From positions 11,590 through 75,589 of the IMG/VR virus record IMGVR_UViG_2802429321_000001: a DNA stretch of 64,000 nucleotides. The stretch is one strand, 5' to 3'. Source of the stretch: a virus. Taxonomy: Duplodnaviria; Caudoviricetes. The translations under genes were made by a program, and so were the position numbers. Positions 1 through 64,000 of the stretch are shown here, one piece after another; the stretch's first letter is position 1; every line of letters starts with the position of its first letter. The notes under the pieces were generated by a model that was not told where the DNA came from, did no database searches, and saw only the letters and a program-made list of their open reading frames with translations.

Positions 1-493
1 AGGCGAGCGTGTTCCAGCCGCCACCCGCACCGAGTGTGCCCGTGGTCGTGTACCGGGAGTACAAGCCGATCGGTATCACTGACTGGTTGGTCCACGTGGT
101 GCCGTTGTAGACCAGTGCCTGGTTGGCGGTCGGGCTGGAGATCGTGACATCGGACTCGGCCGCGAGGGTGCGGGTGGTGTTGTTCCACTTCCCGGTGCCC
201 GAGTTGTAGGTCAATGCCTGCCCCGATGACGGGGAGGAGACGGCTACATCGGTTTGCGCGGCGAGGGAGGAGGTGTGCACGTGGTCGTAGCGTGCCGCCG
301 CTGTACCCGTTCCCGCGGAGACGGGCGACCCGATCCCGCTGGGTGTCTGCCCAGCCGTAGCTAGTGGGGCGCCGCCGTTCGCGGTGGTAGCGCCCGCTGT
401 GTTCTGCTGCATGCGGCGGACCGTCTGCTCGAGGCGGGCGAGCCTATCGACCAGGGACTGGTCAGGCTTCGGGACAAACCCGGGAGCCGTCAT
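1..493 (-). CDS. Tail fibre / receptor-binding protein, 5' part (runs off window start)
   Basis: Not in ORF track. Manual translation from ATG at 493 (overlaps TGA of next gene): MTAPGFVPKPDQSLVDRLARLEQTVRR..., then two LAAxxDVxxSSPxxxQALxYNxxTxxWxN repeats typical of tail fibres. Confidence 0.75.
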   Translation of the reverse strand, partial: MTAPGFVPKPDQSLVDRLARLEQTVRRMQQNTAGATTANGGAPLATAGQTPSGIGSPVSAGTGTAAARYDHVHTSSLAAQTDVAVSSPSSGQALTYNSGTGKWNNTTRTLAAESDVTISSPTANQALVYNGTTWTNQSVIPIGLYSRYTTTGTLGAGGGWNTLA

Positions 494-1647
494 CACGCCA
501 CCCCCGCGGTCGACTGCAGCGTCAACTTGGCGGTCCGGTAATCGACAGAGTCGATGCCCGTAATCCGCAGCGTGTAGTTCCCGTCCGGGATCCGTCGATG
601 CCGTTGCACACAGAACGTGCCCGTGTCACCCACGCTCACCTGGTCGATCGTTGGGGACCCAGTGAGTTGCCCTGTGCCGTCCGTGCCGTCGATGCGGACC
701 GTCGCGCTGAACGTGGCCACCGGGTAGGCGTAGGTCTGCACCGTGGCCTGCGCGTAACTGGCCAACGTGGTGGTGTTGGTTTCCTGCGTGTTCGCGCCGT
801 TCACACCCTCCAGCAGCGGATACCCGGCGGTCACGAGCGTCGGGTCGTAGTAGGTGCCAATCGCCAGGTTGTACTGGGATCCGGAGCCACGCGCATAGTC
901 GGCGTGCTCCATCATCGAGCCGTCCGTCGCGTAGTCCAAGCTCGTCAGCGAACCGCGGTCCCCGTAGTCCCACACCCACGGTGCACCGATCTGCCCCAGC
1001 CGTGGGGAACCCGCGCGCAGCGTCCACTGGATGTAGCCGGGAGTCGCGGAGAACGTGGGCCGGAACTCCAGTTCCACGTTCGTGGACAGGGAGGTGACGT
1101 TGGTGAGGGCGTCAGCGACGAGGCTCATGTCGTAGCCGTAGTACTGCTGGGTGACCGTGCTGGCCGCGTCCAGGGTTGGTGTCACGATCGGCAGGCTGTT
1201 GCGGGTCGTGGTGTCAGCGACGAGCTGGATCGCGATGTTCCGCCACGTCGTATTCGCGTACAGCGTGTCCGCGCCGGACACTGCGGGGTTCGCGCCAGCA
1301 ACCCACGTTGGGGGAAGGACGAGGCGCTTGGATAGGTACTTCCACATGCCCGCGAACGTGAGCTGCGACTTGCCCTGATTATCCGTGTAGGACTCGCCCA
1401 TGACCGGGCCGGCTTGGACGACGAACTGCTTGTAGCAGATCGCGACCGAGTAGTGCCAGGGCTTGGAGATCTCCTCGAAGTCCGCCTTGGACATGCCGGT
1501 GCCGCCGAGGGGGACGGTGACGCTGCCCCCACCCGCGTCATTGATCTTGTAGCTGTAGGACAGTGAGTCAACGAACGGCAGCTCCGTCAGGATCTGCCCG
1601 GTCTTCGTGTTGACCGCGTACGCAACCCAGTCATCGGCGTTCGGCAT
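493..1647 (-). CDS. Minor tail protein (siphovirus baseplate hub, Gp37-like)
   Basis: 384 aa, position downstream of Dit, beta-rich actinophage minor-tail pattern. Confidence 0.75.
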   Translation of the reverse strand: MPNADDWVAYAVNTKTGQILTELPFVDSLSYSYKINDAGGGSVTVPLGGTGMSKADFEEISKPWHYSVAICYKQFVVQAGPVMGESYTDNQGKSQLTFAGMWKYLSKRLVLPPTWVAGANPAVSGADTLYANTTWRNIAIQLVADTTTRNSLPIVTPTLDAASTVTQQYYGYDMSLVADALTNVTSLSTNVELEFRPTFSATPGYIQWTLRAGSPRLGQIGAPWVWDYGDRGSLTSLDYATDGSMMEHADYARGSGSQYNLAIGTYYDPTLVTAGYPLLEGVNGANTQETNTTTLASYAQATVQTYAYPVATFSATVRIDGTDGTGQLTGSPTIDQVSVGDTGTFCVQRHRRIPDGNYTLRITGIDSVDYRTAKLTLQSTAGVA

Positions 1648-1650
1648 GGG

Positions 1651-2799
1651 TCACGCCGGGACGGGGATGACGACGACACGGAATTGGAACCACTGGCTGG
1701 TGGGCAGCGCATCGATGTACTGCAGCGTGTTCGGGTTCAGGATCTGGAACACCACCGTCTGGGAGCCCGTGAACACGGGGGATGAGGTCAGGCACACCTC
1801 GAGGTACGAGTTGTAGGTTGCGCCCGCTACGAGTGGCGTCCGGTTCCTGGCGTAGGTTGTGGCCCCAACGATGATCAGGCCGTCGACGACGGACAGCTGC
1901 GTCGGGTTGGCCGAGTTGTTCTGCACGAAGCACTCGCCGACCGCCTCGATCCGGTACGCGAACCCGGGGTCAGGGATCGTCAAGGTACCGACGTTGTAGG
2001 TGTTGCCGAACCCGATGTGCGTCGAGTCGCTCGCCGCGGTCGGCTGATCGAACGGCCTGTTGCCGACCCCGTGCCATTTGCCGTCCGCGCCCCACACTCG
2101 CAGACCGGACTTGAGGGACGTCACCCCGTCGTAGGTCGTCTCGCCCAGGTAGGCGCCCGGGTCGGCGTTCGCGTCCCCCGGGAGGAGGCACCGGACCCCG
2201 CCGAACGTCGAGGCGGACTTGCGGACGTCCGTGATCTGCGCGGACGTGATGTTGTTCGAGTTGCCGTTCGAAGCGAACGTGGGCCGCAGGATCTGCGCCA
2301 ACGGGATCGCGCCAGTTGGGATCGACGGCGCTACCGGGCTCGCCGCTGGTGTCCCGTCCACGTACGTGATCTGCGCACCCTGAGTGCCCGTGTCACTGAT
2401 CGCCGCGTCCACGATCTGCGCGTACACCACATCGATCCGAGGGTTGCTCGTGGGGTTCGCGTCCATCGACATCGTGAACGACGCGTTCCAGTTCGCCAGA
2501 TACGGGCCCGCCGCGGTACCCGTGCGGCCGATCAACGCGTTACCGGCGTTGATGAGCACCCCCTGGGATGCGGATACGGTCTGGTTGACCTGCAGGTCCA
2601 TCGGGATGTTCCCGTTGACACCGGTCACCGACGTGGACCCGAACACACCGCTCCGCCACGCCGTCTGGGGTGCGGTCTGCGCGCCCGCGGACGCGGTCAG
2701 CGCACCGATCCACGCCTGCCGGTAGTTCGCCGCGGTGTTGATCGCGGTCGTACCGTTGGCCGCCATCATCGGGACGGCACCGTTCGCCTGCTGCGCCAT
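1651..2799 (-). CDS. Minor tail protein
   Basis: NPRIDVVYAQIVD...GTPAASPVAPSIPTGAIPLAQI...ITSAQITDVR motif typical of actinophage minor tail proteins. Confidence 0.75.
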   Translation of the reverse strand: MAQQANGAVPMMAANGTTAINTAANYRQAWIGALTASAGAQTAPQTAWRSGVFGSTSVTGVNGNIPMDLQVNQTVSASQGVLINAGNALIGRTGTAAGPYLANWNASFTMSMDANPTSNPRIDVVYAQIVDAAISDTGTQGAQITYVDGTPAASPVAPSIPTGAIPLAQILRPTFASNGNSNNITSAQITDVRKSASTFGGVRCLLPGDANADPGAYLGETTYDGVTSLKSGLRVWGADGKWHGVGNRPFDQPTAASDSTHIGFGNTYNVGTLTIPDPGFAYRIEAVGECFVQNNSANPTQLSVVDGLIIVGATTYARNRTPLVAGATYNSYLEVCLTSSPVFTGSQTVVFQILNPNTLQYIDALPTSQWFQFRVVVIPVPA

Positions 2800-2802
2800 G
2801 GC

Positions 2803-3669
2803 TCAGTACCACGTGTTTCTGTAGGAGACGGTCAACGTTCCGGTGTCACCGGGCGATCCACTGCGGAACTGGATCGTGATCGAGGACTGCGCTGGGATCG
2901 AGAACCAGTTGTTCGCGGTCAGCAGGGCCCTGCGGTTGATGCCGCCCTGCGTCACCGCACCCGTGTTCGTGTTGATCACCACCGAGTCCGTGGACGATAG
3001 GGTCGCGTTGTAGGTCAACGTGTCCCCGGTGTCCGCGCGCGTGATCGTCGGTGTCGTCAACGCCCCGGCGAGGGTAAACGTCATGTCCGCGTCCGCGGTG
3101 CCCGTGTTCGTCACGACCAGCGAGCCGCCAGACCCTGGGGTGCCGTAGTTCACTGGGTAGGTCACCGGGTACGAGACGCCGCCGGTTCCGGCGGTGGTCA
3201 GCCCCGTCGACAGGGTCGTGAGGGAGTTGTCCAGTTTCCGCAGGTCCGGGGCCATCAACTGCAGGCTGAACGCGACGCTCTGCCACGAAATCGGGGTCGT
3301 CGTGATCGGCGCGTCCAGGGCGACGTTGATGTACCGCGCAGAGTTCGCCGACGTCACTGTCAACGGGTACAGCGACTTCGGGTCGGGGCAGACCGCGGAC
3401 AGCGTGTCGATCGCGTTCTGCAAGGTCGCCACCGATGGGGCCGACAGAGTTCCCTCGAGGACGATGACTCGGGCCCCGCGGTACTCCACGCCCCGGAACA
3501 CGCCGCGTGACGCAGGCTTGTCGTTCCGGATCGCTTTCACCGCGGGGCTGCCGAACCAGCCGTCCTCTTTGGTCAGAATCCAGTCGCACCCATTGGTGTC
3601 GGTGGATCCGTTGATGGTGATGCCGCCGATACTGAACTGGGAGCCGTACCACAGGGCGTCGTACTGCAC
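2803..3669 (-). CDS. Distal tail protein (Dit-like)
   Basis: Directly after TMP; EDGWFGSPAV...RVIVLEG, FSLQLMAPD, VVTNTGT motifs. Confidence 0.8.
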   Translation of the reverse strand: MQYDALWYGSQFSIGGITINGSTDTNGCDWILTKEDGWFGSPAVKAIRNDKPASRGVFRGVEYRGARVIVLEGTLSAPSVATLQNAIDTLSAVCPDPKSLYPLTVTSANSARYINVALDAPITTTPISWQSVAFSLQLMAPDLRKLDNSLTTLSTGLTTAGTGGVSYPVTYPVNYGTPGSGGSLVVTNTGTADADMTFTLAGALTTPTITRADTGDTLTYNATLSSTDSVVINTNTGAVTQGGINRRALLTANNWFSIPAQSSITIQFRSGSPGDTGTLTVSYRNTWY

Positions 3670-3681
3670 GATTCGCTCCCC

Positions 3682-6600
3682 TTACCGCATCAGCATCTGC
3701 GAGCGCTGCCGGCGTTCGATCTCGGCGGCGACCGACGCGGGATCGTGGGTGGTGACGTGGTAGTGGTGCTCCCCGCCTGCATTACCCGAGGCGACCGCCG
3801 ACTTCAGGGTCTGCCACTGTCCCGCCGAGAACACCGGCTCCGGACGCCCCGAGGCGTTGATAACCGGCGTGATCCCTGGCTGCAGCCAGCCGCCGTCGTC
3901 GTAGCCGCCGGCCTGGTTCAGCGCGGACAACGACCCATACCGGTGCAGGGCATAGTTGAGGCCGGAATACACGTTCGCCAGCGGGTTCGTGCTGACCCCG
4001 TACGAGAACGGGCCAGTGCCCGCGTACGGGCCCGCGTAAGCCCCGAACGTCGGGCCGATCACCTGCATCAAACCCACCGACGGCGTACCGGCAGCCCAGT
4101 TCGAGTCCGTGGTGTTGACGATCGAAGGGTTGCCGCCCGACTCTTGCTGCATCCTGCGAAGAACCGTCTGCTCCATCGACAGTGGCTGCCCGAGCAGGGT
4201 CAGTGCCTGGTCCACCACGCCCTTCCACTGCTGCACACCGGCACCAGCCGTGTACTGAGCCCCATTCCCCGCCGCGAACCAGGACCGCACCTTGTCGATC
4301 GCGCCCTGAACGACCTTCCCGGGAATGTCGGTCAGCGCGGTCCGCCACTCCGAGCTGCCACCTGGGGTGGACGCGGTCTTCCCGATCGCGCCCTCGAACA
4401 GTTTCGTGACACCGCCGACGATGTCACCCGCGAGAGAAGCAACCCAGCTGGCCGCGTCGGTGATCCCGTGCCACACCGCCTGAGCACCCGATGAGAGCGC
4501 GTTCCAGGCGTCACCGAGCCAGCCACCAGCCGCGTGCACGGGGATCCCGTTGGCCTGGTTGCCGCCGGTTCGGCCGGACATCGCGTTCAGGCCGAGGATC
4601 GTGTCCGTACCCAGGAACCGGACCGCTTCCGGGGTGAGGACAGCCTCGCCGGGGGACAGCATGGCGGGGATCGAGTCGATGCCCGGGGCGTACCCAGGTA
4701 GGACGCCACCGCCAGCCCAGGCCGACGTTTTGACCGGGTTGAGGTCCCCGAGGCCGAACAGGTGCGCGACACCGTTCCACAGAGGGACGATCGCATCGTT
4801 GTACACCAGGTCCACAATGAACTTGGCGGGGACCTTGACGATGTCCATGACCTTGTTCCAGGCGGTCTTGATGCCCTCGACCGCGAGCTCGAAGCCATGC
4901 CTGATGCCGTCGACAGCTGCGCTGATCGCGTCACCGACTGGCTTGATGACGTGGTCGTACAGCCAGGAGAAGATGTCGCCCCACGCCTGGATCCCGGCCT
5001 TGATGTAGTTGATGACCGGCTGGATGACGTTATTCCAGATCCAGTTGAAGATCTGGCCGATCGCGTCGAAGTAGGGCTTGATCACCGAGTCCCACAGCCA
5101 GCGGACCACGGCACCCAAGAACTGGATGCCCTGCTGGATGTAGCCGATGATCGGGGAGATCACGTTGTCCCACACCCAGTGGAAGATCGCGCCGATGGCA
5201 TCGAAGGACGGCTTGATGATGCTGGTGTAGAGCCAGGTGAAGATCGCGCCCCAGAGTCGGACGCCAGCGACGATGTAGTCGATGACGACCTTGATGACGT
5301 TGTCCCACACCCAGTGCACGATGGCGCCGATCGCGTCGATGTAGGGCTTGATGATGGCGGTGTACAGCCACACGAAAGCTGGGGCGAGCACGTTCTTGAC
5401 GAGCAGGACGATCGGCTCCACGAGGAACGCTGCGACGATCGCCGCTGCGACCCGGAACACCAGGAAGATCCCGTCGAACACTGGCTTCAGGATGGTCTCC
5501 CACAGCCACACGAACGCCTTACCCACGGCCTGTGCGGCTGTGGTGAGGGCGTCTCCGATCTGCTTCGCGTGGCTGATGACGAGGACAAACAGGCCGACGA
5601 TCAGGGTGATCGGCGCAAAGATGATTGCTAGGGCGGTTGCGAAGATCTTCCAGTGGTCCACGACCCAGTCGATGGCGACCCCGAGGGCGTGCCACACCGC
5701 GAGGAACACGTCCTTGAGGAAGTTCCCGACCGCCTGGACGACGTTTCGGAAGCCCTCGAAGTGCGTGTAGGCGTAGATCAGTCCAGCGGCGAGCGCTGCG
5801 ATCCCAGTGACGATCAGCATGATCGGGTTCGCGTTCAGCACCAGGTTCAGCGCCGCCTGGGCGAGAGCAACCAGCTTCGTTGCGAGCGCCCAGGCTTCCA
5901 TCGCGAGCTTCACCGCGAGGAGCGGCGCCGCGAGGCCGCCGATGACCGCGGCGATCAAGCCGATCCAGTTCGAGTTCTCGCTGATCCACTTGCCCATGTC
6001 GATTAGGCCACGTACGAAGTTGCCGACCCAGTCGAGGGCTTGGGTGGCCACTGGCAGCAGCTTCTCGCCGATCGCGATCATGAACGCGCCTAGTTGAGCC
6101 TTGGTCTGATCCAGCTTCTGGTTGAAGTTGCCCTGGATCTCGCTCCAGCCCAGAACGTTGTGCCCGGCCTCGTCAGTCGACTCCGCGATCTTGTCGATGT
6201 TCTCCAACGTCGACTTCGCGTTCTCCCCGGTCAGCATCAACGCGACGTTCATACTCGTGGCGTTGCCAGTCGCCTTCGCCAGAGCCTGCGTGTAGGTCTG
6301 CGCCGTCGTCGACCCCGACTTCAACGCCTGCGAGAACCCCTCGGCGTTGTTCCGCATCGTGACCCACTGCTGCAGCAGCGCGGCCTGGTCCGCGGGCAAC
6401 GCCTTCAGGCCCTGCCTCCACTCGTTCATGGAGATCTTGCCGGTGTTGAACTGGTCCGCGATCTTCTGCAAGCTCGGAGGGAGCGCGCCGTACATCTTCT
6501 GCGCGTCCTCAGCGGCGATCTTCGACTGGTTGAACGTCTGCAACAGAACCTGACCCTCAGGCCCCATGTGCTGCATGATGGCGTCACTGATCGAGATCAG

Positions 6601-7779
6601 CGCGCCACTCACACCAGTCTTGCCGAGGTTCTTCGACACATCGTCCGACCGGATCCCCAACTGCGACAACTCTTGCGTCATCACGTTCGTCGGGTTCGCC
6701 AGCGACCGGATCGTGTTCGCCAGGTTCTGCGCAGCCTGATCCGCAGAGACACCGTGCGCGGTCATCTCCGCCAGGTCACCCAGCAGATCCTGCAACGGCA
6801 CGTGTGCCGCACCCGCGAGTGGCGCCACAGAGGACATGGCGCCCGACAGCGCCTCGAAGTTGGTTTTGCCCAGTGAGACGGCGGTCACGAGCTTCGAAGT
6901 GACATCCGCTGCCTGCTGAGCCGGCAGGTGATAGTCCGTGAGGATGTCGGTCACCGCGTTCGCGACCGTCCCCAGTTGCGCGTTCTCCTCCTTGGCGCCC
7001 TGAGCCGCGGCCTTCAGCACCACCAAACCGTCAGCGGAGTGATAGCCCGCGGACTCGATGGTGTACATGCCGACAGCGAGCTCGTGCGACGAGATGCCGA
7101 CCTGGCCGGCCATTTCCAGGATCCCGTCACCCACACCCTTGATCGCGTCGGTGCTCTCACCCGCCGACGTGACCAGCCGGGTCAGCTCAGTCTGGTAGTC
7201 GGCGGCCTCCTTCACCGCGACAGCGCCCATCGCCAACCCGACCGCGGTCACTGCAGTCACCAGCGTGGTCGCCGCACCAGCCAGCTTGCTGGTGCTCGCA
7301 GCCGACGCCTCCTGCGTGGCGGCGTTCTTCTCGGTCAAGTCCTTCTGAGTCGCCTCAGCGGCCGTCAGGGCCTCCTGGGCCTTCTGTGACCGACTGGCCT
7401 GGATCTCCGAGTTGCGCTGGGCGGCAGCCAGCTTCTCCTCGGCCGCGATGACCTGAGATGAGTCCGCCGCATACTTGACGCGGGCCTCAGCAAGCTGCTG
7501 CTCAGCGATCCGGACCTTGCCCGCCGCGGTCTCCGCCGCGGCCTGCGACCTGACCATGTTGTTCGACGCGTTCTGCGTCGCCAACACAGCCTGATCCAGC
7601 TTCGATTGCAGGGCTCGGACACCGTCGCTGGACGCTCCAGACAGGGCGTTGCCGAACGTCGAGCCGACTTCCTTTCCGACCTTCTCGACATCACCAATCG
7701 TGGAGGAACGCAGCAGGGAGCCGAAGTTCTTGACGCTGGGGATGATGTCGAGATAGACCCCACCAACAGACTTCGCCAC
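3682..7779 (-). CDS. Tape measure protein with C-terminal lytic transglycosylase (SLT) domain
   Basis: 1365 aa, Ala-rich helical, TP901-type core, W/F-periodic repeats, QESGGNP...GLMQVI...NPLANVYSGLNYALHRYG. Confidence 0.93.
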   Translation of the reverse strand: MAKSVGGVYLDIIPSVKNFGSLLRSSTIGDVEKVGKEVGSTFGNALSGASSDGVRALQSKLDQAVLATQNASNNMVRSQAAAETAAGKVRIAEQQLAEARVKYAADSSQVIAAEEKLAAAQRNSEIQASRSQKAQEALTAAEATQKDLTEKNAATQEASAASTSKLAGAATTLVTAVTAVGLAMGAVAVKEAADYQTELTRLVTSAGESTDAIKGVGDGILEMAGQVGISSHELAVGMYTIESAGYHSADGLVVLKAAAQGAKEENAQLGTVANAVTDILTDYHLPAQQAADVTSKLVTAVSLGKTNFEALSGAMSSVAPLAGAAHVPLQDLLGDLAEMTAHGVSADQAAQNLANTIRSLANPTNVMTQELSQLGIRSDDVSKNLGKTGVSGALISISDAIMQHMGPEGQVLLQTFNQSKIAAEDAQKMYGALPPSLQKIADQFNTGKISMNEWRQGLKALPADQAALLQQWVTMRNNAEGFSQALKSGSTTAQTYTQALAKATGNATSMNVALMLTGENAKSTLENIDKIAESTDEAGHNVLGWSEIQGNFNQKLDQTKAQLGAFMIAIGEKLLPVATQALDWVGNFVRGLIDMGKWISENSNWIGLIAAVIGGLAAPLLAVKLAMEAWALATKLVALAQAALNLVLNANPIMLIVTGIAALAAGLIYAYTHFEGFRNVVQAVGNFLKDVFLAVWHALGVAIDWVVDHWKIFATALAIIFAPITLIVGLFVLVISHAKQIGDALTTAAQAVGKAFVWLWETILKPVFDGIFLVFRVAAAIVAAFLVEPIVLLVKNVLAPAFVWLYTAIIKPYIDAIGAIVHWVWDNVIKVVIDYIVAGVRLWGAIFTWLYTSIIKPSFDAIGAIFHWVWDNVISPIIGYIQQGIQFLGAVVRWLWDSVIKPYFDAIGQIFNWIWNNVIQPVINYIKAGIQAWGDIFSWLYDHVIKPVGDAISAAVDGIRHGFELAVEGIKTAWNKVMDIVKVPAKFIVDLVYNDAIVPLWNGVAHLFGLGDLNPVKTSAWAGGGVLPGYAPGIDSIPAMLSPGEAVLTPEAVRFLGTDTILGLNAMSGRTGGNQANGIPVHAAGGWLGDAWNALSSGAQAVWHGITDAASWVASLAGDIVGGVTKLFEGAIGKTASTPGGSSEWRTALTDIPGKVVQGAIDKVRSWFAAGNGAQYTAGAGVQQWKGVVDQALTLLGQPLSMEQTVLRRMQQESGGNPSIVNTTDSNWAAGTPSVGLMQVIGPTFGAYAGPYAGTGPFSYGVSTNPLANVYSGLNYALHRYGSLSALNQAGGYDDGGWLQPGITPVINASGRPEPVFSAGQWQTLKSAVASGNAGGEHHYHVTTHDPASVAAEIERRQRSQMLMR

Positions 7780-7798
7780 CCTGCCGCCCCCTCACCGC

Positions 7799-8248
7799 TC
7801 ACTGAACCTCGACCTGGGGGAGTTGTGGCGCGTCACGCCGCAACGCGGCCACGACCCGGGGATCAAGACCACCTGAGGCCATGTTGTGCAGTGCGTCATG
7901 CAGGTCCCTGACCTGCTGACGCCGCTCCGACACGGTCTCCTCGCCTGGACGTGGGATGGCTTTCGGCTTCATTGACCCGCCGTGGGCGTTGACGTAGTCG
8001 GCCCTCGAGAACGCCACCGTGTCAGCGATGTAGGCCAGGATGTGCGTCGTCACAGGCCACGGCGAGTCCGACATCGCCAACCTCGTCGCGGACTCCGCAG
8101 GCAGTTGCCGCACCAACACCACCAGGCGCCTCGACGACAACGTCCCGCGCCACCAGTCGCCGACATCCACCGAGTAGTAGCGGAGAAGATCCGCTTCGAT
8201 CTCCTCCGGGTAGCTACTCAGGAGGTGGTAGGCATCTGCAGTTTTGGG
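7799..8248 (-). CDS. Tail assembly chaperone, frameshifted (GT) part
   Basis: -1 frame after slippery CCCAAAA reads TADAYHLLSSYPEEIEADLLRYYS, in frame with the track ORF 7799..8170. Confidence 0.85.
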   Translation of the reverse strand, partial: PKTADAYHLLSSYPEEIEADLLRYYSVDVGDWWRGTLSSRRLVVLVRQLPAESATRLAMSDSPWPVTTHILAYIADTVAFSRADYVNAHGGSMKPKAIPRPGEETVSERRQQVRDLHDALHNMASGGLDPRVVAALRRDAPQLPQVEVQ

Positions 8249-8547
8249 TTGGCGGCCAGCTCTTCCTTCATGATGACGAGAGCGAGCTGGACGTCAGTGG
8301 ACCGGCCGCCGCCCGCCAGGAGCCGGGCGTGCTGCTCCTCGCCTAGGAGGAGCTTCGCGAGAGCGGATGCCTCGGTGGCGTCCTTCAGGCCGGACTGGGC
8401 TTCCTCGTCGAGCAGCAGCGGGTTCGGGACGAGGATCACGCCTCCGTTGTCGAGCTCCAGTTCGAGGCCCGGCTCCATGCCGAGGGAGTCGAGGGCCTGG
8501 TCCCGCATCTCGGTCAGCTTGAGACGCTTACGGTTTGGGCTGGACAT
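8218..8547 (-). CDS. Tail assembly chaperone (G)
   Basis: Between major tail and TMP; ends ...NPKL over the slippery heptamer. Confidence 0.85.
   Translation of the reverse strand: MSSPNRKRLKLTEMRDQALDSLGMEPGLELELDNGGVILVPNPLLLDEEAQSGLKDATEASALAKLLLGEEQHARLLAGGGRSTDVQLALVIMKEELAANPKLQMPTTS
8242..8248 (-). promoter_or_regulatory. Programmed -1 frameshift site C CCA AAA
   Basis: XXXYYYZ heptamer in correct phase at the 3' end of the chaperone gene. Confidence 0.85.
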
Positions 8548-8630
8548 GGGGTGCTCCGTTCTGGCGGCTTGCGGCGGCTATCGAGGCCACGAGTTGGCCG
8601 TGGAAGAGGGAAGAAGAGGTCGGCGGCGAG

Positions 8631-8661
8631 CCCCTCACGCCACATGAAGTGGCGTGAGGGG
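8631..8661 (-). terminator. Stem-loop downstream of major tail gene
   Basis: Perfect 13-bp IR CCCCTCACGCCAC-ATGAA-GTGGCGTGAGGGG. Confidence 0.55.
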
Positions 8662-8710
8662 TGGGTCTCCGCGCCCGACAGCCGCCAGAGTGCCGGGCGC
8701 GGAGGGTCTG

Positions 8711-9667
8711 TTAGGTCGGCGTCCCGACACCAGTCGACGCGGCACCGTTGCCGTTCGAGTTCACGGCGACAACCGACACGTTGTACGGCTGGCCCGACGT
8801 GAGGCCCGTGACGGTCTTCGTGGTAGTGCCAGCGGCCACCGTGAACGGCGACCCCGATGCGGACGAGCCGTCGGACACCTTGGTGACGGTGACCGTGTAG
8901 GACGTGAGCGCCGGGGCACCCGAGGGCACCGTCGCCGCGGTCCAGGAGATACCGAGCTGCCCGCTCGCCGGGGTGATGGTGAGCGCACCAACACCGCCTG
9001 GGACACCCAGCGCACGCCAGCCGGGGCCCTCACGGAGCAGCTTGATCGTGTACCCGGCGACAGTGTCCGGGTAAGCCTGGAACGTCAACGGAGTCTGAAT
9101 CTCTGTCTTCGCCTGCCAGTCCTGCTTGTCCGGCTTGATCATCAGGGCGCGGGGGTAGATCTTCGCCATGAACTGGATGCCCTGAGAACCCGTGCCGCCC
9201 GTAGCCCCATCCACACCGAGGAACATCAGCGACCGGTACACCATCTGCGGCACCTTCGGCTTCACCACGTTGTAGCCGGTGACGCCCATGCTGCTCGCGC
9301 TCGACAGGGGAAGACCCCAGTACAGGCAGTCCGCGACCGGGCCCGACTGCAGCAGCATCAGCTTCGCCTGCTCGACGTCGTTGGTGACGTCGGTACGCAG
9401 CGGCTGCCGTGACTGCCACGTATTGGTGTCCGCGGTCGAGTACTGAGGCGTGAACTCCACGCCGTTTTCATCCAGGTAGCCGAGGTCCGTCCACCCGTCG
9501 GTGGTCAGCAGCGTGCTGGACAGCAGACCCGTGGACGGATCGAACGGCGAGTAGTTCGCGAAGTTGTTGCTGCTGCTGTAGTCCTGGATGTACACCGAAC
9601 CATAGAGCGCCTTACGGACCTGGCTGCTCTGGCCCGGGAAGATCGAATCCCAGTATGCGCCAGCCAC
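8711..9667 (-). CDS. Major tail protein with C-terminal Fn3 domain
   Basis: WTDLGYLDENGVEF...WQSRQPLRTDVT; C-terminal ISWTAA...SYTVT...VTGLTSGQPYNVSVVAVNSNG. Confidence 0.85.
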   Translation of the reverse strand: MAGAYWDSIFPGQSSQVRKALYGSVYIQDYSSSNNFANYSPFDPSTGLLSSTLLTTDGWTDLGYLDENGVEFTPQYSTADTNTWQSRQPLRTDVTNDVEQAKLMLLQSGPVADCLYWGLPLSSASSMGVTGYNVVKPKVPQMVYRSLMFLGVDGATGGTGSQGIQFMAKIYPRALMIKPDKQDWQAKTEIQTPLTFQAYPDTVAGYTIKLLREGPGWRALGVPGGVGALTITPASGQLGISWTAATVPSGAPALTSYTVTVTKVSDGSSASGSPFTVAAGTTTKTVTGLTSGQPYNVSVVAVNSNGNGAASTGVGTPT

Positions 9668-9772
9668 TAGAGCCGCCTCCTTGACAGACGGGTAGGCAGC
9701 GAAGAGCGCATGGCGTTCTTGCTGCGGAAGGGTGTTGTGTGATCGCCCCGGGGCCGGGGTCGTCTAGAGGGG

Positions 9773-10147
9773 TTAGGCCGCGGTGACGCGCGAGTCGATG
9801 CGCATCCGCATCACGTACCGCTGCAGGTGCTCGTCGTCATAGGACACCCAGGTCGGGCCCATGATGGTCTCGGCATGGTCGATAACCGTCGTGCCAACCG
9901 CGGTGTGCCTCAGGCGCCGCATCAACGCGTGCACCTGTGCCGCGGTGTCGTAGGCGGTGGACCGGGTCGTGTTGAACACGTCGATGTCGATCGTCGCGGC
10001 GTCAGTGATGTAGTCGTCGCTGCCGCCAGTCCGTGTCACGAGCGCGAACGGCAGTGGCGGCGTGTTCGGCATGTCCACGGACACACCCAGCAGCCCGCAC
10101 TGGCCAGTGAGGTAGGCGACCAGGACAGCCTCGACGTTGGCGTACAT
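9773..10147 (-). CDS. Tail terminator / tail completion protein
   Basis: NVEAVLVAYL...VTRTGGSDD...IDIDVF pattern; synteny. Confidence 0.75.
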   Translation of the reverse strand: MYANVEAVLVAYLTGQCGLLGVSVDMPNTPPLPFALVTRTGGSDDYITDAATIDIDVFNTTRSTAYDTAAQVHALMRRLRHTAVGTTVIDHAETIMGPTWVSYDDEHLQRYVMRMRIDSRVTAA

Positions 10148-10467
10148 CAGGCCCGTCCCTCAAGGAAGTCCATCGTCTTCGCGAGGATCGCCTGCTTCTC
10201 GTTGTGCTTCGACCCGAACTCGATCCAGTACGCGGTAAAGTCCGTTGCTCGGATCCTGCCCACGACCCGTGTCTTCGACGTGTGCACCTCAGCGGTGATG
10301 GAGTCCCGGTACTGGCCGGGCGTCGAGTGCTTCGTCGTCCTCGTACCCACTGGAGCGATGGACTTGGCATGCTCGGCGCCCTTTTCCGCCAGCTCCTTCA
10401 GGTACGTCACGAGGCCCGGATGCATGAGGGCCTCGGCCAGGTTCAGGGTGTACGGGTCGTCTGCCAT
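10147..10467 (-). CDS. HK97 gp10-like neck protein
   Basis: Start re-called at MADDPY; APVGT...GQYRDSI...AYWIEFGS. Confidence 0.75.
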   Translation of the reverse strand: MADDPYTLNLAEALMHPGLVTYLKELAEKGAEHAKSIAPVGTRTTKHSTPGQYRDSITAEVHTSKTRVVGRIRATDFTAYWIEFGSKHNEKQAILAKTMDFLEGRA

Positions 10468-10808
10468 CAGCCGGTCACCCTTCTCGCCGTGAGGATCGTG
10501 TGGCTGACCCGGCCGAACGCGTCGACCCAGGTTTGTGGGGTGCCTTGGATCTCGTACTGCAACCCATCCCACGGGGTTTTGATCGCGTCGATGACCCGAG
10601 CACCAGTGCCGCCGGGGATCCACGCGTTCCACAGGTCCTCGGCGCGGTCCACGTCGTGCACCACGTCCTCATCAGCTGACGCCGGCTGCCACGAACACCC
10701 GGACACCGATGTCTCAACTTCGATGCGTGCGGGGACACCCATGTTGTCCTTGGCGCCATCAGAGCGGGACACGAGGATCAGGGTTTGCTGGCCGAGAGGG
10801 ACGGTCAC
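10467..10808 (-). CDS. Head closure / head-tail stopper
   Basis: VSGCSWQPAS...YEIQGTPQTW pattern; synteny. Confidence 0.75.
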   Translation of the reverse strand: MTVPLGQQTLILVSRSDGAKDNMGVPARIEVETSVSGCSWQPASADEDVVHDVDRAEDLWNAWIPGGTGARVIDAIKTPWDGLQYEIQGTPQTWVDAFGRVSHTILTARRVTG

Positions 10809-10817
10809 GGAACCCTC

Positions 10818-11393
10818 CTACGCCCAGCCGTACATCGTGTACCTGCCGAGGGTTTTCTGTTCTGTGTCCCACAGGTCACAGGACTTGGCGACCCCGCCGT
10901 ACACGACCTGCACCTCGCCTGTGCGCTGCGACTGAATCTTGTACGGATTCACCAGCAACCGCGCCGCCAGCGCCGTGCACACAGCCTTGATGCCCGCAGG
11001 GATCGTCGCGTAGCCGTGCGTGTAGGTGACCTGGATCGTGTCCAGATCACGAGGCCACTGCGACAAGTCAAACCCTCCACCAGGGATCAGGTAGAGGGTC
11101 CCGTTCGGCTTGACCCGGTACTGGCTCGACGGGATCGTGTTCCAGCCTGTCCCGCCGCGGTCATCGAGCCACTGCATCTGCGCCACAGAGGTCACCGGCA
11201 GCTCGGGAAGCATCACTGCGAAGCCCGGTAGGGGGTCGAGGGTGACGACGTCGTTCACGACCTGGCTCAACACCTGGCCCGTCGAGTCCTGGATCAGGGC
11301 CGTAGCGTTGTCCAGGGCCTCCTGGGCCTGAGCCGTGACCAGCGTCTGCTGAGTGAAGTTCTCCAGATCAGACACAGACGCAAACGATGTCAC
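10818..11393 (-). CDS. Head-tail adaptor
   Basis: FASVSDL...ALDNATALI...VTYTHGYATIPAGIKAV. Confidence 0.8.
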   Translation of the reverse strand: MTSFASVSDLENFTQQTLVTAQAQEALDNATALIQDSTGQVLSQVVNDVVTLDPLPGFAVMLPELPVTSVAQMQWLDDRGGTGWNTIPSSQYRVKPNGTLYLIPGGGFDLSQWPRDLDTIQVTYTHGYATIPAGIKAVCTALAARLLVNPYKIQSQRTGEVQVVYGGVAKSCDLWDTEQKTLGRYTMYGWA

Positions 11394-11404
11394 CCCCGGC
11401 CTCC

Positions 11405-11602
11405 CTACTTCGTTTCAGCGACTCGGGACGACTTGCGGGGCTTCGGCTTCCCCACAGGCGTGACGACCTTCGTGGTCGGCTCCTCCGGCTGGGATTCGCC
11501 GTCCACGTTCTCGTCGAGCGCCGGGTCACGGGACCCATCATCAGGCGGGTAGTGCCCGTACACCTGAAAGTAGGTGTAGCGGTCGCAGTACTCGGTTGGC
11601 AT
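11405..11602 (-). CDS. Small hypothetical head-region protein
   Basis: 65 aa with RBS; acidic then basic tail. Confidence 0.6.
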   Translation of the reverse strand: MPTEYCDRYTYFQVYGHYPPDDGSRDPALDENVDGESQPEEPTTKVVTPVGKPKPRKSSRVAETK

Positions 11603-11605
11603 GTT

Positions 11606-12034
11606 TCACCTTCCCCAGAGGGAGAACGAGACCCCCGTGAACGACGGGGTGGTGCCGGTGAGGCCCCAACGAATCCGGCCCAGCGCGGTGAGCTGGTAGC
11701 CGTTGGAGATGTTGCCCCACACCGTCCCCGACGTGGTCAGGACAGCACCGCTGATCGCGGTCGGGTTCGACACCAGCACCCAGTTCCCGTTGCCGTCTCG
11801 GACGTCGAAGAACACCGCGAGGCCAGGGGTTGTCCCAGTCGGCGCGTTGGCGACGTTGACGACAAGGAGACCGTTCGACACCTGCGAAATATCGATCGGT
11901 CCCGCCACGCCAGTCACCAGGTTCACCGTGCCCGCGGTCACCGTGTCCGAACCCGCCCCCGTCAGCGTCAACCCCGACGCCCGGAACAGTTCAGCGGTGA
12001 CCGAGGAACTAGCGCCCTCGTTGATCGGGCTCAT
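11606..12034 (-). CDS. Beta-rich virion protein, possible capsid decoration
   Basis: Start re-called at MSPINEG; G/T/V-rich; directly after capsid gene. Confidence 0.55.
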   Translation of the reverse strand: MSPINEGASSSVTAELFRASGLTLTGAGSDTVTAGTVNLVTGVAGPIDISQVSNGLLVVNVANAPTGTTPGLAVFFDVRDGNGNWVLVSNPTAISGAVLTTSGTVWGNISNGYQLTALGRIRWGLTGTTPSFTGVSFSLWGR

Positions 12035-12104
12035 CGCGACTCCTGTTCGAGAACCAGGGTGTGGTGCCCGGCATGGCGGTGCCGGGCACCACACCACGAG
12101 GGGA

Positions 12105-13505
12105 TCAGGAGGTCGAGGTCGCCAGCTTCACGAGCTCGAACGCCTGCGGCCTGTACACCGCCAGCGCCAGACGGCTCGTCGCACGGACCGACACCAGGCC
12201 CTGCTCGAAGTCGGTCCCGTTGGTGTTGACCATCTCCACGGTGATGCCCTTGCTGCGGAACAGCTGTGCGTTCTCCTTGAACGAGCCCACCAGGATGTAG
12301 CCCTGCGGGATCACCGGGGTCACCACAACCCGCTTTCCCCAGAGCGACTCGCCGGCGTTCTGCGGCTGCCCATAGTCCGCCCCGAAGAACGAACCGCCCA
12401 GGTACTGGTTCTGCGAGTCCTTGCCCAGCCGGATCGTCTGCCAGTCATACGGGTTCACCACGAAGGCGTCCGGCTCGCAGAACGCCGCGAACCGGATGTC
12501 CGTGAGGGCACCGAACAGACCATCAGCGATCTGCACCGCGGTCGCCGGAGTGTTCGGGGTACCCGCCTCACGACCCCACGTGATGGTGGAGACGGTGGCA
12601 CCGGTCTCGCCAGCACCCGGGGTGCCGCCAGCGGGGAACGTCAGGCCGCCAGTGATGGTGACACCACCAGCCGAGACACCGGGGGCGACAGTGAACCCGG
12701 AGGTGCGGGCCAGCAGGCCGTTCACGCCCGGGTAGCCGGAGCCGGCGAGGAGCTGCACCTCCTCCTGGCGCTGGACACCGAACACGAGCCGGTTGTTCAG
12801 GAACGACACGTACTGCGAAGCGTCCTGCAGCATCTCGTCGGTGATCTTGTGGACGTTGGTGACCTTGCCAACCTGCTCCTGAACGCGCGCGATGGCGTCC
12901 GTGGAGTACGGCATCGTCGCGCCTTCACCCGTGGCCGCACTGGAGTTCGTCCACGCAGTCTCCTTCAGGTAGGAGATCACCGGGCTGTCGGTGGCGCCCT
13001 GCGCGAACAGGTCAGCGATCGTCAGCGGAAAAAACCGCTGCTCCACGATGCCCGGCAGGAAGTTCGGCAGGATCGACGGGCCAGCAGTACCAGCCAGGAA
13101 GTAGCCCGACAGAGCCGAACCAGCGGACGTGCCGGACGTCGACTCACCCATCATGTTCGTCGCGCCCTGGGTCTTCAGACCCACCGTGGTCATCGCCGAG
13201 TAGCGGCCACCACGGGACGCCAGTGCCTTCTGGTAGGCCGGGTCGTTCACGACCTGCTCGCCGAGCGAACGCCGCTCGATGGCAGCACCCTGGTTCTCGG
13301 GCTCCTCGGCGGAGCCGGCGCCAGTCATCAGCGCGCGGGCCCGCTCCAGGTTCTTCAGCTCAGCGCCGATCCGCTCGGACTCGGCCTGCAGCTTGTCCAG
13401 CCGCTCACCCTTCTCGGCCGCGGTCAGGTCAGTACTGTCCATCACGGACTTGACCTCGACACCCAGCTGCCGGGCGGCAGTCTTCAACTCGACTTCGTTA
13501 GCCAT
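12105..13505 (-). CDS. Major capsid protein (HK97 fold)
   Basis: Start re-called at MANEVELK; coiled-coil delta domain; PDAFVVNPYDW, LWGKRVVVTP, GLVSVRATSRLALAVYRPQAF. Confidence 0.92.
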   Translation of the reverse strand: MANEVELKTAARQLGVEVKSVMDSTDLTAAEKGERLDKLQAESERIGAELKNLERARALMTGAGSAEEPENQGAAIERRSLGEQVVNDPAYQKALASRGGRYSAMTTVGLKTQGATNMMGESTSGTSAGSALSGYFLAGTAGPSILPNFLPGIVEQRFFPLTIADLFAQGATDSPVISYLKETAWTNSSAATGEGATMPYSTDAIARVQEQVGKVTNVHKITDEMLQDASQYVSFLNNRLVFGVQRQEEVQLLAGSGYPGVNGLLARTSGFTVAPGVSAGGVTITGGLTFPAGGTPGAGETGATVSTITWGREAGTPNTPATAVQIADGLFGALTDIRFAAFCEPDAFVVNPYDWQTIRLGKDSQNQYLGGSFFGADYGQPQNAGESLWGKRVVVTPVIPQGYILVGSFKENAQLFRSKGITVEMVNTNGTDFEQGLVSVRATSRLALAVYRPQAFELVKLATSTS

Positions 13506-13585
13506 TACAGCCATCCCTTTCGCGTGTTGTTGAGGTGCCCGGCCAGAGCTGGCGGCGAAAGGGACGTCGCCGGACACCCGATGAG

Positions 13586-15121
13586 TCACTGCAGGGCGTG
13601 CGCCTGCACTTCGATCTGCAATGCACGAGCCCGGAGCGCGACCTCATCGGCGGACACGGCAGCGGCGGACTTGACGTCGGCGGCTGCGGGATCGGCGGAC
13701 TTGGCGTCGTCCTTGGGGCTATCCCCAGCCAGCTCCACGAGAGAGTCCGGCGGGTCTTCCTTCAACTGGCCGTACAAGGCGATCAGCGTCTTCGCCGCGG
13801 CCTTCTTCTCGTCGTCGGAGGCGTCTACACCCCCGCGACCACCCGCGAGTGCCGCCGCGGCGGCGTGAACCGCGTTGCGGTTCACGTCCCCGTTCGGCTC
13901 CTTCACGGGAAGCTTGTAGTCGGCCTTGTCCTCTGATGCCTCAGAAGGGCCGATCAGGCACGAGGCCCGGTACTGCTCGAGCGTGAACCGAGACGCGGAC
14001 CCATCCCAGTCCTCATCGGAGATCGCCTTGGCGCCCACAGACTTGCCTGTGGCCTGCTCCTGGGTCTGCTCGTCAGGCTCACCAGTGCCCTCAGGGACCA
14101 CGCTGGTGACGATCGTGACGTCCGTGACCTGGTCACCGAGCACGACCTGGTTGCCGTCGTCGGTGAACGTCCGCGACAGGGAGTCCCCGTTGAGGCAGTA
14201 CACGATGGTCCCGGACTGGGCGTCCTCGTCGAGGAACGTGGCCTGCAGATAGGTCCAGTTGTCGCCATCCTCCTCGCTGTAGATGTCCGCGAGGACATCG
14301 GAGATCCGGGCCTGAAGATCCTCCACGGAGTTCGACAGGGCCTTCGCAGCCCGCGCAGGCCTTTCCGGCTGGACCCCGGTCTTGGCCGTCTCGGCGGCCT
14401 GGCTCAGCTCGGCAAGGGCAGCGCCAGACAGTGCACCGGCCACCGCGAGCCTCCTGGTCGCAGTGGGCATAGCGAACTTGTCCAAGTCCTGACCGGGGGG
14501 CACGTTGATGACGACAGCGGACTTGTTCGCGCCGTCCATCGCGCCCGTGTCCGCGTTCACCGCGTCAGCACCAGAGCACGACGCCCCCAAGTCAGCTGCG
14601 GCATCGTGGATCGCCTGGATCTGCTTCGCGTCCCTCGCCGAGTTCCTGGCCCCAGCCTTCGCCGTCACATCCAGTCCCTTGCTCTCGAGCACGACCGTGT
14701 CCCGGTTCGACGGGATCGCGACGAACGCGCCGTTCAGCAACTCCCGCTTGACGACGGTCTTCCCGTCCTTCTGCTCCTTGCGGGTCATGAACGTCACCGA
14801 CGTGTTCCGCACATGCCGCTCGTTCACCAGCGTCCGCACGTCCTGGGCCAGCCTCAGGCTCGAGTACGTGCCCCGAACATGCAGGTTCCCGTCATCCTCG
14901 ATCGTCGGAACACCACTGCCGATGGTCTTCTCCACCGTCATCGCGTGATCGATGTCGAAGTTGATCCAGTCCGGCAGGTCATCCCACTCGTCGTGACGCA
15001 GTACCTCCCCGTCCCGGTCCTTGCTCTGCGCCGAGAGGATGACGTGGAACGAGCCGTTGGGCTGCTCGGCATCGTCATCACCAGGCTCGATGGACGCGAC
15101 GGCCTTGGTCATGATGTTCAT
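13586..15121 (-). CDS. HK97-family prohead protease with long C-terminal extension
   Basis: FHVILSAQSKDRDGEV, FDIDH, SVTF, ELLNGAFVAIPSN. Confidence 0.85.
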   Translation of the reverse strand: MNIMTKAVASIEPGDDDAEQPNGSFHVILSAQSKDRDGEVLRHDEWDDLPDWINFDIDHAMTVEKTIGSGVPTIEDDGNLHVRGTYSSLRLAQDVRTLVNERHVRNTSVTFMTRKEQKDGKTVVKRELLNGAFVAIPSNRDTVVLESKGLDVTAKAGARNSARDAKQIQAIHDAAADLGASCSGADAVNADTGAMDGANKSAVVINVPPGQDLDKFAMPTATRRLAVAGALSGAALAELSQAAETAKTGVQPERPARAAKALSNSVEDLQARISDVLADIYSEEDGDNWTYLQATFLDEDAQSGTIVYCLNGDSLSRTFTDDGNQVVLGDQVTDVTIVTSVVPEGTGEPDEQTQEQATGKSVGAKAISDEDWDGSASRFTLEQYRASCLIGPSEASEDKADYKLPVKEPNGDVNRNAVHAAAAALAGGRGGVDASDDEKKAAAKTLIALYGQLKEDPPDSLVELAGDSPKDDAKSADPAAADVKSAAAVSADEVALRARALQIEVQAHALQ

Positions 15122-16665
15122 TGGGTCTTCCTCTCGGCGAGCGCCAAGTCATCAAGGACCGCGGCACGCTCACTTTCATCGACCGAATCGAGTAGTTCCC
15201 TGGACACATCCGCGAGAGCCTTACCCCGCCCCAAGCGGCCCATGATCGAGCGGTAGTACTTGCCCGGCCTCTGCTCCGGTGGAGGAGCAGCCGGCGCGGG
15301 GGGAGTGGGCGGCTTCTCCGCGCCAGCCGGTTCAACCGGCGCCCGCTCAGGCGGATCCTGCGCATCCTCATAGGTCTGCGGCACCAACTCGGCGCCCGGC
15401 CCCGACACCGCGATGTACTCCCGGATCGTCCCCAGCGGCTGCATCGCCGAGTTGGCGTACAACCGGTTCGTCACGGCACCCGCGTCGTTCAGGTCGAACC
15501 ACGGCCGCACCTCAGCCGGTTTCGCGATACCGTTCGTCACCAAGCTCACGGCTGTCTCCGCGCGGGTCTCGATGTTGCCGCGCAGCACCTCGTCCACCGC
15601 GAACCGGGCGAACAGGTTCCCGATGAACTCCGGCTTCAGTGAGGAGTCCAGCAGCGACTCCAGGTCCTCGATGACCGGCGCCATCGAATCCCGGTAGAAC
15701 GAACGCATCTGCTCGGTGATGTTGCTGAACGTCGCGTTGTCCGTGATCTGCAGGACCGGGGGCGGCATGTCGAACACGCCCGCGACCTCTTCACGGTTGA
15801 GGCGTCGAGACTCGATGTACGCCATATCTTCGGCGTCGAGCTGGATCGGCATCGCCGTCATCCCGGATGGCAGGACGATCGTCGACCCCGCGTTGTCGCT
15901 GCCCGAGTGGATCGCATCGAACTCGGCCTTGATCCTCTTGCCGATCTCCGGCTTCACAGCCTTGTCGATCGACAGAGCCAGACTCGGGCGGCCCATGTTC
16001 CGCCACCACGCCGCCATCGCACGACGTGACGAGTCCTCGTTCATGATCGTCGACCGCAGCGGCTCCAGCAGAGACCAACCGCGCATCTCCGTGTCCGGGT
16101 TGAACCGCAGCCACGCCACGACATCCGTCGCCGGCGCCTTCAAGTACCCGTACGTCGCGGTACCCAACGTGAAGATGTACTGAAGGTCCCCGGCCTTCGC
16201 ACCATCCCACTCGCCATCCTGCGCGGCGCGCTTGATGAACGTTCGCGACGGATGCATCGGAAGCAGGTACTTCACCAGGCCCGTGTCAGGGTCCCGGAGC
16301 TTGTACAGGAAGGCCTCACCGTAGATGTCGTACGTCGACACCACCCAACGCCAGAACGCATACTGCGACAGCCACCAGCACGGCTGACGCAGCAACTGCG
16401 CGTACTCCGACGTCGTGTCCAGGTTCTGGCCCGTGTTCGGCGAGTTGTCCCACACGTTCAACGACAGGCGCGCAACCGCATTCGCCCGCTTGTTCACCGC
16501 CGCCGCGACCCACGGCTGGCTCTTGTAGATCTCCGCGTAGTAGGCGAACCGCTTCTCCAGCCACATCCCGTCGTGGGCATAGAAGTAGCCCGTCGCCATC
16601 ACAGGCGTCGTCTCACCCAACGCCTGCGGCGCGAGAGGCACCACCTGGCCGTTGTTCAGCAGCAC
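15118..16665 (-). CDS. Portal protein (HK97 family)
   Basis: Start re-called at GTG 16665; YGEAF, LLPMHPSR, GWSLLEPLR, YIESRRLNREEVAGVFDMPP. Confidence 0.92.
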   Translation of the reverse strand: MLLNNGQVVPLAPQALGETTPVMATGYFYAHDGMWLEKRFAYYAEIYKSQPWVAAAVNKRANAVARLSLNVWDNSPNTGQNLDTTSEYAQLLRQPCWWLSQYAFWRWVVSTYDIYGEAFLYKLRDPDTGLVKYLLPMHPSRTFIKRAAQDGEWDGAKAGDLQYIFTLGTATYGYLKAPATDVVAWLRFNPDTEMRGWSLLEPLRSTIMNEDSSRRAMAAWWRNMGRPSLALSIDKAVKPEIGKRIKAEFDAIHSGSDNAGSTIVLPSGMTAMPIQLDAEDMAYIESRRLNREEVAGVFDMPPPVLQITDNATFSNITEQMRSFYRDSMAPVIEDLESLLDSSLKPEFIGNLFARFAVDEVLRGNIETRAETAVSLVTNGIAKPAEVRPWFDLNDAGAVTNRLYANSAMQPLGTIREYIAVSGPGAELVPQTYEDAQDPPERAPVEPAGAEKPPTPPAPAAPPPEQRPGKYYRSIMGRLGRGKALADVSRELLDSVDESERAAVLDDLALAERKTQ

Positions 16666-16669
16666 AACC

Positions 16670-16915
16670 TCACCCCACGTTCGGCACAGTGCGCTGCAGG
16701 TACGCCACATTGCGACGCGCGATGTACAACTCGCCCCGCGCTGGACGCTCCACACCGTCAGACAGGACAGCCACATCCGTGAAATGCATCGACGTCCGAT
16801 CGGCGTCAACAAGGACAGCGGTGAACGTCGGCCCGGAAACCGGGGTCACCACGAACCGCTCCCTCACGACCTGCTTCACCAGACGGTCACGCCCGAACAC
16901 CGCGGCTCCCTCCAC
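16670..16915 (-). CDS. Small protein between terminase and portal
   Basis: TFTAVLVDAD...GELYIARRNVAYLQ; usual actinophage position. Confidence 0.65.
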   Translation of the reverse strand: MEGAAVFGRDRLVKQVVRERFVVTPVSGPTFTAVLVDADRTSMHFTDVAVLSDGVERPARGELYIARRNVAYLQRTVPNVG

Positions 16916-16951
16916 ACATCGACGGTCGCCAGCAGGTCAGGAGCCAAACGT

Positions 16952-18670
16952 TCAGTTGTAGACAGCGAACCCGTCGTACTCGAACTCGTCGCCGACCGTG
17001 TCACCGCGAGACATCAACGCGTTCGCCGCCATCGCCGCCGCCGGCACCGCATCGATGCGCTTCGCTGACGCGCCACGATCCGGCTTGTCCGGGCGGATCA
17101 ACGCCGGGTCGTACGGGGCCTTCCGCACCTCAACCGAGTCGAAACACCAGCGGGCCACAGGGTTCCCGTGATGCCGGAACCGCTCGTCCTTCACCCAGCC
17201 CATCACCATGTCCATGCCCGGCGACATGTGCGTGTACGTGTTCGTGTACACCACGATGCTGCCCTCATCCGGATCCAGGTTCGTCCGGACCGACAACTCC
17301 TGCACCACCGGCATCGACGACCACTGGTCACCGTCAGCCCCGAGGATGTCGAACAGCGCAGCGTCATCCTCGACATCGGAGTAGATCCGCTGATAGTCAA
17401 CGACGTTCCCGTCAGTGACCGTCACCCAGCCGTCACGGACCCACCGCGACATCTGGCCATCCGTGTGCTTGTCCAAGAGTGGCAACGCCGCCTCCGGCAG
17501 CCAGAACCGCCACAGCACGTCCACCCCACCATCCCCATCCGGGAACAGCAGGCACCACGCTGTGAGGTCGAACTTCGCGGCCAAGTCGAACCCGACCCAG
17601 CACTCCCGGCCCGCCAAAAACTCACGCCCATGCTCCAGCGACGGCCACAGCTCGCCAGCCGACGCGTCATACAGGTGCATCGGCATCCACCGCGACGCCT
17701 GACCCACCCACTGGTTCAGACGGAACTGCCGGAAGCTGTTCTCCTGCGCCGGGTTGTTCCGAGCCTCCTGCGCCTCCTGCCGCATCGCCTCGATGCTGAG
17801 GAAGTCACCCAGCGCCGGGTTCGCGAACGGCCACGTCGACTCATCAAACGGGTCCGCATCCTGCGGCGTGTTCCGCAAATACACGAACACGTGCGCCGCC
17901 CGCCCCGGATCCTCCGCAACACGCTGCATCTCCGCGTGCATCTGCCCCGCAAACCCAGCCGTGTCACTACCCGCCGTCGTCGCCGCGATCATCAACGGCT
18001 GCCGGCGAGCACCCGAACCCATGCCGGTGCGCATCGCATCCCACATCGCCCGATCACGCCACGCCAAGATCTCGTCCGCGGCCACACCCGACGGGTTCGA
18101 ACCCAACGCGCCCGCGGCATCAGCGGCGATCACCGCGTACACGCTCGCCGTCTTCGGGTCGATGATCCGCTTGTTGTGGTCCTTCACCTGCAGGCGCTTC
18201 GACAAGATCGGCGACAGCTGCACCATGCGCTTCGCCACGTCGAACACCAGCGCCGCCTGATCCCGGTCCCTGCCGACACCGAACAGCTCCGCCGACTCCT
18301 CACCATCAGCGACCAGCAGGTACAGCATGATCGCCGCGAGTAGTTCGCTCTTGCCGTTCTTGCGCGCCAGCTCGATCCACGCGATCCGATACCGGCGGAC
18401 ATACGACTCCTGCTCGCCAGACCACACAACCTGGCCGAACAGTGGACGCACGATGTCGTCCCGCTGCCAGTCACACAAGATGAACGGCGTGCGGGCGTAC
18501 CTGCCTTTCGTGTGCAGGCAGATCTCCTCGATAAACGCCTGCGCGTGATCAGCCCGCGGCTCACAAAAATGCTCCCCACGCCGCCGGCAAGTCACCCCAT
18601 CCAGCGTGTAGCCACACGCTGGCGGCAACCCGCTAGCTGAGGAGCCGCTCGGCGCCCGACGCCCGCTCAT
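16952..18670 (-). CDS. terL: Terminase large subunit
   Basis: Walker A ARKNGKS, ADE Walker B, ATTAG, C-terminal nuclease with RIDAVPAA. Confidence 0.95.
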   Translation of the reverse strand: MSGRRAPSGSSASGLPPACGYTLDGVTCRRRGEHFCEPRADHAQAFIEEICLHTKGRYARTPFILCDWQRDDIVRPLFGQVVWSGEQESYVRRYRIAWIELARKNGKSELLAAIMLYLLVADGEESAELFGVGRDRDQAALVFDVAKRMVQLSPILSKRLQVKDHNKRIIDPKTASVYAVIAADAAGALGSNPSGVAADEILAWRDRAMWDAMRTGMGSGARRQPLMIAATTAGSDTAGFAGQMHAEMQRVAEDPGRAAHVFVYLRNTPQDADPFDESTWPFANPALGDFLSIEAMRQEAQEARNNPAQENSFRQFRLNQWVGQASRWMPMHLYDASAGELWPSLEHGREFLAGRECWVGFDLAAKFDLTAWCLLFPDGDGGVDVLWRFWLPEAALPLLDKHTDGQMSRWVRDGWVTVTDGNVVDYQRIYSDVEDDAALFDILGADGDQWSSMPVVQELSVRTNLDPDEGSIVVYTNTYTHMSPGMDMVMGWVKDERFRHHGNPVARWCFDSVEVRKAPYDPALIRPDKPDRGASAKRIDAVPAAAMAANALMSRGDTVGDEFEYDGFAVYN

Positions 18671-19091
18671 CGCCGCCGCCAATCGACAACTGAGCCCGAT
18701 CGCTCGGAGTCAGCCCGAACCGGCCGCCCAGCTTCACCATCGCGTCGATGCTGTCCCGCATGATCTGCCAGTACGGAGACTTGATCTCCCCGCCCGCAGC
18801 GCCCCGTCCAGTCAGGCCGTAGGTAGTGAGGTGCTCCGACGCCTCCCGGAACGTGCCTGCCGCCACACAGTAGGCAGTGAACGCGTGCACATCCCACGCC
18901 GTCAGAACATGCTTGACAATCAAGTCCGGCGCCAACAGGTCCCACGCTGCCCGCGCGTACTCCGTCAACTCCTGCGTCGGCTCGATCCGCTCCTCCGCAG
19001 GCTGCGGCTCAGCAGTGTTGATCCGGTACGGCCGCTCCCCGTGCAGGACCCGGAGAGCATTCGGCTTAGGCGCAGGACCCCGCTTCCCCAT
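18633..19091 (-). CDS. terS: Terminase small subunit (P27 family)
   Basis: MGKRGPAPKPNALRVLHG...KSPYWQI...FGLTPSDR. Confidence 0.9.
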   Translation of the reverse strand: MGKRGPAPKPNALRVLHGERPYRINTAEPQPAEERIEPTQELTEYARAAWDLLAPDLIVKHVLTAWDVHAFTAYCVAAGTFREASEHLTTYGLTGRGAAGGEIKSPYWQIMRDSIDAMVKLGGRFGLTPSDRAQLSIGGGDERASGAERLLS

Positions 19092-19875
19092 GGAACGACC
19101 TCCGCTTGTCCTGTGCCCGCACGTTGCACCCGAGGTGAGCGGCCTGCACGTTCTCGTAGGTGTGGCTCCCGCCGCGAGACAGCGGCACGATGTGGTCGAG
19201 GCTTGGTGAACCAGGGTTGGGCCACGACAGCGTGTAGTCGATGTGCTCGTTGCACAAACCGCACACCCAGCGGTCCCGAACAAAGACCTTCAGCCGGTCA
19301 ACCCGCTCCACTGCAGTCTCGGCGCAGCGGATGCGGCGAGTGTGGTTCTTCGCCGCGTCACGCTCCGCCTTCTTCGCCCGCAACGCCAGCGCGGAGCACT
19401 CAGGCGAGCAGTACGCCTTGCACCTGGACGACGGGAACTCCGTGCCGCAGATACCGCACGGCATGAACGTGCCAGCCGCCCGCCTGACCCCTCGACGCAG
19501 CCGGGCGTAGTTCAACGCACACTCGTCAGAGCAGTACCGGCGCTTGCGGCCCACGAAGGTGTAGCAGCTACCGCACATTCCGCATGTGGACGTGCGCTCC
19601 ACGCTGGTAGGTAAAACCTGCCGGGCCTTCTGGACTGGGTAGTGCGCCCGCTTCCGACACTGAGCCGAGCAGTACATGTTGGGTCGACCAGTTGCTTGGC
19701 GACGTTCATACGGTTCCAGGCAGAAGGTGCACTGTGCGACGTCGCCTACCTCGTGCTTGCGCTTGGGTGTGGACGGTCGACACGACGGCGAACAGTAGAC
19801 AGCCCCTCGGCCCTTGCCTTCCCCCTTGACTGGCAACGGGTTCTCGCACCCGACCACCCCACAAACGCCGCTCAT
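19066..19875 (-). CDS. HNH endonuclease with four N-terminal YCSxxC zinc motifs
   Basis: RDRWVCGLC...SLDHIVPLSRGGSHTYENVQAAHLGCN; start re-called at MSGVCG. Confidence 0.88.
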   Translation of the reverse strand: MSGVCGVVGCENPLPVKGEGKGRGAVYCSPSCRPSTPKRKHEVGDVAQCTFCLEPYERRQATGRPNMYCSAQCRKRAHYPVQKARQVLPTSVERTSTCGMCGSCYTFVGRKRRYCSDECALNYARLRRGVRRAAGTFMPCGICGTEFPSSRCKAYCSPECSALALRAKKAERDAAKNHTRRIRCAETAVERVDRLKVFVRDRWVCGLCNEHIDYTLSWPNPGSPSLDHIVPLSRGGSHTYENVQAAHLGCNVRAQDKRRSFHGEAGSCA

Positions 19876-19879
19876 CAGC

Positions 19880-20170
19880 CCATTTTCCCTGCCCTGGGAC
19901 CTATTTTTTAGTTTCGGCGCGGGTGATTCTGGGGCCAACATCCTTGGATACCCTTGCAGCCATAAGGCAGCCCAACATGGCGGTGCGTAGCCCATTTGGA
20001 GTAGAGATTTCTCGGTACCCTATGGGGTCTATGTCCGATTCTGCATGTTCACCCGAATGGCGGGTTGCAAAAATATCGGAGCCGCGCTAAAGGGGGGGCC
20101 TGACCTCCCACCTGTGTCAACCACAGCCCTCAGGGGCCCCAGGGGAGGCCAGTGGCAGCCCCTAGACCAC
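19880..20170. other. Candidate cos / packaging-signal region
   Basis: Non-coding, upstream of terS, homopolymer tracts (G7, A/T5-6); exact end not determinable. Confidence 0.3.
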
Positions 20171-20440
20171 CAGGGCAGGCAGGCACTCAAGGCGCCCGAG
20201 GGGACGATGTGGCGCCCGACAGCGGGCATCCTGTCCAGTGCTCGCCCTGCCCTGCTGGTGTCCACCCCTGCGGGTGTAGTGCGGGGCGGGTGCTTGTGGT
20301 GCGCGTGCTGTCAGGACCGGGGTGTAGTGGTGTTGGTGTGGCGTGCGCCAGCCAGTGCGGGCGGGATGCGCCCAGTGGTGGCAGCGAGGATGGCGGCCTG
20401 TCGCTCCATCATGCTGACTGCAGGTTGCCTGCGGTAGCCA

Positions 20441-20875
20441 TCATGCACGCCCCGGCTGGTGCCAGGCGCCCGCACGGGCACGTTCAGCCTGTTGGACCCT
20501 GGCGTCAACCAGGCGCCCCACCTCGTGTGAATCGGGTGAACTGATGACGATGTACGTGTCGTTGCTGTGGCACGAGCAGACGCAGGGCCTGTCCTTGGGT
20601 TCGATCACGCCACCCTCGGCGTACACGGTGGGCTGCTGCTCGGTCACGCCGGGATCGCCTTCCTGCAGTGCATGCTGCTCGGAGCTGGCTGCACCTGGCT
20701 GGTGTACCAACGGAAAGAAGATTCTGGGTGCAGCTGCCCTCATGGCTTCGAACGTCTCGCGGGGCAGTCGGGCGACGAGCTGGCCGTCAACCTTGTAGAG
20801 GTCGACCGTGTTCGGTGCGGCGTGGGGAATGAGCGCGTGGAACAGGGGCCGCTGGGGTGTTGGCTTGCGCTTCAC
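20441..20875 (-). CDS. Hypothetical protein
   Basis: Coupled (GTGA overlap) to upstream gene. Confidence 0.55.
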   Translation of the reverse strand: MKRKPTPQRPLFHALIPHAAPNTVDLYKVDGQLVARLPRETFEAMRAAAPRIFFPLVHQPGAASSEQHALQEGDPGVTEQQPTVYAEGGVIEPKDRPCVCSCHSNDTYIVISSPDSHEVGRLVDARVQQAERARAGAWHQPGRA

Positions 20876-21456
20876 GCTGCACCATCGACGGTGATGCCAT
20901 AGCCGACGGCGATGTCCTTGAGGGTGGCGCAGGGCCAGGGCTCGTAGTCGCCGTCTTGCTCGCTGATGCAGTGGTCGCAGCCGTTGCCCATGGTGCAGGT
21001 GGCGCAGTACTCGATGTCGCGGAGCCCGTCGGGGCTGGTGTCGTCAGCGGCTATGCCGGTGCCTGGCTTGTGGCGGACAATGATGCGGCGGTCTGCCGTG
21101 CAGCGGCGGAGTACGGCGAGATCCGGGCTCGGTTTCGCGTTGCATGTGGTCAGCCACTGTTCGTGGGTCAGTGGGCACCTGCAGGGGTCTTCGTAGTAGA
21201 CCGGGCCACTGGTTGTCTGGCGCGTGAAGCAGCTTCTGGTGACACCATCATGGCGAGACCAGGTACCGAGTGTCGCGGTGCAAACAGGGCATTTGGCCAG
21301 TTCGGGTTGACCCAGTGTCGTTTTGGCGTTCTCGGACCGCTCGACGCTTGCGATGGCGACGAGGATGCGGTGGGTCAGGTCTGATGCTGGCGGCATGATT
21401 TGACCTTCTGAATCGAGTACCTTCTCGACAAGTTCGGCACTTACGTGATCTTGCAT
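20872..21456 (-). CDS. Hypothetical Cys-rich protein
   Basis: CPVC, CRC, CATC...CDHC motifs; start uncertain. Confidence 0.55.
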   Translation of the reverse strand: MQDHVSAELVEKVLDSEGQIMPPASDLTHRILVAIASVERSENAKTTLGQPELAKCPVCTATLGTWSRHDGVTRSCFTRQTTSGPVYYEDPCRCPLTHEQWLTTCNAKPSPDLAVLRRCTADRRIIVRHKPGTGIAADDTSPDGLRDIEYCATCTMGNGCDHCISEQDGDYEPWPCATLKDIAVGYGITVDGAA

Positions 21457-21470
21457 GGGGTGCTGACTGC

Positions 21471-21833
21471 TTACCGCTCCCGCCCGAACCGGTGTCCGGG
21501 CTGCAGCCGTGCGGTCTGTGCGTTATGGCAGGCAACACACAAGCCCCGCCCATGCTGCGGGTCGTTGGGGTCCGCGCCCGCGGCGACGAGTTCCCGCCGG
21601 GACTTCGGGTAGTGGTCGGCGACCACGGCAGGTTCCCCGCAGAGAACGCACAGTGGGTTCTTCTCCAGGACCCCGGCACGGAACCGGTTTCGGTGCTCTG
21701 TCCCATAGCCGCGTTGTGTGGCGTCTCCGCGTTTGCTCTCGGAGAGCTTGCGGACTTGGGCGTGGCAGCGGCGGCAGCGGCCGACGGTGGGTTGCCCGCA
21801 GCGTCCGCATCGGCGGGGCGGCCGGTTAGGCAC
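21471..21833 (-). CDS. Packaging-type HNH endonuclease (HK97 gp74-like)
   Basis: MPNRPPRRC...QRGYGTEH...PLCVLC...VADH...RGLCVACHNAQT. Confidence 0.88.
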   Translation of the reverse strand: MPNRPPRRCGRCGQPTVGRCRRCHAQVRKLSESKRGDATQRGYGTEHRNRFRAGVLEKNPLCVLCGEPAVVADHYPKSRRELVAAGADPNDPQHGRGLCVACHNAQTARLQPGHRFGRER

Positions 21834-22248
21834 CGGCTTGGCTGGCTGGCGGGTCGATGCGCTGCTCGATGGTGGTGCCGTCGCCGAGGTGCCAGGTGAT
21901 ACCGGACAGCTGATAGTCGCGATACTGGCCGTCGATGTGGCTGCTCGTGTAGATCGGCGTCATCGACACCGCACCAGCGGGGGCGTCGGGCATGTACACG
22001 TGGAACGTGGTGGTGTGGAGTTCCTGGCCGCGTGGGCTCAGGATCGTGGCGCCGGCGGGGAGCCTGAACAGATCGGCGAGGATCGTGTTGTTGCAGCGGA
22101 GCTCGACGACATGCCCGGGGTGCGGCTGCTGGTCGCAGCGTGGGTGGTGGCCGTTGGGGGCGCCGATGCGGAGGTCGACGGCCCACCTGTTGCAGTCGCA
22201 GGAGGTTGGAGCCTCAGTGTCGGGTGCGGCGTGCCTAGGGGTCGTCAC
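21826..22248 (-). CDS. Hypothetical protein
   Basis: Overlap-coupled ORF. Confidence 0.55.
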   Translation of the reverse strand: MTTPRHAAPDTEAPTSCDCNRWAVDLRIGAPNGHHPRCDQQPHPGHVVELRCNNTILADLFRLPAGATILSPRGQELHTTTFHVYMPDAPAGAVSMTPIYTSSHIDGQYRDYQLSGITWHLGDGTTIEQRIDPPASQAGA

Positions 22249-22664
22249 TAGCTTCCCCCGTGGCCGTCGTTGTCCCGCGTGTAGCGGTCAGCTTGCTCTG
22301 CGGTCATGACGTACTCGCCATCAGCGTGAGCGTGGCTGGCGCGGACTATCCCGATCCCCGGAGGTAGATGGCCGCCGTTGTCGTAGTGGCGTTGCTGTTC
22401 AACCGGCAGCTCGGTCGGCTCTGCCAGGACTTCACCCCTGAGCAGCTCTCTTTGCTCGTCGATGCGGCGAATGGTGACCACAAGCCTCTTCGGTACCGCG
22501 AACACGACCTTGTTGTCGCTGTCCTTGAACTGCAGCAGGTCGTGGGCCTGCTCGCCGCTCATGCTGAAGTAGGCGGCGTGGACCTTGGTCCGTTCCGCGT
22601 TGCCGCCGTTACTGAAGTAGGTGAGCTGCCACGTGCGCATCGGGGGAGTCTTCTGCTCGGTCAT
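22248..22664 (-). CDS. Hypothetical protein
   Basis: Start re-called at MTEQKTP; C-terminal GEYVMTAEQA. Confidence 0.55.
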   Translation of the reverse strand: MTEQKTPPMRTWQLTYFSNGGNAERTKVHAAYFSMSGEQAHDLLQFKDSDNKVVFAVPKRLVVTIRRIDEQRELLRGEVLAEPTELPVEQQRHYDNGGHLPPGIGIVRASHAHADGEYVMTAEQADRYTRDNDGHGGS

Positions 22665-23652
22665 GGTTGTTCCCGTGGTGGTTGAGGTTGTAGGCGTCGA
22701 GCCAGTGGTGCAGGTTGTGGTCGATGGTCCAGCCGCGTGCGACCTGCCGGGCTGCAATGCTCATCGCCGCCCGGGTATCTGGGTCGGCGAGTGCGCGGAG
22801 CGCTGTGGTCCAGTCGTGCGGGTACTTCACGAGCCACCCGGTCTCGCCGTGGGCCACGGTGTCCGCGTACGGGCCGAAGTCGGAGGCGATGACGGGGATA
22901 CCGAGGGCGCCAAGCTCACGAACCCGCAGGTCGGACTTGGACCGGTTGAACACGCCAGGCCTGAGTGGCGCGAGGCCGATGTCGAAGTCGATGTACCGCA
23001 GGTAGTCCTCGACCCCAGGCAGCCAGTTACTGTGCCGTGCCCGGTTCGGGCGAGCAGTGAAGTAGGCGCCGATCGTGTGCAGCTCGACGTCGGGGTTGCG
23101 GTCCACGAACCGTTTCACGGCGGGCGCGCACTCGTCCCAGTCTTTCAGGTGGCTGTAGCCGCCGGCCCAACCGACCGTGAGGAGGTCGTTGGTGACGGGC
23201 GGCTGGTGGTCGAGCATCCACGAGTCGACGCAGTTCGGGACGACGGCGACGTTCGAGTTGAACTTCGAGGCAACCTCGGCGAGCGTCGCGGTGGACACGG
23301 TGACGAGGTGGGCTGCGGCGATGTTGCGTTCGAGGTCCCGCAGAGCCTGCTGGTTGTACACGGAGAATGCGGGTTCGTTGTGGGCCTCGATGTTCCACAT
23401 GTCGTCGTCCAGGTCGAGTACCAGCATGCTGTCGCTGTGCTCGGCGAGGTGCTGCCAGGTTCGTGTGGATCCTGGGTCAGCGAGTCTCTGCGCGACGATG
23501 ACATCGGCGGTGGAGTCGTGGAGCACGTCCAACGGCAGTACGCGGCCGTAGGTGGCGTCGAAGCCACGCGAGGCGAGCGCCTTCAGCGGCACTTGGATCC
23601 GGTAGTGGCCGCAGCCTGATGTGTCCTCTTGCCAGCCGAAGATGCGGGTCAC
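22609..23652 (-). CDS. Glycosyltransferase (GT-B, GT4-like)
   Basis: Start re-called at GTG 23652; SGCGHYRI, LDLDDD, VGWAGG, DIGLAPL...NRSKSDLR...GIPVIASDFGPY. Confidence 0.88.
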   Translation of the reverse strand: MTRIFGWQEDTSGCGHYRIQVPLKALASRGFDATYGRVLPLDVLHDSTADVIVAQRLADPGSTRTWQHLAEHSDSMLVLDLDDDMWNIEAHNEPAFSVYNQQALRDLERNIAAAHLVTVSTATLAEVASKFNSNVAVVPNCVDSWMLDHQPPVTNDLLTVGWAGGYSHLKDWDECAPAVKRFVDRNPDVELHTIGAYFTARPNRARHSNWLPGVEDYLRYIDFDIGLAPLRPGVFNRSKSDLRVRELGALGIPVIASDFGPYADTVAHGETGWLVKYPHDWTTALRALADPDTRAAMSIAARQVARGWTIDHNLHHWLDAYNLNHHGNNHDRAEDSPDAHVAAHLLQ

Positions 23653-23972
23653 GGCGTCGGCCCACTCGGCGCCTCGGTGGCGTAGCGGATGCCGCGAACC
23701 GAGATGGGGTCGGGGCGCCCGTCGTGGTGGTAGACGAGGTGCAGCGCAGTCGAGCCCGCCGGCGCATCGGGGGCTTCGATCCCGAACGTGACGAGCCCGG
23801 TGTCGGGGTCGACGTCGGCGGAGATAACGCGAGTGTGGAGCGGCAGGTGCAGGAGGCGGTGCAGCATCTGCCCGGAGATCTGGAACTCGATACCCGGCTG
23901 CTCGGGCTGCTCGCTGGGTTGCTGCTGCGGGTTGCCGGTGCGGGCCCGATGCTGGGTGCGGGTGCGTGTCAC
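23649..23972 (-). CDS. Hypothetical protein
   Basis: Start re-called; overlap-coupled. Confidence 0.55.
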   Translation of the reverse strand: MTRTRTQHRARTGNPQQQPSEQPEQPGIEFQISGQMLHRLLHLPLHTRVISADVDPDTGLVTFGIEAPDAPAGSTALHLVYHHDGRPDPISVRGIRYATEAPSGPTP

Positions 23973-24208
23973 TGCTTCTCCTCGTCGGTCGAGGACTTGA
24001 TCTCGAGGAGACGCGGGTAGAGCGTGAGGGTGACCGCGGTGAATGCACTCTTGCCTGCATCGCCCGCTTTGATCTGGATGCCGTCTTCGGCGATCAGGCC
24101 GACATCGACACCGTTGATGTAGACGTGACCGGGGAGCAGCGGGCCGGATGCGGGCCCATTGGGTTCGATGATCTCGATGTGTGCACCCGTTGCTGGCGGC
24201 TGGGGCAT
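23969..24208 (-). CDS. Hypothetical protein
   Basis: RBS AGGAGG; VYINGVDVG. Confidence 0.6.
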   Translation of the reverse strand: MPQPPATGAHIEIIEPNGPASGPLLPGHVYINGVDVGLIAEDGIQIKAGDAGKSAFTAVTLTLYPRLLEIKSSTDEEKQ

Positions 24209-24251
24209 CGTTCCTCCTGGCGGACATCTGTGCAGATGGTTGCGCTACCCC

Positions 24252-24291
24252 TTGAAACTTCACTACGGGCGTAGCATACTTACAAGTGAAG
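24252..24291 (+). promoter_or_regulatory. Sigma70-type promoter with nested inverted repeats
   Basis: TTGAAA-17-CATACT; CTACG-GG-CGTAG and CTTCACT...AGTGAAG. Confidence 0.6.
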
Positions 24292-24313
24292 GCTCGAAGT
24301 GAGGAGGTCCACG

Positions 24314-24505
24314 ATGGACGCCATCGTCAAAAGCGCCGGAGGTCCGACCGAGGCTGTCGTATGGACTGCCAAGAACCTCGTTGGCCTGAATGCCAGCGAC
24401 GACTCCTACTACGACATGCTGCTCACCCCGGAGCAGGCTGAAGCCCTGGCTCAGGCGCTGCTCCTCAAGGCCGCCGAGGCTCGACACGCGACGGAGAACC
24501 AGTGA
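24314..24505 (+). CDS. Small acidic hypothetical protein
   Basis: RBS GAGGAGG, 63 aa, opposite strand to flanking genes. Confidence 0.7.
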   Translation: MDAIVKSAGGPTEAVVWTAKNLVGLNASDDSYYDMLLTPEQAEALAQALLLKAAEARHATENQ

Positions 24506-24750
24506 CCAGGAAACTGCTCACCACTGCCGACATCGCAGAACTGCGTGGGCTGGCCAACGCCGCCGTCGCCCGCACCTGGATTAGGCGTGTCGGTCTCAAG
24601 GCGGTCGACCGCGATCCCGTCACCGACGCCAAGCTCTACGACCAGGGCGAGGTTCAGGCAGCGGCTAAGTCGATGCCTGGCAAGGGCGTTGGTGGCGGCC
24701 GTCCAAGTCAGAAGTCAGTGGGCGCAGCCCAGGAGGAGCCAGGCAAGTAG
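24502..24750 (+). CDS. HTH DNA-binding protein (MerR/Xis-like)
   Basis: LLTTADIAELRGL...ARTWIRR...KLYDQGEV. Confidence 0.7.
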   Translation: MTRKLLTTADIAELRGLANAAVARTWIRRVGLKAVDRDPVTDAKLYDQGEVQAAAKSMPGKGVGGGRPSQKSVGAAQEEPGK

Positions 24751-25529
24751 ATGCCCCCAGGGCGCCGGTACTGCTTGCCCATCACCGGGAGCCACGCGCC
24801 CGGGGCGAGCTCGGGGTCGTGCGGGGCGTAGGCGTTCCACATGCTCGTCTTGAAGTCCGCGAGCCCGGATGGCTCGCTGGGGTAGGCGATGTCGTCGCGG
24901 ATCGCGTACCCGAGATACTCGTCGCGGCGGACCCGGGTGTTGCCGGAGGCGTCCCGGTCGGCCATGGCCGCGAGGATCGCGCCCGCCGTGTGGTCGACGT
25001 GGTCCCGGTTGGGTGCGGGGTCGCGGTGGCCGAGGGTGTTCTGGGTGCGGATGTAGTCCGGGGCCACGTCGGTGATCAGCGCGCTGAGCATGGCGACGAA
25101 CGCGGCCTGCGTGTAGCCGGGGCGGCCGTCGATCGGGTTCGCGATAAACGCGGGGTCGTGCAGCATCCGGTACAGGTCCCCGGTCGGGTCCTCCGGAGCC
25201 GCGGCGGCGTGGATGAACGTGAACACCAAGTGCAAGTTCGTGCCGTTGAGCTGGTTGGTGGCGACCTGGTGGCCATTCCACGTCTTCAGCTGGTACGTCC
25301 AGGAGTTTGGCATGCCACACGCCTCGGCGTAGGCGGCGCGCGCACCCTGGATGCGCATGTCCGCGTAGTCCATGCCGCCGTAGGTCTTCCCCGTCCGGTA
25401 CGGAACCTCACCGGCGGTGAGGTACACCGTCCACACGGTGCGGCCGTCGAAGATGTCGCCCCACAGGTCGGGGTTCATGAACAGGAGGTCATCGTCCTGG
25501 TGGGCGATGAACTGGATGGCGGTGGTCAC
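24708..25529 (-). CDS. PIG-L/LmbE-family de-N-acetylase
   Basis: FIAHQDDDLLFMNPDL, VYLTAGE, DHVDHTAG. Confidence 0.85.
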   Translation of the reverse strand: MTTAIQFIAHQDDDLLFMNPDLWGDIFDGRTVWTVYLTAGEVPYRTGKTYGGMDYADMRIQGARAAYAEACGMPNSWTYQLKTWNGHQVATNQLNGTNLHLVFTFIHAAAAPEDPTGDLYRMLHDPAFIANPIDGRPGYTQAAFVAMLSALITDVAPDYIRTQNTLGHRDPAPNRDHVDHTAGAILAAMADRDASGNTRVRRDEYLGYAIRDDIAYPSEPSGLADFKTSMWNAYAPHDPELAPGAWLPVMGKQYRRPGGIYLPGSSWAAPTDF

Positions 25530-25604
25530 GGATTCCCCTCGGCAGGTGGGTCGGCCGCCGCGGGGGCACCCGCGCGGTCCCGCGGCGGCCAGATCAGGTG
25601 CACG

Positions 25605-25646
25605 TCAGCAGACGTGCAGGAACAGGTGGACGAACAGCAACAGCAC
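25605..25646 (-). CDS. Candidate 13-aa hydrophobic peptide MLLLFVHLFLHVC
   Basis: GGGAGG RBS 8 nt upstream of GTG; followed by two hairpins. Confidence 0.3.
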   Translation of the reverse strand: MLLLFVHLFLHVC

Positions 25647-25676
25647 CCCAGTCACCTCCCCCCCGAGGTGGATCGG

Positions 25677-25853
25677 TCACTCCTTGTCGGTGAGGAGTGC
25701 GACCTGGTGCCCGTAGCGGGCAGCGAGGTGCTGGCAGTACCAGTCACCCTCTCGGACCCTGACCTGACAGGTATCGCAGCTGGCGATCACGTCAGCGGGA
25801 GTGATGCTGATCGGGAGGACGGCGCCGCGGGTGGTGCGAATCGGCACTGTCAT
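25677..25853 (-). CDS. Small hypothetical protein (CxxC...CxH)
   Basis: RBS GAGGAG; 58 aa. Confidence 0.55.
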   Translation of the reverse strand: MTVPIRTTRGAVLPISITPADVIASCDTCQVRVREGDWYCQHLAARYGHQVALLTDKE

Positions 25854-25857
25854 CTCC

Positions 25858-26082
25858 TCACGTGTGGTGGCGCGCGATCGCGGCGTTGGCCCGGAACATG
25901 CAGTCCTCGAGGTGCTCGATCGCGAGGTCCCGGTCATCGCAGGGCGGCACAACGTCGAGCAGGTGCCGGGCCAGGGTGCGACAGAGTGAGCGCACCGATT
26001 CGTGGGCTGCTCGACGCGTGTAGCTGTCAGCAGGGTGGTGGGCGAATCGGTGCTCAATGTCGTCGTGAGCAGCGGAAGTCAA
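25858..26082 (-). CDS. Acb2/Tad1-hairpin-like (DUF7681-type) protein, candidate nucleotide-signal sponge
   Basis: DIEHRFAHHP...HESVRSLCRTLARHLLDVVPPCDDRDLAIEHLEDCMFRANAAIAR; start approximate. Confidence 0.65.
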   Translation of the reverse strand: MTSAAHDDIEHRFAHHPADSYTRRAAHESVRSLCRTLARHLLDVVPPCDDRDLAIEHLEDCMFRANAAIARHHT

Positions 26083-26104
26083 CGAGATCCCCAGGGTGAA
26101 GTGG

Positions 26105-26530
26105 TTAAGCGCGTGGCCCGAGTGGCTTGTGCTGGCCGGTGTCAGGGTCGATGCCCAGGGAGTCGGCGAGGACACGGATCAGGCGGTTGGTGTCGTCCAC
26201 TGTGGTGGCTATGTGGACTTGCGCCTGGTGGTCGGCGTCGGCCTTCGCGTCCCGTTTCGCGTCGGCCCGGTTCGCCGCGCCTTGCAGGACGGGCAGCGCC
26301 CACGCCTGAAACCAGGAACTGAAGATCACTGAAACGGCCAGTTTCACCGAGTCCGGTGCGGGCAACGTCAACAACGGCACGAGGAACGTCACCCAGAACA
26401 GGGCCATCGAGCCGAGGACGCTGGACGCGATCCGGGCCACCATGAGGTTGAACCGATTGGTGGCCTGTCTGGTGGCGAGGAACTCACGAGGGTGCGGGAC
26501 CTGAGGGTGCACCACCACCCCCGGTGTCAC
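26105..26530 (-). CDS. DUF1003-like membrane protein
   Basis: Two hydrophobic segments then LPVLQGAANRADAKRDAKADADH. Confidence 0.65.
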   Translation of the reverse strand: MTPGVVVHPQVPHPREFLATRQATNRFNLMVARIASSVLGSMALFWVTFLVPLLTLPAPDSVKLAVSVIFSSWFQAWALPVLQGAANRADAKRDAKADADHQAQVHIATTVDDTNRLIRVLADSLGIDPDTGQHKPLGPRA

Positions 26531-26543
26531 TCTCGACAGCAGA

Positions 26544-26622
26544 AATCCTCAGCACGCTGGCTGAGGATTCTGGGCACAGATGTGGCTAGAACAAGCATGG
26601 ACTGTCCAGGTTGAATGGTCAA
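26544..26622 (-). promoter_or_regulatory. Candidate late promoter followed by terminator-like hairpin
   Basis: TTGACC-17-CATGCT (26622-26594); 10-bp stem at 26544-26569 followed by TCTG. Confidence 0.5.
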
Positions 26623-26996
26623 GTTTGGTGGCGTTGGGCGCGTCGCTGCCTCATTTCGGCATCCACGTTCTCCACGTCACCAACCCTGACGCGGAGGCGC
26701 CCATCGGAACCGGGGTGAGCAGTGAGTCGCTGGTCGCGCCTGGCCCACTTGTAGATCATGTCCCGGCTGCGGCCGACAAGCTCGGCGGCCACGTCGAGGG
26801 TGACCAGGTCGTTCTCCCCGTGGATCGCGACAGTGGGAAGGAGCCACTGCTGCCCGAACACCTCCGCCTGCCGGTCGAGGTGTGCGCAGGTATCTGGGTC
26901 CACGAGCTGGAGGGCACGCCGGTACTCGCGTGCGATGGCGCGGGCGGCGTCCAGGGCGGTGTCGCCGGGGATGGGCCACCGTCTCGGCTTGATCAC
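26619..26996 (-). CDS. HTH DNA-binding protein
   Basis: Start re-called; LVTLDVAAELVGRSRDMIYKWARR. Confidence 0.7.
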   Translation of the reverse strand: MIKPRRWPIPGDTALDAARAIAREYRRALQLVDPDTCAHLDRQAEVFGQQWLLPTVAIHGENDLVTLDVAAELVGRSRDMIYKWARRDQRLTAHPGSDGRLRVRVGDVENVDAEMRQRRAQRHQT

Positions 26997-27733
26997 GCCG
27001 CGTCGTGTTCGTAGGCGCGGGCCAGGATGCGCGACAGGTTGTCGTAGTCGTCGAGCGTCATCCTGTGTCGGCAGCGGCGGCAGTTGATGTGACTGTCGCC
27101 CTCCTGACGTTCCAGGCTGAGCCGAGAGCACGCCGGGCACGGGGTCCAGAGCCGGTCGGATCGGTGAGAACGGCCAGCGAGCGCCTCGACACGGTCATGC
27201 AGGCCGAGAAGTGCCAGGCCCCCGTCGACACCGTCCTCCTCGACAACGACACGCGCGTCCCCGGACCAGCGCATCACGGCGGTCATCGGCAGGTCGAGGA
27301 GCGCGGGCCAACTGTCGAGGAGCACATCAACAGAGCGTCGCGCCCGGTAGTTGGGGCGGCCACCGATGTGCAGGTAGGTTCCGGCGCGTTCGGCGACAGG
27401 CCACGCCCATCGTTCAAGTTCATCGACGAGGGCGGCTTGGAGGGCTTCGACGTTGAGGCGGATGGGGACGGGTAGTTCCCGGGTGCCCCCGGTGGGTTCG
27501 GTGAGGGGGTTGGCGCCTTTACCGAGGAGTTCGCCGAGCTCGTCGTAGTCCGCGAGGGCCTGTTCGATGGCGCGGCGCACGGTGTCGGTGTCCATGCGGC
27601 AGAGGCCGCTGGGGGCCGTTGCCCAGTCAGGGACGCGGGCGCGGGTGGTGCCGTCGTCTGCGGTGTTGGTGTAGGTGCGGGCGTTGGTGCAGTGGGTGCC
27701 GCGGCGGCAGCGGAGTGTGTCTTCGGTAGTCAT
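26993..27733 (-). CDS. Zn-ribbon protein, possible late-gene regulator
   Basis: C-terminal CPAC...CRRC; N-terminal CRRGTHC; position before late genes. Confidence 0.55.
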   Translation of the reverse strand: MTTEDTLRCRRGTHCTNARTYTNTADDGTTRARVPDWATAPSGLCRMDTDTVRRAIEQALADYDELGELLGKGANPLTEPTGGTRELPVPIRLNVEALQAALVDELERWAWPVAERAGTYLHIGGRPNYRARRSVDVLLDSWPALLDLPMTAVMRWSGDARVVVEEDGVDGGLALLGLHDRVEALAGRSHRSDRLWTPCPACSRLSLERQEGDSHINCRRCRHRMTLDDYDNLSRILARAYEHDAA

Positions 27734-27805
27734 GACAGACCTCTCTGACTGGTGGTGGCGGCTGGCGACCTAGGCCACTGACTGGGGTGGACGTTGGAGA
27801 ACGGG

Positions 27806-27958
27806 TCAGGCGCCGATCGCGACCAGCAGTGCCGCGACGCCCGCGAGGACGGCGGCAGTGACCCCGAGGATCAGTCCGGCGCGTCCGCTGATGAGGTAGG
27901 CGAGCGCGAGTGCGAGGACGGCTACGGGGATGAGTAGGGCGCGGAGCATGGGGTTCAC
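27806..27958 (-). CDS. 50-aa two-TM membrane protein
   Basis: Manual translation MNPMLRALLIPVAVLALALAYLISGRAGLILGVTAAVLAGVAALLVAIGA; RBS AAGGAG. Confidence 0.65.
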   Translation of the reverse strand: MNPMLRALLIPVAVLALALAYLISGRAGLILGVTAAVLAGVAALLVAIGA

Positions 27959-28416
27959 GGGGTCTCCTTCGTGTGGGTGTTGAGCCAGGAGCGTTGGACG
28001 CCTCGAATGGAGACATGGACCTCGGCGGGCCGGGTGTAACGGTCGTGCTCTATGGACGTGTACTGCTTCTCGTGGCCGGTGGTGAGGTTCACTGCGACTG
28101 GGACGACGCCGTGCTCATCCAGTTGGTCGGCGAACTCGGTCAGGGCTGCGGCGAGTGCACGCAGCGGGTTCGGCAGCGCATTGATCCGCTGCGCGAGGTG
28201 ATCCTCGAGGCCGCCCACAGTGGATTCTGGGGAGCCAACCACGAACGGGCTCTCCACGGGAGACGGTGCTTCCGGGAGAGTCTGCCGCCACACGTGTCGG
28301 GCCGCCATCGTGGTCTCAAGGAGCTGATCGGACCCGACAGGCCAGGGCGGGGTGGTCCACTCGCGGCGGGTCTGGACAGCGAGGAGTTCGGGGTTGACGT
28401 CGTCGTGGGGGATCAC
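27955..28416 (-). CDS. Hypothetical protein
   Basis: Start re-called; RBS GAGGAG. Confidence 0.55.
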   Translation of the reverse strand: MIPHDDVNPELLAVQTRREWTTPPWPVGSDQLLETTMAARHVWRQTLPEAPSPVESPFVVGSPESTVGGLEDHLAQRINALPNPLRALAAALTEFADQLDEHGVVPVAVNLTTGHEKQYTSIEHDRYTRPAEVHVSIRGVQRSWLNTHTKETP

Positions 28417-28595
28417 GTGGTCTCCTCGGGGCGGGTGTCGCGGTGGCGGCCGGAGCCGGGGCAGGTGGCGCCTTTGGGTTTGCCGGTTCGGCTGTGGCGT
28501 TCGGTGCGGTGGGGTGCGAGGTATCCGGTGTGGCGGTCCACGACGATCCCTGGGCGGTGGCAGAAGTTGCAGCACGCCAGTTCGGGGCCGGTCAC
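28413..28595 (-). CDS. Small Zn-finger-like protein
   Basis: CNFC...H...CPGSG. Confidence 0.55.
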   Translation of the reverse strand: MTGPELACCNFCHRPGIVVDRHTGYLAPHRTERHSRTGKPKGATCPGSGRHRDTRPEETT

Positions 28596-29017
28596 CGTCG
28601 CCTACCGGGGTTGATGCTGCGCGGAGCACGTTGTTGTCGAGCGGGTCCGGTATTGCGGTTGCGATGGAGTTCGAGCGCATGAGCGCGAGCATCGACCTCG
28701 TTGTGGTTCATGGGCTTCTCGGTCAGCAAGCCGAGGAGGCCGCGGGAGGCCACGTCGGCCGCTGTGGCCATGCTGGCAATTGCGTTCCTGATGGCCTGTT
28801 GGAAGCCGTGGATGTCGAGTGTGACGTCGATGGAGATGGCGTTCGTGAGGCGTCCGATTGGGCTTGCGAGTGCCACACCCTGGAGCCGCTGCCACTCGTA
28901 CTGGCAGACATCGTTGCAGTAATACTCGGACGGTCCGTCAGAGCGGAGTTCGGCCTGGCACCAGCCGCAGACGGGCGCGGTGACCTGGTCGATGGCAGCG
29001 ATGATGTCCGGGGTCAC
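28592..29017 (-). CDS. Hypothetical protein
   Basis: CGWC...YYCNDVCQ; overlap-coupled. Confidence 0.55.
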   Translation of the reverse strand: MTPDIIAAIDQVTAPVCGWCQAELRSDGPSEYYCNDVCQYEWQRLQGVALASPIGRLTNAISIDVTLDIHGFQQAIRNAIASMATAADVASRGLLGLLTEKPMNHNEVDARAHALELHRNRNTGPARQQRAPRSINPGRRR

Positions 29018-29208
29018 GTCTGCTCCTTGTCGCGCTCAGCTACCTCACCGAAGTAGTGGTCCCACATCGCTTCGAAGTTGAACTCGTCGATGTGGAAGGT
29101 GACCTTGGGCAGTGGGGCGAACCACCGCTGTCGATAGACGCAGTTCTCGATGCGCATCGGGTCGCGGAGTCCGAGTCTCCGCGCGGTGCCGGGCTTGATC
29201 GGGGTCAC
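29014..29208 (-). CDS. Hypothetical protein
   Basis: Overlap-coupled. Confidence 0.5.
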   Translation of the reverse strand: MTPIKPGTARRLGLRDPMRIENCVYRQRWFAPLPKVTFHIDEFNFEAMWDHYFGEVAERDKEQT

Positions 29209-29831
29209 TGGGCCACCTCGTCGGCCATTAGCTCGACCTTGGCCCGTGCGATAGCGAACAGCGCCCGATCTGCCTCGTGCTGTGCCTCGAACTCGCCAGA
29301 CAGCGCATGGTCGGACAGCCGCCAGTACCGTGCCTCCTCTGCCTCTTGCCGCTCCAGCAGTTTCAGCACGTTGATCAGTGCGTCAAGCGTGGCCCACGTG
29401 CCGTCAAGAAGCAGCGGCTGGCCGTCCTTGCAGGTCGACCATGCGTAGCTTTGGAGGCTGATGATGCGCAGGGACGCTCGCCGGTCGTAGAACGCTGCCT
29501 TGTAGAACACGGCACACCGCTTCCGGCCGTGCTCGTCGATGATGTCGGACCACACGCCGTGGCCGTTCGACTGCTTCGACCAGCCCGCCGGGAGTCGCGC
29601 GTACTGGAACAGCGGGTCGCCATCAACTGCGGGGCCGAGAGTGAACCCGAGTCCGATCAGGCTCTCCTCGGTGCCGCCGCGGATGTCTGTTGGGATGACC
29701 TCGGAGGCGACGAACTCGCGCTGGCCTTGAGCCTCCATGTTGGTGATGTACCTGTCCGAGCCTGGATCAGCGCGGGCGGCGAGGAAGTGCAGTAGAGGGT
29801 CGCGGTTGGTGGTGTTCTCAGGCGTGGTCAC
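29205..29831 (-). CDS. Conserved actinophage hypothetical protein
   Basis: LPAGWSKQSNGHGVWSDIIDEHGRKRCAVFYKAAFYDRRA motif. Confidence 0.7.
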   Translation of the reverse strand: MTTPENTTNRDPLLHFLAARADPGSDRYITNMEAQGQREFVASEVIPTDIRGGTEESLIGLGFTLGPAVDGDPLFQYARLPAGWSKQSNGHGVWSDIIDEHGRKRCAVFYKAAFYDRRASLRIISLQSYAWSTCKDGQPLLLDGTWATLDALINVLKLLERQEAEEARYWRLSDHALSGEFEAQHEADRALFAIARAKVELMADEVAQ

Positions 29832-30892
29832 TGTCCTGCTCCCCACACTGGGATCTTGACGGGTGCGTCGGCGGTTGGCGCGCTGCGGAGCTTGATGCCG
29901 GGATCGCTGGGTCCGTACACGTAGCTGACGGGCTGCGGTGCGGTCGCTGGTAGCCGGTCGCGGGTGACGCAGCGCGGGTCAGCGAAGACCTGCGGCGAGT
30001 TGGCCATACGCAACCACGAGTTGTTGTCGAACCACGCGATGGCGCCAACGAGCTTCGGGTAGGTCTTCGCGAGGGCGTCCCGCAGGATTCGCGTGTCCCA
30101 GTAGGCGGGGGTCGTGTCCGCGTTACTGGACGGCCCGAACTCGAACAGCAGAGCGGGCTTGCCGGTACCGACTAAGGCGGTGTAGTCGCCGCTGTTGGCG
30201 AACGTCACCTTCGTGGGGTCAGGCAGGTACAGGCTCGCGCCCACGACCTGCGCGTCCGGGGTGAGGCCGTACAGGATCGGCGAGTACCACGACATCGCCC
30301 CCGACCATGCGGGGATCACGTTCGGGCAAGCACCGATCACGCGGCCCATTAGGTCTGTCCACAGTGCCTTCACCCCAGCCTCGGAGCGTGCCGGGTTCGT
30401 GTTGTCCCGGCCCCACACGAACCAGCTTCCGCCAGCCTCGTGGAATGGCCGGAAGATCACCGGCGCATCCGAGGGCAGGGCGTGGATGTAGTCGATGACC
30501 CGCTGCGCCACCCGCAGGTACCGCGCCCGCGCTGTGCTCGTACCCGATAGGACACTGGTCAGGTCCGGTTTCGCCGTGTTCGTGTTGGCGACCCACGCTG
30601 ACCCGATGGACTGGTCACTGCCCCACAGGTTCGGCATGTGCATGCAGGCCGCGATCAAGCCGCCTTGCTGGGCGTGGGTGGTGGCGATCTTCTGGGCACC
30701 TGGGTTGAGGGCGATGCTGGAACTGTCGTTGTCGCCGACGGGGATGTTGACGCCGAGGATCGCGGGCGGCTTCGCGATGTCGAGCAACTGCGCTGCGGTT
30801 GGGGTCCGGTCGTCGCTGGGTAGCTGCTGCCCGGCGAGCCACGCGTTGCCACGGATGGCGGTCAGGTACGGGACAACGTCGGCGGCCTTCAC
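29828..30892 (-). CDS. Glycoside hydrolase family 26 (beta-mannanase-like)
   Basis: CMHMPN, VIFRPFHEAGGSWFVWG (acid/base Glu), LLFEFG (nucleophile). Confidence 0.82.
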   Translation of the reverse strand: MKAADVVPYLTAIRGNAWLAGQQLPSDDRTPTAAQLLDIAKPPAILGVNIPVGDNDSSSIALNPGAQKIATTHAQQGGLIAACMHMPNLWGSDQSIGSAWVANTNTAKPDLTSVLSGTSTARARYLRVAQRVIDYIHALPSDAPVIFRPFHEAGGSWFVWGRDNTNPARSEAGVKALWTDLMGRVIGACPNVIPAWSGAMSWYSPILYGLTPDAQVVGASLYLPDPTKVTFANSGDYTALVGTGKPALLFEFGPSSNADTTPAYWDTRILRDALAKTYPKLVGAIAWFDNNSWLRMANSPQVFADPRCVTRDRLPATAPQPVSYVYGPSDPGIKLRSAPTADAPVKIPVWGAGQ

Positions 30893-31575
30893 ACGCTCAC
30901 CTCCTCGTAGGTGGCCTGGAAAATGTCATCTCGGCACGGATAGAACTCGCCCTTGACGCCCCGGATGATCCAGTCGCCGAAGTTGGCGTGCATGACGTCT
31001 TCGAGGGTGCGGATTGCGATGGTGTGCGGGATGTCGCAGTCGTTCGTTGCGCACCTGTCGGTGTTGGTGCAGTAGTAGCAGTAGTAGTTCGCGCGTCCAC
31101 CGTTGGCCAGGACCCAGTCGATGATCGGAATCGTGCCTTCAGCGGTTCCGTCCCACCGCATGGCCTGGATCTCAACGGGCTTATTGCGGTATGTCCGTGC
31201 GTTTATCTTCGCTGCGCGTTCGAGGATGATCTGCGCGACCTGGAGTGCGGCGAGGTCTTCGTCAAGGATCGGGCCGTCCCAGCTGAACTGGCCTCTGAGC
31301 GCCGTGCCTCGAAGCCATGCTTCGATGCGGGACGCCATGAACGGAGACATCAAGGCAATCCACCGCTGATCGGCGTCGTTCGGAGGCCAGTGCTCCGCCT
31401 CGGCTTTGAGCACGTTCATCGGATGCAGTGGTGTTCCCGCGATGTCCTGCGGGTGCACGAGCTCAACTGAGTCGCCCCAGTGCTGCCACTCCCACGGTCC
31501 AGGGGTCGCCTTGCCAGCCAGCTCGGCAAGCAGGTCTGCGGCTTTGGCGAGGATGTCCTGCGGGCTGTCAGCCAC
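30889..31575 (-). CDS. Fusion: Ead/Ea22-like N-terminus plus KPVEIQA...GDWIIRGVKGEFYPC domain
   Basis: LAGKATPGPWEW at N-terminus; widespread phage C-terminal motif; start re-called. Confidence 0.65.
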   Translation of the reverse strand: MADSPQDILAKAADLLAELAGKATPGPWEWQHWGDSVELVHPQDIAGTPLHPMNVLKAEAEHWPPNDADQRWIALMSPFMASRIEAWLRGTALRGQFSWDGPILDEDLAALQVAQIILERAAKINARTYRNKPVEIQAMRWDGTAEGTIPIIDWVLANGGRANYYCYYCTNTDRCATNDCDIPHTIAIRTLEDVMHANFGDWIIRGVKGEFYPCRDDIFQATYEEVSV

Positions 31576-31747
31576 GACGCCCCTCCTCCGCCGTGAGCCC
31601 GAGCATGTCGAGGAGGCGTGCGCAGTCCCCGACATCCACGGCGTTTGAGGCAACCCAGCGGACCGCGGCTCGCTTCTGCTCGTCCGGGCTACCGCCTTTG
31701 ATGCTGCCCGCCAACAACTGGCCGCGTTCGTGGATGTCGCTGCTCAC
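31568..31747 (-). CDS. Small hypothetical protein
   Basis: Manual translation MSSDIHERGQLL..., 59 aa, overlap-coupled. Confidence 0.55.
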   Translation of the reverse strand: MSSDIHERGQLLAGSIKGGSPDEQKRAAVRWVASNAVDVGDCARLLDMLGLTAEEGRRG

Positions 31748-31881
31748 CGACGCCCCGCCTCAAGCTCGGCGGCACGGCGACGAACCCACCTAGCAGCAGA
31801 CGGCCAACCAGCGGACTCCAACTCGGTGGCAACCCGGCGGCGTGTCTCCAAATCAACCTGTGACTGGCTTTTGGTGTTCAC
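31744..31881 (-). CDS. Small hypothetical protein
   Basis: Manual translation MNTKSQSQVDLETRRRVATELESAGW..., 45 aa, GTGA overlaps. Confidence 0.55.
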   Translation of the reverse strand: MNTKSQSQVDLETRRRVATELESAGWPSAARWVRRRAAELEAGRR

Positions 31882-32105
31882 GTGAGCTCCTCGCTGGTGT
31901 GTCTCAGGTACCCGGCGGCCTCATGCCAGCCCTGCAAGCGGACCGGGTCGCCGCCTTGGGCGAGGCGCCGGTCGGCTTCGGTGTCGATGAGAGCGGCGTC
32001 GTGGAGGCGGATGTCGGTGACGCGTCTCCCGACGATGCGGGCGACGGCTGCGGCGTGTGGTTCGTCCAGTTCGCGACGGTCGTCGTGGCCTGGGTGGGTG
32101 GTCAC
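31878..32105 (-). CDS. Small hypothetical protein
   Basis: RBS GGAGG; first gene left of the divergent intergenic region. Confidence 0.55.
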   Translation of the reverse strand: MTTHPGHDDRRELDEPHAAAVARIVGRRVTDIRLHDAALIDTEADRRLAQGGDPVRLQGWHEAAGYLRHTSEELT

Positions 32106-32298
32106 GGTTGCCTCCGTTTGGGTTGGCGGCTGGCCCGGATGGTGGCGAAGTGGCGTCAGGGTATGTCGCTTGCACCGTGTGGGTGATTCTTGTGGCGGGT
32201 TTGTTGTGGGGTGTGTCGGGTGATTTTTGGACGCCAGTGCCTGCTATTCCGGCCCGTTCCGGACTCGGTCGGTTTGAGCGGGTTTGAACCGGGCTCAT

Positions 32299-32317
32299 GT
32301 TGTGGTGAGACCACAAC
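32299..32317. promoter_or_regulatory. Inverted repeat (candidate operator) in divergent intergenic region
   Basis: GTTGTGGT-GAG-ACCACAAC. Confidence 0.45.
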
Positions 32318-32392
32318 GTCACGATTCCCTGTCGATCTCCAACCGCCCGCAAGGCGCTTTTCGAAAACTGAAAGAAGTGATCTACTGCGCCC

Positions 32393-32698
32393 ATGACCGA
32401 CGACGCCGACATCCCCGCCAACGTCCTGGAGGAGCTGGTGGCCGCACTCCAAACCACCCCCAACCCCACCCTCCTCAACGTCAGCGCAGAACTCGCCACA
32501 GCAGACGATGAAGAACTCTGCGAACTGGGAAAACGCGTCGCCCGATTCCGCCGCAACGCCAGCGCCGCACTCGGCTGGCTCGCCGCCGAATGCTACGCCC
32601 GCGGCATCAGCTGGCCCCTCATCGCCGAACAATTCGATGTCCCCCTGGCGACGATCCACGGCTACGCGGCCCCGTTTGTCCGAGCGAGGGAGTCCTGA
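32393..32698 (+). CDS. Small HTH-like protein
   Basis: ARGISWPLIAEQFDVPLATIHGY. Confidence 0.6.
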   Translation: MTDDADIPANVLEELVAALQTTPNPTLLNVSAELATADDEELCELGKRVARFRRNASAALGWLAAECYARGISWPLIAEQFDVPLATIHGYAAPFVRARES

Positions 32699-32701
32699 GC
32701 C

Positions 32702-33166
32702 ATGAGCATCCTGGGGAACCTCCGCAGTACCAGGCCAGCGCCGGGCGATGACCCGTGGCGCCTGCACTGCGCGGCACACGAACTCGGGCACATGCTCGTC
32801 TGGCAGGCATTCAGTTTCGGGATCGCCGGAGTCACGGTGACTGGTTTCGGTGACCAGGTAGAGGGCTGGACGCACCTCACCGACCAGGGCAAGAACCTCA
32901 CCAGTCCGGAGCGTTGCCGCCTCTACCTCGTGGGTCTGCTCGCCGGGCGTGAAGCGGACATGCGGTGGGCCCGGCACTCGCGGCGCCCGTTCCAGGAGAA
33001 GCACAGCAAGTGGGACCTGCGGGAGTTTCAGAGGATCCACCGTCACCCGTGGGTCTGTGACATCACTGTGAACGTGCTTCGAGCCCAAGCGCACGACGCG
33101 ATCGCCTGCCACTGGCCGCAGATCGTGCGGATGGCGCCGAGCCTGGCACGCAAGGGGAGCGTGTAG
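32702..33166 (+). CDS. Stand-alone HExxH Zn-peptidase (M41-like domain), paralog 1
   Basis: AAHELGH...LLAGREAD...WDL. Confidence 0.7.
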   Translation: MSILGNLRSTRPAPGDDPWRLHCAAHELGHMLVWQAFSFGIAGVTVTGFGDQVEGWTHLTDQGKNLTSPERCRLYLVGLLAGREADMRWARHSRRPFQEKHSKWDLREFQRIHRHPWVCDITVNVLRAQAHDAIACHWPQIVRMAPSLARKGSV

Positions 33167-33168
33167 CT

Positions 33169-33627
33169 GTGAAGGACACCCTGTGGAAACGTGGCTACGA
33201 AAGCACGACAGGTCTTGACCAGCATCGGCTCCGTATCGCCGCACACGAACTCGGTCACATGGTGGCCTGGCAGGAACTTGGCCTGCGAGTCGTCTCTACG
33301 CAGGTGTGGGGACACGGCGAAGCATCCGAAGGATTCACCAAGCTCGACGGCGGCAAACTCCGCACCAGGGACGACTACTACACGTACCTCGTGGGCCTGG
33401 TCGCTGGGCGTGAGACTGACCTGCGGTGGAGCGAGCTGCACCGGATGCCGATCCGGCCCCAGAACTGGGCGCGGGACATGAACGAGTTCTCACGGCTTCG
33501 CAACGAGCGTGTCATCCGCGACGTCACTGACGCCCACTTCGCTGCTGAGGCGCGCCGACTGGTCCTGGCTGCCTGGTCACATATCAAGTCGCTGGCCCCT
33601 GGGTTGGCACGCAAGGGGAGTGTGTAG
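33169..33627 (+). CDS. Stand-alone HExxH Zn-peptidase (M41-like domain), paralog 2
   Basis: AAHELGH...LVAGRETD...RDM; identical C-terminus LARKGSV to paralog 1. Confidence 0.7.
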   Translation: MKDTLWKRGYESTTGLDQHRLRIAAHELGHMVAWQELGLRVVSTQVWGHGEASEGFTKLDGGKLRTRDDYYTYLVGLVAGRETDLRWSELHRMPIRPQNWARDMNEFSRLRNERVIRDVTDAHFAAEARRLVLAAWSHIKSLAPGLARKGSV

Positions 33628-33629
33628 CC

Positions 33630-34418
33630 GTGAAGGACTTTCTGGGGCGTCTTCGTGGTGACGGCTGGGTCAGCGTCGCCAAGTTCGCGGGCACGGCCGT
33701 CGTCGCCGCGGTAGCGCTCGCAGTGTCTGCTGTGCAGTTGGTCAAGCTTGCTGGGCAGGTCCACATCGACGACGCCTTGCGATGGACCCTTCCGGTCACC
33801 CTGGACGTGGGTGGCGTGGTTGCCACCGTGGTGTGGGCTAAAGGGGGCGGGTCTGCCCAGAAGTGGGGCAAGGGCATCGCGATCATGCTGCTGCTGGAAT
33901 CCGTGGTAGGCAACGTGATCTCACACCTGCTCGACGCGGGCATCATCCAGATGACAGGCAAGCGGGGCACGCTCCTGATCATTTGCGTGAGCGCGATCTA
34001 CCCACTGAACCTGTCCGCGATGGTGCACCTGATCGTGTCGTCCTCGGACCGCGTGAAGAAGGCTGTCCCGAAGCACGCAAAGCAGCCGGAACCGCGCAGG
34101 ACCGAGGCCATCCGGGAGTCCGTCAAGCCCGCGGTGAAGCCGGAGCCCGCTCCCACGGCACTGGAGCGCAAGCCCATCGAGACCGCGAAGCCCAAGAACC
34201 TTGTCGAACTCACCACCGCAGGCAGTAAGCGGGAACAAGGTCGGGCGTGGTTCATGGAGCAGGTCTTCGTCCACGACCGGAACCCGGACGAGATCACCGC
34301 CTCCGAGGTCGACGCACAGATCGAGACCAACGCCTACGCCAAGAAGCACATCCAGGCGTGGCGGGCTGAAGCATTCGCCGCCATCAAGGCCACGCCCACC
34401 GCAGTGGCCGGGAACTGA
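33630..34418 (+). CDS. DUF2637 / Spd-like membrane protein
   Basis: About 4 TM helices (LPVTLD, SVVGNVISH, YPLNLSAMVHL), then a charged Pro-rich tail. Confidence 0.7.
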   Translation: MKDFLGRLRGDGWVSVAKFAGTAVVAAVALAVSAVQLVKLAGQVHIDDALRWTLPVTLDVGGVVATVVWAKGGGSAQKWGKGIAIMLLLESVVGNVISHLLDAGIIQMTGKRGTLLIICVSAIYPLNLSAMVHLIVSSSDRVKKAVPKHAKQPEPRRTEAIRESVKPAVKPEPAPTALERKPIETAKPKNLVELTTAGSKREQGRAWFMEQVFVHDRNPDEITASEVDAQIETNAYAKKHIQAWRAEAFAAIKATPTAVAGN

Positions 34419-34429
34419 GGGATACCGCC

Positions 34430-34567
34430 ATGAACCCGATGATCACCGTTGCCGCGCTGGTTGCCCTGGCCGTGATGGTGTTCACCAAGAAGACCTCCAC
34501 CCCGCTCGTACTGTGCTCGGCCGCGGTAGGCGCTGTCCTGGCTGTCGCCTGGGTCGGTGCGCGGTGA
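34430..34567 (+). CDS. 45-aa two-TM protein (Spd-like)
   Basis: Manual translation MNPMITVAALVALAVMVFTKKTSTPLVLCSAAVGAVLAVAWVGAR. Confidence 0.65.
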   Translation: MNPMITVAALVALAVMVFTKKTSTPLVLCSAAVGAVLAVAWVGAR

Positions 34568-35796
34568 AACGAACCCGTGTCAAGCCGTCCCTGACGATCT
34601 GGGATGTCACGTGGATCGTGACGTACTGGTCGTTGAGGCAGTCCGGCAAAGCCATCGTGTGGACGGGAAAGAAAGCCGCGATCCACACTGGCCGGCTCGC
34701 GAAATCGACGGCGAAGCCTATCGGGGCGGGCTTGCAGAACCGGGTGGCGCTGGTGTCGTCACGGGCCAAGGAGCGGGCCGAGTTCGGGTTTTGGACTTCG
34801 ATGGTCGAGACCCTGGATGGTGTCCGGATCCCGGCGTGGAGCGTCGGGTCCTGGCTCGACCAGCACGATGGCCCCGCGGCGGACCCAACCACGTTCAGTG
34901 GCCAGGAACGGCGATCCCACGAACCAGTGCGTGCCACCGCGGAACGCCTGGACCGGCCCGCGGCGACACCACTTGCTGGGCGTCGCGGCAAGAAGCTGAA
35001 GCCGCCATCACGGGATGCTGCTGTGAAGTGCCGGTGCGGGTGGACCGGGATCGAACGCGACTACGCCCGGCACGTTATCGCCTGTGCCCGCAAGGATCTG
35101 CACGCGACCCGCGCCGTACAGGTCGCGCTCGCCGAACACGCTGACCGTTTCATCAAGAAGCCAACCAACGCCCCCGGTGTTGGACAGAAGGGAACTGGCA
35201 TGAACCTCCGCGACTGGACCAAGTCCGCGATCATTCTGACCCGCCCGAACATCCACCATCCCGCCGAGCTGGCGACCTGGCTGCAGCTCGCAGCCAAGGG
35301 CACGGACCCGTTGGCGACCGCGCTGCGGACGCTGGCGGACGGGTTCGTGCGCGCCCAGGTGGACGCGGAGATCGTGCAGCCAGTGGAGCGTGCCGCGGTC
35401 GCCGCCGGCCACATCAAGGGCGCGTTCGTCACCGCCGCCAAGGTCTCGATCAACCTGTACGCGACGATCCCCGTGTTCGTGTCGAAGAACACCGGGACGA
35501 TGAGCGACCCCAGCGCCTGGTCGAAGTCCGCGGAGATCCTGGCCGAGCCGTTCATCGACAGTCCGCGGCAGTTGGGGGCGTGGCTGCTGGAGGCCGCGGC
35601 CCCGAAGGAGTTGCCGCAGAACATCCTGATCCTGCTGCTGGACTACCTGAAGGACGCCAAGGTCCACGCGTCGATCATCACTGCGCTCGAGGGCGCGATC
35701 GCGGATGCCCGCATGATCTGCATGGCACTGAAGCAGGCTGGAGACGAGGCAACGTCCCTGTATGGCGCGGTGCCTGAGTTCAAGGCCGCGGGCTGA
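34564..35796 (+). CDS. Transfer-region protein: basic N-terminus with CRC..H..C motif plus two ~95-aa helical repeats (internal start possible at 35200)
   Basis: GTGA overlap with upstream gene; repeats W-KSA-IL--P-I--P--L--WL...LY--IP-F. Confidence 0.6.
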   Translation: MKRTRVKPSLTIWDVTWIVTYWSLRQSGKAIVWTGKKAAIHTGRLAKSTAKPIGAGLQNRVALVSSRAKERAEFGFWTSMVETLDGVRIPAWSVGSWLDQHDGPAADPTTFSGQERRSHEPVRATAERLDRPAATPLAGRRGKKLKPPSRDAAVKCRCGWTGIERDYARHVIACARKDLHATRAVQVALAEHADRFIKKPTNAPGVGQKGTGMNLRDWTKSAIILTRPNIHHPAELATWLQLAAKGTDPLATALRTLADGFVRAQVDAEIVQPVERAAVAAGHIKGAFVTAAKVSINLYATIPVFVSKNTGTMSDPSAWSKSAEILAEPFIDSPRQLGAWLLEAAAPKELPQNILILLLDYLKDAKVHASIITALEGAIADARMICMALKQAGDEATSLYGAVPEFKAAG

Positions 35797-35829
35797 CCTC
35801 ACCTACCAACAACACTTGGGGAGAAGACT

Positions 35830-36433
35830 GATGTTTCTGCCGGATCAGTGGGCCAATGCCCGCAAGGTTGCTGCCCTGTGCGGCGAAACCCTCACCCACC
35901 CTGGCCAGTTGAAGGCGTTCTTTGCCTCCGCCGCGACGGGTGGTGGCGTGCTCGCAACCAGCTTGGCCACGCTCGCGAAGAAGCTGGAGGAGTGCGACGT
36001 CGACAAGAGCGTCCTGTCCCACGTGAACGCTGCACTCGGCGCAGCCTGGGCCTTCGAAAAGGACCTCATGGAGGCGGCGTCGCGATCGGGGACTCACTAC
36101 CGGTCGATCCCGAAGTTCCGAGCGACTGCCGCCGCCATACCTGACCTGTCGGGGTGGGCTGATGGATCAGAGGTGCTGGCTGACCCGCAGATCGATCACC
36201 CCAGCGAGCTGGGGGTGTGGTTGACGACCGCGTCGGAGAAGGGATCACTCCTGGCTCACGCTCTGGGGCGGCTGGACTCACGCCTGACTAGCGCCGGCGT
36301 GGCCCCAGCGATCGTGAACTGCGTGGGGCGTGCCCAGGATGATGCGGCGAACCTCGGTAACGCGCTGACGGAAGCTGGCAAGCAGGCAGACGCGCTGTAC
36401 GGGCAGATCCCTGATTTCCGGAAGGTGTCCTGA
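35830..36433 (+). CDS. Transfer-region protein, two more copies of the helical repeat (TraA position)
   Basis: HPGQL..HYRSIPKF and HPSELGVWL..LYGQIPDF; RBS GGAGAAG; start approximate. Confidence 0.6.
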
Positions 36434-36434
36434 G

Positions 36435-38384
36435 ATGGCGATCGATCTGCAGGCACGCCGCCAATTGGAGGCCCGCCTGGACCAGGGTGGTGCGTGGGTA
36501 TCGCGGCACCGGCACGCGGTGGGCCCGATGCTGGTCGCCCTGGGCGTGACTGGGATCGCTGCGGGCGCGTGGAGTTTGGCGGTGGGGCGCGGTTGGGGGT
36601 GGACGCAGTGGGCGGTGACCGCGGTCGCCGTGTTCGTGTGGATCCTGCACTTCTCGGCGGTCCATGAGCTGCCGAACCCGCGGGAGAAGCAGTACGCGCG
36701 GGCCGCGTTCACCGCGGCCTGTGCGTACGCGGCAGCCGTGGTGTGGTGGGGCCCTGTCCTGTGGCTGCTGGTCGTGGGCGGCGTGGTCACCGTGTGCCTG
36801 GGCATCCCGTGGTACGTGCACCGGCGGGTCCGGATCTCGGTGAGCGTGGAGAAGGAGATCGCCGCCTGGGGCGACGGGTCCGCGGTCGGGTTGCCGGGCG
36901 TGGAGCTGGTGCAGGCCGCGGCGAAGGCGGGCGCGGACTGGTGGTCGGCGCCGATGCGGGCGCGGGAGCGCGGCCAGTGGACGCGGAGCCAGATGCGGCA
37001 GGCCAAGGAGCGGATCGCCGCCCGCTACGGGGTGTCCGCGGAGCAGGTGCACATCACCGACCGGGATTCTGAGGGTGAGGCCCTGTTGACGGTGCACACC
37101 AGCCGGGCGGTGAAGACGCTGGAGCCGCTGCCGCTGCCGACCGAGCGGCGCCCGATCGAGGGTCCGCACGAGGTGTGCCGGTACCTGTCCGACAACAGTC
37201 CGGGCCACATCACCCTGTACGAGCCGGGCTATGGGGCTATCGATGGCGCCGGGATCGGGGTGAAGGGGTCCGGGAAGTCGTCGGAGGCGGAGCTGGTCGC
37301 TGAGATCGTGATCTCCTCCACGAACGCCCTGTTGTTCGCTGTCGACTTGAAGCCGGGCGCCCAACATTGGAAGGGCTGGGAGAACGCAACCGACATGTTC
37401 GCCCGCACCCCTGCCGAGCTGGATGTGATGCTGCAGGTGTTCGAAGTGATCTGTGAATATCGTGGTGTGCGCACCGAGGGAACCATCCACGTCCCTACCC
37501 CGACCGCCCCGCAGATCGTGTTGCTGATCGATGAGGCCGCGCTGGCGTTCTCCGACAAGGATGCGTTGACTGATTTTGATGAAGCGATGGATCGCCGGCA
37601 GGTGATCGCTAACCGGGTTGCGTTGATGGAGAAAAACACGCGCGTGTCTCGTTCATTCGGTGAATGCAAGTACATGTTCACCCAGGACGGCTACGTGGAT
37701 TCGTTCGGCAACGGGTTCATTTTCTCCGAGCTGAAGGCCGGGAACCTCGCGATCTTCCGGACCGCTGACCGGGGAGACACCGGTCAGATTCTCTCGGGAA
37801 TCGACGTGGACCCGTCCAGGTTCCCGAAGAACCAGCCTGGCACCGCGTACTGGAGTTCGTATTCCTCCGATCGTGACGAGGTGGTCCGGTTCCACAAGCG
37901 CACCGACAAGCAGATCGGGGAGTTGGTGTCCCGGTTCCCTGCGGGTGTCCCCGGGGCGCCGTCCCTGGAGCCGGGACTGCTGGACGCGATCCGGGCCCGG
38001 GTCGGGGACGCCTACGACCGTCGGTTCGAGGGACGGTCCCCTGTCCCCGGTCGTTCGGCTGTCCCCGCGTCCCCGACTGGTGTCCCCGCGGTTGTCCCCT
38101 CCGGTGTCCCCGCCGTGTCCCCAGAGGGGGGACTGCCGGACTTCGCCGCAGCGAATGCCGCGGCCGGTGTTCCCGAGGGGCCAGACCGGTTGTCCCCGGA
38201 GGAGTCCCGGGCCCGGGTCCTGGAGGCGCTGCGCGAGTTGGGGCCGGACGCGACGACGAAGGCGATCGCGGAGCGGGTTGGTCGGTCGGTGACGTTGACG
38301 CGGGCCCGGCTGAACGAGCTCGCAGCCGAGGGGTTGGCGACGTCGAAGGGCAAGCGTGAGCCGCGATGGACCGCGACGCAGTAA
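36435..38384 (+). CDS. traB: TraB/TraSA-like FtsK/SpoIIIE DNA translocase
   Basis: N-terminal TM helices, Walker A GVKGSGKS, VDLKPG, Walker B VLLIDEA, C-terminal winged helix. Confidence 0.85.
   Translation: MAIDLQARRQLEARLDQGGAWVSRHRHAVGPMLVALGVTGIAAGAWSLAVGRGWGWTQWAVTAVAVFVWILHFSAVHELPNPREKQYARAAFTAACAYAAAVVWWGPVLWLLVVGGVVTVCLGIPWYVHRRVRISVSVEKEIAAWGDGSAVGLPGVELVQAAAKAGADWWSAPMRARERGQWTRSQMRQAKERIAARYGVSAEQVHITDRDSEGEALLTVHTSRAVKTLEPLPLPTERRPIEGPHEVCRYLSDNSPGHITLYEPGYGAIDGAGIGVKGSGKSSEAELVAEIVISSTNALLFAVDLKPGAQHWKGWENATDMFARTPAELDVMLQVFEVICEYRGVRTEGTIHVPTPTAPQIVLLIDEAALAFSDKDALTDFDEAMDRRQVIANRVALMEKNTRVSRSFGECKYMFTQDGYVDSFGNGFIFSELKAGNLAIFRTADRGDTGQILSGIDVDPSRFPKNQPGTAYWSSYSSDRDEVVRFHKRTDKQIGELVSRFPAGVPGAPSLEPGLLDAIRARVGDAYDRRFEGRSPVPGRSAVPASPTGVPAVVPSGVPAVSPEGGLPDFAAANAAAGVPEGPDRLSPEESRARVLEALRELGPDATTKAIAERVGRSVTLTRARLNELAAEGLATSKGKREPRWTATQ
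37940..38200. repeat. Cluster of about 12 GTCCCC/GGGGAC hexamers (mostly GTCCCC on +)
   Basis: Counted by eye; falls in more than one codon phase. Confidence 0.8.
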
Positions 38385-38441
38385 GCCCGCTGGCGGCTCC
38401 CAGTGATGCGCCAGCAGCCTGGGAGCCGTCGTGTTGTGAAG

Positions 38442-38590
38442 CGCTTATAGGCGTGTCGAGCCGCTGATAGCGCTGGTTGAGCCGCTTATACGCGCCTGTT
38501 GTTGTCGTCCACGCGCGCACGCGCGCGCCTGCGCGTTGGGGGGCGTTTGGGCTTGAGTGCCGCTTATACGCGCCTGAGGCGCTGATAGCG
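38442..38590 (+). repeat. Five CGCT(T/G)ATA repeats in traB downstream intergenic region
   Basis: At 38442, 38462, 38483, 38561, 38580; GCCGCTTATACGCGCCTG twice. Confidence 0.75.
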
Positions 38591-38654
38591 GCTCGAACGT
38601 ACCTGTCCGAGGGTGTGCACGCCCGTGGGGTGTGCGTGGAGCGTTGGAGGCGTG

Positions 38655-39422
38655 ATGCTGGGTCGGACGCATGCAGTGTCCGGATGGTGCGCCGGGTTGG
38701 TGGTGGCGCCAGCGGTCGGTGTGCACGGGCTGGGGTCGGTGCTGCTGTTCGCCACAGTGACCGCCGGCTGGGCTCTAGCACCGGACCTGGACCACCCAGG
38801 CAGCGTGGCGACCCGGTTCGCTGGCCCGGTCACCGGGATCCTGTCGCGGGGACTGCGGGGACTGTCCGCCCGCCTGTACGCGGGGACGAAGGGGCCGCGG
38901 GACGAGGACTGGGAGGGGACACACCGGCACCTGACCCACACCCTGCTGTTCGCGGTGCTCGTGGGGGCGGGGACAGCGGTGGGGACTGCGGTGTCCCCGT
39001 GGTGGGGAGTCCTTGTCCCCGTCGCGGTGGGGACACTGCTGGCCGCGCGGGCACTCGGGGACTGGGTGCTGGTGGCGGGGACTGTCCCCGTGGCGTGGGG
39101 ACTGGTGGCGGGAGGGGACAGCGTCCTGGAGGTGTTGTCCCCGGTGCGTGGGTGGATTGGGATCGCGGTTGGCTTGGGTTGTCTGGCTCACTCTTGTGGC
39201 GATGCGCTCACATTGAGTGGCTGCCCGATCTTGTTTCCGATCCCGATTCGTGGTGAGACCTGGTTTGAGCTCGGGCCGCCGCGGGTGATGCGTTTCCGGA
39301 CGGGCGGGACACTGGAACAGTTGGTGGTGTTCCCGGCGTTCGCCGCCGCGGGAGTGATGCTGGTTCCGGGGGTGTGGCCACTGGTCGCGTCAACTATCGG
39401 TCATGTGCTGGGAGTGAGGTAG
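38655..39422 (+). CDS. Membrane metal-dependent hydrolase (YdjM-like)
   Basis: MLGRTHA, ALAPDLDH, HRHLTHTLL, LAHSCGDALT. Confidence 0.85.
   Translation: MLGRTHAVSGWCAGLVVAPAVGVHGLGSVLLFATVTAGWALAPDLDHPGSVATRFAGPVTGILSRGLRGLSARLYAGTKGPRDEDWEGTHRHLTHTLLFAVLVGAGTAVGTAVSPWWGVLVPVAVGTLLAARALGDWVLVAGTVPVAWGLVAGGDSVLEVLSPVRGWIGIAVGLGCLAHSCGDALTLSGCPILFPIPIRGETWFELGPPRVMRFRTGGTLEQLVVFPAFAAAGVMLVPGVWPLVASTIGHVLGVR
38845..39145. repeat. Cluster of about 15 GGGGAC/GTCCCC hexamers (mostly GGGGAC on +)
   Basis: Counted by eye; occurs in all three codon phases. Confidence 0.8.
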
Positions 39423-39424
39423 TC

Positions 39425-39916
39425 GTGGCGGTTGCCGTGGATGCACTGTCGGACGCGGAGTGGTTCGTGTTGAATGCTGCGGTGCATGAGGCTGGTCACC
39501 TTGTGGCGTGTATCGCCCAGGGGCTGCCTGTCGTGTTCGCGCGGGTGGAACGTTACGGGACGAGCGCGAATGCGGTGCGGGGTTTGGTCCGGGTGGATGA
39601 CGCGTTTTTGGATTCTGATCCGTTGGGGGCGGTAGTGGTTGGGGTTGCCGGGGTTGCTGCTGAGGTTGCGTGGTTGTGTCGAGAGAACTCGATGGGCCGG
39701 TCTGCTGCCCGTCGCTATGTGGGTGGTGCGGGGTGTGAGGCTGATTTGCGTCTGGTTCGAAAGTATTTGCCTCGCGCTGGTGTTGGTGAGTCGGTGGCGA
39801 GGGAGTTGGCTGAGCGGGTGGTGCGGGAGCGGTGGGGGGCGGTGCTGCGGTTGGGTGAGGCGCTGGCCGCTCGGGGGTGGCTGGATGGTGGACGGGTAGC
39901 CGCGTTGGTGCGGTGA
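39425..39916 (+). CDS. Stand-alone HExxH Zn-peptidase (M41-like domain), paralog 3
   Basis: AVHEAGH...VAGVAAE...GCEADL. Confidence 0.7.
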   Translation: MAVAVDALSDAEWFVLNAAVHEAGHLVACIAQGLPVVFARVERYGTSANAVRGLVRVDDAFLDSDPLGAVVVGVAGVAAEVAWLCRENSMGRSAARRYVGGAGCEADLRLVRKYLPRAGVGESVARELAERVVRERWGAVLRLGEALAARGWLDGGRVAALVR

Positions 39917-39923
39917 GGTGGCG

Positions 39924-39959
39924 GGCCCCCGTTTCGGCGGGGGCTTCGCTGTGTCTGGG
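39924..39959 (+). terminator. Intrinsic terminator, copy 1 of a duplicated 36-bp element
   Basis: GCCCCCG-TTTCGG-CGGGGGC then TTCGCTGTGTCT. Confidence 0.7.
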
Positions 39960-39977
39960 TTGTGGTTCACCCAGTAC

Positions 39978-40012
39978 TAGACATGTTCAACATGCTCAGC
40001 TAATCTACTCAT
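39978..40012 (+). promoter_or_regulatory. Leaderless promoter with palindromic operator
   Basis: TAGACA-17-TAATCT, 6 nt before GTG; CATGTT-C-AACATG in the spacer. Confidence 0.7.
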
Positions 40013-40357
40013 GTGAAGACGTTGGATCCGAACAGCCCCAAGCCACCATCGCAGCAGATCGCCGACGCAATCCGCGAAGCCATCCGGGGTGGCGAACTCA
40101 AGCCCGGCGACAGGCTTCCCGGACGCGCCGAACTCATGACCCACTTCGGTGTCGCCGCCGCGACCCTGAACTCCGCACTCGCCACGTTGAAGCAGGGCGG
40201 CATCCTGGTATCCCGCCAGGGATCCGGTGTGTTCGTCCGCACCGACATCGACAACCAGCACGACACCGAACCGACTGTCGACCATCTGGCGTCGATCAAC
40301 GCCCGCCTGGCCCGAATCGAACGCCACCTCGGCATCGACACCGCCGCGGAGCAGTGA
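40013..40357 (+). CDS. GntR-family regulator (KorA/TraR-like)
   Basis: QIADAIREAIRGGELKPGDRLP...FGVAAATLNSALATL...SRQGSGVFV. Confidence 0.9.
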   Translation: MKTLDPNSPKPPSQQIADAIREAIRGGELKPGDRLPGRAELMTHFGVAAATLNSALATLKQGGILVSRQGSGVFVRTDIDNQHDTEPTVDHLASINARLARIERHLGIDTAAEQ

Positions 40358-40404
40358 GCGGCACGACAGATCGATTGGCCATGAGCAGCAAGGAGGACAA
40401 CGAC

Positions 40405-40590
40405 ATGAGTGATTGGCACTGGCATGAGGCGTTACGAGGCTCTTTCGAGCAGTTTTTGGAGGCTGGGCATGACGAGGAGGAGGCGAAGCGACTGGCCCAG
40501 TGGGACACCCGCCACTGGTGGTCGGACTCGGACAGTCACGCGCTTGATCGCCTGCACCCCTGGTTGCCGCCGCATCTGCGGGACAAGTAG
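40405..40590 (+). CDS. Small Trp/His-rich protein
   Basis: RBS AAGGAGG; MSDWHWHEALRGSF... Confidence 0.6.
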   Translation: MSDWHWHEALRGSFEQFLEAGHDEEEAKRLAQWDTRHWWSDSDSHALDRLHPWLPPHLRDK

Positions 40591-40630
40591 GGGCCCAACA
40601 CCTCGGCATCGACACCACCAAGGAGGAGCA

Positions 40631-40870
40631 GTGAGCATGTTGCGCATCCCACCGAAGGCCCTGGGGGCAGGCTGGCACGAGTTCAGGTATCCGCGTCCTG
40701 CCGTGGACGAGCCGACTGATGCGTTCAAGCGAGGCGTGGAGGCTGCGGGCGCTGTCCTGCTGGCCGAGCGCATGGACCTGGTGGAGCGGGTCCTGGTGGA
40801 GCGGCTGGGCCGTTCCACAGCGGACGAGTTGATGGGCGCGATCGACATCGCACTGGAGGAGGAGCAGTGA
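40631..40870 (+). CDS. Small hypothetical protein
   Basis: RBS AGGAGGAG. Confidence 0.6.
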   Translation: MSMLRIPPKALGAGWHEFRYPRPAVDEPTDAFKRGVEAAGAVLLAERMDLVERVLVERLGRSTADELMGAIDIALEEEQ

Positions 40871-40995
40871 GCACGAGCGAGTGCATGAGCAGGGGTAGTC
40901 GGTGTTGGGATCTCGCCGACCACCTGTGTGACGACGGGCAGTACCGGTGCGGTGAGCACTGCATGTGCGGCGAGACTGAGGAGGTGACAGGGTGA
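40867..40995 (+). CDS. 42-aa Cys/His-rich protein
   Basis: Manual translation MSTSECMSRGSRCWDLADHLCDDGQYRCGEHCMCGETEEVTG. Confidence 0.55.
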   Translation: MSTSECMSRGSRCWDLADHLCDDGQYRCGEHCMCGETEEVTG

Positions 40996-41327
40996 CCGAC
41001 GATGACCTCGTGTTCGTGATCGGCTTGCTGCGGGGCGCGGTCGAGGGTGATCCGCGACAGTACTTCGGGTCCATCCGGTCCTGGGACCGGCATCAAGCGA
41101 ACGCGATCCAGTGTGGGGTGGTGGAGGTCGCCGAGGCCGTAGAGGAGGTGGATGGTCGGCCGATGGTGGTGCTGTCAGAGGTGCCGACCGAGTACGGCAA
41201 GGAGTTTTACGTCCGCCACGATCTGGGTGGTCTGCCACCGGGTCGGGCGTACATGTGGCCGCCGGAGAGGTTGTCTACCGCGATCGCGGAACTGGCCGCC
41301 ACCGAGGGGTGCGGGAAGGTGATGTGA
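40992..41327 (+). CDS. Hypothetical protein
   Basis: Overlap-coupled. Confidence 0.6.
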   Translation: MTDDDLVFVIGLLRGAVEGDPRQYFGSIRSWDRHQANAIQCGVVEVAEAVEEVDGRPMVVLSEVPTEYGKEFYVRHDLGGLPPGRAYMWPPERLSTAIAELAATEGCGKVM

Positions 41328-41431
41328 TGGCAGGACGTGCGGATCGAGACCGGATTGACCGGGGTATCCGGAATGCGATCCTCGCCGCAGACTGGGACAA
41401 GGTGATCAGTCTGGCTGAGGAGGAGCAGTGA
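41327..41431 (+). CDS. 34-aa hypothetical protein
   Basis: TGATG overlap; MAGRADRDRIDRGIRNAILAADWDKVISLAEEEQ. Confidence 0.5.
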   Translation: MAGRADRDRIDRGIRNAILAADWDKVISLAEEEQ

Positions 41432-42174
41432 GCAAGGCCGAACGGGACTGGAACGGGCTTAACCTGCGGCAGCAGGTGTATCTCCGCGCCATCTACCGCG
41501 CCGAGATGGTGCACGAACGCCGAGAGCTCGACCGCGCCCACACCGACCGCCGAATGTTCCCGCAGCACAGGCCCCGCGACGAGTGGGCGTGGCTCGTGTT
41601 CGCGATGTCCGCCCAGGCCGACTACCACCAGGCGATGATTCACAACGAGGTCAAGGCAGCCGGGGAACTTGACCAGGGCGCCGGAAGCACCCTCAAGGCC
41701 CTCGCCGACCGCGGCCTGATCGAAGTAGAGGGCGGCCACGGCCGAGGGCGCCGTGGCACCGTGGTGGAACAGATACTGGTCAAGCTCACCACCGCCGGAC
41801 GCGCCGCTGCCCGCGTCGACAACCCGGCCCGGGTGAAACCACCCAAGGGGCTGCTCTCCGAGTGGCTGTGGGAAAAGCTCGCCGCCATCGCCGTGGCCGA
41901 GCCGGACGGCCTGGATGTGGACAAGGCGGGTGGCTGGACCTGGCCCCATCACCTCGGCCCTGAGCGCAAGGGTCTCATCGAGGTGCGGACCCACGTGGAG
42001 CAGGCGCCGCCTGGGCACTGGCTCTGGAAGGCCATCGAGGAGGGCCGGATGCCCCCGGAGTCGGTGATGTTCAAGAGGCGCCGCTGGCACCTCACCGCAG
42101 CCGGGCGCGAGCACATCGTGCAGCACCTCAACACGTACCGCGCAATTTTTCCAGACGTGATCGTCAGCGAGTAG
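41428..42174 (+). CDS. Tandem winged-helix-like protein of actinomycete mobile elements
   Basis: LNLRQQVYLRAIY, GAGSTLKALADRGLI...LTTAGRAAAR, WHLTAAGREH. Confidence 0.65.
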   Translation: MSKAERDWNGLNLRQQVYLRAIYRAEMVHERRELDRAHTDRRMFPQHRPRDEWAWLVFAMSAQADYHQAMIHNEVKAAGELDQGAGSTLKALADRGLIEVEGGHGRGRRGTVVEQILVKLTTAGRAAARVDNPARVKPPKGLLSEWLWEKLAAIAVAEPDGLDVDKAGGWTWPHHLGPERKGLIEVRTHVEQAPPGHWLWKAIEEGRMPPESVMFKRRRWHLTAAGREHIVQHLNTYRAIFPDVIVSE

Positions 42175-42189
42175 CAGCACGGACCGCGT

Positions 42190-42225
42190 GGCCCCCGTTT
42201 CGGCGGGGGCTTCGTCGTGTCTGGG
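42190..42225. terminator. Terminator copy 2, between convergent genes
   Basis: 34/36 identical to 39924-39959. Confidence 0.7.
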
Positions 42226-42226
42226 G

Positions 42227-42490
42227 TTAGGCGTCTGCCCAGCGGATGTCGGGTGCGAAGTTGTTCTCGAACGCCTCTGGGCCTCGCGGCTCGCCGGTGC
42301 CGTGCTGGGTAATGAGCTCGGTGGCGATTTCCCAGATGCTGCCCGGCGGGGTGACGACGCCCGCGGCGACGGCGGGCTGGAGGTTGTCCAGTTGGATGCG
42401 GGCGAGGTCGAGGATGAGGGGCCACTCGGACTTGGGGACCCCATGCTGGTCGGCGGCCTGGATCCACTGCTGCTCGGTCATGGGGGCCAT
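42227..42490 (-). CDS. Small hypothetical protein
   Basis: Start re-called (MAPMTEQQW...). Confidence 0.5.
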   Translation of the reverse strand: MAPMTEQQWIQAADQHGVPKSEWPLILDLARIQLDNLQPAVAAGVVTPPGSIWEIATELITQHGTGEPRGPEAFENNFAPDIRWADA

Positions 42491-42560
42491 CCTCACTCGG
42501 GAGATGCAGTGATCGCCATGGGGTCTGATCCAACACACGCTGGGGCCGTGTCGAGCGAAT

Positions 42561-42607
42561 GCAGGGAGGGGGTTGCTTTTAAAGCAGGGAGGGGGTTTAC
42601 TTACCTC
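42561..42607 (+). promoter_or_regulatory. Candidate promoter/operator of the ORF-HTH-repeat operon
   Basis: GCAGGGAGGGGGTT twice (42561, 42584); palindrome TGCTTT-T-AAAGCA; TTGCTT -35-like; weak -10. Confidence 0.5.
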
Positions 42608-42880
42608 ATGACGACGACCACCACCGCCCGCCGCATCTGCCGCAGCGTCAACCACCACGCCGCCGCCAGCCACACCCGCAACGCCTCCCTCGGCGGCATC
42701 GAGGTCTACTTCGACGCCATCGGCCACGAGGTCACCTGGACCGAATCCGGCCACGTCATCCCCGACAGCGGCCTGCCCTTCGAGTACACCTACCGCTGGA
42801 CCGTGCGCCCCGATCACCGCACCACCGCCGCTACCGTCCAGGACGAGCTCGGCCGCTACACCGTCGGCGTGATCGCGTGA
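42608..42880 (+). CDS. 90-aa hypothetical protein (candidate Acr)
   Basis: ATG after promoter; codon usage strongly C-ending; coupled to HTH gene. Confidence 0.65.
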   Translation: MTTTTTARRICRSVNHHAAASHTRNASLGGIEVYFDAIGHEVTWTESGHVIPDSGLPFEYTYRWTVRPDHRTTAATVQDELGRYTVGVIA

Positions 42881-43395
42881 CCCACATCGAGGACTATCTG
42901 CACCTCAACCGCAAGGCCCTAGATGAACTCCCGCCAGCCGAGCGGATCGCGGTCCTCGCGGACCTAGCCCAGCGAGCGAACAAGTGGCTGGCTGACGCGC
43001 GCTCGGAAGAGATCGACAGGCTGAGGTCGGAACTCGGCGGCGACCAGGCTGTCGCTGAGGCGCTCGGCATCTCCCGGCAGACCCTGGCTGATCTCGGCGA
43101 CGGACCAGCGGTCCAACTCGGCAACGGCGCATGGGCGCGTCCCCGCCTGCTCAAGCGGGGATGCGAGCTGCTGCTGAACTACCTGCCGCCAAGCTCCCAG
43201 CCCCGGGACGTGTTCCAGGCCCTGGAGATCCTCAGTCGCCGTGGACGCCCAGACCCGAAGCAGCTGCAAGCCGCCGCGCATCGTCTGGCCCGGTCAGCGA
43301 GGCTTTCGCCGACGTTGGGGAACGAGATGCCCCAGGACGAGATGCGGGTTCTGGTGCGGGCTTTGACCCACGCGGCGGAGATCAGCAGTCAGTAG
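42877..43395 (+). CDS. HTH protein (Aca-like position)
   Basis: GGDQAVAEALGISRQTLADL. Confidence 0.7.
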   Translation: MTHIEDYLHLNRKALDELPPAERIAVLADLAQRANKWLADARSEEIDRLRSELGGDQAVAEALGISRQTLADLGDGPAVQLGNGAWARPRLLKRGCELLLNYLPPSSQPRDVFQALEILSRRGRPDPKQLQAAAHRLARSARLSPTLGNEMPQDEMRVLVRALTHAAEISSQ

Positions 43396-43405
43396 TACGC
43401 TCGCG

Positions 43406-43538
43406 CCGTTCTCCCCGCACGGGGAGGTGGGTCGGTTCCATTGAGTCGAAACCGAAGCTAGTTCTCCACGTCGGTGGAGGTGGGTCGTACAGTGTGCTAC
43501 CACGATCCGGAGTTCTCCACACTGGTGGAGGTCGAGTC
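43406..43538 (+). CRISPR. Type I-E-like mini-array: three 29-nt repeats, 24- and 22-nt spacers, no cas genes in window
   Basis: NNGTT-CTCC(C/A)C-N4-G(G/T)GGAG-GTGGGTCG at 43406, 43459 and 43510 (third handle degenerate); same 5+6+4+6+8 geometry as type I-E repeats. Confidence 0.72.
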
Positions 43539-43545
43539 ATAGCAG

Positions 43546-43580
43546 AGCCCCAGGTTCCCGCCTGGGGCTTGTTACTGTTT
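43546..43580 (+). terminator. Intrinsic terminator closing the repeat array
   Basis: AGCCCCAGG-TTCCCG-CCTGGGGCT then TGTTACTGTTT. Confidence 0.75.
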
Positions 43581-43735
43581 GCAGTCCGGCGCCCCCGGGG
43601 AGGATCCGGGGGCGCTTGTCCGAGCGGGGGCGAGGACACTGTGGACATCGCCTGACCAGCGGAGATCGTTACTCCGTACGGCTGGCTTGCTTCAAGATTT
43701 GGAACAGTTTGGAGCAACTTGGAGTTGACACGGGG

Positions 43736-43767
43736 CCGCCCTGCTCCGGGGAAGTGGAGCAGGGCGG
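43736..43767 (-). terminator. Terminator-like hairpin at end of leftward early operon
   Basis: 12-bp perfect stem CCGCCCTGCTCC/GGAGCAGGGCGG, 14 nt after the stop at 43782. Confidence 0.6.
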
Positions 43768-43781
43768 TGGACTGGTGGTTA

Positions 43782-44063
43782 CTAGTTGACAAGCTTGCGC
43801 AGAGTCGCGACCTCGTCCACGTACTGCTGCGCCTCCACCAGCTTCGTCGCAGCGCGGTCACCGTGCTCGGCCAGCCAGTCTTGGAAGTCCTCGCTGGCTT
43901 TCTTGGTGGTGATGTGGAGGTGGACCACATCTCGAAGCGCGCCAGCGGCATCCAAGGTGATGATCGCGGTATCAAGGTCGGCGCCAGCTCGGATCGCCTT
44001 GCCTATCCGCTCGTTCCGCGCATCGCGAGACTTCCGGCGGTCGTAGTCATCGAACTCAAGCAC
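43782..44063 (-). CDS. Hypothetical protein
   Basis: Start re-called at GTG; RBS GGAGG. Confidence 0.55.
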   Translation of the reverse strand: MLEFDDYDRRKSRDARNERIGKAIRAGADLDTAIITLDAAGALRDVVHLHITTKKASEDFQDWLAEHGDRAATKLVEAQQYVDEVATLRKLVN

Positions 44064-44154
44064 TGTTCCTCCAGTAGGGACGTTTCGTGACGGGTCCTGG
44101 CGGACCGGACGCGGCACCCACGGGGGTGGATGTCGCATCCCGTGCGCCAGGTGG

Positions 44155-44340
44155 TTACCGGTGCAGCCAGCGCTGGAACGGAGTCAGCTTGGCCTCGGCT
44201 TCGCCGGCTGCGCGGTTGAGCTTCTGGTAGGTGGGGTCGGTGTCCTCGAACGGGTCGCGTCCGTTGTTGGAGCGCTCGTCGCTGTAGTCCCTGACGGCGT
44301 CACGGGCCGCCTTGTAGTTGCGGATGTTGTCGTCGGCCAT
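44155..44340 (-). CDS. Small hypothetical protein
   Basis: RBS AAGGAG; MADDNIRNY... Confidence 0.6.
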   Translation of the reverse strand: MADDNIRNYKAARDAVRDYSDERSNNGRDPFEDTDPTYQKLNRAAGEAEAKLTPFQRWLHR

Positions 44341-44354
44341 GGCGGTCTCCTTCA

Positions 44355-44441
44355 TCACTTGGTCGCGCAGGACAGGCACTTGATGCCGGTGGTGGGCATG
44401 CCGCACGCGCAGCAGTCGTTGATCGGGGCCTCGTAGTCCAT
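44355..44441 (-). CDS. 28-aa micro zinc-finger peptide
   Basis: RBS AAGGAG; MDYEAPINDCCACGMPTTGIKCLSCATK. Confidence 0.55.
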   Translation of the reverse strand: MDYEAPINDCCACGMPTTGIKCLSCATK

Positions 44442-44585
44442 GATGGGTGTGCTCCTTGCGGGGAGTGGGCCCGGTCGGCTGGTTCCTAGGCGAGCCGACC
44501 GGGCCGTCTTCGTGTTGGTGGCCCTGGTGGACCAGAGGCGGCACCCGGGCGGGGCGGATGCAGCCTCCTGCACACCAGGCGCCGG

Positions 44586-44807
44586 TCAGTCGAGATGCCC
44601 GGACTGGCGGGCGGCCGCGATCTCCGCGGCGCTGCTGTTGCGTTTCGCCGCGTCCAGGGCTGCTTGGGCGCGTTTCTGCTCCAGCTCCTGTGCCGGTGAG
44701 TTGAAGGCGCTAGCCCCCGTGTCCGCGACCCATTTGTCTAGCGCCAGGTTGTGGAGCCGTTTCACTTGGTCTTCCCGGACGGGCTCGGTCTTTTTCTTGC
44801 CGAACAT
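44586..44807 (-). CDS. Small hypothetical protein
   Basis: RBS GAGGA; MFGKKKTEP... Confidence 0.6.
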   Translation of the reverse strand: MFGKKKTEPVREDQVKRLHNLALDKWVADTGASAFNSPAQELEQKRAQAALDAAKRNSSAAEIAAARQSGHLD

Positions 44808-44820
44808 GCGATCAGTCCTC

Positions 44821-45369
44821 TCAGATGAGTGCGGTTGCGAGTGCTGCGAGGGCGAGTGCCCCGATGTGCCAGGCCTGGTCAATGGCGTAGCCGCCGGTGC
44901 CCAGGCTGGGGTTGTCGAAGCTGGTTGGTTCCTCGGCGCCGTTCTTGCCGATGGACACGACGTGGACGGGCAGTTCTTCCCCGCCAGACGTCTTGACGTA
45001 GGCGCGGATGTTCTCCCTCGGCTTGCCGAGGCTGGGGAACACGGGGCTGCCGAGCTTGGCGGAGAGCCGGGCGAGCCTGCCCCGATCACGGTCAGCCCAG
45101 TAGTGGGTGACCGCGGAGACGGCTTGTCCAACGACGAAACCAGCGGGAGTGATGCCGAGGCGCAGTGCCTTGTTGAGGACCAGGACGGCGCCGGCGGTGT
45201 GCGCCGTGTACTGGAGCACGTGCCCGAGACATGCCCTGGTCCCATCAGGGCCAGGGTCGCATTTGTGCGCGGCCTGCGGGTCGGTTTGGCCGGTGAGGTG
45301 GTCGGCAACCTGGTGCACGGCGTACAGGGCGGCGGCGAGCGCGGCGAACTTCGCGGCCTTCGAGGTCAT
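44821..45369 (-). CDS. DUF3307-like membrane protein
   Basis: HQVADHLTGQT...ACLGHV...THYWADR...DQAWH. Confidence 0.7.
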   Translation of the reverse strand: MTSKAAKFAALAAALYAVHQVADHLTGQTDPQAAHKCDPGPDGTRACLGHVLQYTAHTAGAVLVLNKALRLGITPAGFVVGQAVSAVTHYWADRDRGRLARLSAKLGSPVFPSLGKPRENIRAYVKTSGGEELPVHVVSIGKNGAEEPTSFDNPSLGTGGYAIDQAWHIGALALAALATALI

Positions 45370-45815
45370 GACGCGGCCTCCTCAATGAGTGCTGCGACAC
45401 GGATGTGGCAGCCGGGCTGTTCGCCTGGCTCAGCGATGCGCTTGGACGGGTGCATGTCGACGACTTGGGAGTCGTCTGCCCAGAGTCCTGCGTAGGTGAG
45501 TGCGTCACAGACGGCTCGGGTGAGTTTGTCGAGGTCTGGGCGTTTCACTGCGGGTGGCGTGGAGCGTTTCGGTGCGGACAGTGGCCGCGGCAGGACGAAT
45601 TCGAACTTGGCGACGAGCGGGACACCAGTTGTGAAGCCGCGGTGTCCGGTTTTGCGCATGGCGTCGATGACGGTCCAGCGGATGTCTTCGCGCCAGGGTT
45701 TGACGGCCTTCGACATTTCGATCATGACTCCGCCACCAACGTGCCGCTTGGAGCCTTGCGGGGCGGGGCGACCAGGCACGAACACTTCGAGCATTGGCGT
45801 GACGGTGGCGGTCAT
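45366..45815 (-). CDS. rusA: RusA-like Holliday junction resolvase
   Basis: VPGRPAPQGSKR, RPDLDKLTRAVCDALT, DDSQVV. Confidence 0.88.
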   Translation of the reverse strand: MTATVTPMLEVFVPGRPAPQGSKRHVGGGVMIEMSKAVKPWREDIRWTVIDAMRKTGHRGFTTGVPLVAKFEFVLPRPLSAPKRSTPPAVKRPDLDKLTRAVCDALTYAGLWADDSQVVDMHPSKRIAEPGEQPGCHIRVAALIEEAAS

Positions 45816-46066
45816 GCGTTAGCTCCTGGGATGAGGCCGCGTCCGATGGCGATGGTGACGGCGTGGGTGGAGTTGGTGGCCGCGAGTTTGCGGATCGCGT
45901 TGTGGGCGTGTCGTTTCGCGGTGTCGAGGGACATGTCGAGCTCGCGGGCAGTGGTCCTGTAGGTGTGGCCGAGGGAGATGTAGTGGAGGACCGCGAGCTC
46001 GATCTCAGTGGGCCGGGCAATGCGGTGGGCGTCGACCTCGGCGGCCATGGCCTCGATGTCACTCAT
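45812..46066 (-). CDS. LuxR-type HTH protein
   Basis: PTEIELAVL...GHTYRTTARELDMSLDTAKRHAHNAIRKL. Confidence 0.8.
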   Translation of the reverse strand: MSDIEAMAAEVDAHRIARPTEIELAVLHYISLGHTYRTTARELDMSLDTAKRHAHNAIRKLAATNSTHAVTIAIGRGLIPGANA

Positions 46067-46308
46067 GGCTGGTCTGCGTTCGTTGGCTGTCCGACCCAGC
46101 GGAGGAGGGTGAGGAGGTGATCGGTGCGGACGTCTCCGTCGCGGGTTTCGAACCGCATGATGGTGGAGGCAGCGATGCCCAGGTTTTCTCCTGCCGCCCT
46201 GAGTGAGAGCTGGTCGCGACGGCGCTTCTCGCGGACGAGTGCGGGGAGGATCTCGATGACGTGGGCCAGTTCCTCGTAGGAGGTGGGTGCTGAAGTCGGG
46301 TCACTCAC
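46063..46308 (-). CDS. XRE-family HTH protein
   Basis: Start re-called; LVREKRRRDQLSLRAAGENLGIAASTIMRFE. Confidence 0.8.
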   Translation of the reverse strand: MSDPTSAPTSYEELAHVIEILPALVREKRRRDQLSLRAAGENLGIAASTIMRFETRDGDVRTDHLLTLLRWVGQPTNADQP

Positions 46309-46592
46309 GGCTGGTCTCCGTCCTCGAAGGGCAACCCGTCCATGCAGGCTGCGGCGAACCGCATCCCGGCTTCGATGTGATCGGGGCAGAGAACCCGACC
46401 GTCCGGGAGCGCCAGCCAGTCGCCTAGGTGGTAGCGGCGCTGGGTGTCGGTGAGTTCCGGTCGGCCGTAGAGGATGGGGCCGGGTTCGTTGTCTTCGTCG
46501 TCTTCGGGAATCTCGTAGATCGTGGGGCACTGGCCGTTGGTGGTGCGGCCGTCGCAGCGCAGCACGTAGAAGGTGCGTGTCTCGAAGCTCAT
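46305..46592 (-). CDS. Small Cys-containing protein
   Basis: CDG...CP...LCPDH. Confidence 0.6.
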   Translation of the reverse strand: MSFETRTFYVLRCDGRTTNGQCPTIYEIPEDDEDNEPGPILYGRPELTDTQRRYHLGDWLALPDGRVLCPDHIEAGMRFAAACMDGLPFEDGDQP

Positions 46593-46834
46593 GGCTGCCG
46601 CTCCAGCTCCAGGAGGGCCGCTTCGACTGCGAGGCGTGCGAGGTTGTTGACCTCGTGGATGAAGCTACTGTCGACGCACTCCAGGGTTTGCGCGGCACTG
46701 CCGTTTGGGCTGATAGCTGCCCACCTATTCAGGACGGCTTGCACGCAGGATTTGGGAACTCCGATCCCGAGTGCGCCATAGACGTAGCCGTCACGGTCCG
46801 GCTCGTCGTCGTTGCTGCGGTGCAGAACACTCAC
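46589..46834 (-). CDS. Hypothetical protein
   Basis: Start re-called. Confidence 0.5.
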   Translation of the reverse strand: MSVLHRSNDDEPDRDGYVYGALGIGVPKSCVQAVLNRWAAISPNGSAAQTLECVDSSFIHEVNNLARLAVEAALLELERQP

Positions 46835-48033
46835 GGCTGGTCTCCGTCCTGTACTGGGATGCCGGCGGCATGTAGGGCTTCCTTGGCGCGCTGGATGTAG
46901 CCAGCGTGGTTCCACTTCTCGGCGAAGTACTCGCTGACGTAGGGCAGCATGTCTTCGAGTCCCTCAAGGGCATCTGCGAGCGCGGCTTTGAGTCGCCCGT
47001 TCTCGACGGTGACGTGCGCCAGTTCCTTGGCCTGCTCCGGCAGTGCGCCCGGCTTGGGCATGGCGTCGATCATGTCGGCGACGGTGACGCCTTCGCCGTC
47101 GGGCAGGCCGAGATGATTACGGAGGATCGCCATCTGCTCCGCGTACAGGCTGCTGCTCGCGGTGAGGAACTCGACATCCACCACGAGCTTCCGATTCTCT
47201 GCGGCGAGCTTCATGTGTGCATCGAGGAGGTTCCCGCCCTTGTGCTGCTCGTTGACGTACGGGGTGTCGTGGGCGGCGTAGTGGGCGAGGATCGCGGCGG
47301 CGGCTTCCGCCGTGTGCGCCTCCCACGTATGCCAGTGACCGCGACACGTATCGAGTGGCTTGCGGCTTTCGTGGATGGCCCGCGCCACTGCCTCCACCAC
47401 GTCACTGCCGGGCTCCGGTACTGCCAGCTCGACGGGGATCCGTCCAGCCGGGACAGTGCCCTCCATGCATTCGTTGGACTGCCAGCCGGACATGTTCTGT
47501 TGGCCAGGGCAGTACACGAGGTGCCACGGTTCGTCGTCGGGTTCGGCGAGCTTCACGTACAGGTGATCGGTGGCGATGCGCAGGCTGCCGACGGGATCTT
47601 CTTCGGGTGTGGTTGTAGGCAGGTCGAGTCCGTAGGGGGCTGGGAGTTCGTTGATGACTCCTTGGTTGGAGGTGACAGGCTTGCCGTCCACCACGACCCG
47701 GATTGAGCCCAGCACTTCGACACCAACGAGACCGCCGTTCGCGTCCCGGTCGATGTTGATCGACGCGGTGATGCACTCGGTACGGTCCACATCGGCGTCC
47801 CGGAGGTGCACGTACACCGAGCCCTGCGCGGGCTCCGTGGGCGGCTGCCATCCAGCGGTGAGGAGCGTGTCCGCGATTTCGCCGACCGTCACTGGCCGCC
47901 AACTGTCGCCAGCCGCGGCGACACAGTTGAGGTCCTCTGCGTCCGGGAGATCCGGGTTGCTGTCCCGGTCGGGCCGGAACGCGGCGGCGAGAAGTTCCAC
48001 CGCCGCGTCCCGACCGGTCCGCTGCTCGCTCAC
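46831..48033 (-). CDS. Mosaic multidomain protein with a DUF2283-like segment
   Basis: VYVHLRDADVDRT...IDRDANGGLVGVEVL; C-terminal coiled coil. Confidence 0.55.
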   Translation of the reverse strand: MSEQRTGRDAAVELLAAAFRPDRDSNPDLPDAEDLNCVAAAGDSWRPVTVGEIADTLLTAGWQPPTEPAQGSVYVHLRDADVDRTECITASINIDRDANGGLVGVEVLGSIRVVVDGKPVTSNQGVINELPAPYGLDLPTTTPEEDPVGSLRIATDHLYVKLAEPDDEPWHLVYCPGQQNMSGWQSNECMEGTVPAGRIPVELAVPEPGSDVVEAVARAIHESRKPLDTCRGHWHTWEAHTAEAAAAILAHYAAHDTPYVNEQHKGGNLLDAHMKLAAENRKLVVDVEFLTASSSLYAEQMAILRNHLGLPDGEGVTVADMIDAMPKPGALPEQAKELAHVTVENGRLKAALADALEGLEDMLPYVSEYFAEKWNHAGYIQRAKEALHAAGIPVQDGDQP

Positions 48034-48260
48034 CGCCCCTCCTCGGCAATCGTCCAGCGTCGGGCCTCGCCGATCTCCCAGGCGTGCACCTCTACGTGAT
48101 GCAGGAACCGGGCATCAGAAGCCACGACGCCAGGCGGGGACAGCCACGCGTGCTGGCCCTTGCCGGTGTTGTCGCCCTCGGTGAAACGGATCGCCCACCG
48201 GCCGGTTTCCGGGCACACCCGGATCGTGCCCACCGGGTCGTCAATCGGATGCTCGCTCAC
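48030..48260 (-). CDS. Hypothetical protein
   Basis: Overlap-coupled. Confidence 0.55.
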   Translation of the reverse strand: MSEHPIDDPVGTIRVCPETGRWAIRFTEGDNTGKGQHAWLSPPGVVASDARFLHHVEVHAWEIGEARRWTIAEEGR

Positions 48261-48442
48261 CGCTTCTCCTTGAAGTCATTGGGTTCCACGCTGTCGTCGA
48301 AGATCACGACGTGCCCGTCTGGCCACGTCTCCAACGCACCCCACACATCGGGGTGCAGGAGCCGCAGGTGGTTGAGTAGGTCCACGCTGGGCATGTCGGA
48401 TCGGCACACGTGGCAGTGACCGGTATTCAGTGGCTCGGTCAT
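48257..48442 (-). CDS. Small Zn-finger-like protein
   Basis: CHVC...HLRLLH; start re-called. Confidence 0.55.
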   Translation of the reverse strand: MTEPLNTGHCHVCRSDMPSVDLLNHLRLLHPDVWGALETWPDGHVVIFDDSVEPNDFKEKR

Positions 48443-48918
48443 CACGCCACCTCCAGTTGCGTCTCGTCCAAGCGCCGGAACCGGTGCTTGCACCCGGCTG
48501 CTGTGCACCGTTTCGCGTCCGGGACCTCGCGGGCCGGGATCGCCTTCGACACGTCCGGGCTGGTGTGCCCACAGGCGGGGAACCCATCGACCATGACGTG
48601 CCAGACGACTGTGCCAGCGTTACTGGTCTTGCCTCGCCTGGTGTATGGCGCGGCGATCAGGTCCCCGGATGCCGCGGTACCGGCCAAGACCCTCGCCTGT
48701 CGGATTTCATTCCGCTCGGCGGGCGTGGTGCCGCCGAAGATGCCGCACGGGATCGCCTGCTGTAGCGCCCACTCCAGGCATTGCGCGGTGACTGGGCACG
48801 CGTTGTTGCAGATGCCCTTCGCGTACGCCTCCTGATCCGGCGACATCGAGCCACGGTCAGGGGAAAACCAGATCGACTTTGCCTTGCTCCGGCACTTCGC
48901 CCGGTCACGCCAGTCCAT
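48442..48918 (-). CDS. whiB: WhiB-family transcription factor with C-terminal Cys extension
   Basis: DWRDRAKC...AKGICNNACPVTAQCLEWAL...GIFGGTTPAER. Confidence 0.9.
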   Translation of the reverse strand: MDWRDRAKCRSKAKSIWFSPDRGSMSPDQEAYAKGICNNACPVTAQCLEWALQQAIPCGIFGGTTPAERNEIRQARVLAGTAASGDLIAAPYTRRGKTSNAGTVVWHVMVDGFPACGHTSPDVSKAIPAREVPDAKRCTAAGCKHRFRRLDETQLEVA

Positions 48919-48919
48919 G

Positions 48920-49234
48920 TCAGTCCCCTCCGTCGCGGGTCTCGGCGATGGCGAGCGCGTTCTTCTCTGCCTGCTGGAGCTGCCAGATCTCGGCGCGGAG
49001 GTTGTCGATGCGGATCCGCAGTGCCTCCAGCGACTGGGCCAGGCGTGCGTTCTCATCGGTGAGCCGCTGAATCTCGTCGTCCTTCGCTTCGAAGATCGGT
49101 TGGATCGTGGCGAGCGCCGCATCAGCGAGGTTCAGGCAGTCTTCCCACGTGCTGTCGATCGGGTCGGCGGCACTGATGGACTCAGCCACGCACTGCCGCA
49201 AACCATCCACTACGGGCTCGATGTGCTCGGTCAT
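48920..49234 (-). CDS. Coiled-coil hypothetical protein
   Basis: RBS AAGGAGG. Confidence 0.6.
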   Translation of the reverse strand: MTEHIEPVVDGLRQCVAESISAADPIDSTWEDCLNLADAALATIQPIFEAKDDEIQRLTDENARLAQSLEALRIRIDNLRAEIWQLQQAEKNALAIAETRDGGD

Positions 49235-49252
49235 GTCGTCCTCCTTGGACGG

Positions 49253-49333
49253 TTAGCAGTCGGGGCAGCGGGTGATTTGGCCGGCGATCCACACCCACCG
49301 GAAGTCGTTGCACGTGCCGCAAGTCGCGTTCAC
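49253..49333 (-). CDS. 26-aa micro zinc-finger peptide
   Basis: RBS AAGGAG; MNATCGTCNDFRWVWIAGQITRCPDC. Confidence 0.55.
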   Translation of the reverse strand: MNATCGTCNDFRWVWIAGQITRCPDC

Positions 49334-49428
49334 GGTGTCTCCTTGGGGTAGCAGCGGTGAATGGTGATGGCGAGGACGGCGATCCCAGCGGCGATCACGG
49401 GCGCGAGGGCGATCCACTCGGGGGTCAC
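49330..49428 (-). CDS. 32-aa single-TM peptide
   Basis: MTPEWIALAPVIAAGIAVLAITIHRCYPKETP; GTGA overlaps at both ends. Confidence 0.5.
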   Translation of the reverse strand: MTPEWIALAPVIAAGIAVLAITIHRCYPKETP

Positions 49429-50669
49429 GCCGCACACCTCCCCGCGGTCGAGAGCAGTGGCAGCAGGTGTCGTAGGGCGGCCTCGCCTTGCTGGGGGACG
49501 ACACCGTTCCCCAGTAGCTTCAACTGATCGTTCCGGGAGACTCCCTCAACGCCAGTGACATGGCCAGCTGGGAGGCCCATCAACCACTCCACGAACCGCG
49601 GGCTCAGGACTCGGTTGGCTCGCCGTCCGGGCTCGGTGGGCTCTGGGGCTGGGCGGCCGAGGACAGACTCCCAGCGGCGGATAGCGGGCTCGTAGGCTCC
49701 CCAGTCCAGAACACGTCGGTCAGTGTCCAACCGAGGTTGGTGCTGCCCTTCTTCGCGGACCTGCGCGCTGTCGCATTCCGTGTTCCACGACTGTCCGCCA
49801 CCGTTGGTGTCGGCAGCAGCTTCTCCCCAGTAGCACTGCCTATCGGTGGGGCAGGCAGTGCAGAAGCCGCCCTCGTCGTACTGCCACTCTGGGTGTCCGC
49901 AGCGCTCACACTGGTCGGCGTCGGCAGTAGATGTTCCACCTCGTCGGCCAATGTGGGCCCATGCCCACCCGCCTTGCGCTTGTCCAGGTGCTGCGAACCG
50001 CCATTCACCGCCAGTTGCGCAGTTGGTGTTTTGAACAGCTGCACCGCCGAGGGCAGCATCAAGTCCCCCGACGAGCCTCGCTGATTCGGGCCACCCTTCG
50101 TCCCGTCCGTCGCCCGCGGTGTCGGCAGCAGCGACGAACACGCGGTACCGGTTGTGGGGGGCTCCCACTTCGGCAGCTCGTAGGCCACACCAGACCGCGT
50201 CATACCCGAGGGTGGCCAGGTCTCCAAGTACACATCCGAGTGCCCGCAGAGGGACGACGTCGCTGTCTCCCAGACACCACGGGCAGGGTTCCAGGTCGCA
50301 ATGGGCCTTGGCACTGAGGATTCCCCTGACGTTCTCAACGACCACCAGGCGTGGCCGTAGTGTGCGGATTGCGGTGGCCATGTGGAGCCACAGCCCGGAC
50401 CGGGTCCCCTCGGCGAGGCCAGCGCGGAGGCCGGCGCTGCTGACGTCCTGACAGGGGAAACCGCCAGCGAGGATGTCGACGGGTTCGACCTGGTCCCAGT
50501 CGATGGCGGTGATGTCGCCGAGGTTGGGAACACCGGGATGGTGGTGTGCGAGGAGCTTGCTGGCGGCGGGGTCGATCTCGGAGTACCAGGCGAGGTCGCC
50601 GCCGAGTGCGGACCGGACTGCCATGTCGAGGCCGCCGCATCCGGAGAAGAGTGAGCCGACGGTGGTCAT
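49425..50669 (-). CDS. DNA (cytosine-5) methyltransferase
   Basis: Motif I SLFSGCGG, IV GGFPCQD, VI ENV, VIII PHNRYRVF, IX EWLMGLP, X LGNGVVP. Confidence 0.92.
   Translation of the reverse strand: MTTVGSLFSGCGGLDMAVRSALGGDLAWYSEIDPAASKLLAHHHPGVPNLGDITAIDWDQVEPVDILAGGFPCQDVSSAGLRAGLAEGTRSGLWLHMATAIRTLRPRLVVVENVRGILSAKAHCDLEPCPWCLGDSDVVPLRALGCVLGDLATLGYDAVWCGLRAAEVGAPHNRYRVFVAAADTAGDGRDEGWPESARLVGGLDAALGGAAVQNTNCATGGEWRFAAPGQAQGGWAWAHIGRRGGTSTADADQCERCGHPEWQYDEGGFCTACPTDRQCYWGEAAADTNGGGQSWNTECDSAQVREEGQHQPRLDTDRRVLDWGAYEPAIRRWESVLGRPAPEPTEPGRRANRVLSPRFVEWLMGLPAGHVTGVEGVSRNDQLKLLGNGVVPQQGEAALRHLLPLLSTAGRCAA
49604..50533 (-). CDS. Alternative-frame ORF nested in the methyltransferase gene (LPTP repeats)
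   Basis: TWPPSGMTRSG, LLPTP three times, FKTP; start uncertain. Confidence 0.5.
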   Translation of the reverse strand: MFPTSATSPPSTGTRSNPSTSSLAVSPVRTSAAPASALASPRGPGPGCGSTWPPQSAHYGHAWWSLRTSGESSVPRPIATWNPARGVWETATSSLCGHSDVYLETWPPSGMTRSGVAYELPKWEPPTTGTACSSLLPTPRATDGTKGGPNQRGSSGDLMLPSAVQLFKTPTAQLAVNGGSQHLDKRKAGGHGPTLADEVEHLLPTPTSVSAADTQSGSTTRAASALPAPPIGSATGEKLLPTPTVADSRGTRNATARRSAKKGSTNLGWTLTDVFWTGEPTSPLSAAGSLSSAAQPQSPPSPDGEPTES

Positions 50670-50767
50670 GCGAGGACTCCGATCAACGCCGCGGTGTAGA
50701 GGAGCGCGGTCCAGAGTCCGAGGCGCCACAGGGGCATTGGCTGGCGGGGCTGGTGGAGGCGGTGCAT
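50666..50767 (-). CDS. 33-aa single-TM peptide
   Basis: MHRLHQPRQPMPLWRLGLWTALLYTAALIGVLA; overlap-coupled. Confidence 0.5.
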   Translation of the reverse strand: MHRLHQPRQPMPLWRLGLWTALLYTAALIGVLA

Positions 50768-51264
50768 CAGGCTGCCTTCCCGTGCTCGGCCTCGGGGCGG
50801 ATCACGTCGTTGTGGCAGCGGCAGCCACACACAGGCTTGCGGCGCCACACGGATCGACGGGCGCATGCGCAGTCCTGGCAGGTCACTTCGACTGCGATGC
50901 GGATCGAGTGCCGCATTTCCGCCACTACCTGCCGGCCCCAGAGGGTGACCACGGCGTGGTCGTTGATCAGGCCGTGGCGTTGTAGGCAGGCTCGGGTGGC
51001 TGGGTGCAGGTGGGGCTGGTCGCCGGCGTAGATCGCTTCGAGTGCCCGTCGGGATGGGCGGGAAAGTTTCCACCATGCAGCGGATTCGCGGCTGCCCGCG
51101 GTGAGCCAGCTGGTCATGCTGTCGACGGTTTGTCGGACGGCTTCCGCGGGGTTGTCTTTCATCCACTGCACCCGGAGGCACACGCTGGGTTGAGGGTTGG
51201 TGGCGTCTTCGGGGGCCATGTTTGGGTCAATGGTGACTGGGGTGCCGTCGGGCCAGGTGTCCAT
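50767..51264 (-). CDS. Hypothetical protein
   Basis: Start re-called at MDTWPDG; RBS AGGAG. Confidence 0.55.
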   Translation of the reverse strand: MDTWPDGTPVTIDPNMAPEDATNPQPSVCLRVQWMKDNPAEAVRQTVDSMTSWLTAGSRESAAWWKLSRPSRRALEAIYAGDQPHLHPATRACLQRHGLINDHAVVTLWGRQVVAEMRHSIRIAVEVTCQDCACARRSVWRRKPVCGCRCHNDVIRPEAEHGKAA

Positions 51265-51578
51265 CAGGCTGCGCTCCTCTCTCCGGTCGCGAGGCGGATA
51301 CCGGTGTCTGTGGCGGTGGTGATCGTGTAGGGCTGCTGTTCGGCGTCGTAGCCGTCGTAGCTGCGGATCACCCACTGGGTGCCGTCCCACTCGGTGCGGC
51401 TGACGATCTGGTGGCCGCGGTCGGCGCGGAGGATGACGCGGATCCGGGTGAGGCCTCGGCGGTGCTGGTAGATCCATGTGCCTGGGATGCCGGGGAGGGT
51501 GATGCGTTGGAAGCCCGCGGCAACGAGGCGGTGCCCAGCCGCCGCGAGCTCCCGTCTAGCAGGCAGATCCCCGGACAT
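51264..51578 (-). CDS. Hypothetical protein
   Basis: TGATG overlaps. Confidence 0.55.
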   Translation of the reverse strand: MSGDLPARRELAAAGHRLVAAGFQRITLPGIPGTWIYQHRRGLTRIRVILRADRGHQIVSRTEWDGTQWVIRSYDGYDAEQQPYTITTATDTGIRLATGERSAA

Positions 51579-52264
51579 CAGTCCGCGTCCTCGGGCGGGT
51601 ATCCCATCGCGATCAGCGTGGCCCGCAGGTCTTCTGCCGTGATCGTGGCCACGTTCCCACGACGACCGTTCGAGGTGCGCTTCCAGTCGATCGTGATACC
51701 GGGCAGCGGGTCACCTTCCGGCCGGTACACGGAGGCGTACAGGCGCAGCCGGATGTTCTCGTAGTCGCCGCGGATGGTGAGCTGCCTGCTGCCGCTTCCG
51801 CGCTCCACGTTGATCGTGTCCACGTTGAGGTGTGTGGCCCAGCGGAGGAGCATCGGCAGGTCACCATCCAGGTCCAGGTCGATGTGGAAGCGGTCGCCGC
51901 CTCCCCTGGGATGCACACCACTCGCGGCCAGGCTGTGGCTCCGCATGACGGCGATGACGGTGTCGAGGGCCGAGAGCAGGTCTTCGGTCTGCGTGGCGGT
52001 GATGGTGCGCAGTTTGATCGGCGTGGCCGGGACGACGGGGGTGCAGGCGGGGCAGGTGGCGGTCGGTGTCCACGCGGCGGCTTTCGCGTGTAGCTCGACC
52101 CGGATCTCCTCGACCGTCTTCTGGTCACCAGCGCCGTTGCGGTTCCAGGGGTTGACGGTCTGACTGAACGTCTGCCGCCTGGTGATCTTCTTGCCGCATC
52201 CGGTGCAAGGGACATGCTTGGTTGCTTTGTAGGTGATCTCCGGGAAAGTGATGGTCGACATCAT
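51578..52264 (-). CDS. Hypothetical protein with Zn ribbon
   Basis: Start re-called; CTGCGKK...CPAC. Confidence 0.6.
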   Translation of the reverse strand: MMSTITFPEITYKATKHVPCTGCGKKITRRQTFSQTVNPWNRNGAGDQKTVEEIRVELHAKAAAWTPTATCPACTPVVPATPIKLRTITATQTEDLLSALDTVIAVMRSHSLAASGVHPRGGGDRFHIDLDLDGDLPMLLRWATHLNVDTINVERGSGSRQLTIRGDYENIRLRLYASVYRPEGDPLPGITIDWKRTSNGRRGNVATITAEDLRATLIAMGYPPEDAD

Positions 52265-52638
52265 GCGTCCTTTCCGTTGAGCGTGTCCGCCAGGTCGGGG
52301 TAGTCCTGAGCTGCTTCGATGACCATGGCGGCGAGGTTGGCGTCGCCTTCCAGGGCTTCGACAGCCACGTACTTGAATGCTGTGGCCAGCCACGTGACGC
52401 CTGCGTCCTGCCCTCGGTGGTAGGCGCAGGGGTTGCCTACGTCGTGGCACCAGTCGCAGTCTTCGGAGCTGAGCGGGTAGTCGGCGTTGGCATACTCCTG
52501 CTCCCATGCGGCCCACAGGTACGGGAGTGCGGCTGCGAGGACTTCCTCGGCCAGGTCCGTGGTGGACGTGTGTGGTGCGTGGACGATGAGCTCCGCGGCG
52601 ACGTTCACGGCGGCGGGCGGGATTTCGATGTTGGCCAT
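52261..52638 (-). CDS. Hypothetical protein
   Basis: Start re-called; CDWC...CAYH. Confidence 0.55.
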   Translation of the reverse strand: MANIEIPPAAVNVAAELIVHAPHTSTTDLAEEVLAAALPYLWAAWEQEYANADYPLSSEDCDWCHDVGNPCAYHRGQDAGVTWLATAFKYVAVEALEGDANLAAMVIEAAQDYPDLADTLNGKDA

Positions 52639-52925
52639 CACTCCCACCCCGTCAGGTCATGGATGCTCCTGTGGGAGTTCATGCACGCTGCTTCGGCAGC
52701 AGCCCGCGCGGACGGCGGGTTGACGGTGAGGGCGTGTCCGGTGTGGACGTCACACTCGGCTTCGAAAGGCGTGTCGTCGGTGTGGCTGTCAACGATCGGG
52801 TTCCGGTCCTGCGTGACCTGCGGGCGGCCAGGTGCGGGGCTGGTGGACTTGTCGCAGGCAGCCGGAGCGACAGCGGTGACAGCGACCAAGGCGGCGCCAG
52901 CGGCGAGCTTCCCGGCGAGGTTCAC
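52638..52925 (-). CDS. Putative lipoprotein
   Basis: Signal-like MNLAGKLAAGAALVAVTAVAPAA-C then S/T/P linker. Confidence 0.6.
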   Translation of the reverse strand: MNLAGKLAAGAALVAVTAVAPAACDKSTSPAPGRPQVTQDRNPIVDSHTDDTPFEAECDVHTGHALTVNPPSARAAAEAACMNSHRSIHDLTGWE

Positions 52926-53299
52926 AACACAGCCTCCGTCCCGGCTAGATGGATCGTGGCCGTGCCGTTGGGAAACTCGCGGCTGGCCCTGAACTGTTCT
53001 GCTTCGTCGCCGACGAGGACGGCAACGATCTCGATGGTGAACGTGCCGAGGGTTCCGGTGGTGGTGACGTGGATCTGGTCATCGACCACCATGGCGCGGA
53101 CGGTGGCGGCGTCGATGCTGTTAGCCCACTGAGTGAACACCGGGTAGGTGAGGTCGGTGAGGCAGTGGGTGGCGCTGATGTGGATACGCGGGTAGTAGCC
53201 CGCGACGGCGCTGATGGTGTGGTTGAGGTTGTGCTTCTCGGTGTGGTCGGCGAGGACACGGAGCCACGCGATCGAGTCGAACTCGCTCCGGAAAGTCAT
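52922..53299 (-). CDS. Hypothetical protein
   Basis: RBS AGGAG. Confidence 0.6.
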   Translation of the reverse strand: MTFRSEFDSIAWLRVLADHTEKHNLNHTISAVAGYYPRIHISATHCLTDLTYPVFTQWANSIDAATVRAMVVDDQIHVTTTGTLGTFTIEIVAVLVGDEAEQFRASREFPNGTATIHLAGTEAVL

Positions 53300-53364
53300 C
53301 GGCTGCTCCTATTCGTGTGCGGGGGCGGCGTGGACGGTTTTGCAGGCGGTGCAGTAGATGACCA

Positions 53365-53592
53365 TCACGTGTCCCGCCGTTCGATCGCGGCCTGGATGGC
53401 GTTGAGGGCTTCGCGGATGAGGCGGAGTTCCTGAACGATCTGAAGGACGGCGTGCGCGGTGGCACGGGCCGCCACCTGCAACCCGGTGTCAGCGGTCTGG
53501 AGGGTGGCTGCGTACGGCGTGGACGTGTCGGGGGCCAGCAACTCCAGCGCCTTGGCCTCGTGGTGGCCGTACTCGTTGGCGTAGTCGCTCAC
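53365..53592 (-). CDS. Hypothetical protein
   Basis: Coupled ORF. Confidence 0.55.
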   Translation of the reverse strand: MSDYANEYGHHEAKALELLAPDTSTPYAATLQTADTGLQVAARATAHAVLQIVQELRLIREALNAIQAAIERRDT

Positions 53593-53744
53593 TGCCTGCC
53601 TCGCTTCCCGTTGATCGCGTCGAGGGCGGTCTTCGTCGTCTGGTCTGGTGTGGGGCTGGTGGCGATGAGGGCCCGGATGACACCCCTAAGGTTCTGGTTC
53701 TCGCGGCGGAGACGCTGCGCCTCAGGGACCTCGGTGGCGGTCAC
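53589..53744 (-). CDS. Small hypothetical protein
   Basis: Manual translation MTATEVPEAQRLRRENQNLRG..., 51 aa. Confidence 0.5.
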   Translation of the reverse strand: MTATEVPEAQRLRRENQNLRGVIRALIATSPTPDQTTKTALDAINGKRGRQ

Positions 53745-53926
53745 GGCTGATCACGCTCGTCGGATGCGGTAGCCAGCCTGGCGTGCACCATTGCTGCGGC
53801 CAGGACATCGGCTGTGGTCGGCAGGTGCTTCACGGAGTCGATGGCTGCGCTGGTCAGATTCCACCGGGGGACCTTGGCGATGGACAGCAGCCGCTCAGCC
53901 TCGTGGTAGTGCTCGTTCGGAGTCAC
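53741..53926 (-). CDS. Small hypothetical protein
   Basis: MTPNEHYHEAERLL...AMVHARLA. Confidence 0.6.
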   Translation of the reverse strand: MTPNEHYHEAERLLSIAKVPRWNLTSAAIDSVKHLPTTADVLAAAMVHARLATASDERDQP

Positions 53927-54132
53927 TTCTTCTTCCCCTTGTCTTCGACAGTGATCCCGCCGGGCTCGTGATGGAACCTGGACTTTTGCATTGAGGCAGC
54001 GATCTTGAGTGCGTCTGCGGCCTGCGAGGCTGGACCGAACAACTCGGCGAGGGCCTCGACCTGTTCACGGTGGACGGGTTTCGGAGGCGGGCTGGCGGCG
54101 AGCCACTTGTCGATGCGGGCACGGAGACTCAC
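53923..54132 (-). CDS. Small hypothetical protein
   Basis: Overlap-coupled. Confidence 0.5.
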   Translation of the reverse strand: MSLRARIDKWLAASPPPKPVHREQVEALAELFGPASQAADALKIAASMQKSRFHHEPGGITVEDKGKKK

Positions 54133-54473
54133 CGGGACTCACCCCGCAACTCGGCGGCACGGGCACGCATCCTCACGACCGCATCATCAACGCCGGTGAC
54201 GTAGTCCTCGTCCGTCTCGTTGCCTGCCCCATGCTCTTGCCAGATTTCGTTGGCCTGCCGTTCCAGTTCTGCGGCGGTGAGGAAGTGTGCCGTGGCAGCG
54301 ATAGCGGCGAGCAGGCCCTGTTCGTGGTGGCGCTGTTCCTTGCGGCTCGGCGTGAACACTTCGCTGTAGGCGTCCAGGGCGGCACGGGTGAGGTCGTACC
54401 AGTCAGACGAGCGCAGCCCGGTCGCTTCCAGGGCGCGACGCGTGTCGTCGACGGTCGGGGGCTGCTCACTCAC
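54129..54473 (-). CDS. Hypothetical protein
   Basis: Start re-called. Confidence 0.5.
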   Translation of the reverse strand: MSEQPPTVDDTRRALEATGLRSSDWYDLTRAALDAYSEVFTPSRKEQRHHEQGLLAAIAATAHFLTAAELERQANEIWQEHGAGNETDEDYVTGVDDAVVRMRARAAELRGESR

Positions 54474-54666
54474 CCTGCTCACCGCCCTCGACACCCAAGG
54501 ACTTGGCGATGGCTTCCTGGAGCTCGCGGAACGGCACAACCCTGCCGTGTTCGTAGTTCTCGCAAATGTCCATGATCTCGTTGAGTGCGTTGATGTACGT
54601 GTCGACTTCCGGGGACAGGAACAGCCGGTCTTCAAGCTTGGCCCGGATCTGGTCGGAGAGGCTCAC
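54466..54666 (-). CDS. Small hypothetical protein
   Basis: Overlap-coupled. Confidence 0.55.
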   Translation of the reverse strand: MSLSDQIRAKLEDRLFLSPEVDTYINALNEIMDICENYEHGRVVPFRELQEAIAKSLGVEGGEQGE

Positions 54667-54944
54667 CGGACACCGTCCGCAGCATCCAGTTCGTTGGCAC
54701 GAGCATCAGACCAAGACGCGATCGCCTTCAGTGCCCAGTCAACTCCAGCGCGGAACTCGCCACTCATCGGCTTGTTGACTGACTCGAACTTCTGTCGCCG
54801 CAGCAGAGCTGCAAACTCGGCCCGATCGGCGGACAAGATCACCGACGCTGCCGCATCCAGAATCGCTTCGATCGTGTCGTCGTCAACCGCGCTCACTTCA
54901 GCAGCGGCCATAAACGCCGCGTTCGGGACGTGGTACTCGCTCAT
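54663..54944 (-). CDS. Hypothetical protein
   Basis: RBS GAGGAGG. Confidence 0.55.
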   Translation of the reverse strand: MSEYHVPNAAFMAAAEVSAVDDDTIEAILDAAASVILSADRAEFAALLRRQKFESVNKPMSGEFRAGVDWALKAIASWSDARANELDAADGVR

Positions 54945-55008
54945 CTCGTTGCCCTCCTCGGGCTGGTGGTGCTGGCCACGGGTTGGTCACGTGGCCGACG
55001 GCACGGGG

Positions 55009-55149
55009 TCAGTTCTTGCTGCGGCCGATGGTCTTGGCGACACCGGAGAAGCCAGCGTCAGCGATCTTCTGCCGAACCTGCTCCCGCTCCTGGTCGGTGG
55101 TGGCGTTGTCGAACTGGTCCTGCATGTCCCACACGGTCTCGTTGCTCAT
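55009..55149 (-). CDS. 46-aa hypothetical protein
   Basis: Manual translation MSNETVWDMQDQFDNATTDQEREQVRQKIADAGF...; RBS GAAAGG. Confidence 0.55.
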   Translation of the reverse strand: MSNETVWDMQDQFDNATTDQEREQVRQKIADAGFSGVAKTIGRSKN

Positions 55150-55195
55150 CTGTTTGCCTTTCACTGCTTGTGGTTGGTGGGGGCGGCCGGGGCGG

Positions 55196-55471
55196 TCACG
55201 GCTGTGGCTCCCCGTCGGCCCTCACGGGTGAAAGCCCGAACGCGGCGCGCTCAGCGTTGACCCGCGCGACCCTGTCCTCATTGGACTCGCCAGCAACGCT
55301 CTGTCTGCAAGAGCCCTCTGCGAGCTCCCAGTCGCAACCCACACCGCACGACAGGCATGCGCGACCCACGCAGCCCGGCGCGTCACAGGCAGTGTCGTAG
55401 AACGGGCCCCCACAGTCCTTGCAGTTGTCGGGGTAGATCGCGAAGTACTTGCTGGCGGATTCCGCGTTCAC
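55196..55471 (-). CDS. Cys-rich small protein
   Basis: CKDC...CDAPGC...CLSCGVGC. Confidence 0.55.
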   Translation of the reverse strand: MNAESASKYFAIYPDNCKDCGGPFYDTACDAPGCVGRACLSCGVGCDWELAEGSCRQSVAGESNEDRVARVNAERAAFGLSPVRADGEPQP

Positions 55472-55764
55472 GACTGCGGCTCCCCGTGCTCGGCGTTCCA
55501 AACGGACAGGAGCTCCTGGCCCTTTGCGGTCAGTGACACCGGTCGCCGGGCGGAGAACCGCTCAAAAACGCGATGCCCAATCAACCCTGCCAACTCCAGC
55601 TCGCCGAGAGCGCGAGCCTCAGGCCCACCGATCGAAGAGGAGTTGACCAACCGGTACTTCCAGATGCCGTGGCGAGGGTTCACCCTGACGTAGATCACGG
55701 TTGTCCCAGGCTCGACGAGACGGAGCACGATGTGCCGGGTCTGGGTCCACTTCATTCCGTTCAC
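55468..55764 (-). CDS. Winged-helix-like small protein
   Basis: ALGELELAGLI...VSLTAKGQELL. Confidence 0.55.
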   Translation of the reverse strand: MNGMKWTQTRHIVLRLVEPGTTVIYVRVNPRHGIWKYRLVNSSSIGGPEARALGELELAGLIGHRVFERFSARRPVSLTAKGQELLSVWNAEHGEPQS

Positions 55765-56036
55765 AGCATCTCCCCGTAGGTGACGTCCCACTCGTACAGG
55801 CGGGCGCGACCAGCGGCGCGGGCATAAACCTCGCGCCACGACAGTCCGTCACCAGGAATTCCTTCAACGAAGATCAAACCCGCCTCGGCTAACGCTTGCA
55901 GGGCGAGAACTTCGCCAACCTGCATAGACCCGGAAGGGTCATCCCACTGCCAGTAATTGTTCAACTGAGCAACGGTCCCAGCGTTCACCTCAGCGAGCAT
56001 CCGGTGTCGCAGCGGGGTGTGACGCAAGGCGGTCAC
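55761..56036 (-). CDS. Winged-helix-like small protein
   Basis: ALQALAEAGLI...ARAAGRARL. Confidence 0.55.
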   Translation of the reverse strand: MTALRHTPLRHRMLAEVNAGTVAQLNNYWQWDDPSGSMQVGEVLALQALAEAGLIFVEGIPGDGLSWREVYARAAGRARLYEWDVTYGEML

Positions 56037-56188
56037 GGCATCCTCCGTCCCATGGCTGCGAGCTCGTCACGGATCTCCAGCCGCCAGTTGTGTCGCTGCC
56101 CCCGCTTCGCGCTGCGGGTCGGGGTCCTGTGGTTGACGTCCCGGCGGGACTGGACACGGCCAGCCATCGGGGAAGTGTGGGCGTTCAC
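56033..56188 (-). CDS. Small basic protein
   Basis: Start re-called. Confidence 0.45.
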   Translation of the reverse strand: MNAHTSPMAGRVQSRRDVNHRTPTRSAKRGQRHNWRLEIRDELAAMGRRMP

Positions 56189-56436
56189 TGCTTCGCCGCC
56201 TTCCGCTCGCACCGCTTGCACAGCGGCAGTTCGCTGATGTCGTTGCGACGCTTCTTCTGCCCCGGGAACGCCATCCCGAGCAGGGCTAGACCGTCGTACA
56301 CCGTGACCGGGGTCGACTCGCTGTTGCACAGCGCCAGGCCAAACCGTCCAGGCCGGAGACCTGGCATCGGCTGAAGGGTGCTGCTGTAGTGGCGCCGCGT
56401 CCCGTGGTAGTTCGCGGCTTCTTCGATCGCGCTCAC
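56185..56436 (-). CDS. Small Zn-finger-like protein
   Basis: H...ALCN...LCKRC; RBS AAGGAGG. Confidence 0.55.
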   Translation of the reverse strand: MSAIEEAANYHGTRRHYSSTLQPMPGLRPGRFGLALCNSESTPVTVYDGLALLGMAFPGQKKRRNDISELPLCKRCERKAAKQ

Positions 56437-56540
56437 CGCTGCCTCCTTGCTGCTCGGTCCATTTCCTGTCCCACCCGGATGCAGTCCCCGCACGTGGCGT
56501 CCAGGGACACGCCGTGGGCGCACGTCGTCGTGTCAGCCAT
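56433..56540 (-). CDS. 35-aa Cys/His peptide
   Basis: Manual translation MADTTTCAHGVSLDATCGDCIRVGQEMDRAARRQR. Confidence 0.55.
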   Translation of the reverse strand: MADTTTCAHGVSLDATCGDCIRVGQEMDRAARRQR

Positions 56541-56806
56541 CACGCACCGGCCTTCAGGTGCTTGTTGATCCTGGCGATCAGGGCGTCCGCTCGTGCGGCG
56601 GTGGCGTCGTCGTACTGACGGATCCCGGTGATCAGGCCGTCGCGCATCTCGTGCAGCTCCCGTGACAGGGCGTCAATCGAGTCGACCGCCGTGTTCGCGG
56701 CCTGACGGACACCAGGCTGGGCCTTGCTGTCGTCCCGCAATGCCCAGGTCTCCATGGCGCCAGCCAGCGTCTCCACGTGCCCGCGGAGAGCGTCGATGTC
56801 AGCCAT
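56540..56806 (-). CDS. Helical hypothetical protein
   Basis: Start re-called; TGATG overlaps. Confidence 0.55.
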   Translation of the reverse strand: MADIDALRGHVETLAGAMETWALRDDSKAQPGVRQAANTAVDSIDALSRELHEMRDGLITGIRQYDDATAARADALIARINKHLKAGA

Positions 56807-57090
56807 CACGCACCTGCTTCCTGGTCGAGGAGCCTCTTCGCAGTGCGGCGGGACACGCCGAGCTGCTTGGCGATCGAGTCGACCGCCGTGTCCCACGGCA
56901 CTTCACCCTCGGAGTGGAGTCGGCGAAGACGGTTCAGGTTGTTGGTGGCCGCCTCCTCCCGTACGGCCTGGGCGAACATCTCGGCGTGGGCCTGCTTGTC
57001 CGCTACGAGCTGCTCAGCCTCGGCACGCACCGTCGCGCGGTGCGCGCGGAGAGCACCCTTGCCCTGGGGGCCACTGAAACGGGACATCAC
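56806..57090 (-). CDS. Small protein with C-terminal HTH
   Basis: VDSIAKQLGVSRRTAKRLL. Confidence 0.6.
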   Translation of the reverse strand: MMSRFSGPQGKGALRAHRATVRAEAEQLVADKQAHAEMFAQAVREEAATNNLNRLRRLHSEGEVPWDTAVDSIAKQLGVSRRTAKRLLDQEAGA

Positions 57091-57323
57091 GCACCCGCCT
57101 TCTCATGTGCTGCCTTGATCGCGGCCTTAGCGGCATCCTCGGTGGGGAACGCGAGCGGGCCGGCCTTGTAGTCGCCGCACAAGCACTTCTCGCCCTCGGG
57201 GCCGCACACGCACGCCTCGTACGCCGGGGCGTTACGGAACGCGTCCCAGTGGAAACTGACCCGGCCGATGATCTGGCCATCCACGGTTACGGGGGTGTCG
57301 TTGGACGGGACGATCGCGGTCAT
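57087..57323 (-). CDS. Hypothetical protein
   Basis: Coupled ORF. Confidence 0.55.
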   Translation of the reverse strand: MTAIVPSNDTPVTVDGQIIGRVSFHWDAFRNAPAYEACVCGPEGEKCLCGDYKAGPLAFPTEDAAKAAIKAAHEKAGA

Positions 57324-57505
57324 CGCGCACCCCCAGCGGACTCGACCTCAGTGGGGCTGGTCACCAACAGATCCGGGCTGAACGGCAACAACTCCTCGCC
57401 GTCACGAGTCACCAGGACCGTGCCGTCCCGCTTCACGCGGACCACCACAGCGGACTCACCCGAGAACCGGTGCCACACCTGACGGCCAGGAACCGGGGCG
57501 CTCAT
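57320..57505 (-). CDS. Small SH3-like hypothetical protein
   Basis: Start re-called; PGRQVWHR...AVVVRV. Confidence 0.5.
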   Translation of the reverse strand: MSAPVPGRQVWHRFSGESAVVVRVKRDGTVLVTRDGEELLPFSPDLLVTSPTEVESAGGAR

Positions 57506-57894
57506 CGGGTCACCGCCAGACCGGCAGTGCACTCGACCGGGTTCGTGCACTCGTAGCAGGCGGAGATCATGTGCCCGGTCGGCACCGTCACCGTCGCCAG
57601 GTCGTCGTCGATCTCCAGTTCGATCGTCGCCAGACCGTCGTTCACGGCAATCAACCAGCCGTAGTGGTCGGGGTGGTGAAGCGACCGGACGAGGAGTCCG
57701 CGACCGTTCCACCAGCCCATGACACCCCAACCCTTGTGGGTGAGGCTGTAGTGAGCCTTGGGGCGGTCGCCCTCACGGAGTCGGGTGAACACGGCGGCCA
57801 GCAGGACACCGCTGGGAACGTCGTGTGCGGGGGTCTGGGTCTCGCAGTCGTCCTGCCAGCCGATGTCGGTGAGGCGACGGATGGTGGTGGTCAT
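57502..57894 (-). CDS. Hypothetical protein
   Basis: Coupled ORF. Confidence 0.55.
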   Translation of the reverse strand: MTTTIRRLTDIGWQDDCETQTPAHDVPSGVLLAAVFTRLREGDRPKAHYSLTHKGWGVMGWWNGRGLLVRSLHHPDHYGWLIAVNDGLATIELEIDDDLATVTVPTGHMISACYECTNPVECTAGLAVTR

Positions 57895-58199
57895 CGGGTC
57901 ACCTGCTCACGGCGAGCGGTGATCACACGCACCCACTCGGCCTGGAGAGCAGACAGCTCGCTGTGCTCCTCGAAGCCATCGAAACCGTAGGCGGCCTCCT
58001 TGAAAGCGATCCCCAACACGAAGGCGCCGCGGTCGAAGGAGCCGTACAGGTGCCCGAGGACGCAGCGCGCGGGGCAGTCGAGCTTGAGCTTGTCGAGGTC
58101 GATCTGCTGGAACCAGTCGGGCTGCTTCTCGTCGAGGAGGGCGGCGCCGCGGGCGACTCGCTCCTCAATCGACGGGGCCTGGACGGTGGTGGTGGTCAT
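57891..58199 (-). CDS. Conserved actinophage hypothetical protein
   Basis: ERVARGAALLDEKQPDW...CVLGHLYG. Confidence 0.65.
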   Translation of the reverse strand: MTTTTVQAPSIEERVARGAALLDEKQPDWFQQIDLDKLKLDCPARCVLGHLYGSFDRGAFVLGIAFKEAAYGFDGFEEHSELSALQAEWVRVITARREQVTR

Positions 58200-58612
58200 C
58201 GGGTCACCGCCGGGTTGGCCTGCTCGTGCTCGACAGCCCAGCGGTTGGCCATGAACCCGGAGAACGTCTCGTCCGACTCCCAGCCGCACCCGGTGCAGTA
58301 CGCCGTGTTCCTGGAGTTGCCCGTGTAGCAGCCCATGAAGTAGTCGGGGCGCTGGTCGATGCGGACCGTGTGCGTGACGCACTCGGTGCTGACGTCGACC
58401 CAGCCGTCCTCGACGCGGGACCACTGGTCGTGGCCGAAGCCGTTGGTCCACTGGACGTGCTCGACACCGTCGAGCCAGACGCGGTGGACGTTGCTGATGG
58501 CCAGCTTCGGGCCGGTCATGCCGTCGCGGAGGAGGGTGGAGCGGATCCCGGTGAACTGCGCCAGGTAGCGGGTCACGATCTCCAGCTCGGTGGCGGGGAT
58601 GGTGGTGGTCAT
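58196..58612 (-). CDS. Hypothetical protein with C-terminal CTGCGW
   Basis: First gene after promoter. Confidence 0.6.
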   Translation of the reverse strand: MTTTIPATELEIVTRYLAQFTGIRSTLLRDGMTGPKLAISNVHRVWLDGVEHVQWTNGFGHDQWSRVEDGWVDVSTECVTHTVRIDQRPDYFMGCYTGNSRNTAYCTGCGWESDETFSGFMANRWAVEHEQANPAVTR

Positions 58613-58650
58613 TTGGGCTCCCAAGGTGGGGAGGGACTCGGTGTTCGCTG

Positions 58651-58686
58651 CCTCGAACTGTACGCGAACAACCTCGAACTGTCGAG
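58651..58686 (-). promoter_or_regulatory. Promoter with overlapping 11-bp direct-repeat operator
   Basis: TCGACA-17-TACAGT; CCTCGAACTGT at 58651 and 58672. Confidence 0.65.
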
Positions 58687-58825
58687 AGGTGGATGTCCCT
58701 CGTTTGAAACTCCCGGCAACACCTGACCCTGACCAGGCGGCTACCGCTCCACCGCTTTGACGCCCAGCTCGCTCACACGCCCGTCCAACGCATCCAGTCA
58801 GACGGACTACAGCGGAGGTGGGTGC

Positions 58826-59434
58826 TCAGGCGCTCTCAGCGCCCCTGACACCCATGCGTCCGATCTCCGACCGCGCGGCCACCTCAGACCGCGGCCTCAC
58901 GGCCGGTGCCTGGCCATCAACAGCCTGCTGCCGCGAGTCATGAACCACCCCATCCGACAGTGGCACGCCGCGGATCCCCACACAGGGCCGGTTGACCTCG
59001 GCCTGGCAATGCGGGCAGCGCACCGACCGCAGCAGCCGTGCCGCCTCGGCTTCCCCCTCAGCCTCGTCTGGGTCCACGCCCTTCGCGATCGCCAGAGACT
59101 TCCGCACCAGCGACACGCCAGCCATGACCCGCTGTGGATCCATCGGGGGCGCCGGCAGGGCACGCCGATCACCACCGGCCCGCTCCTGCTCGTTCGGTCG
59201 GCGGCGCGCGTTCCACCACTGGACGATGTCGCCGGGGGCGATCGTCTCCCGGGTCTGGGTGTACCGGTCGGACCGGTAGTAGGCAATCACTGCCTGCTGG
59301 CCAGCCTCGACAGGGACGTCGTGCAACGCTGCCGCCCAAGCGCTGCGGATGAACCCGGCGTCATCGGGTTGCGGCATCTTCGGATCGAGGCTGATGGCCA
59401 TGAGCAGGATTCGCCCGGCCTCGTTGGCGTTCAT
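58826..59434 (-). CDS. Helicase loader/inhibitor-like (G39P-like N-terminus) protein with phage Zn finger
   Basis: MNANEAGRILLMA...WAAALHDV...IAPGDI; CPHCQA...PC...HDSR. Confidence 0.6.
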   Translation of the reverse strand: MNANEAGRILLMAISLDPKMPQPDDAGFIRSAWAAALHDVPVEAGQQAVIAYYRSDRYTQTRETIAPGDIVQWWNARRRPNEQERAGGDRRALPAPPMDPQRVMAGVSLVRKSLAIAKGVDPDEAEGEAEAARLLRSVRCPHCQAEVNRPCVGIRGVPLSDGVVHDSRQQAVDGQAPAVRPRSEVAARSEIGRMGVRGAESA

Positions 59435-60468
59435 GCGGTCTTGCCTCCTTCGATGACGAGCCAGGTCTCGGCGGACGAGGCTGTCTGCTCGGCTGCTGCG
59501 GCTTGAGCGGCGGCGTACTGGGCGCGGAACGGGTCATCGGGCGCTAGTGCGGCGAGTGCCTTGTCCATGCGCTTCGAGCCGCTCCCGACTGGGCCAACTG
59601 GCCGGGCGGGGCTTGCTGGCCGGTTCATGACCTCGTTGACGACGCTGGGCAGTGTTGAGGGATGGAGGGCCTTGCGTGCCCACTCGAGCAGGCCAGCCTG
59701 GACGTCGCTGTGGTCGATGCCTTCTTCGAGCATCGCTTTGACGTTCTTGCTGATCTGCCCGATGACGTTGCCGGGTGGGCGCTTGCGGCAGGTGTCGATC
59801 CAGGCGCCAACGATCTGCTGGGTGCCGGGCGCCTCGCGCCCCACCGTAGGTGGAGTCTTTTGTTCTTTCTTCTGGGTTGTACGTAGTACAACCCCCTCAA
59901 ATTGGCTTGGCGCATCGGCTGGGCTATCCGATAGCGCATCGGATAGCCTATCTACCTGGGGAAACGCTGAACTTGGCATCTGTTCGTCGATCTGGACGCT
60001 GGTCGGGTCGCTCGCCGCCCTGGATAGCCCATCCGATGCCGTATCGGATGGGCTATCCGTCAGGAAGTTGACGGGCAGGTCGAGCCTGCTGAACTCGTCG
60101 GCCAGCACCCGGCGCAGGGCTGGCGAGACGAGTTCCTCGGCGGCCCGAAAGATCACGGGGCGCCGCTTGCTGTTGCGGTGGCCGCCGTCCCACTTCACGA
60201 ACGAGCGCACGAGGAGCTCCTCGGTGTTGCGGTCGAACGCGATGAACCGCTTGGCGGCAAGCGTGGTCAAGGCCGAGGTAACGCCCTGGATGTCCGTATC
60301 TGCGGCGAGGTCCGCCCAGCGGCGGACGGTCAAGGGGAGCGTGCCGGCCGCGCTAATGTCTGGTTGCGTGACGAGCAGCAGGTACATGCGCTGCGCGGCC
60401 GAGTCGAGCCCGCGAAACTCGCGGTTGCGCCAGATTGACGTCATGAGACGGGCGTAGGAGCGGGCCAT
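59431..60468 (-). CDS. Replication initiator / replisome organiser
   Basis: MARSYARLMTSIWRNREFRGL...YLLLVTQPDISAAG; internal S/D/P-rich palindromic segment. Confidence 0.7.
   Translation of the reverse strand: MARSYARLMTSIWRNREFRGLDSAAQRMYLLLVTQPDISAAGTLPLTVRRWADLAADTDIQGVTSALTTLAAKRFIAFDRNTEELLVRSFVKWDGGHRNSKRRPVIFRAAEELVSPALRRVLADEFSRLDLPVNFLTDSPSDTASDGLSRAASDPTSVQIDEQMPSSAFPQVDRLSDALSDSPADAPSQFEGVVLRTTQKKEQKTPPTVGREAPGTQQIVGAWIDTCRKRPPGNVIGQISKNVKAMLEEGIDHSDVQAGLLEWARKALHPSTLPSVVNEVMNRPASPARPVGPVGSGSKRMDKALAALAPDDPFRAQYAAAQAAAAEQTASSAETWLVIEGGKTA
59857..60058. other. Candidate replication origin inside initiator gene
   Basis: Perfect IRs of 9, 11 and 16 bp (59874-59894, 59922-59948, 60022-60058) next to a T-rich tract. 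Confidence 0.6.
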
Positions 60469-61472
60469 CAGTCCACCGTCCACGGGTCGCTGCCAATGCT
60501 GGGGACGATGTAGGAGTAGGTGTACTCGGTCTCCCTGGCCCCAATGACCTGCAGGCTTCTGATCATGTAGCTCAGCAGGTCGCCCTGCGACCAGTTGTTG
60601 CCCAGGTGTGCGGACAGCTCGTTGATGATCTGCTGACGTAGCCGCTTGAGGGTCTCGGGGGACAGCTGCAGTAGGAGTGAGCTGGCCGCGTTCTCAAGCG
60701 TCGACGCCTTGTCGGCTAGTTCACCGATGGCCCCGAGTACTCCCCATTCGGTGCTTGAGAGGTTCGGCTGCTCCCCGTCTTCCTGGTAGCTGATCCTGGT
60801 CTTGAGCTCAATCTCGCGCAGTTCATCGTCATGAGAAATGTCAAGGTAACCAAGCAGTAGGTTGGCAAGCTCGTTCGGCTCGCGGATGGCATCTTCCTTC
60901 TGATTTTCAAGGTTTGCATCAACCAGGTGTCGTGTCTCTTCCTGAAGGCTGGCAACCAGGTTCCAGGCGATCCCGCATGCGTATCGGAACACGTTCTCGT
61001 TGGCGACACGATTGACGGGCATTGCCTTATCGATGCAGTCAAGCAGGATCGGTACCGGTAGGCCGGCAGCCACGAAGTTGTCAACTGAGTGCTCCCACCC
61101 CCCGGGTAGGGCGATTGCCTGTCCTCCGCGGGGCCACTGGTTCCAGCGTTCCTCGAACGCTCGATGGTGTATCGAGCGGGTCTCGAACTGTCGGAGCATC
61201 TGCTGAGCAGCAGCCTGTTGCGCACGGGCCCAGCGGAGCGCGTCCTGGGCAACATCGGCGACGAAGGGAGCGTCGGGACTAGATGAGGTCTTGCCTGAGT
61301 TGCAGTCACGGCAGGCGGTGACGAGGTTGCTTGGCTCGTCGGAGCCGCCGAGCGCCACAGGCGTGACGTGGTCGATGGTCAGTTTGGTGTTGGAGGCTGT
61401 CGCGCCGCAGTAGCGGCAAGAGTGGCTGTCACGCCGGAAGATCTCGAAGCGTAGGCGCTTGCTCACGCTCAT
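60468..61472 (-). CDS. HNH endonuclease with long C-terminal domain
   Basis: Start re-called; SKRLRFEIFRRD..CRYCG...IDHVTPVALGG....NLVTACRDCNSGK; lower GC. Confidence 0.85.
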   Translation of the reverse strand: MSVSKRLRFEIFRRDSHSCRYCGATASNTKLTIDHVTPVALGGSDEPSNLVTACRDCNSGKTSSSPDAPFVADVAQDALRWARAQQAAAQQMLRQFETRSIHHRAFEERWNQWPRGGQAIALPGGWEHSVDNFVAAGLPVPILLDCIDKAMPVNRVANENVFRYACGIAWNLVASLQEETRHLVDANLENQKEDAIREPNELANLLLGYLDISHDDELREIELKTRISYQEDGEQPNLSSTEWGVLGAIGELADKASTLENAASSLLLQLSPETLKRLRQQIINELSAHLGNNWSQGDLLSYMIRSLQVIGARETEYTYSYIVPSIGSDPWTVD

Positions 61473-61509
61473 GTTGGCCTCCTTGGGCAGGTAGGGCTGG
61501 AGGCGGTTG

Positions 61510-62124
61510 TCAAGCCGCGGTGGACTGGTTGTGCTGGCTGGATCGACGGAGCGCCGTATCGAGGGATGCCTCGGTGACGCCGAAGAGTTCGGCGACGTGG
61601 TCGTGCTGGACGCCGTACGACAGGAGCGCTCGGGCGTCTTGAACGTCGATCTTCGGCATGCCCCGCCTGCTTGCGGTTGCGCCGAGGTCAGGCTGTGCTG
61701 ACGGGTTGTCGATGGTGTCGTCGTCCCACGCCAGCGGCGGGGGCCACCCAGCCTGTTCAGCGAGCTCACGTGTGCGAGCGTGCGGGCCACACGTCATTGA
61801 GAGCTGGTCGTAGAGGGCAGCGATTGACTGTGCGGTCTTGATGGAAACGGTGGAGCGGCCGAAGACCTTGTGGAGGCTGCGGCCGTGGCTGTGTCCGAGG
61901 AGCAGTGCGATGTGCTGGATGCTGTGCCCCATCCTGCACAGGGCGCGGAGTCGACGGTGGGTCCCGGTCGAGTCGACGATGCGCCTTTCGGCCCGTCCTT
62001 CACGGTGCCTCTTGCGGTGCAGGCGTCGTGCTTCGCGGGCTTCTGCGCAGCGACATCCGTGGTAGGTGTAGGCGGACATGGTGCCGTGTTTGGAGGCTGG
62101 GCAGTTACTGCGGTCGATGCTCAC
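61510..62124 (-). CDS. Actinophage DNA-binding protein (HGT..CRC plus HTHs)
   Basis: HGTMSAYTYHGCRC, RRLRALCRMGHS, WDDDTIDNP. Confidence 0.65.
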   Translation of the reverse strand: MSIDRSNCPASKHGTMSAYTYHGCRCAEAREARRLHRKRHREGRAERRIVDSTGTHRRLRALCRMGHSIQHIALLLGHSHGRSLHKVFGRSTVSIKTAQSIAALYDQLSMTCGPHARTRELAEQAGWPPPLAWDDDTIDNPSAQPDLGATASRRGMPKIDVQDARALLSYGVQHDHVAELFGVTEASLDTALRRSSQHNQSTAA

Positions 62125-63215
62125 GCGGCACCTGCCGTGGTGTCCGGCTGCCTGGTCGGCAGGTCATCGGGGTGACCAATCGAGCTGTTGGGCCACGGAG
62201 CGAGCTGGACGCTGCCGTCTTCCATGAGGAGCACGTAGTCGTGGCCGATGCTCGGGTGGTAGATCAGGGCCGGGACCGCGGCGGGGTCGCGGTGGGATGG
62301 GACGATCCAGCCCTTGTCTTCATACTCGGCACGCTTGCCGTTCGTGTTGGTGACATCAAGGTGACAGGGAGCACACAAGTCCAAGCCGTTGTTGGCACAC
62401 CATTTGCCGCCTTGGGAGCGGTTCTTGCGGTGGTGCCACTCGGTGGCGCGAGCGTTGCTGCAGCGTTCACACACGCGCCCGCTACGTGCGTAAACGATCT
62501 CGCGTGCCCGGTTCTCGCCCTCATGGGCGCGGTTGCTCGAACGGCCTGGCTTCCGTCGCGGTACGCCGGCCCTATCAAGTGCCTCAGCGATTCGTCCGGA
62601 GGTGACACGCCATTCCCGCGCGAGTGACTGAAGACTTCGGCCCGTCTGGTACTTATCTCCGATCTCTCTGTCGTTGAGGACGGTGGCGTAGTCGGTGGAC
62701 GTCCTCATGACCACGCCAGCAGCGGCGAGCCGCCGGTATACGTTGGAGGCGTCAATGCCTACGATTCCAGCGATTTCAACTGTCGTCAGACCAGACTCGT
62801 AAAGGTCGCGCATCCGATTGACTTCGTCTCGGCGTTGCGCTTCGCGCGCAAGGCGACGCTGAGCCTTCTCCATGGCGGCGCGTCCTTGGTATGGTGCGAA
62901 TCGACGTACGCCGGGGGTGCGGCCTGGGCTCTTCTTGAGGTTGCCGTGGCGTGCCTCGTGCTCCCCCGGCGTCAGAATTTCGAGGTTCTCGGGTCGGTTG
63001 TCGTCCTTCACCTCGTTGCGATGGTGGACGTGAAACCGTGGATGTGGACGACCGGCTACGAGGCGGTGCTCGTACTCCTCGACGTACTGCTGGGTACCGA
63101 CGAGCCAGCGCAGTCGGATGTAGCCCCGGCCATCGCGGTAACGCCTTGGCGTTGCTTCAGGAAGCGGTTCGTCCCAGCGGAGTGTTCGGATCGTTGCCAT
63201 TCGTGAGCGCTTCAC
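62121..63215 (-). CDS. Double HNH fusion protein with central HTHs
   Basis: N-terminal HRLVA...VHHRNEVKDDNRPENL; C-terminal CERC...WHHRKNRSQGG...LCAPCH; start re-called at GTG 63215. Confidence 0.8.
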   Translation of the reverse strand: MKRSRMATIRTLRWDEPLPEATPRRYRDGRGYIRLRWLVGTQQYVEEYEHRLVAGRPHPRFHVHHRNEVKDDNRPENLEILTPGEHEARHGNLKKSPGRTPGVRRFAPYQGRAAMEKAQRRLAREAQRRDEVNRMRDLYESGLTTVEIAGIVGIDASNVYRRLAAAGVVMRTSTDYATVLNDREIGDKYQTGRSLQSLAREWRVTSGRIAEALDRAGVPRRKPGRSSNRAHEGENRAREIVYARSGRVCERCSNARATEWHHRKNRSQGGKWCANNGLDLCAPCHLDVTNTNGKRAEYEDKGWIVPSHRDPAAVPALIYHPSIGHDYVLLMEDGSVQLAPWPNSSIGHPDDLPTRQPDTTAGAA

Positions 63216-63439
63216 AGGGAACCTCCAATCGGGAGTGCACGGCGGAGGCGAGCGGTGTCCTGGGTGATGCGGGTGAGTGCCCGGTGCTCGGCGACGATCC
63301 GGGCGAGTTCCTCCTCGCGGCCTTCCCAGCCCGCGTGGGCGGGGCTGGTGAGACCAAACAGGCGCCGGGCCAGTACCGCGCACCACGCGGCCTCACCTAC
63401 CGTGGCGAGCGCGATCACGACCACGAGTGCGCTATCCAC
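63212..63439 (-). CDS. Small membrane-anchored protein
   Basis: N-terminal hydrophobic helix. Confidence 0.55.
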   Translation of the reverse strand: MDSALVVVIALATVGEAAWCAVLARRLFGLTSPAHAGWEGREEELARIVAEHRALTRITQDTARLRRALPIGGSL

Positions 63440-63731
63440 GCGCGCTCACCCCACTGACCGAACTGGACAGGTGCGGCCGTCGTGCGCGGATGGCATCGAC
63501 AACCAGCGCGCCGTGTCGATCCGCGAGGATCACCGCCAGGTCCCCGCCGGTCAGGGCCTTCTGAAGATCGGCGATGTCCACTGCCAGGGTGGGTTTCCGG
63601 CCGGTGCGGATCTTCCAGGCGATGTCCCGTTCGATCCGGACCTTCGAGCAGGGCGGGCACAAGCGGGTCCGGTGACGACGGTGCCGCCACACCGCGGCGA
63701 GAGTGCCGTGCTGGATGGGCGGAGTGTTCAT
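63432..63731 (-). CDS. Small Zn/HTH-like protein
   Basis: QHGTLAAVWRHRR...LCPPC. Confidence 0.6.
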   Translation of the reverse strand: MNTPPIQHGTLAAVWRHRRHRTRLCPPCSKVRIERDIAWKIRTGRKPTLAVDIADLQKALTGGDLAVILADRHGALVVDAIRARRPHLSSSVSGVSARG

Positions 63732-64000
63732 GCCGCCGCCTTCTCTGTGCCGTCAAGCCACGCGAGCATCGACCGCAGGCTCCGGTCGACTGGGACCATC
63801 GCGGCTAGTAGCACCGCGAGAGCCATTGCCGCAGCAGCATCACCCTGTGACTGGGCCTTGTGTGTGGCGAGGAGATTCCGTGCCTGCCGGAAGGCGGCCA
63901 GTACCTCGCTGCGCTCCATCATGTGCACCGACCAGGCGAGGTTGACTGCGATTGGGACCATTGCGTCGGTGAGCGGGTCACCGGTGAGGGAGGTACTCAT
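63728..64000 (-). CDS. Conserved actinophage hypothetical protein (ATG at window edge)
   Basis: LAVLLAAMVPVD...LAW motif. Confidence 0.55.
   Translation of the reverse strand: MSTSLTGDPLTDAMVPIAVNLAWSVHMMERSEVLAAFRQARNLLATHKAQSQGDAAAAMALAVLLAAMVPVDRSLRSMLAWLDGTEKAAA

Follow-up and report, generated by a model that had tools for sequence, protein, structure and literature searches.

A TraB-like ATPase block with dense DNA motif arrays in an integrated tailed phage of Kutzneria albida

The gene block and its setting

The block lies on the plus strand at 32393-40357 of the window (the whole 64,000-nucleotide stretch that was analysed), inside a provirus of 75.6 kb to which CheckV assigns a completeness of 100%. 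Its host, Kutzneria albida, is a filamentous, mycelial soil actinomycete of the Pseudonocardiaceae (PMC4210621), the kind of host that the original prediction, made from the letters alone, had assumed. The genes and elements that matter here are:

26993-27733, minus strand: 246-aa Zn-ribbon DNA-binding protein (phrog_1568, E 2e-26)
32393-32698, plus strand: first gene of the block, 101 aa, no family (GC3 gene call)
32702-33166, plus strand: stand-alone FtsH-type (M41-like) HExxH domain protein, copy a, 154 aa (HELGH motif)
33169-33627, plus strand: HExxH paralogue b, 152 aa, tandem duplicate of copy a (38% identity)
33630-34418, plus strand: DUF2637 membrane protein, 262 aa, 3-4 TM helices and a hydrophilic tail (Pfam DUF2637, 23.9 bits, cut-off 22.8)
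34430-34567, plus strand: 45-aa peptide with two TM helices, residues 1-19 and 26-44 (hydropathy)
34564-35796, plus strand: 410-aa protein, N-terminal Cys/His region and two helical repeats of ~100 aa (GC3 switch)
35762-36433, plus strand: 223-aa paralogue with two of the same ~100-aa helical repeats (BLASTP against the 410-aa protein)
36435-38384, plus strand: putative TraB-like FtsK-type dsDNA translocase, membrane-anchored, C-terminal wHTH, 649 aa (motifs, profiles, fold)
38613-39422, plus strand: YdjM-type membrane metal-dependent hydrolase (Pfam YdjM, E 9e-18; phrog_20744, E 1e-42)
39374-39916, plus strand: third HExxH (HEAGH) paralogue, up to 180 aa (alignment A5)
39924-39959, plus strand: terminator-like hairpin (direct repeat D8)
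40013-40357, plus strand: short GntR-family wHTH regulator, 114 aa, YtrA-like, without effector domain (Pfam GntR, E 3e-18)
59431-60483, minus strand: phage replication initiator, DnaD-like (phrog_8064, E 1.5e-59; phrog_3171, E 1e-39)

The original prediction had described, within an intact siphophage, a TraB-like FtsK ATPase with TM helices, Walker motifs and a wHTH, a DUF2637-like membrane protein, a 45-aa two-TM protein, two helical proteins upstream of traB, a membrane hydrolase and a GntR regulator; each of these is present, and TerL, portal, HK97-type capsid, tail tube, tape measure and GH25 lysin genes surround the block. Two details changed: the regulator is not of the HutC type of KorA and TraR, and the 410-aa gene, whose start had been placed earlier, begins at 34564 according to a frame-specific switch in GC3. 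Its start overlaps the stop of the 45-aa ORF (GTGA). The 410-aa and 223-aa proteins are paralogues built from the same repeat (34% identity, E 2e-25 by BLASTP), and family searches assigned no family to the larger one. The 101-aa protein has no match in Pfam or PHROG, a hint of an HTH (E 0.005) being non-significant.

Absent from the earlier list are three stand-alone domains that structure and profile comparisons assign to the FtsH type of protease. The model of copy a (AF2 pLDDT 86.6) retrieves in Foldseek top matches that are nearly all FtsH, AFG3L2 or YME1 protease domains, with TMq of at most 0.70, and the profile of the third copy, whose gene overlaps the end of ydjM and has an uncertain start, aligns to the FtsH zinc site. 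DNA repeats D1 and D2 support a tandem duplication of copies a and b; a word search of 5.8 billion proteins returned no further homologues of paralogue b.

The DUF2637 protein also matches phrog_733 (E 8e-9), and tblastn finds no counterpart of it in the phage collection. It shows no detectable similarity to pIJ101 SpdB, a further point against the transfer reading; we regard it as a candidate Spd-like partner. The true start of ydjM is likely near 38653. Matches of the GntR protein to NCBIfam models are confined to the HTH, and the protein is 37% identical to pIJ101 KorA over 67 aa. It lacks the effector domain that KorA, TraR and KorSA possess, a point against a reading as a transfer system. 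The hairpin upstream of this gene recurs, 94% identical, at 42190-42225, as a 36-nt repeat that flanks the GntR cassette, and the plus-strand block continues past 40357 to a terminator at 43545-43570.

That the module comes without rep or integrase holds for the block and fails for the phage: a single tyrosine integrase is encoded in the whole element (record bases 1-1209, 10.4-11.6 kb before the window), and the initiator gene contains palindromic GGATAGCC iterons at 59922-60058, which by sequence would make up the element's own replication function. The search suggested at the outset for parA, integrase and att sites thus recovered the integrase; neither ParA nor ParB was found in the element, a repeat search of the window found no att-like repeats flanking the block, and no rep/int pair lies beside it, in line with the view that it is not a complete AICE.

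The TraB-like ATPase

The central protein has about four N-terminal TM helices by hydropathy, a Walker A motif (GVKGSGKS) near residue 275, a Walker B motif (LLIDEA) near residue 362 and a C-terminal wHTH matching Pfam HTH_24 (E 5e-5); its catalytic residues G280, K281 and E367 are invariant across the 69 relatives compared. Taken singly it is elusive: Pfam FtsK_SpoIIIE does not match it, pairwise BLAST against pIJ101 Tra is not significant, and the TraB profile search that the original prediction had proposed gives it 26 bits with NCBIfam plasmid_TraB, a model with a cut-off of 800 that also weakly matches 9 of 14 control genomes. The family fares better in the same search, plasmid_TraB being matched by 57 of the 69 relatives (best 1e-58) and FtsK by 14. 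The family leans to plasmid TraB and not to chromosomal FtsK.

Profiles extend this picture. The family profile finds pIJ101 Tra (86.5 bits, E 2e-27) and gives 196 bits over the full length to a TraB-like gene on a Streptomyces plasmid, where a DUF2637 gene lies upstream. A profile of 30 relatives retrieves EccC (3e-20), FtsK (2e-17) and TcpA (3e-17), a coupling protein of conjugation, and the predicted fold matches FtsK and TcpA, which rank at the top in Foldseek. By tblastn, 50,697 phage records contain zero matches and 72,556 plasmid records none better than 25-29% identity. The ATPase is a member of a rare family, and among curated families plasmid TraB, not FtsK, stands closest to it. Its close relatives of known context, the loci L003 and L008, are phage-like and not plasmid-borne; the L008 homologue is 34% identical. 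Homologues of the Zn-ribbon protein sit 1.4-1.5 kb upstream of traB in both loci, and by this comparison the protein seems to travel with TraB homologues.

Short DNA repeats around traB and ydjM

Two kinds of repeated DNA words accompany the ATPase gene:

37947-38197, plus strand: WGTCCCCG array A, 12 copies (10 plus, 2 minus), traB 3' end (motif count and codon resampling)
38442-38587, plus strand: five direct CGCTKATA 8-mers, spacings 20, 21, 78 and 19, in the traB-ydjM gap (motif count)
38508-38542, no strand: GC-rich core CCACGCGCGCRCGCGCGCGCCTGCGCGWTGGG between the CGCTKATA 8-mers (near-identical in L008, 17826-17858)
38848-39142, minus strand: WGTCCCCG array B, 15 copies (11 minus, 4 plus), inside ydjM (motif count and codon resampling)

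The 27 WGTCCCCG copies are not explained by coding. Under synonymous-codon resampling array A would hold 1.5 +/- 1.1 copies and array B 2.3 +/- 1.4, and 0 of 2000 resamplings reach the 12 and 15 seen. Array A falls mostly within codons of a disordered, Pro-rich linker (ATPase residues 534-565), where a 12-nt tandem repeat (D6) accounts for part of it. No k-mer of the window is more clustered than GTCCCC, of which a 1.3-kb stretch holds 27 copies where 0.77 would be expected (Poisson 3e-32), and its copies occupy mixed codon phases; in the ydjM homologues of L008 and Saccharomonospora phage PIS 136, WGTCCCCG is absent (0 copies). Across the traB-ydjM gap the polarity of the motif flips (Fisher p 0.006). 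In that gap, the 146-bp stretch 38442-38587 holds 5 of the 6 window copies of CGCTKATA, six in 64 kb comparing with 0.92 expected (0 of 100 shuffles reach 6); these 8-mers are a candidate clt or operator. Part of the core between them recurs in a viral contig that is not related, so the meaning of this core is uncertain. In published clt loci, direct repeats of 5-9 bp form an array within or beside the tra 3' end (PMC3583192; PMC4447253), and the WGTCCCCG arrays, the CGCTKATA 8-mers or both are candidate cis sites on which the wHTH could dock.

Convergent polar motifs also recall the logic of KOPS. The pump could serve another phage function, be it superinfection exclusion by keeping out or expelling incoming DNA, disturbance of sporulation septa or of chromosome segregation in the host, or the resolution or segregation of replicating phage genomes, with the arrays as KOPS-like loading or orienting sites. 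All lytic genes lie on the other strand and the block ends at a terminator of its own, which would suit such a role, and comparable genes have been read this way: FtsK/SpoIIIE-like genes annotated in virulent Streptomyces phages are discussed in relation to host development (PMC13587820) and an FtsK-like gene of Thermobifida phage P1312 was read as 'DNA segregation' (PMC4569894). We nevertheless consider it unlikely, if worth keeping in mind: the nearest curated family and the DUF2637 partner are those of a plasmid system, none of the 10 block proteins examined matches a PADLOC defence family, and an integrated prophage, here with neither ParA nor ParB found, needs no segregation pump.

Origin and possible role of the block

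The second phage-like contig, L008, encodes homologues of TraB, YdjM (55% identity) and the helical-repeat protein (at 18290-19291, matching the 410-aa protein), a gene set kept at 34-55% identity in a different arrangement. These homologues are scattered, interspersed with genes for an apparent DnaB helicase and a GH25 protein and with an ORF that has an HNH motif; a DUF2637-like membrane protein there was identified by eye only, with no Pfam, tblastn or phmmer match. L008 has its own motif array, CTCCTGGT, with 7 copies there and 0 elsewhere. PIS 136 (JX006077) is an isolated phage whose host is likewise of the Pseudonocardiaceae. Its PIS_041, annotated 'FtsK Spo IIIE protein', is a TraB-like ATPase with a TM anchor that scores 117 bits with the family profile, and its membrane hydrolase PIS_065 is a YdjM homologue (45% identity); unlike here, the two genes lie 12 kb apart. 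One ORF of PIS 136 encodes a NUDIX domain; no homologues of the remaining block proteins and no enriched motif around its ydjM were found.

Could the block be mere passenger DNA, a transfer cassette captured from a plasmid or AICE and now inert or decaying? Its orientation against the phage backbone, its AICE-like content (Tra, membrane proteins, GntR) without adjacent rep or int, and the 36-nt repeat, which suggests modular insertion of the GntR cassette, would fit. Yet its ORFs are all intact with coding-type GC3, the catalytic residues are kept, the motif arrays persist against codon preference and the close relatives of known context are phage-like, making this improbable. Because homologues occur in L008 and PIS 136, no att-like repeats flank the block and its GC content equals that of the rest of the phage, without a compositional break, it looks phage-native, a conserved part of the lineage and not a nested AICE or recent island.

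The analysis establishes the anatomy of the block, its homologies, fold and motif arrays, and conservation in a second phage-like locus; DNA binding, pumping, transfer and timing are inferred. We give an even chance to the reading that the block is a phage-resident TraB-type system that moves dsDNA. The 649-aa protein would form an FtsK-like ring anchored in the membrane, its winged helix docking on the WGTCCCCG arrays and/or the five CGCTKATA 8-mers, and would drive the phage genome, either excised or in replication, through hyphal cross-walls or into adjacent Kutzneria hyphae, without virions. The DUF2637 protein, the 45-aa peptide, the helical-repeat proteins and YdjM could be envelope partners analogous to Spd proteins, the short GntR protein a Kor-like brake, and once in the recipient the DNA would become established through the phage's own integrase and replication initiator. 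Within this reading, that phage DNA spreads from one compartment to another during infection or induction is a tentative possibility; that the prophage passes from mycelium to mycelium by true mating-type transfer is rather doubtful, and as a general role it is disfavoured because virulent Streptomyces phages have FtsK-like genes too (PMC13587820). A 75-kb excised prophage, moreover, would normally go lytic.

A further possibility is that the pump mobilises the host chromosome or other elements in cis, as in Hfr strains, to the benefit of the lysogen and not of the phage: an integrated clt would turn the chromosome into a substrate, and Streptomyces conjugative elements do mobilise chromosomal DNA (PMC11571958). 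With the arrays concentrated inside the prophage and the module conserved with phage genes, not host genes, we think this very improbable.

A TraB-type transfer system would have close parallels. Like pSVH1 TraB, pIJ101 Tra and pWTY27 TraA of Streptomyces plasmids and AICEs, the ATPase combines a membrane anchor, an FtsK-type motor and a wHTH, with short direct repeats in or beside the gene's 3' end, a GntR gene close by, membrane partner genes and translational coupling. It differs from them in that (i), it is very divergent and sits on a 75.6-kb tailed prophage; (ii), the partners are YdjM, three apparent FtsH-type protease domains and novel helical-repeat proteins, not SpdA, SpdB or KilB; and (iii), the candidate clt comprises 27 motif copies in two opposite-polarity arrays over 1.2 kb, where published loci span 50-175 bp (PMC3583192). 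The AICEs pSAM2, SLP1 and pMEA300 likewise unite a tyrosine integrase, a replication function, an FtsK-like Tra, Spd-like genes and GntR in one integrated element (PMC2440964); here a full virion and lysis module is added, the initiator is phage-type and DnaD-like, not RepSA, RepAM or Prim-Pol, the Nudix protein Pif is not recognised, and int, rep and tra lie tens of kb apart. Integrase, initiator and block together would thus give the prophage the functions of an AICE in addition to its virion genes.

pZL12 is an extrachromosomal plasmid prophage, whereas the element here is integrated by a tyrosine integrase, is without ParA or ParB and resides in the Pseudonocardiaceae. Both join a tailed phage genome and a tra locus, as far as pZL12/phiZL12 of Streptomyces is described in the citing account (Zhong et al. 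2010, cited in PMC3583192). The temperate actinophages phiC31 and VWB encode SpdB2 homologues, multi-TM membrane proteins of the plasmid-spreading type for which a role in spreading phage DNA was suggested; going by that account (PMC4447253) they have the Spd-like protein only, here joined by a TraB-like pump and candidate cis sites. With these precedents (see also PMC3583192), dual spread by virions and by conjugation is conceivable. A TraB-type pump and dense DNA-word arrays in a phage mean that it may move as naked DNA between hyphal cells; a mating pump of this type in an integrated phage would, if true, provide a second, virion-independent route from one hyphal cell to the next.

The putative transfer block and its prophage setting

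The conjugation-type block sits in a tailed prophage of Kutzneria albida, a member of a filamentous genus of the Pseudonocardiaceae. The IMG/VR record, a provirus by its classification, has 75,589 bp, of which the window covers 11590-75589; CheckV puts its completeness at 100%, and its GC content is ~65-66%. The single, circular chromosome of K. albida DSM 43870 measures 9,874,926 bp at 70.6% GC, and phages go unmentioned in the genome paper (PMC4210621). The late genes, on the minus strand, encode TerL, a portal, an HK97-type capsid protein (41% identical to its counterpart in the Eureka group of Mycobacterium phages), an fn3-containing tail tube protein and a tape measure of 1365 aa. The stretch just left of the window encodes a GH25 lysin, a PLD protein and a 402-aa tyrosine integrase, along with glycan-modifying genes; the integrase is the sole one found in the whole record, and its ORF reaches the record end. 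HNH genes and a replication initiator (phrog_8064, E 1.5e-59) of the phage DnaD-like type lie in the right arm, on the minus strand at 43.8-64 kb. Within the initiator gene, palindromic repeats GGATAGCC / GGCTATCC occupy window positions 59922-60058, with four of the window's five copies; the GGATAGCC iterons probably constitute the phage replication origin. Two matches to HTH_17 (excisionase/MerR-type), at record 6969-7094 (minus strand, 27.6 bits) and window 26670-26804 (minus strand, 22.5 bits), mark candidate excision directionality factors or regulators. The virion module is bracketed by glycan-related genes, whose products may act on virions or on the surface of the cell.

Further prophage genes outside the block
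Record 1870-6990: GT2, epimerase, methyltransferase and GH114, left of the window
Window 19066-19995: HNH-domain protein, adjoining TerL
Window 22609-24060, 24708-25529, 29828-30892: GT1, PIG-L deacetylase and GH26, inside the window
Window 60468-61790, 62121-63386: large HNH-domain proteins (440 and 421 aa), early region

The block itself is encoded on the plus strand, starts at 32393 and ends with a terminator (43545-43570); minus-strand genes lie on either side. Gene boundaries come from a GC3-based gene call, which together with family matches places the components where the original prediction had seen them, within an intact phage.

Genes and elements of the block (window coordinates)
32393-32698, plus: 101-aa protein, no family
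32702-33166 and 33169-33627, plus: tandem HExxH paralogues
33630-34418, plus: DUF2637 membrane protein
34430-34567, plus: 45-aa peptide with two TM segments
34564-35796, plus: 410-aa helical-repeat protein
35762-36433, plus: 223-aa helical-repeat paralogue
36435-38384, plus: 649-aa ATPase (traB)
38385-38612: 228-bp gap
38613-39422, plus: YdjM hydrolase (ydjM)
39374-39916, plus: third HExxH paralogue
39924-39959: hairpin
40013-40357, plus: 114-aa GntR
40409-43395, plus: small genes, no family

Gene junctions in the block mostly overlap or are 1-12 nt apart, which suggests translational coupling, as reported for spd operons (PMC4447253). The 36-nt hairpin-forming sequence GGCCCCCGTTTCGGCGGGGGC... 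is present twice (39924-39959 and 42190-42225, 94% identity), and the copies bracket GntR and four small genes as if these formed a separate cassette with duplicated terminators. Downstream of GntR, the gene junction GAGGAGGAGCAGTGAGC is found three times (40599-40633, 40856-40880, 41417-41441) and the GntR 3' coding end (40325-40354) is duplicated at 40599-40628 with 87% identity; together these suggest serial duplication of the small genes, bearing in mind that the call at 40409-40870 may fuse two ORFs. Rfam gave no match in 31000-44500, a sigma-70 promoter scan gave none either, and PADLOC recognised no defence family among 10 block proteins.

A divergent TraB-like ATPase and its partners

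We conclude that the ATPase is a divergent TraB-like pump of the FtsK superfamily, which by its architecture would work in the manner of TraB. Hydropathy marks N-terminal segments at residues 28-46, 59-77 and 106-124, and the AF2 model (pLDDT 88.7) predicts N-terminal helices at 26-51, 56-77, 82-105 and 109-128 (pLDDT >88), followed by the motor and, after a disordered linker (540-583), by a canonical wHTH (588-647) of three helices and a two-strand wing. The Walker A and B motifs are intact: among relatives, G280, K281 and E367 do not vary and D366 hardly does. Foldseek ranks TcpA and FtsK first (E about 1e-10), and a profile built from 30 relatives matches the solved structures of EccC, FtsK and TcpA with E 1e-17 to 1e-20. 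Taken by itself, the ATPase has a sole Pfam match, the C-terminal HTH_24 (residues 594-634, E 5e-5), and does not match FtsK_SpoIIIE, though 12 of the 30 relatives do.

Assignment within the superfamily comes largely from relatives. For the ATPase itself, NCBIfam plasmid_TraB (NF041214) is the only ATPase-family match, at 26.2 bits (E 2.6e-6) against a cut-off of 800 that is not reached, and since this model also matches ordinary genomes weakly, the match is not decisive. Among 69 relatives, 57 match plasmid_TraB (best 1e-58), 39 EccC and 14 FtsK; the family leans to plasmid TraB more than to chromosomal FtsK, and clustering with non-conjugative FtsK would have spoken against the original prediction. 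The profile also scores a Streptomyces plasmid gene with a DUF2637 gene upstream at 196 bits over its full length, pIJ101 Tra at 86.5 bits, and a plasmid FtsK at 73 bits over the motor only. The ATPase does not qualify as an equivalog of curated TraB. The family is rare, with 88 relatives among 1.84 billion representatives in a full HMMER scan, 20 of them at E <1e-30. Among 50,697 phage records, searched with the block at the DNA and the protein level, neither TraB nor DUF2637 had a match, a plasmid collection returned two weak TraB matches only, and no relatives appeared in scans of genome contigs or in a single-protein scan of viral contigs.

The partner set differs from that of Streptomyces plasmids. 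The DUF2637 protein has 3-4 TM helices by hydropathy; SpdB2 spread proteins are four-TM integral membrane proteins, and in the one comparison made, with pIJ101 SpdB, which is itself not a DUF2637 protein, no BLAST similarity was found. A TraB-like gene on one Streptomyces plasmid is nevertheless also accompanied by a DUF2637 gene; a YdjM-like gene following the traB of that plasmid was considered and rejected, as the HMM gives it no support. For the helical-repeat proteins no relatives were found outside this system, and an Atlas search with the 410-aa protein gave no usable match. The three HExxH proteins (HELGH or HEAGH) are predicted to fold as the FtsH (peptidase M41) protease domain without the AAA module: Foldseek top matches are the protease domains of FtsH, AFG3L2 and YME1, and the sequence-profile match to FtsH is weak (E about 0.5). 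The same fold search sets aside ImmA/IrrE-type anti-repressor proteases.

The original prediction set the GntR beside KorA, KorSA and TraR, which it does not resemble. Regulators of the Kor/TraR type are HutC GntR proteins of ~240-260 aa with a C-terminal UTRA effector domain, whereas the block GntR is only 114 aa long, lacks UTRA, has family matches confined to the HTH and is YtrA-like. Its HTH shares 37% identity over 67 aa with that of pIJ101 KorA.

Repeat arrays as candidate cis-acting loci

Two repeat sets around the 3' end of traB stand far above chance and beyond coding needs and are candidates for a clt, the cis-acting transfer locus of Streptomyces plasmids. For CGCTKATA, five of six window copies fall within 146 bp of the traB-ydjM gap, where 0.92 would be expected in the entire window. 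The hexamer GTCCCC is the window's most clustered k-mer: 27 of its 64 copies lie in 37947-39142 (0.77 expected; Poisson 3e-32), and the oriented copies give the consensus WGTCCCCG (W in 23/27, G in 18/27). Copies occur in every codon phase, and when synonymous codons are drawn by the window's own usage, the traB 3' end (12 observed against 1.5 expected) and ydjM (15 against 2.3) both exceed expectation, with 0 of 2000 resamples matching the observed counts in either. The array in traB lies mainly within codons of the disordered linker of the ATPase; in ydjM the motif is carried by the rare Gly codon GGG, where the protein is least conserved, and no copy is present in the ydjM homologues of the metagenome contig L008 and of Saccharomonospora phage PIS 136. 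The motif also changes polarity across the gap, from 10 plus and 2 minus copies before it to 4 plus and 11 minus after it (Fisher p 0.006).

In the literature, clt loci consist of 5-9-bp repeats arrayed within or beside the tra 3' end: that of pWTY27 comprises 16 bp within traA and 159 bp adjacent, with 7-bp repeats; that of pJV1 has nine 9-bp repeats; and that of pSVH1 has 8-bp motifs that helix 3 of the wHTH recognises (PMC3583192, PMC4447253). As candidates, the window arrays appear to fit these loci in location and type, while they differ from any described clt in size (1.2 kb) and in having two polarities. A role as replication iterons is rejected for the GTCCCC arrays, since a separate iteron set lies in the initiator gene.

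The gap also holds a GC-rich core, CCACGCGCGCRCGCGCGCGCCTGCGCG, near-identical over 33 nt between window 38508-38542 and L008 17826-17858, whereas identity between the proteins is no more than 34-55%. As a TraB-specific site the core was discarded, for a similar (CG)n-rich stretch, flanked by TGTCATG inverted repeats, is found also in an unrelated viral contig of 71.6% GC without TraB (L012, 18315-18340).

A phage cassette and the possible route of its DNA

Is the block a nested AICE? No direct repeats were found flanking it, its composition is that of the phage, and related genes occur in other phages. L008 (61 kb, of which 21.6 kb are covered), whose IMG/VR copy of the same fragment, L003, is classed as viral, encodes homologues of TraB (34% identity), YdjM (55%), a helical-repeat protein and a phage DNA-binding protein (window 26993-27733). 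Its DUF2637-like membrane protein is recognised by eye only, with no Pfam, tblastn or phmmer match. The cassette homologues are dispersed there among a DnaB-helicase-like protein and an HNH-motif ORF (both recognised by eye) and a GH25 gene; the tblastn match of the HNH ORF to the window 62121-63386 protein is limited to C-terminal residues 290-376 of the latter. The isolated phage PIS 136 (JX006077) has both a YdjM gene (45% identity) and a TraB-like gene, annotated 'FtsK Spo IIIE protein', that scores 117 bits with the profile. The lack of flanking repeats, the matched composition and these relatives lead us to regard the cassette as a conserved feature of a phage group in filamentous actinomycetes, and not as a recent AICE insertion. 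We likewise reject the idea that an AICE bearing att, int and rep of its own is nested here, since flanking repeats are absent and integrase and initiator both belong to the phage.

The relatives show features of their own. In L008 a GH25 muramidase-like gene (9196-9912) lies directly upstream of the TraB homologue; a wall-cutting GH25 coupled to a pump would suit DNA passage through the wall. The DUF2637-like/ydjM region of L008 (15500-17250) has its own clustered words, CTCCTGGT with 7 copies against 0 elsewhere and CCTGGAGC with 10 around ydjM against 9 elsewhere; CTGGAG enrichment in L008, only 6-fold, was not accepted as strong by itself. The same region is also exceptionally rich in the Gly codon GGA, and together with the clustered words this parallels the window GTCCCC array, with a different word. 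In PIS 136 a NUDIX-domain ORF, annotated as a hypothetical protein, lies between the TraB-like and YdjM genes (12564-12914); no Nudix protein was recognised in the window's block. In pSAM2, redundant transfer is blocked by the Nudix protein Pif (PMC2440964).

The original prediction holds in that a TraB-type pump set lies inside a phage, and requires amendment in that the GntR is not of the HutC type and that integrase and rep, neither of which adjoins the block, are supplied by the phage as the terminal tyrosine integrase and the DnaD-like initiator. It was also right that this is not a complete AICE: in an AICE a single module of 9-24 kb unites an integrase beside att, a Rep (RepSA, RepAM or Prim-Pol) and Tra, whereas here these functions lie scattered across 75.6 kb together with virion genes, with int at the record end and a phage DnaD-like Rep. 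From plasmid-prophages of the pZL12 type, which are maintained extrachromosomally with partition functions, the prophage differs in being classed as a provirus with a terminal integrase and in having neither ParA (AAA_31) nor ParB_N in the record.

Our best reading of this anatomy is that the TraB-type system would move phage DNA as naked dsDNA across hyphal walls or septa, and that the phage integrase and initiator would establish it in the recipient. Alternatively, the pump could serve another role, such as exclusion or host manipulation, or, in an integrated element, could mobilise the chromosome; or the block could be inert cargo, a reading to be set beside the intact Walker motifs and the recurrence of the cassette in other phages. 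A more specific version of phage DNA transfer, which we consider rather unlikely, is that the opposite-polarity WGTCCCCG arrays orient the pump in a KOPS-like manner, making this a hybrid AICE-phage. The arrays would set the direction of translocation with respect to a site between traB and ydjM; the 75-kb integrating phage genome would leave as dsDNA, within the mycelium or between mycelia, virion-free and bypassing receptor-based and surface defences; and the motif would co-vary with the recognition helix of the pump among relatives, L008 using CTCCTGGT/CCTGGAGC instead.

Precedents limit the surprise: the Streptomyces plasmid-phage pZL12 (2010), whose transfer requires a tra gene and two neighbours (cited in PMC3583192), and the published suggestion that SpdB2 homologues in phiC31 and VWB help phage DNA to spread (PMC4447253). 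FtsK/SpoIIIE-like genes are annotated, without study, in P1312 (PMC4569894), in Jaresh and AndoPrime (PMC13587820) and in PIS 136, and our literature search turned up no account of a TraB-clt cassette in an integrated prophage. What is new here is (i) the integrative element, (ii) the Pseudonocardiaceae host, (iii) the rare TraB subfamily, (iv) its distinct partners and (v) the polar motif arrays. The proposal lends itself to direct testing: the host type strain, K. albida DSM 43870, can be cultured, and the candidate cis sites are defined to the base. Polar motif arrays would provide a natural system in which to study how TraB-type pumps select and orient their substrate. Should the module work, a second, virion-free route of spread would be open to temperate phages of filamentous actinomycetes, one that is receptor-independent and might evade surface-level defences, and the boundary between prophage and AICE would be blurred.

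Follow-up and report, generated by a model that had tools for sequence, protein, structure and literature searches.

A cas-less array of type I-E CRISPR-like pseudo-repeats in a Kutzneria albida prophage, a candidate RNA mimic of crRNAs

The array considered here is carried by a prophage of ~87 kb in the soil actinomycete Kutzneria albida and lies within a stretch of 64 kb that was analyzed as a whole (hereafter, the window). The DNA of the window is present in two public assemblies, one of which is CP007155.1 from Kutzneria albida DSM 43870 (PMC4210621), a species that has since been proposed to be a synonym of K. viridogrisea (PMC13279889). The provirus record in IMG/VR contains integrase, terminase, tail, and immunity genes, and the terminase is 60% identical to the terminase of Mycobacterium cluster phages. 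The prophage outlasts this record by ~11 kb (window position 64000 onward; L196, L197, and L198), an extension that encodes a sliding clamp, an ERF recombinase, a pair of HTH_31 repressors, and an excisionase-like protein, and that reaches into an immunity region. Beyond the excisionase-like gene lie host genes (GntR/UTRA), and the integrase sits at the opposite end of the prophage. In agreement with the preliminary description of the array as cas-less, genes for Cas7e or Cas6e were not found in the provirus record. Searches of the 1-kb array region against phage records returned no similarity, and a DNA search of the 2.2-kb region against 401 genomes of the order returned only noise.

The array consists of three units, all encoded within 133 nt of the plus strand (Table 1). 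Each unit comprises 29 nt arranged as 5 nt, one arm of a 6-bp stem, a 4-nt loop, the second arm of 6 nt, and a terminal 8 nt, and the start-to-start distances between units are 53 and 51 nt. The layout, period, and spacer lengths given in the preliminary description proved exact, as did three of its finer observations: the stem of unit 1 differs from that of units 2 and 3 by a compensatory A-T to C-G change, the loops differ in all three units, and the 8-nt handle is intact only in the two units that precede a spacer. Over a 22-nt core, the identity of the units to each other is 73-86%. The core pattern was counted three times in the window versus 0.07 expected from shuffled sequences, with none of 100 shuffles reaching a count of three, and no further copies occur elsewhere in the 75.6-kb provirus record. 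The centroid fold of the plus-strand RNA contains the three repeat hairpins and the terminator. No Rfam family reached its gathering score in the window, and the array region gave weak, unrelated matches.

Table 1. Features of the operon and array, with positions numbered along the window.
Feature	Positions	Strand	Description	Basis
Direct-repeat region	42561-42607	+	14-nt direct repeat present twice, around an AT-rich 13-nt palindrome	Read from sequence
90-aa ORF	42608-42880	+	First cassette gene	Gene called in public assembly
172-aa protein gene	42877-43395	+	Translationally coupled to the 90-aa ORF; possible HTH	
Pseudo-repeat 1	43406-43434	+	Stem CTCCCC/GGGGAG, loop GCAC, handle GTGGGTCG	Covariance model, 26.3 bits, E 1.4e-5
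Pseudo-spacer 1	43435-43458	+	24 nt	Read from sequence
Pseudo-repeat 2	43459-43487	+	Stem CTCCAC/GTGGAG, loop GTCG, handle GTGGGTCG	Covariance model, 25.1 bits, E 3.3e-5
Pseudo-spacer 2	43488-43509	+	22 nt; -10-like TACAGT at its start	Read from sequence
Pseudo-repeat 3	43510-43538	+	Stem-loop intact (CTCCAC/GTGGAG), handle decayed	Covariance model, 16.6 bits, E 0.015, handle part gapped
Terminator	43545-43580	+	Intrinsic-terminator-like hairpin of 11 pairs with a T-rich tail; closes the operon	Sequence and RNA fold

The array begins 10 nt past the stop codon (43395) of the 172-aa gene and occupies a 386-nt gap that separates convergent transcription units. The preliminary description had placed it between an HTH gene and a terminator; the positions and the terminator stand, and the HTH label is tentative, as the 172-aa protein has only sub-threshold Pfam matches to HTH_22/YdaS (E 0.0025-0.0085). 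Two perfect, G+C-rich hairpins of 10 bp (43589-43615) and 12 bp (43736-43767) are present in the same convergent gap. Both probably terminate the leftward operon, and the 12-bp hairpin also has a weak, sub-threshold match to the mraW RNA motif.

Upstream of the array, the direct-repeat region directly precedes the 90-aa ORF, and an 84-aa ORF encoded on the opposite strand diverges from it; the region is probably the promoter/operator of the operon. A consensus sigma-70 scan of this region identified no promoter. The 90-aa ORF has no Pfam match and was the sole hit in an indexed protein search. For the 172-aa protein, 14 relatives were recovered among 1.84 billion representatives and none from IMG/VR. 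A small homologous ORF (~85-94 aa) precedes every examined relative of the 172-aa gene on its 5' side, and judged from these comparisons the two ORFs constitute a two-gene cassette, rare, conserved, and translationally coupled, that belongs to mobile elements of actinomycetes. Its small protein begins with a conserved ARRICRS-type motif, and at one locus (L239) the cassette comes after an AcrVA2-like gene and an M48 peptidase. Downstream of the relatives of the 172-aa gene (P0003-P0005; four loci, L238-L241), either a terminator only or no units were found. Since these loci lack repeat units, the array is better regarded as an add-on to the operon than as part of a conserved unit, and it does not behave as an operator set of the neighboring protein. 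A conserved acr-aca-racr unit composed of cassette and array was also considered and was rejected, as the cassette recurs without the array (L238-L241).

A pattern derived from the units matched mostly single chance sites across bacteria. In Saccharopolyspora, Murinocardiopsis, and Lactobacillus, the same pattern also matched genuine arrays, whose period is 61 nt, and the actinomycete genomes with pattern-matched arrays encode Cas6e and Cse1. Cse1 is present in 111 of 401 Pseudonocardiaceae genomes, a tally that takes in one unpublished genome (G642) on which none of the conclusions depends, and the low-scoring Cse1 variants of this family, identified by an independent route, adjoin CTCCAC-type arrays. 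A covariance model was built from 11 genuine array repeats, none of them from the window and four of them found only via cse1, and was run unfiltered over the whole window. The three units were the top three matches in the 64 kb and its only significant ones (Table 1), with unrelated sites at E values of at least 0.37. Further, the reverse strands of the units scored 9-12 bits versus 25-26 bits for the plus strand of units 1 and 2. The ranking and the strand scores place the units in the CTCCAC-stem type I-E family, in the orientation of the upstream operon, and the comparison with genuine arrays thereby upholds the earlier assignment to a type I-E-like repeat. The repeat is a CTCCAC-stem variant of type I-E, and this variant co-occurs with Cas6e/Cse1 in Saccharopolyspora, Actinoalloteichus, Murinocardiopsis, and others. 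The cognate genuine arrays have 32-nt spacers and a 61-nt period; the spacers of the window array, at 24 and 22 nt, are thus short, as had been proposed. Several features set the window array apart from a functional type I-E array: its repeats differ from each other, its period is 53/51 nt, it starts 10 nt past a stop codon, the provirus record lacks Cas7e and Cas6e genes, and the nearest searchable relative of the host (G428) lacks Cse1 and Cas6e.

Conservation of the stem was examined in an alignment of 29 units drawn from the window, other proviruses, host arrays, and relics. Changes on both sides of the stem were detected at two of the six pairs. An A-U to C-G change is present in unit 1 of the window and, independently, in provirus L179, and a U-A to C-G change is present in one low-GC phage; two more changes yield G-U pairs. 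It should be noted that the 100% pairing in this alignment is partly by construction, pairing units having been picked, and that the information lies in the double changes. The sequence flanking the stem is both conserved and asymmetric.

The same repeat was found in other viruses. Proviruses L010 and L179 each carry two units and a terminator beside genes unrelated to those of the window, and with L172 and L182 such two-unit arrays with a terminator are present in four non-homologous contexts. Solitary units of the same repeat occur on three viral contigs (L176, L178, and L190), and low-GC phages carry arrays of two or three units in addition to solitary units. On the minus strand of a 139.8-kb IMG/VR contig (L172:5155-5400), two CCCCGC-type I-E units with a 32-nt spacer are followed by two CTCCAC-type units and then by one terminator, a hybrid organization that suggests multiplexing against two I-E variants.

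Elements resembling the window array are also present in cellular cas loci. In two Actinoalloteichus-type genomes (G502 and G480), cse1 is immediately preceded by a mini-array (L255:335-480 and L256:347-490). The handle of its first pseudo-repeat is GTGGGTCG, whereas that of the large array alongside is GTTGGTCG. Its 22-nt guide matches a site ~100 nt downstream that has an AAG PAM and an adjacent -10-like box, with a seed run of 10-14 nt and 15 of 19 scored positions matching. This is the signature of a CreR/CreA-like regulator, here putatively of the CTCCAC-type I-E variant. The mini-arrays of G502 and G480 share with the window units the handle GTGGGTCG and a guide length of 22 nt (24 and 22 nt for the window guides). 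In Murinocardiopsis flavida (L038:1087-1528), the interval between cas3 and cse1 contains a two-unit mini-array that runs in the opposite direction to the cas genes and has a 32-nt guide. An AT-rich stretch before a 58-codon ORF contains a 9-nt seed match to this guide with an AAG PAM, and the element looks like a putative CreTA-type toxin-antitoxin guard of type I-E. In Glycomyces artemisiae (L096:4882-4970), two I-E-like units 60 nt apart were observed in the grpE-dnaJ gap, on the transcribed strand of the chaperone operon, an unusual location for an element of this kind.

Two kinds of viral RNA that imitate crRNAs provide the frame in which the window array can be interpreted. Racrs mimic solitary repeats and trap Cas6 and Cas7; RacrIE1 and RacrIE2 were tested against type I-E (Camara-Wilpert et al. 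2023, PMC10651486). In the second kind, Cracrs, viruses have copied CreR/CreA (Liu et al., bioRxiv 10.1101/2024.10.29.618823, version of 2026-07-28). The array of the window is likely to function as an RNA mimic of type I-E crRNAs that interferes with CRISPR immunity, and on balance we favor, with modest confidence, its being a cas-less guide-plus-decoy of the Cracr type that has been appended 3' to the two-gene operon of the prophage. The proposal of a crRNA mimic for Cascade, whether decoy or short guide, had been made in the preliminary description and draws support from the repeat family, the orientation, the pattern of handle conservation, and the Cracr-like short spacers.

Under the guide-plus-decoy interpretation, the transcript of the operon would extend across all three hairpin units as far as the terminator. 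If the cell has a CTCCAC-type I-E system, its Cas6e would then bind each hairpin and cut at its 3' base. Cleavage would yield two crRNA-like RNAs with guides of 24 and 22 nt, each guide preceded by an 8-nt 5' handle (GUGGGUCG) and followed by a 3' hairpin, with pseudo-repeat 3 supplying only the 3' hairpin of the second RNA. These RNAs may load into Cascade with fewer Cas7 subunits than usual, and once loaded they would withdraw Cas proteins from the immune crRNAs. If, moreover, the guides match a cas or creT promoter, the resulting Cascade would be expected to act as a repressor that does not recruit Cas3.

Several observations support this interpretation. The handle GTGGGTCG is common to units 1 and 2, to relics on the chromosome of G428, and to the cse1 mini-arrays of G502 and G480. 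Stem pairing is kept through double-sided changes both in the window and in independent proviruses, and other proviruses carry two-unit arrays with a terminator in non-homologous contexts. Further, the build of the window array equals that of a tested Salmonella array, CracrIE. Weighing against it are the target searches, which came back empty for both guides in the genomes, loci, and viral sets covered, the dissimilarity of the guides to those of the recovered host mini-arrays, the absence of Cse1 and Cas6e from G428, and the conservation of the flanking cassette elsewhere without the array.

The search for targets covered viral, host, and regulatory sequences. Neither guide has a target in its own provirus, the rest of the prophage, or the host flank, and neither was found in IMG/VR when every sixth position was left free. 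Against 12 cse1/cas6e loci of four I-E genomes no match exceeded those of shuffled guides, scores against 31 upstream regions of CTCCAC-type cse1 equaled those of shuffled guides, and four cse1 loci of the host genus contained no target. Allowing up to three mismatches, both guides matched G428 and the four I-E genomes at control level. For guide 1, four matches were recovered from 401 Pseudonocardiaceae genomes versus three for a reversed control, none of them with a PAM or in a repeat context; for guide 2, one match in metagenomes lies inside an epimerase-like ORF, has no PAM, and is read as chance. The window guides also bear no resemblance to the guides of the recovered host mini-arrays. 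Of the kind of match by which Cracr guides are recognized (at least nine PAM-proximal positions shared with a CreR/CreA guide, or a match to a cas or creT promoter), none above shuffled controls was found in 43 cse1-upstream loci, and none in the genomes searched. The comparison that the preliminary description had proposed, of the spacers with cas promoters and competing phages beside an AAG-type PAM, yielded no target in the material searched.

The lack of a target for either stretch in any search is also what would be expected of a pure, Racr-like decoy, in which the units sequester Cas6e/Cas7 in aberrant complexes and the 24- and 22-nt stretches are targetless. This explanation is the strongest alternative and is nevertheless unlikely. 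Activity of Racrs against type I-E has been demonstrated (PMC10651486), and the viral contigs L176, L178, and L190 carry solitary units of the same repeat. However, Racrs are defined as solitary units and the window contains a three-unit array. Further, the 53/51-nt spacing and the lengths of the pseudo-spacers equal those of the tested guide-type array. Finally, an intact handle is seen in just those units that precede a guide and a decayed one in the unit that does not, a pattern that arrays producing guides need and decoys do not, and it is chiefly this that favors a guide-plus-decoy over a pure decoy.

The preliminary description took the Cascade of the host to be the target, which the searchable relatives of the host do not support. 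The nearest of them, G428, shares 99% identity with the host flank across 3.4 kb. Neither Cse1 nor Cas6e was found in G428, which encodes one Cas1, of another type. Type I-E is present in two of 10 genomes of the host genus, and the array that was recovered (from G517) has a different repeat. The absence of Cse1 and Cas6e from G428, and the different repeat of the I-E array in the genus, leave a target system in the present host unsupported. None of the 120 matches listed among 763 Cas7e relatives is located on the 9,874,926-bp host chromosome.

Units of the same repeat are nevertheless present on the chromosome of G428, orphaned and decayed, among ordinary genes (L220:2964-3053, L221:2983-3011, and L219:2992-3085). 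One of these relics comprises two units with a 61-nt period and has exactly the handle GTGGGTCG. One relic adjoins a DDE transposase, and in two relics the stems pair only via G-U. It is conceivable, though it would be surprising, that the array is not aimed at the present host but at recipients of other genera, or that its guides repress a target other than cas or creT. An aim beyond the present host is suggested by the host lineage having only relics of the matching I-E system and by the handle that is common to the Actinoalloteichus-like mini-arrays. In recipients of other genera, such as Actinoalloteichus-like hosts, the guides could pre-empt CRISPR immunity or silence a CRISPR-guarding toxin. 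If they instead repress a target other than cas or creT, the array would represent general RNA-guided gene silencing by a hijacked Cascade.

The relics of G428 also bear on an improbable explanation, that the array is itself a functionless, decaying relic of a host-chromosome CRISPR array, real or ectopically created. Decay would be in keeping with the orphan units of the same repeat on that chromosome, with the 73-86% identity among the window units, and with neither a target nor cas genes having been found. Nevertheless, spacers of 24 and 22 nt contrast with the 32 nt of both genuine arrays and chromosomal relics, so that deletion would be needed twice. All three stems are perfect, one of them through a compensatory double change, and the array lies precisely between a stop codon and a terminator. 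Moreover, independent proviruses share the same arrangement of repeats and terminator.

Virus-borne mini-arrays with spacers against related viruses are known (PMC11656645), and the window array might by analogy be a weapon against rival mobile elements, its guides directing the Cascade of the host at competing phages or plasmids. This is very improbable, given that the guides are absent from IMG/VR, that BLAST searches with the array against 50,697 phage and 72,556 plasmid records returned only chance-level matches (E of at least 1), and that the 32-nt spacers of cognate arrays exceed the 22-24 nt of these guides. Short guides should, from what is reported of work with shortened E. coli spacers, bind but interfere poorly.

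Least probable of all is a DNA-level element, in which the units would either serve the adjacent putative HTH protein as operators or iterons or be stacked terminator hairpins: 53/51 bp corresponds to about five helical turns, 16-bp inverted repeats could bind a dimer, and the units adjoin a possible HTH gene within a hairpin-rich convergent gap. However, operator sites would be expected to co-occur with the gene for their binding protein, and the four loci of the 172-aa relatives (P0003-P0005, L238-L241) have no units downstream, whereas in other proviruses the same units stand beside genes unrelated to those here. In addition, the conserved flanks lack symmetry and the strands score unequally, the stem varies by compensation, and the sequence matches CRISPR repeats including the 8-nt handle. 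The asymmetric flanks and the relatives' loci without units thus disfavor a protein-binding DNA site, and the DNA operator array raised in the preliminary description as an alternative is disfavored likewise.

The guide-plus-decoy reading, with the repeat family that underlies it, has several implications. The array provides a clear actinomycete example for a newly described class of guide-imitating phage RNAs, and it defines the I-E variant that is imitated by its CTCCAC stem, a handle that ends in CG, and an AAG PAM deduced from self-targets in hosts. The viral handle matches that of host regulatory mini-arrays and not that of the adjacent large immune arrays, which fits with phages copying regulators rather than immune guides. 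Such arrays mark anti-defense loci in actinophages. In addition, arrays with 22-24-nt guides are compact natural scaffolds for Cascade-based repression in antibiotic-producing actinomycetes.

The preliminary description implied that the mechanism is new. Both of the mechanisms it put forward had, however, already been described, the decoy as Racr (PMC10651486) and the short guide as Cracr (bioRxiv 10.1101/2024.10.29.618823), and the window array is a further example of a Cracr/Racr class whose principle was described in 2023-2026. The preprint reports 30 Cracr arrays, of which 20 are I-E, and includes Actinomycetota among the target phyla; short guides are typical of viral Cracrs (bioRxiv 10.1101/2024.10.29.618823). 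The Salmonella enterica prophage array CracrIE is built from three pseudo-repeats, the last of them defective, with 24- and 21-nt guides, and it represses the casA promoter and competes with crRNAs (bioRxiv 10.1101/2024.10.29.618823). The window array is likewise prophage-borne, cas-less, and of type I-E, with three repeats, two short pseudo-spacers, a decayed last repeat, and an 8-nt handle. In terms of the features by which Cracrs are recognized, it is located on a mobile element outside of a CRISPR-Cas locus (provirus genes, no Cas7e/Cas6e), its pseudo-spacers are short (24 and 22 nt versus 32 nt in cognate arrays), and the derivation of its repeats from I-E repeats is indicated by the covariance model of genuine arrays. 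Published Cracr arrays were identified because their guides resemble those of host CreR/CreA, and for one of them a match to the casA promoter was shown (bioRxiv 10.1101/2024.10.29.618823). In contrast, no match of the window guides to host guides or promoters was found in the loci searched. Unlike the Salmonella CracrIE, moreover, the window array has the CTCCAC-stem actinomycete variant of the repeat, and its host lineage has relics only.

In common with host CreR/CreA elements (L255 and L256), the window array has the handle GTGGGTCG; those elements, however, lie in cas loci beside identifiable targets, whereas the window array is located on a prophage and has two guides. The mini-CRISPR arrays with which viruses compete against one another, their spacers being directed at related viruses (reviewed in PMC11656645), are similarly small, cas-less viral arrays that borrow host Cas proteins. 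They differ in having full-length spacers that match rivals, whereas the window guides are short and have no match in IMG/VR, phage, or plasmid records. With Racrs, which form aberrant Cas6-Cas7 subcomplexes (PMC10651486), the window array shares repeat mimicry by a prophage, the absence of cas genes, and a location in an accessory operon, and sequestration of Cas6/Cas7 in the manner of Racrs would also work for it. Racrs are solitary and guide-less, however, and the SRUFinder rule treats clusters such as that of the window as an array or mini-array (PMC10651486); the window array comprises three units, and the conservation of its handle follows the logic of guide production.
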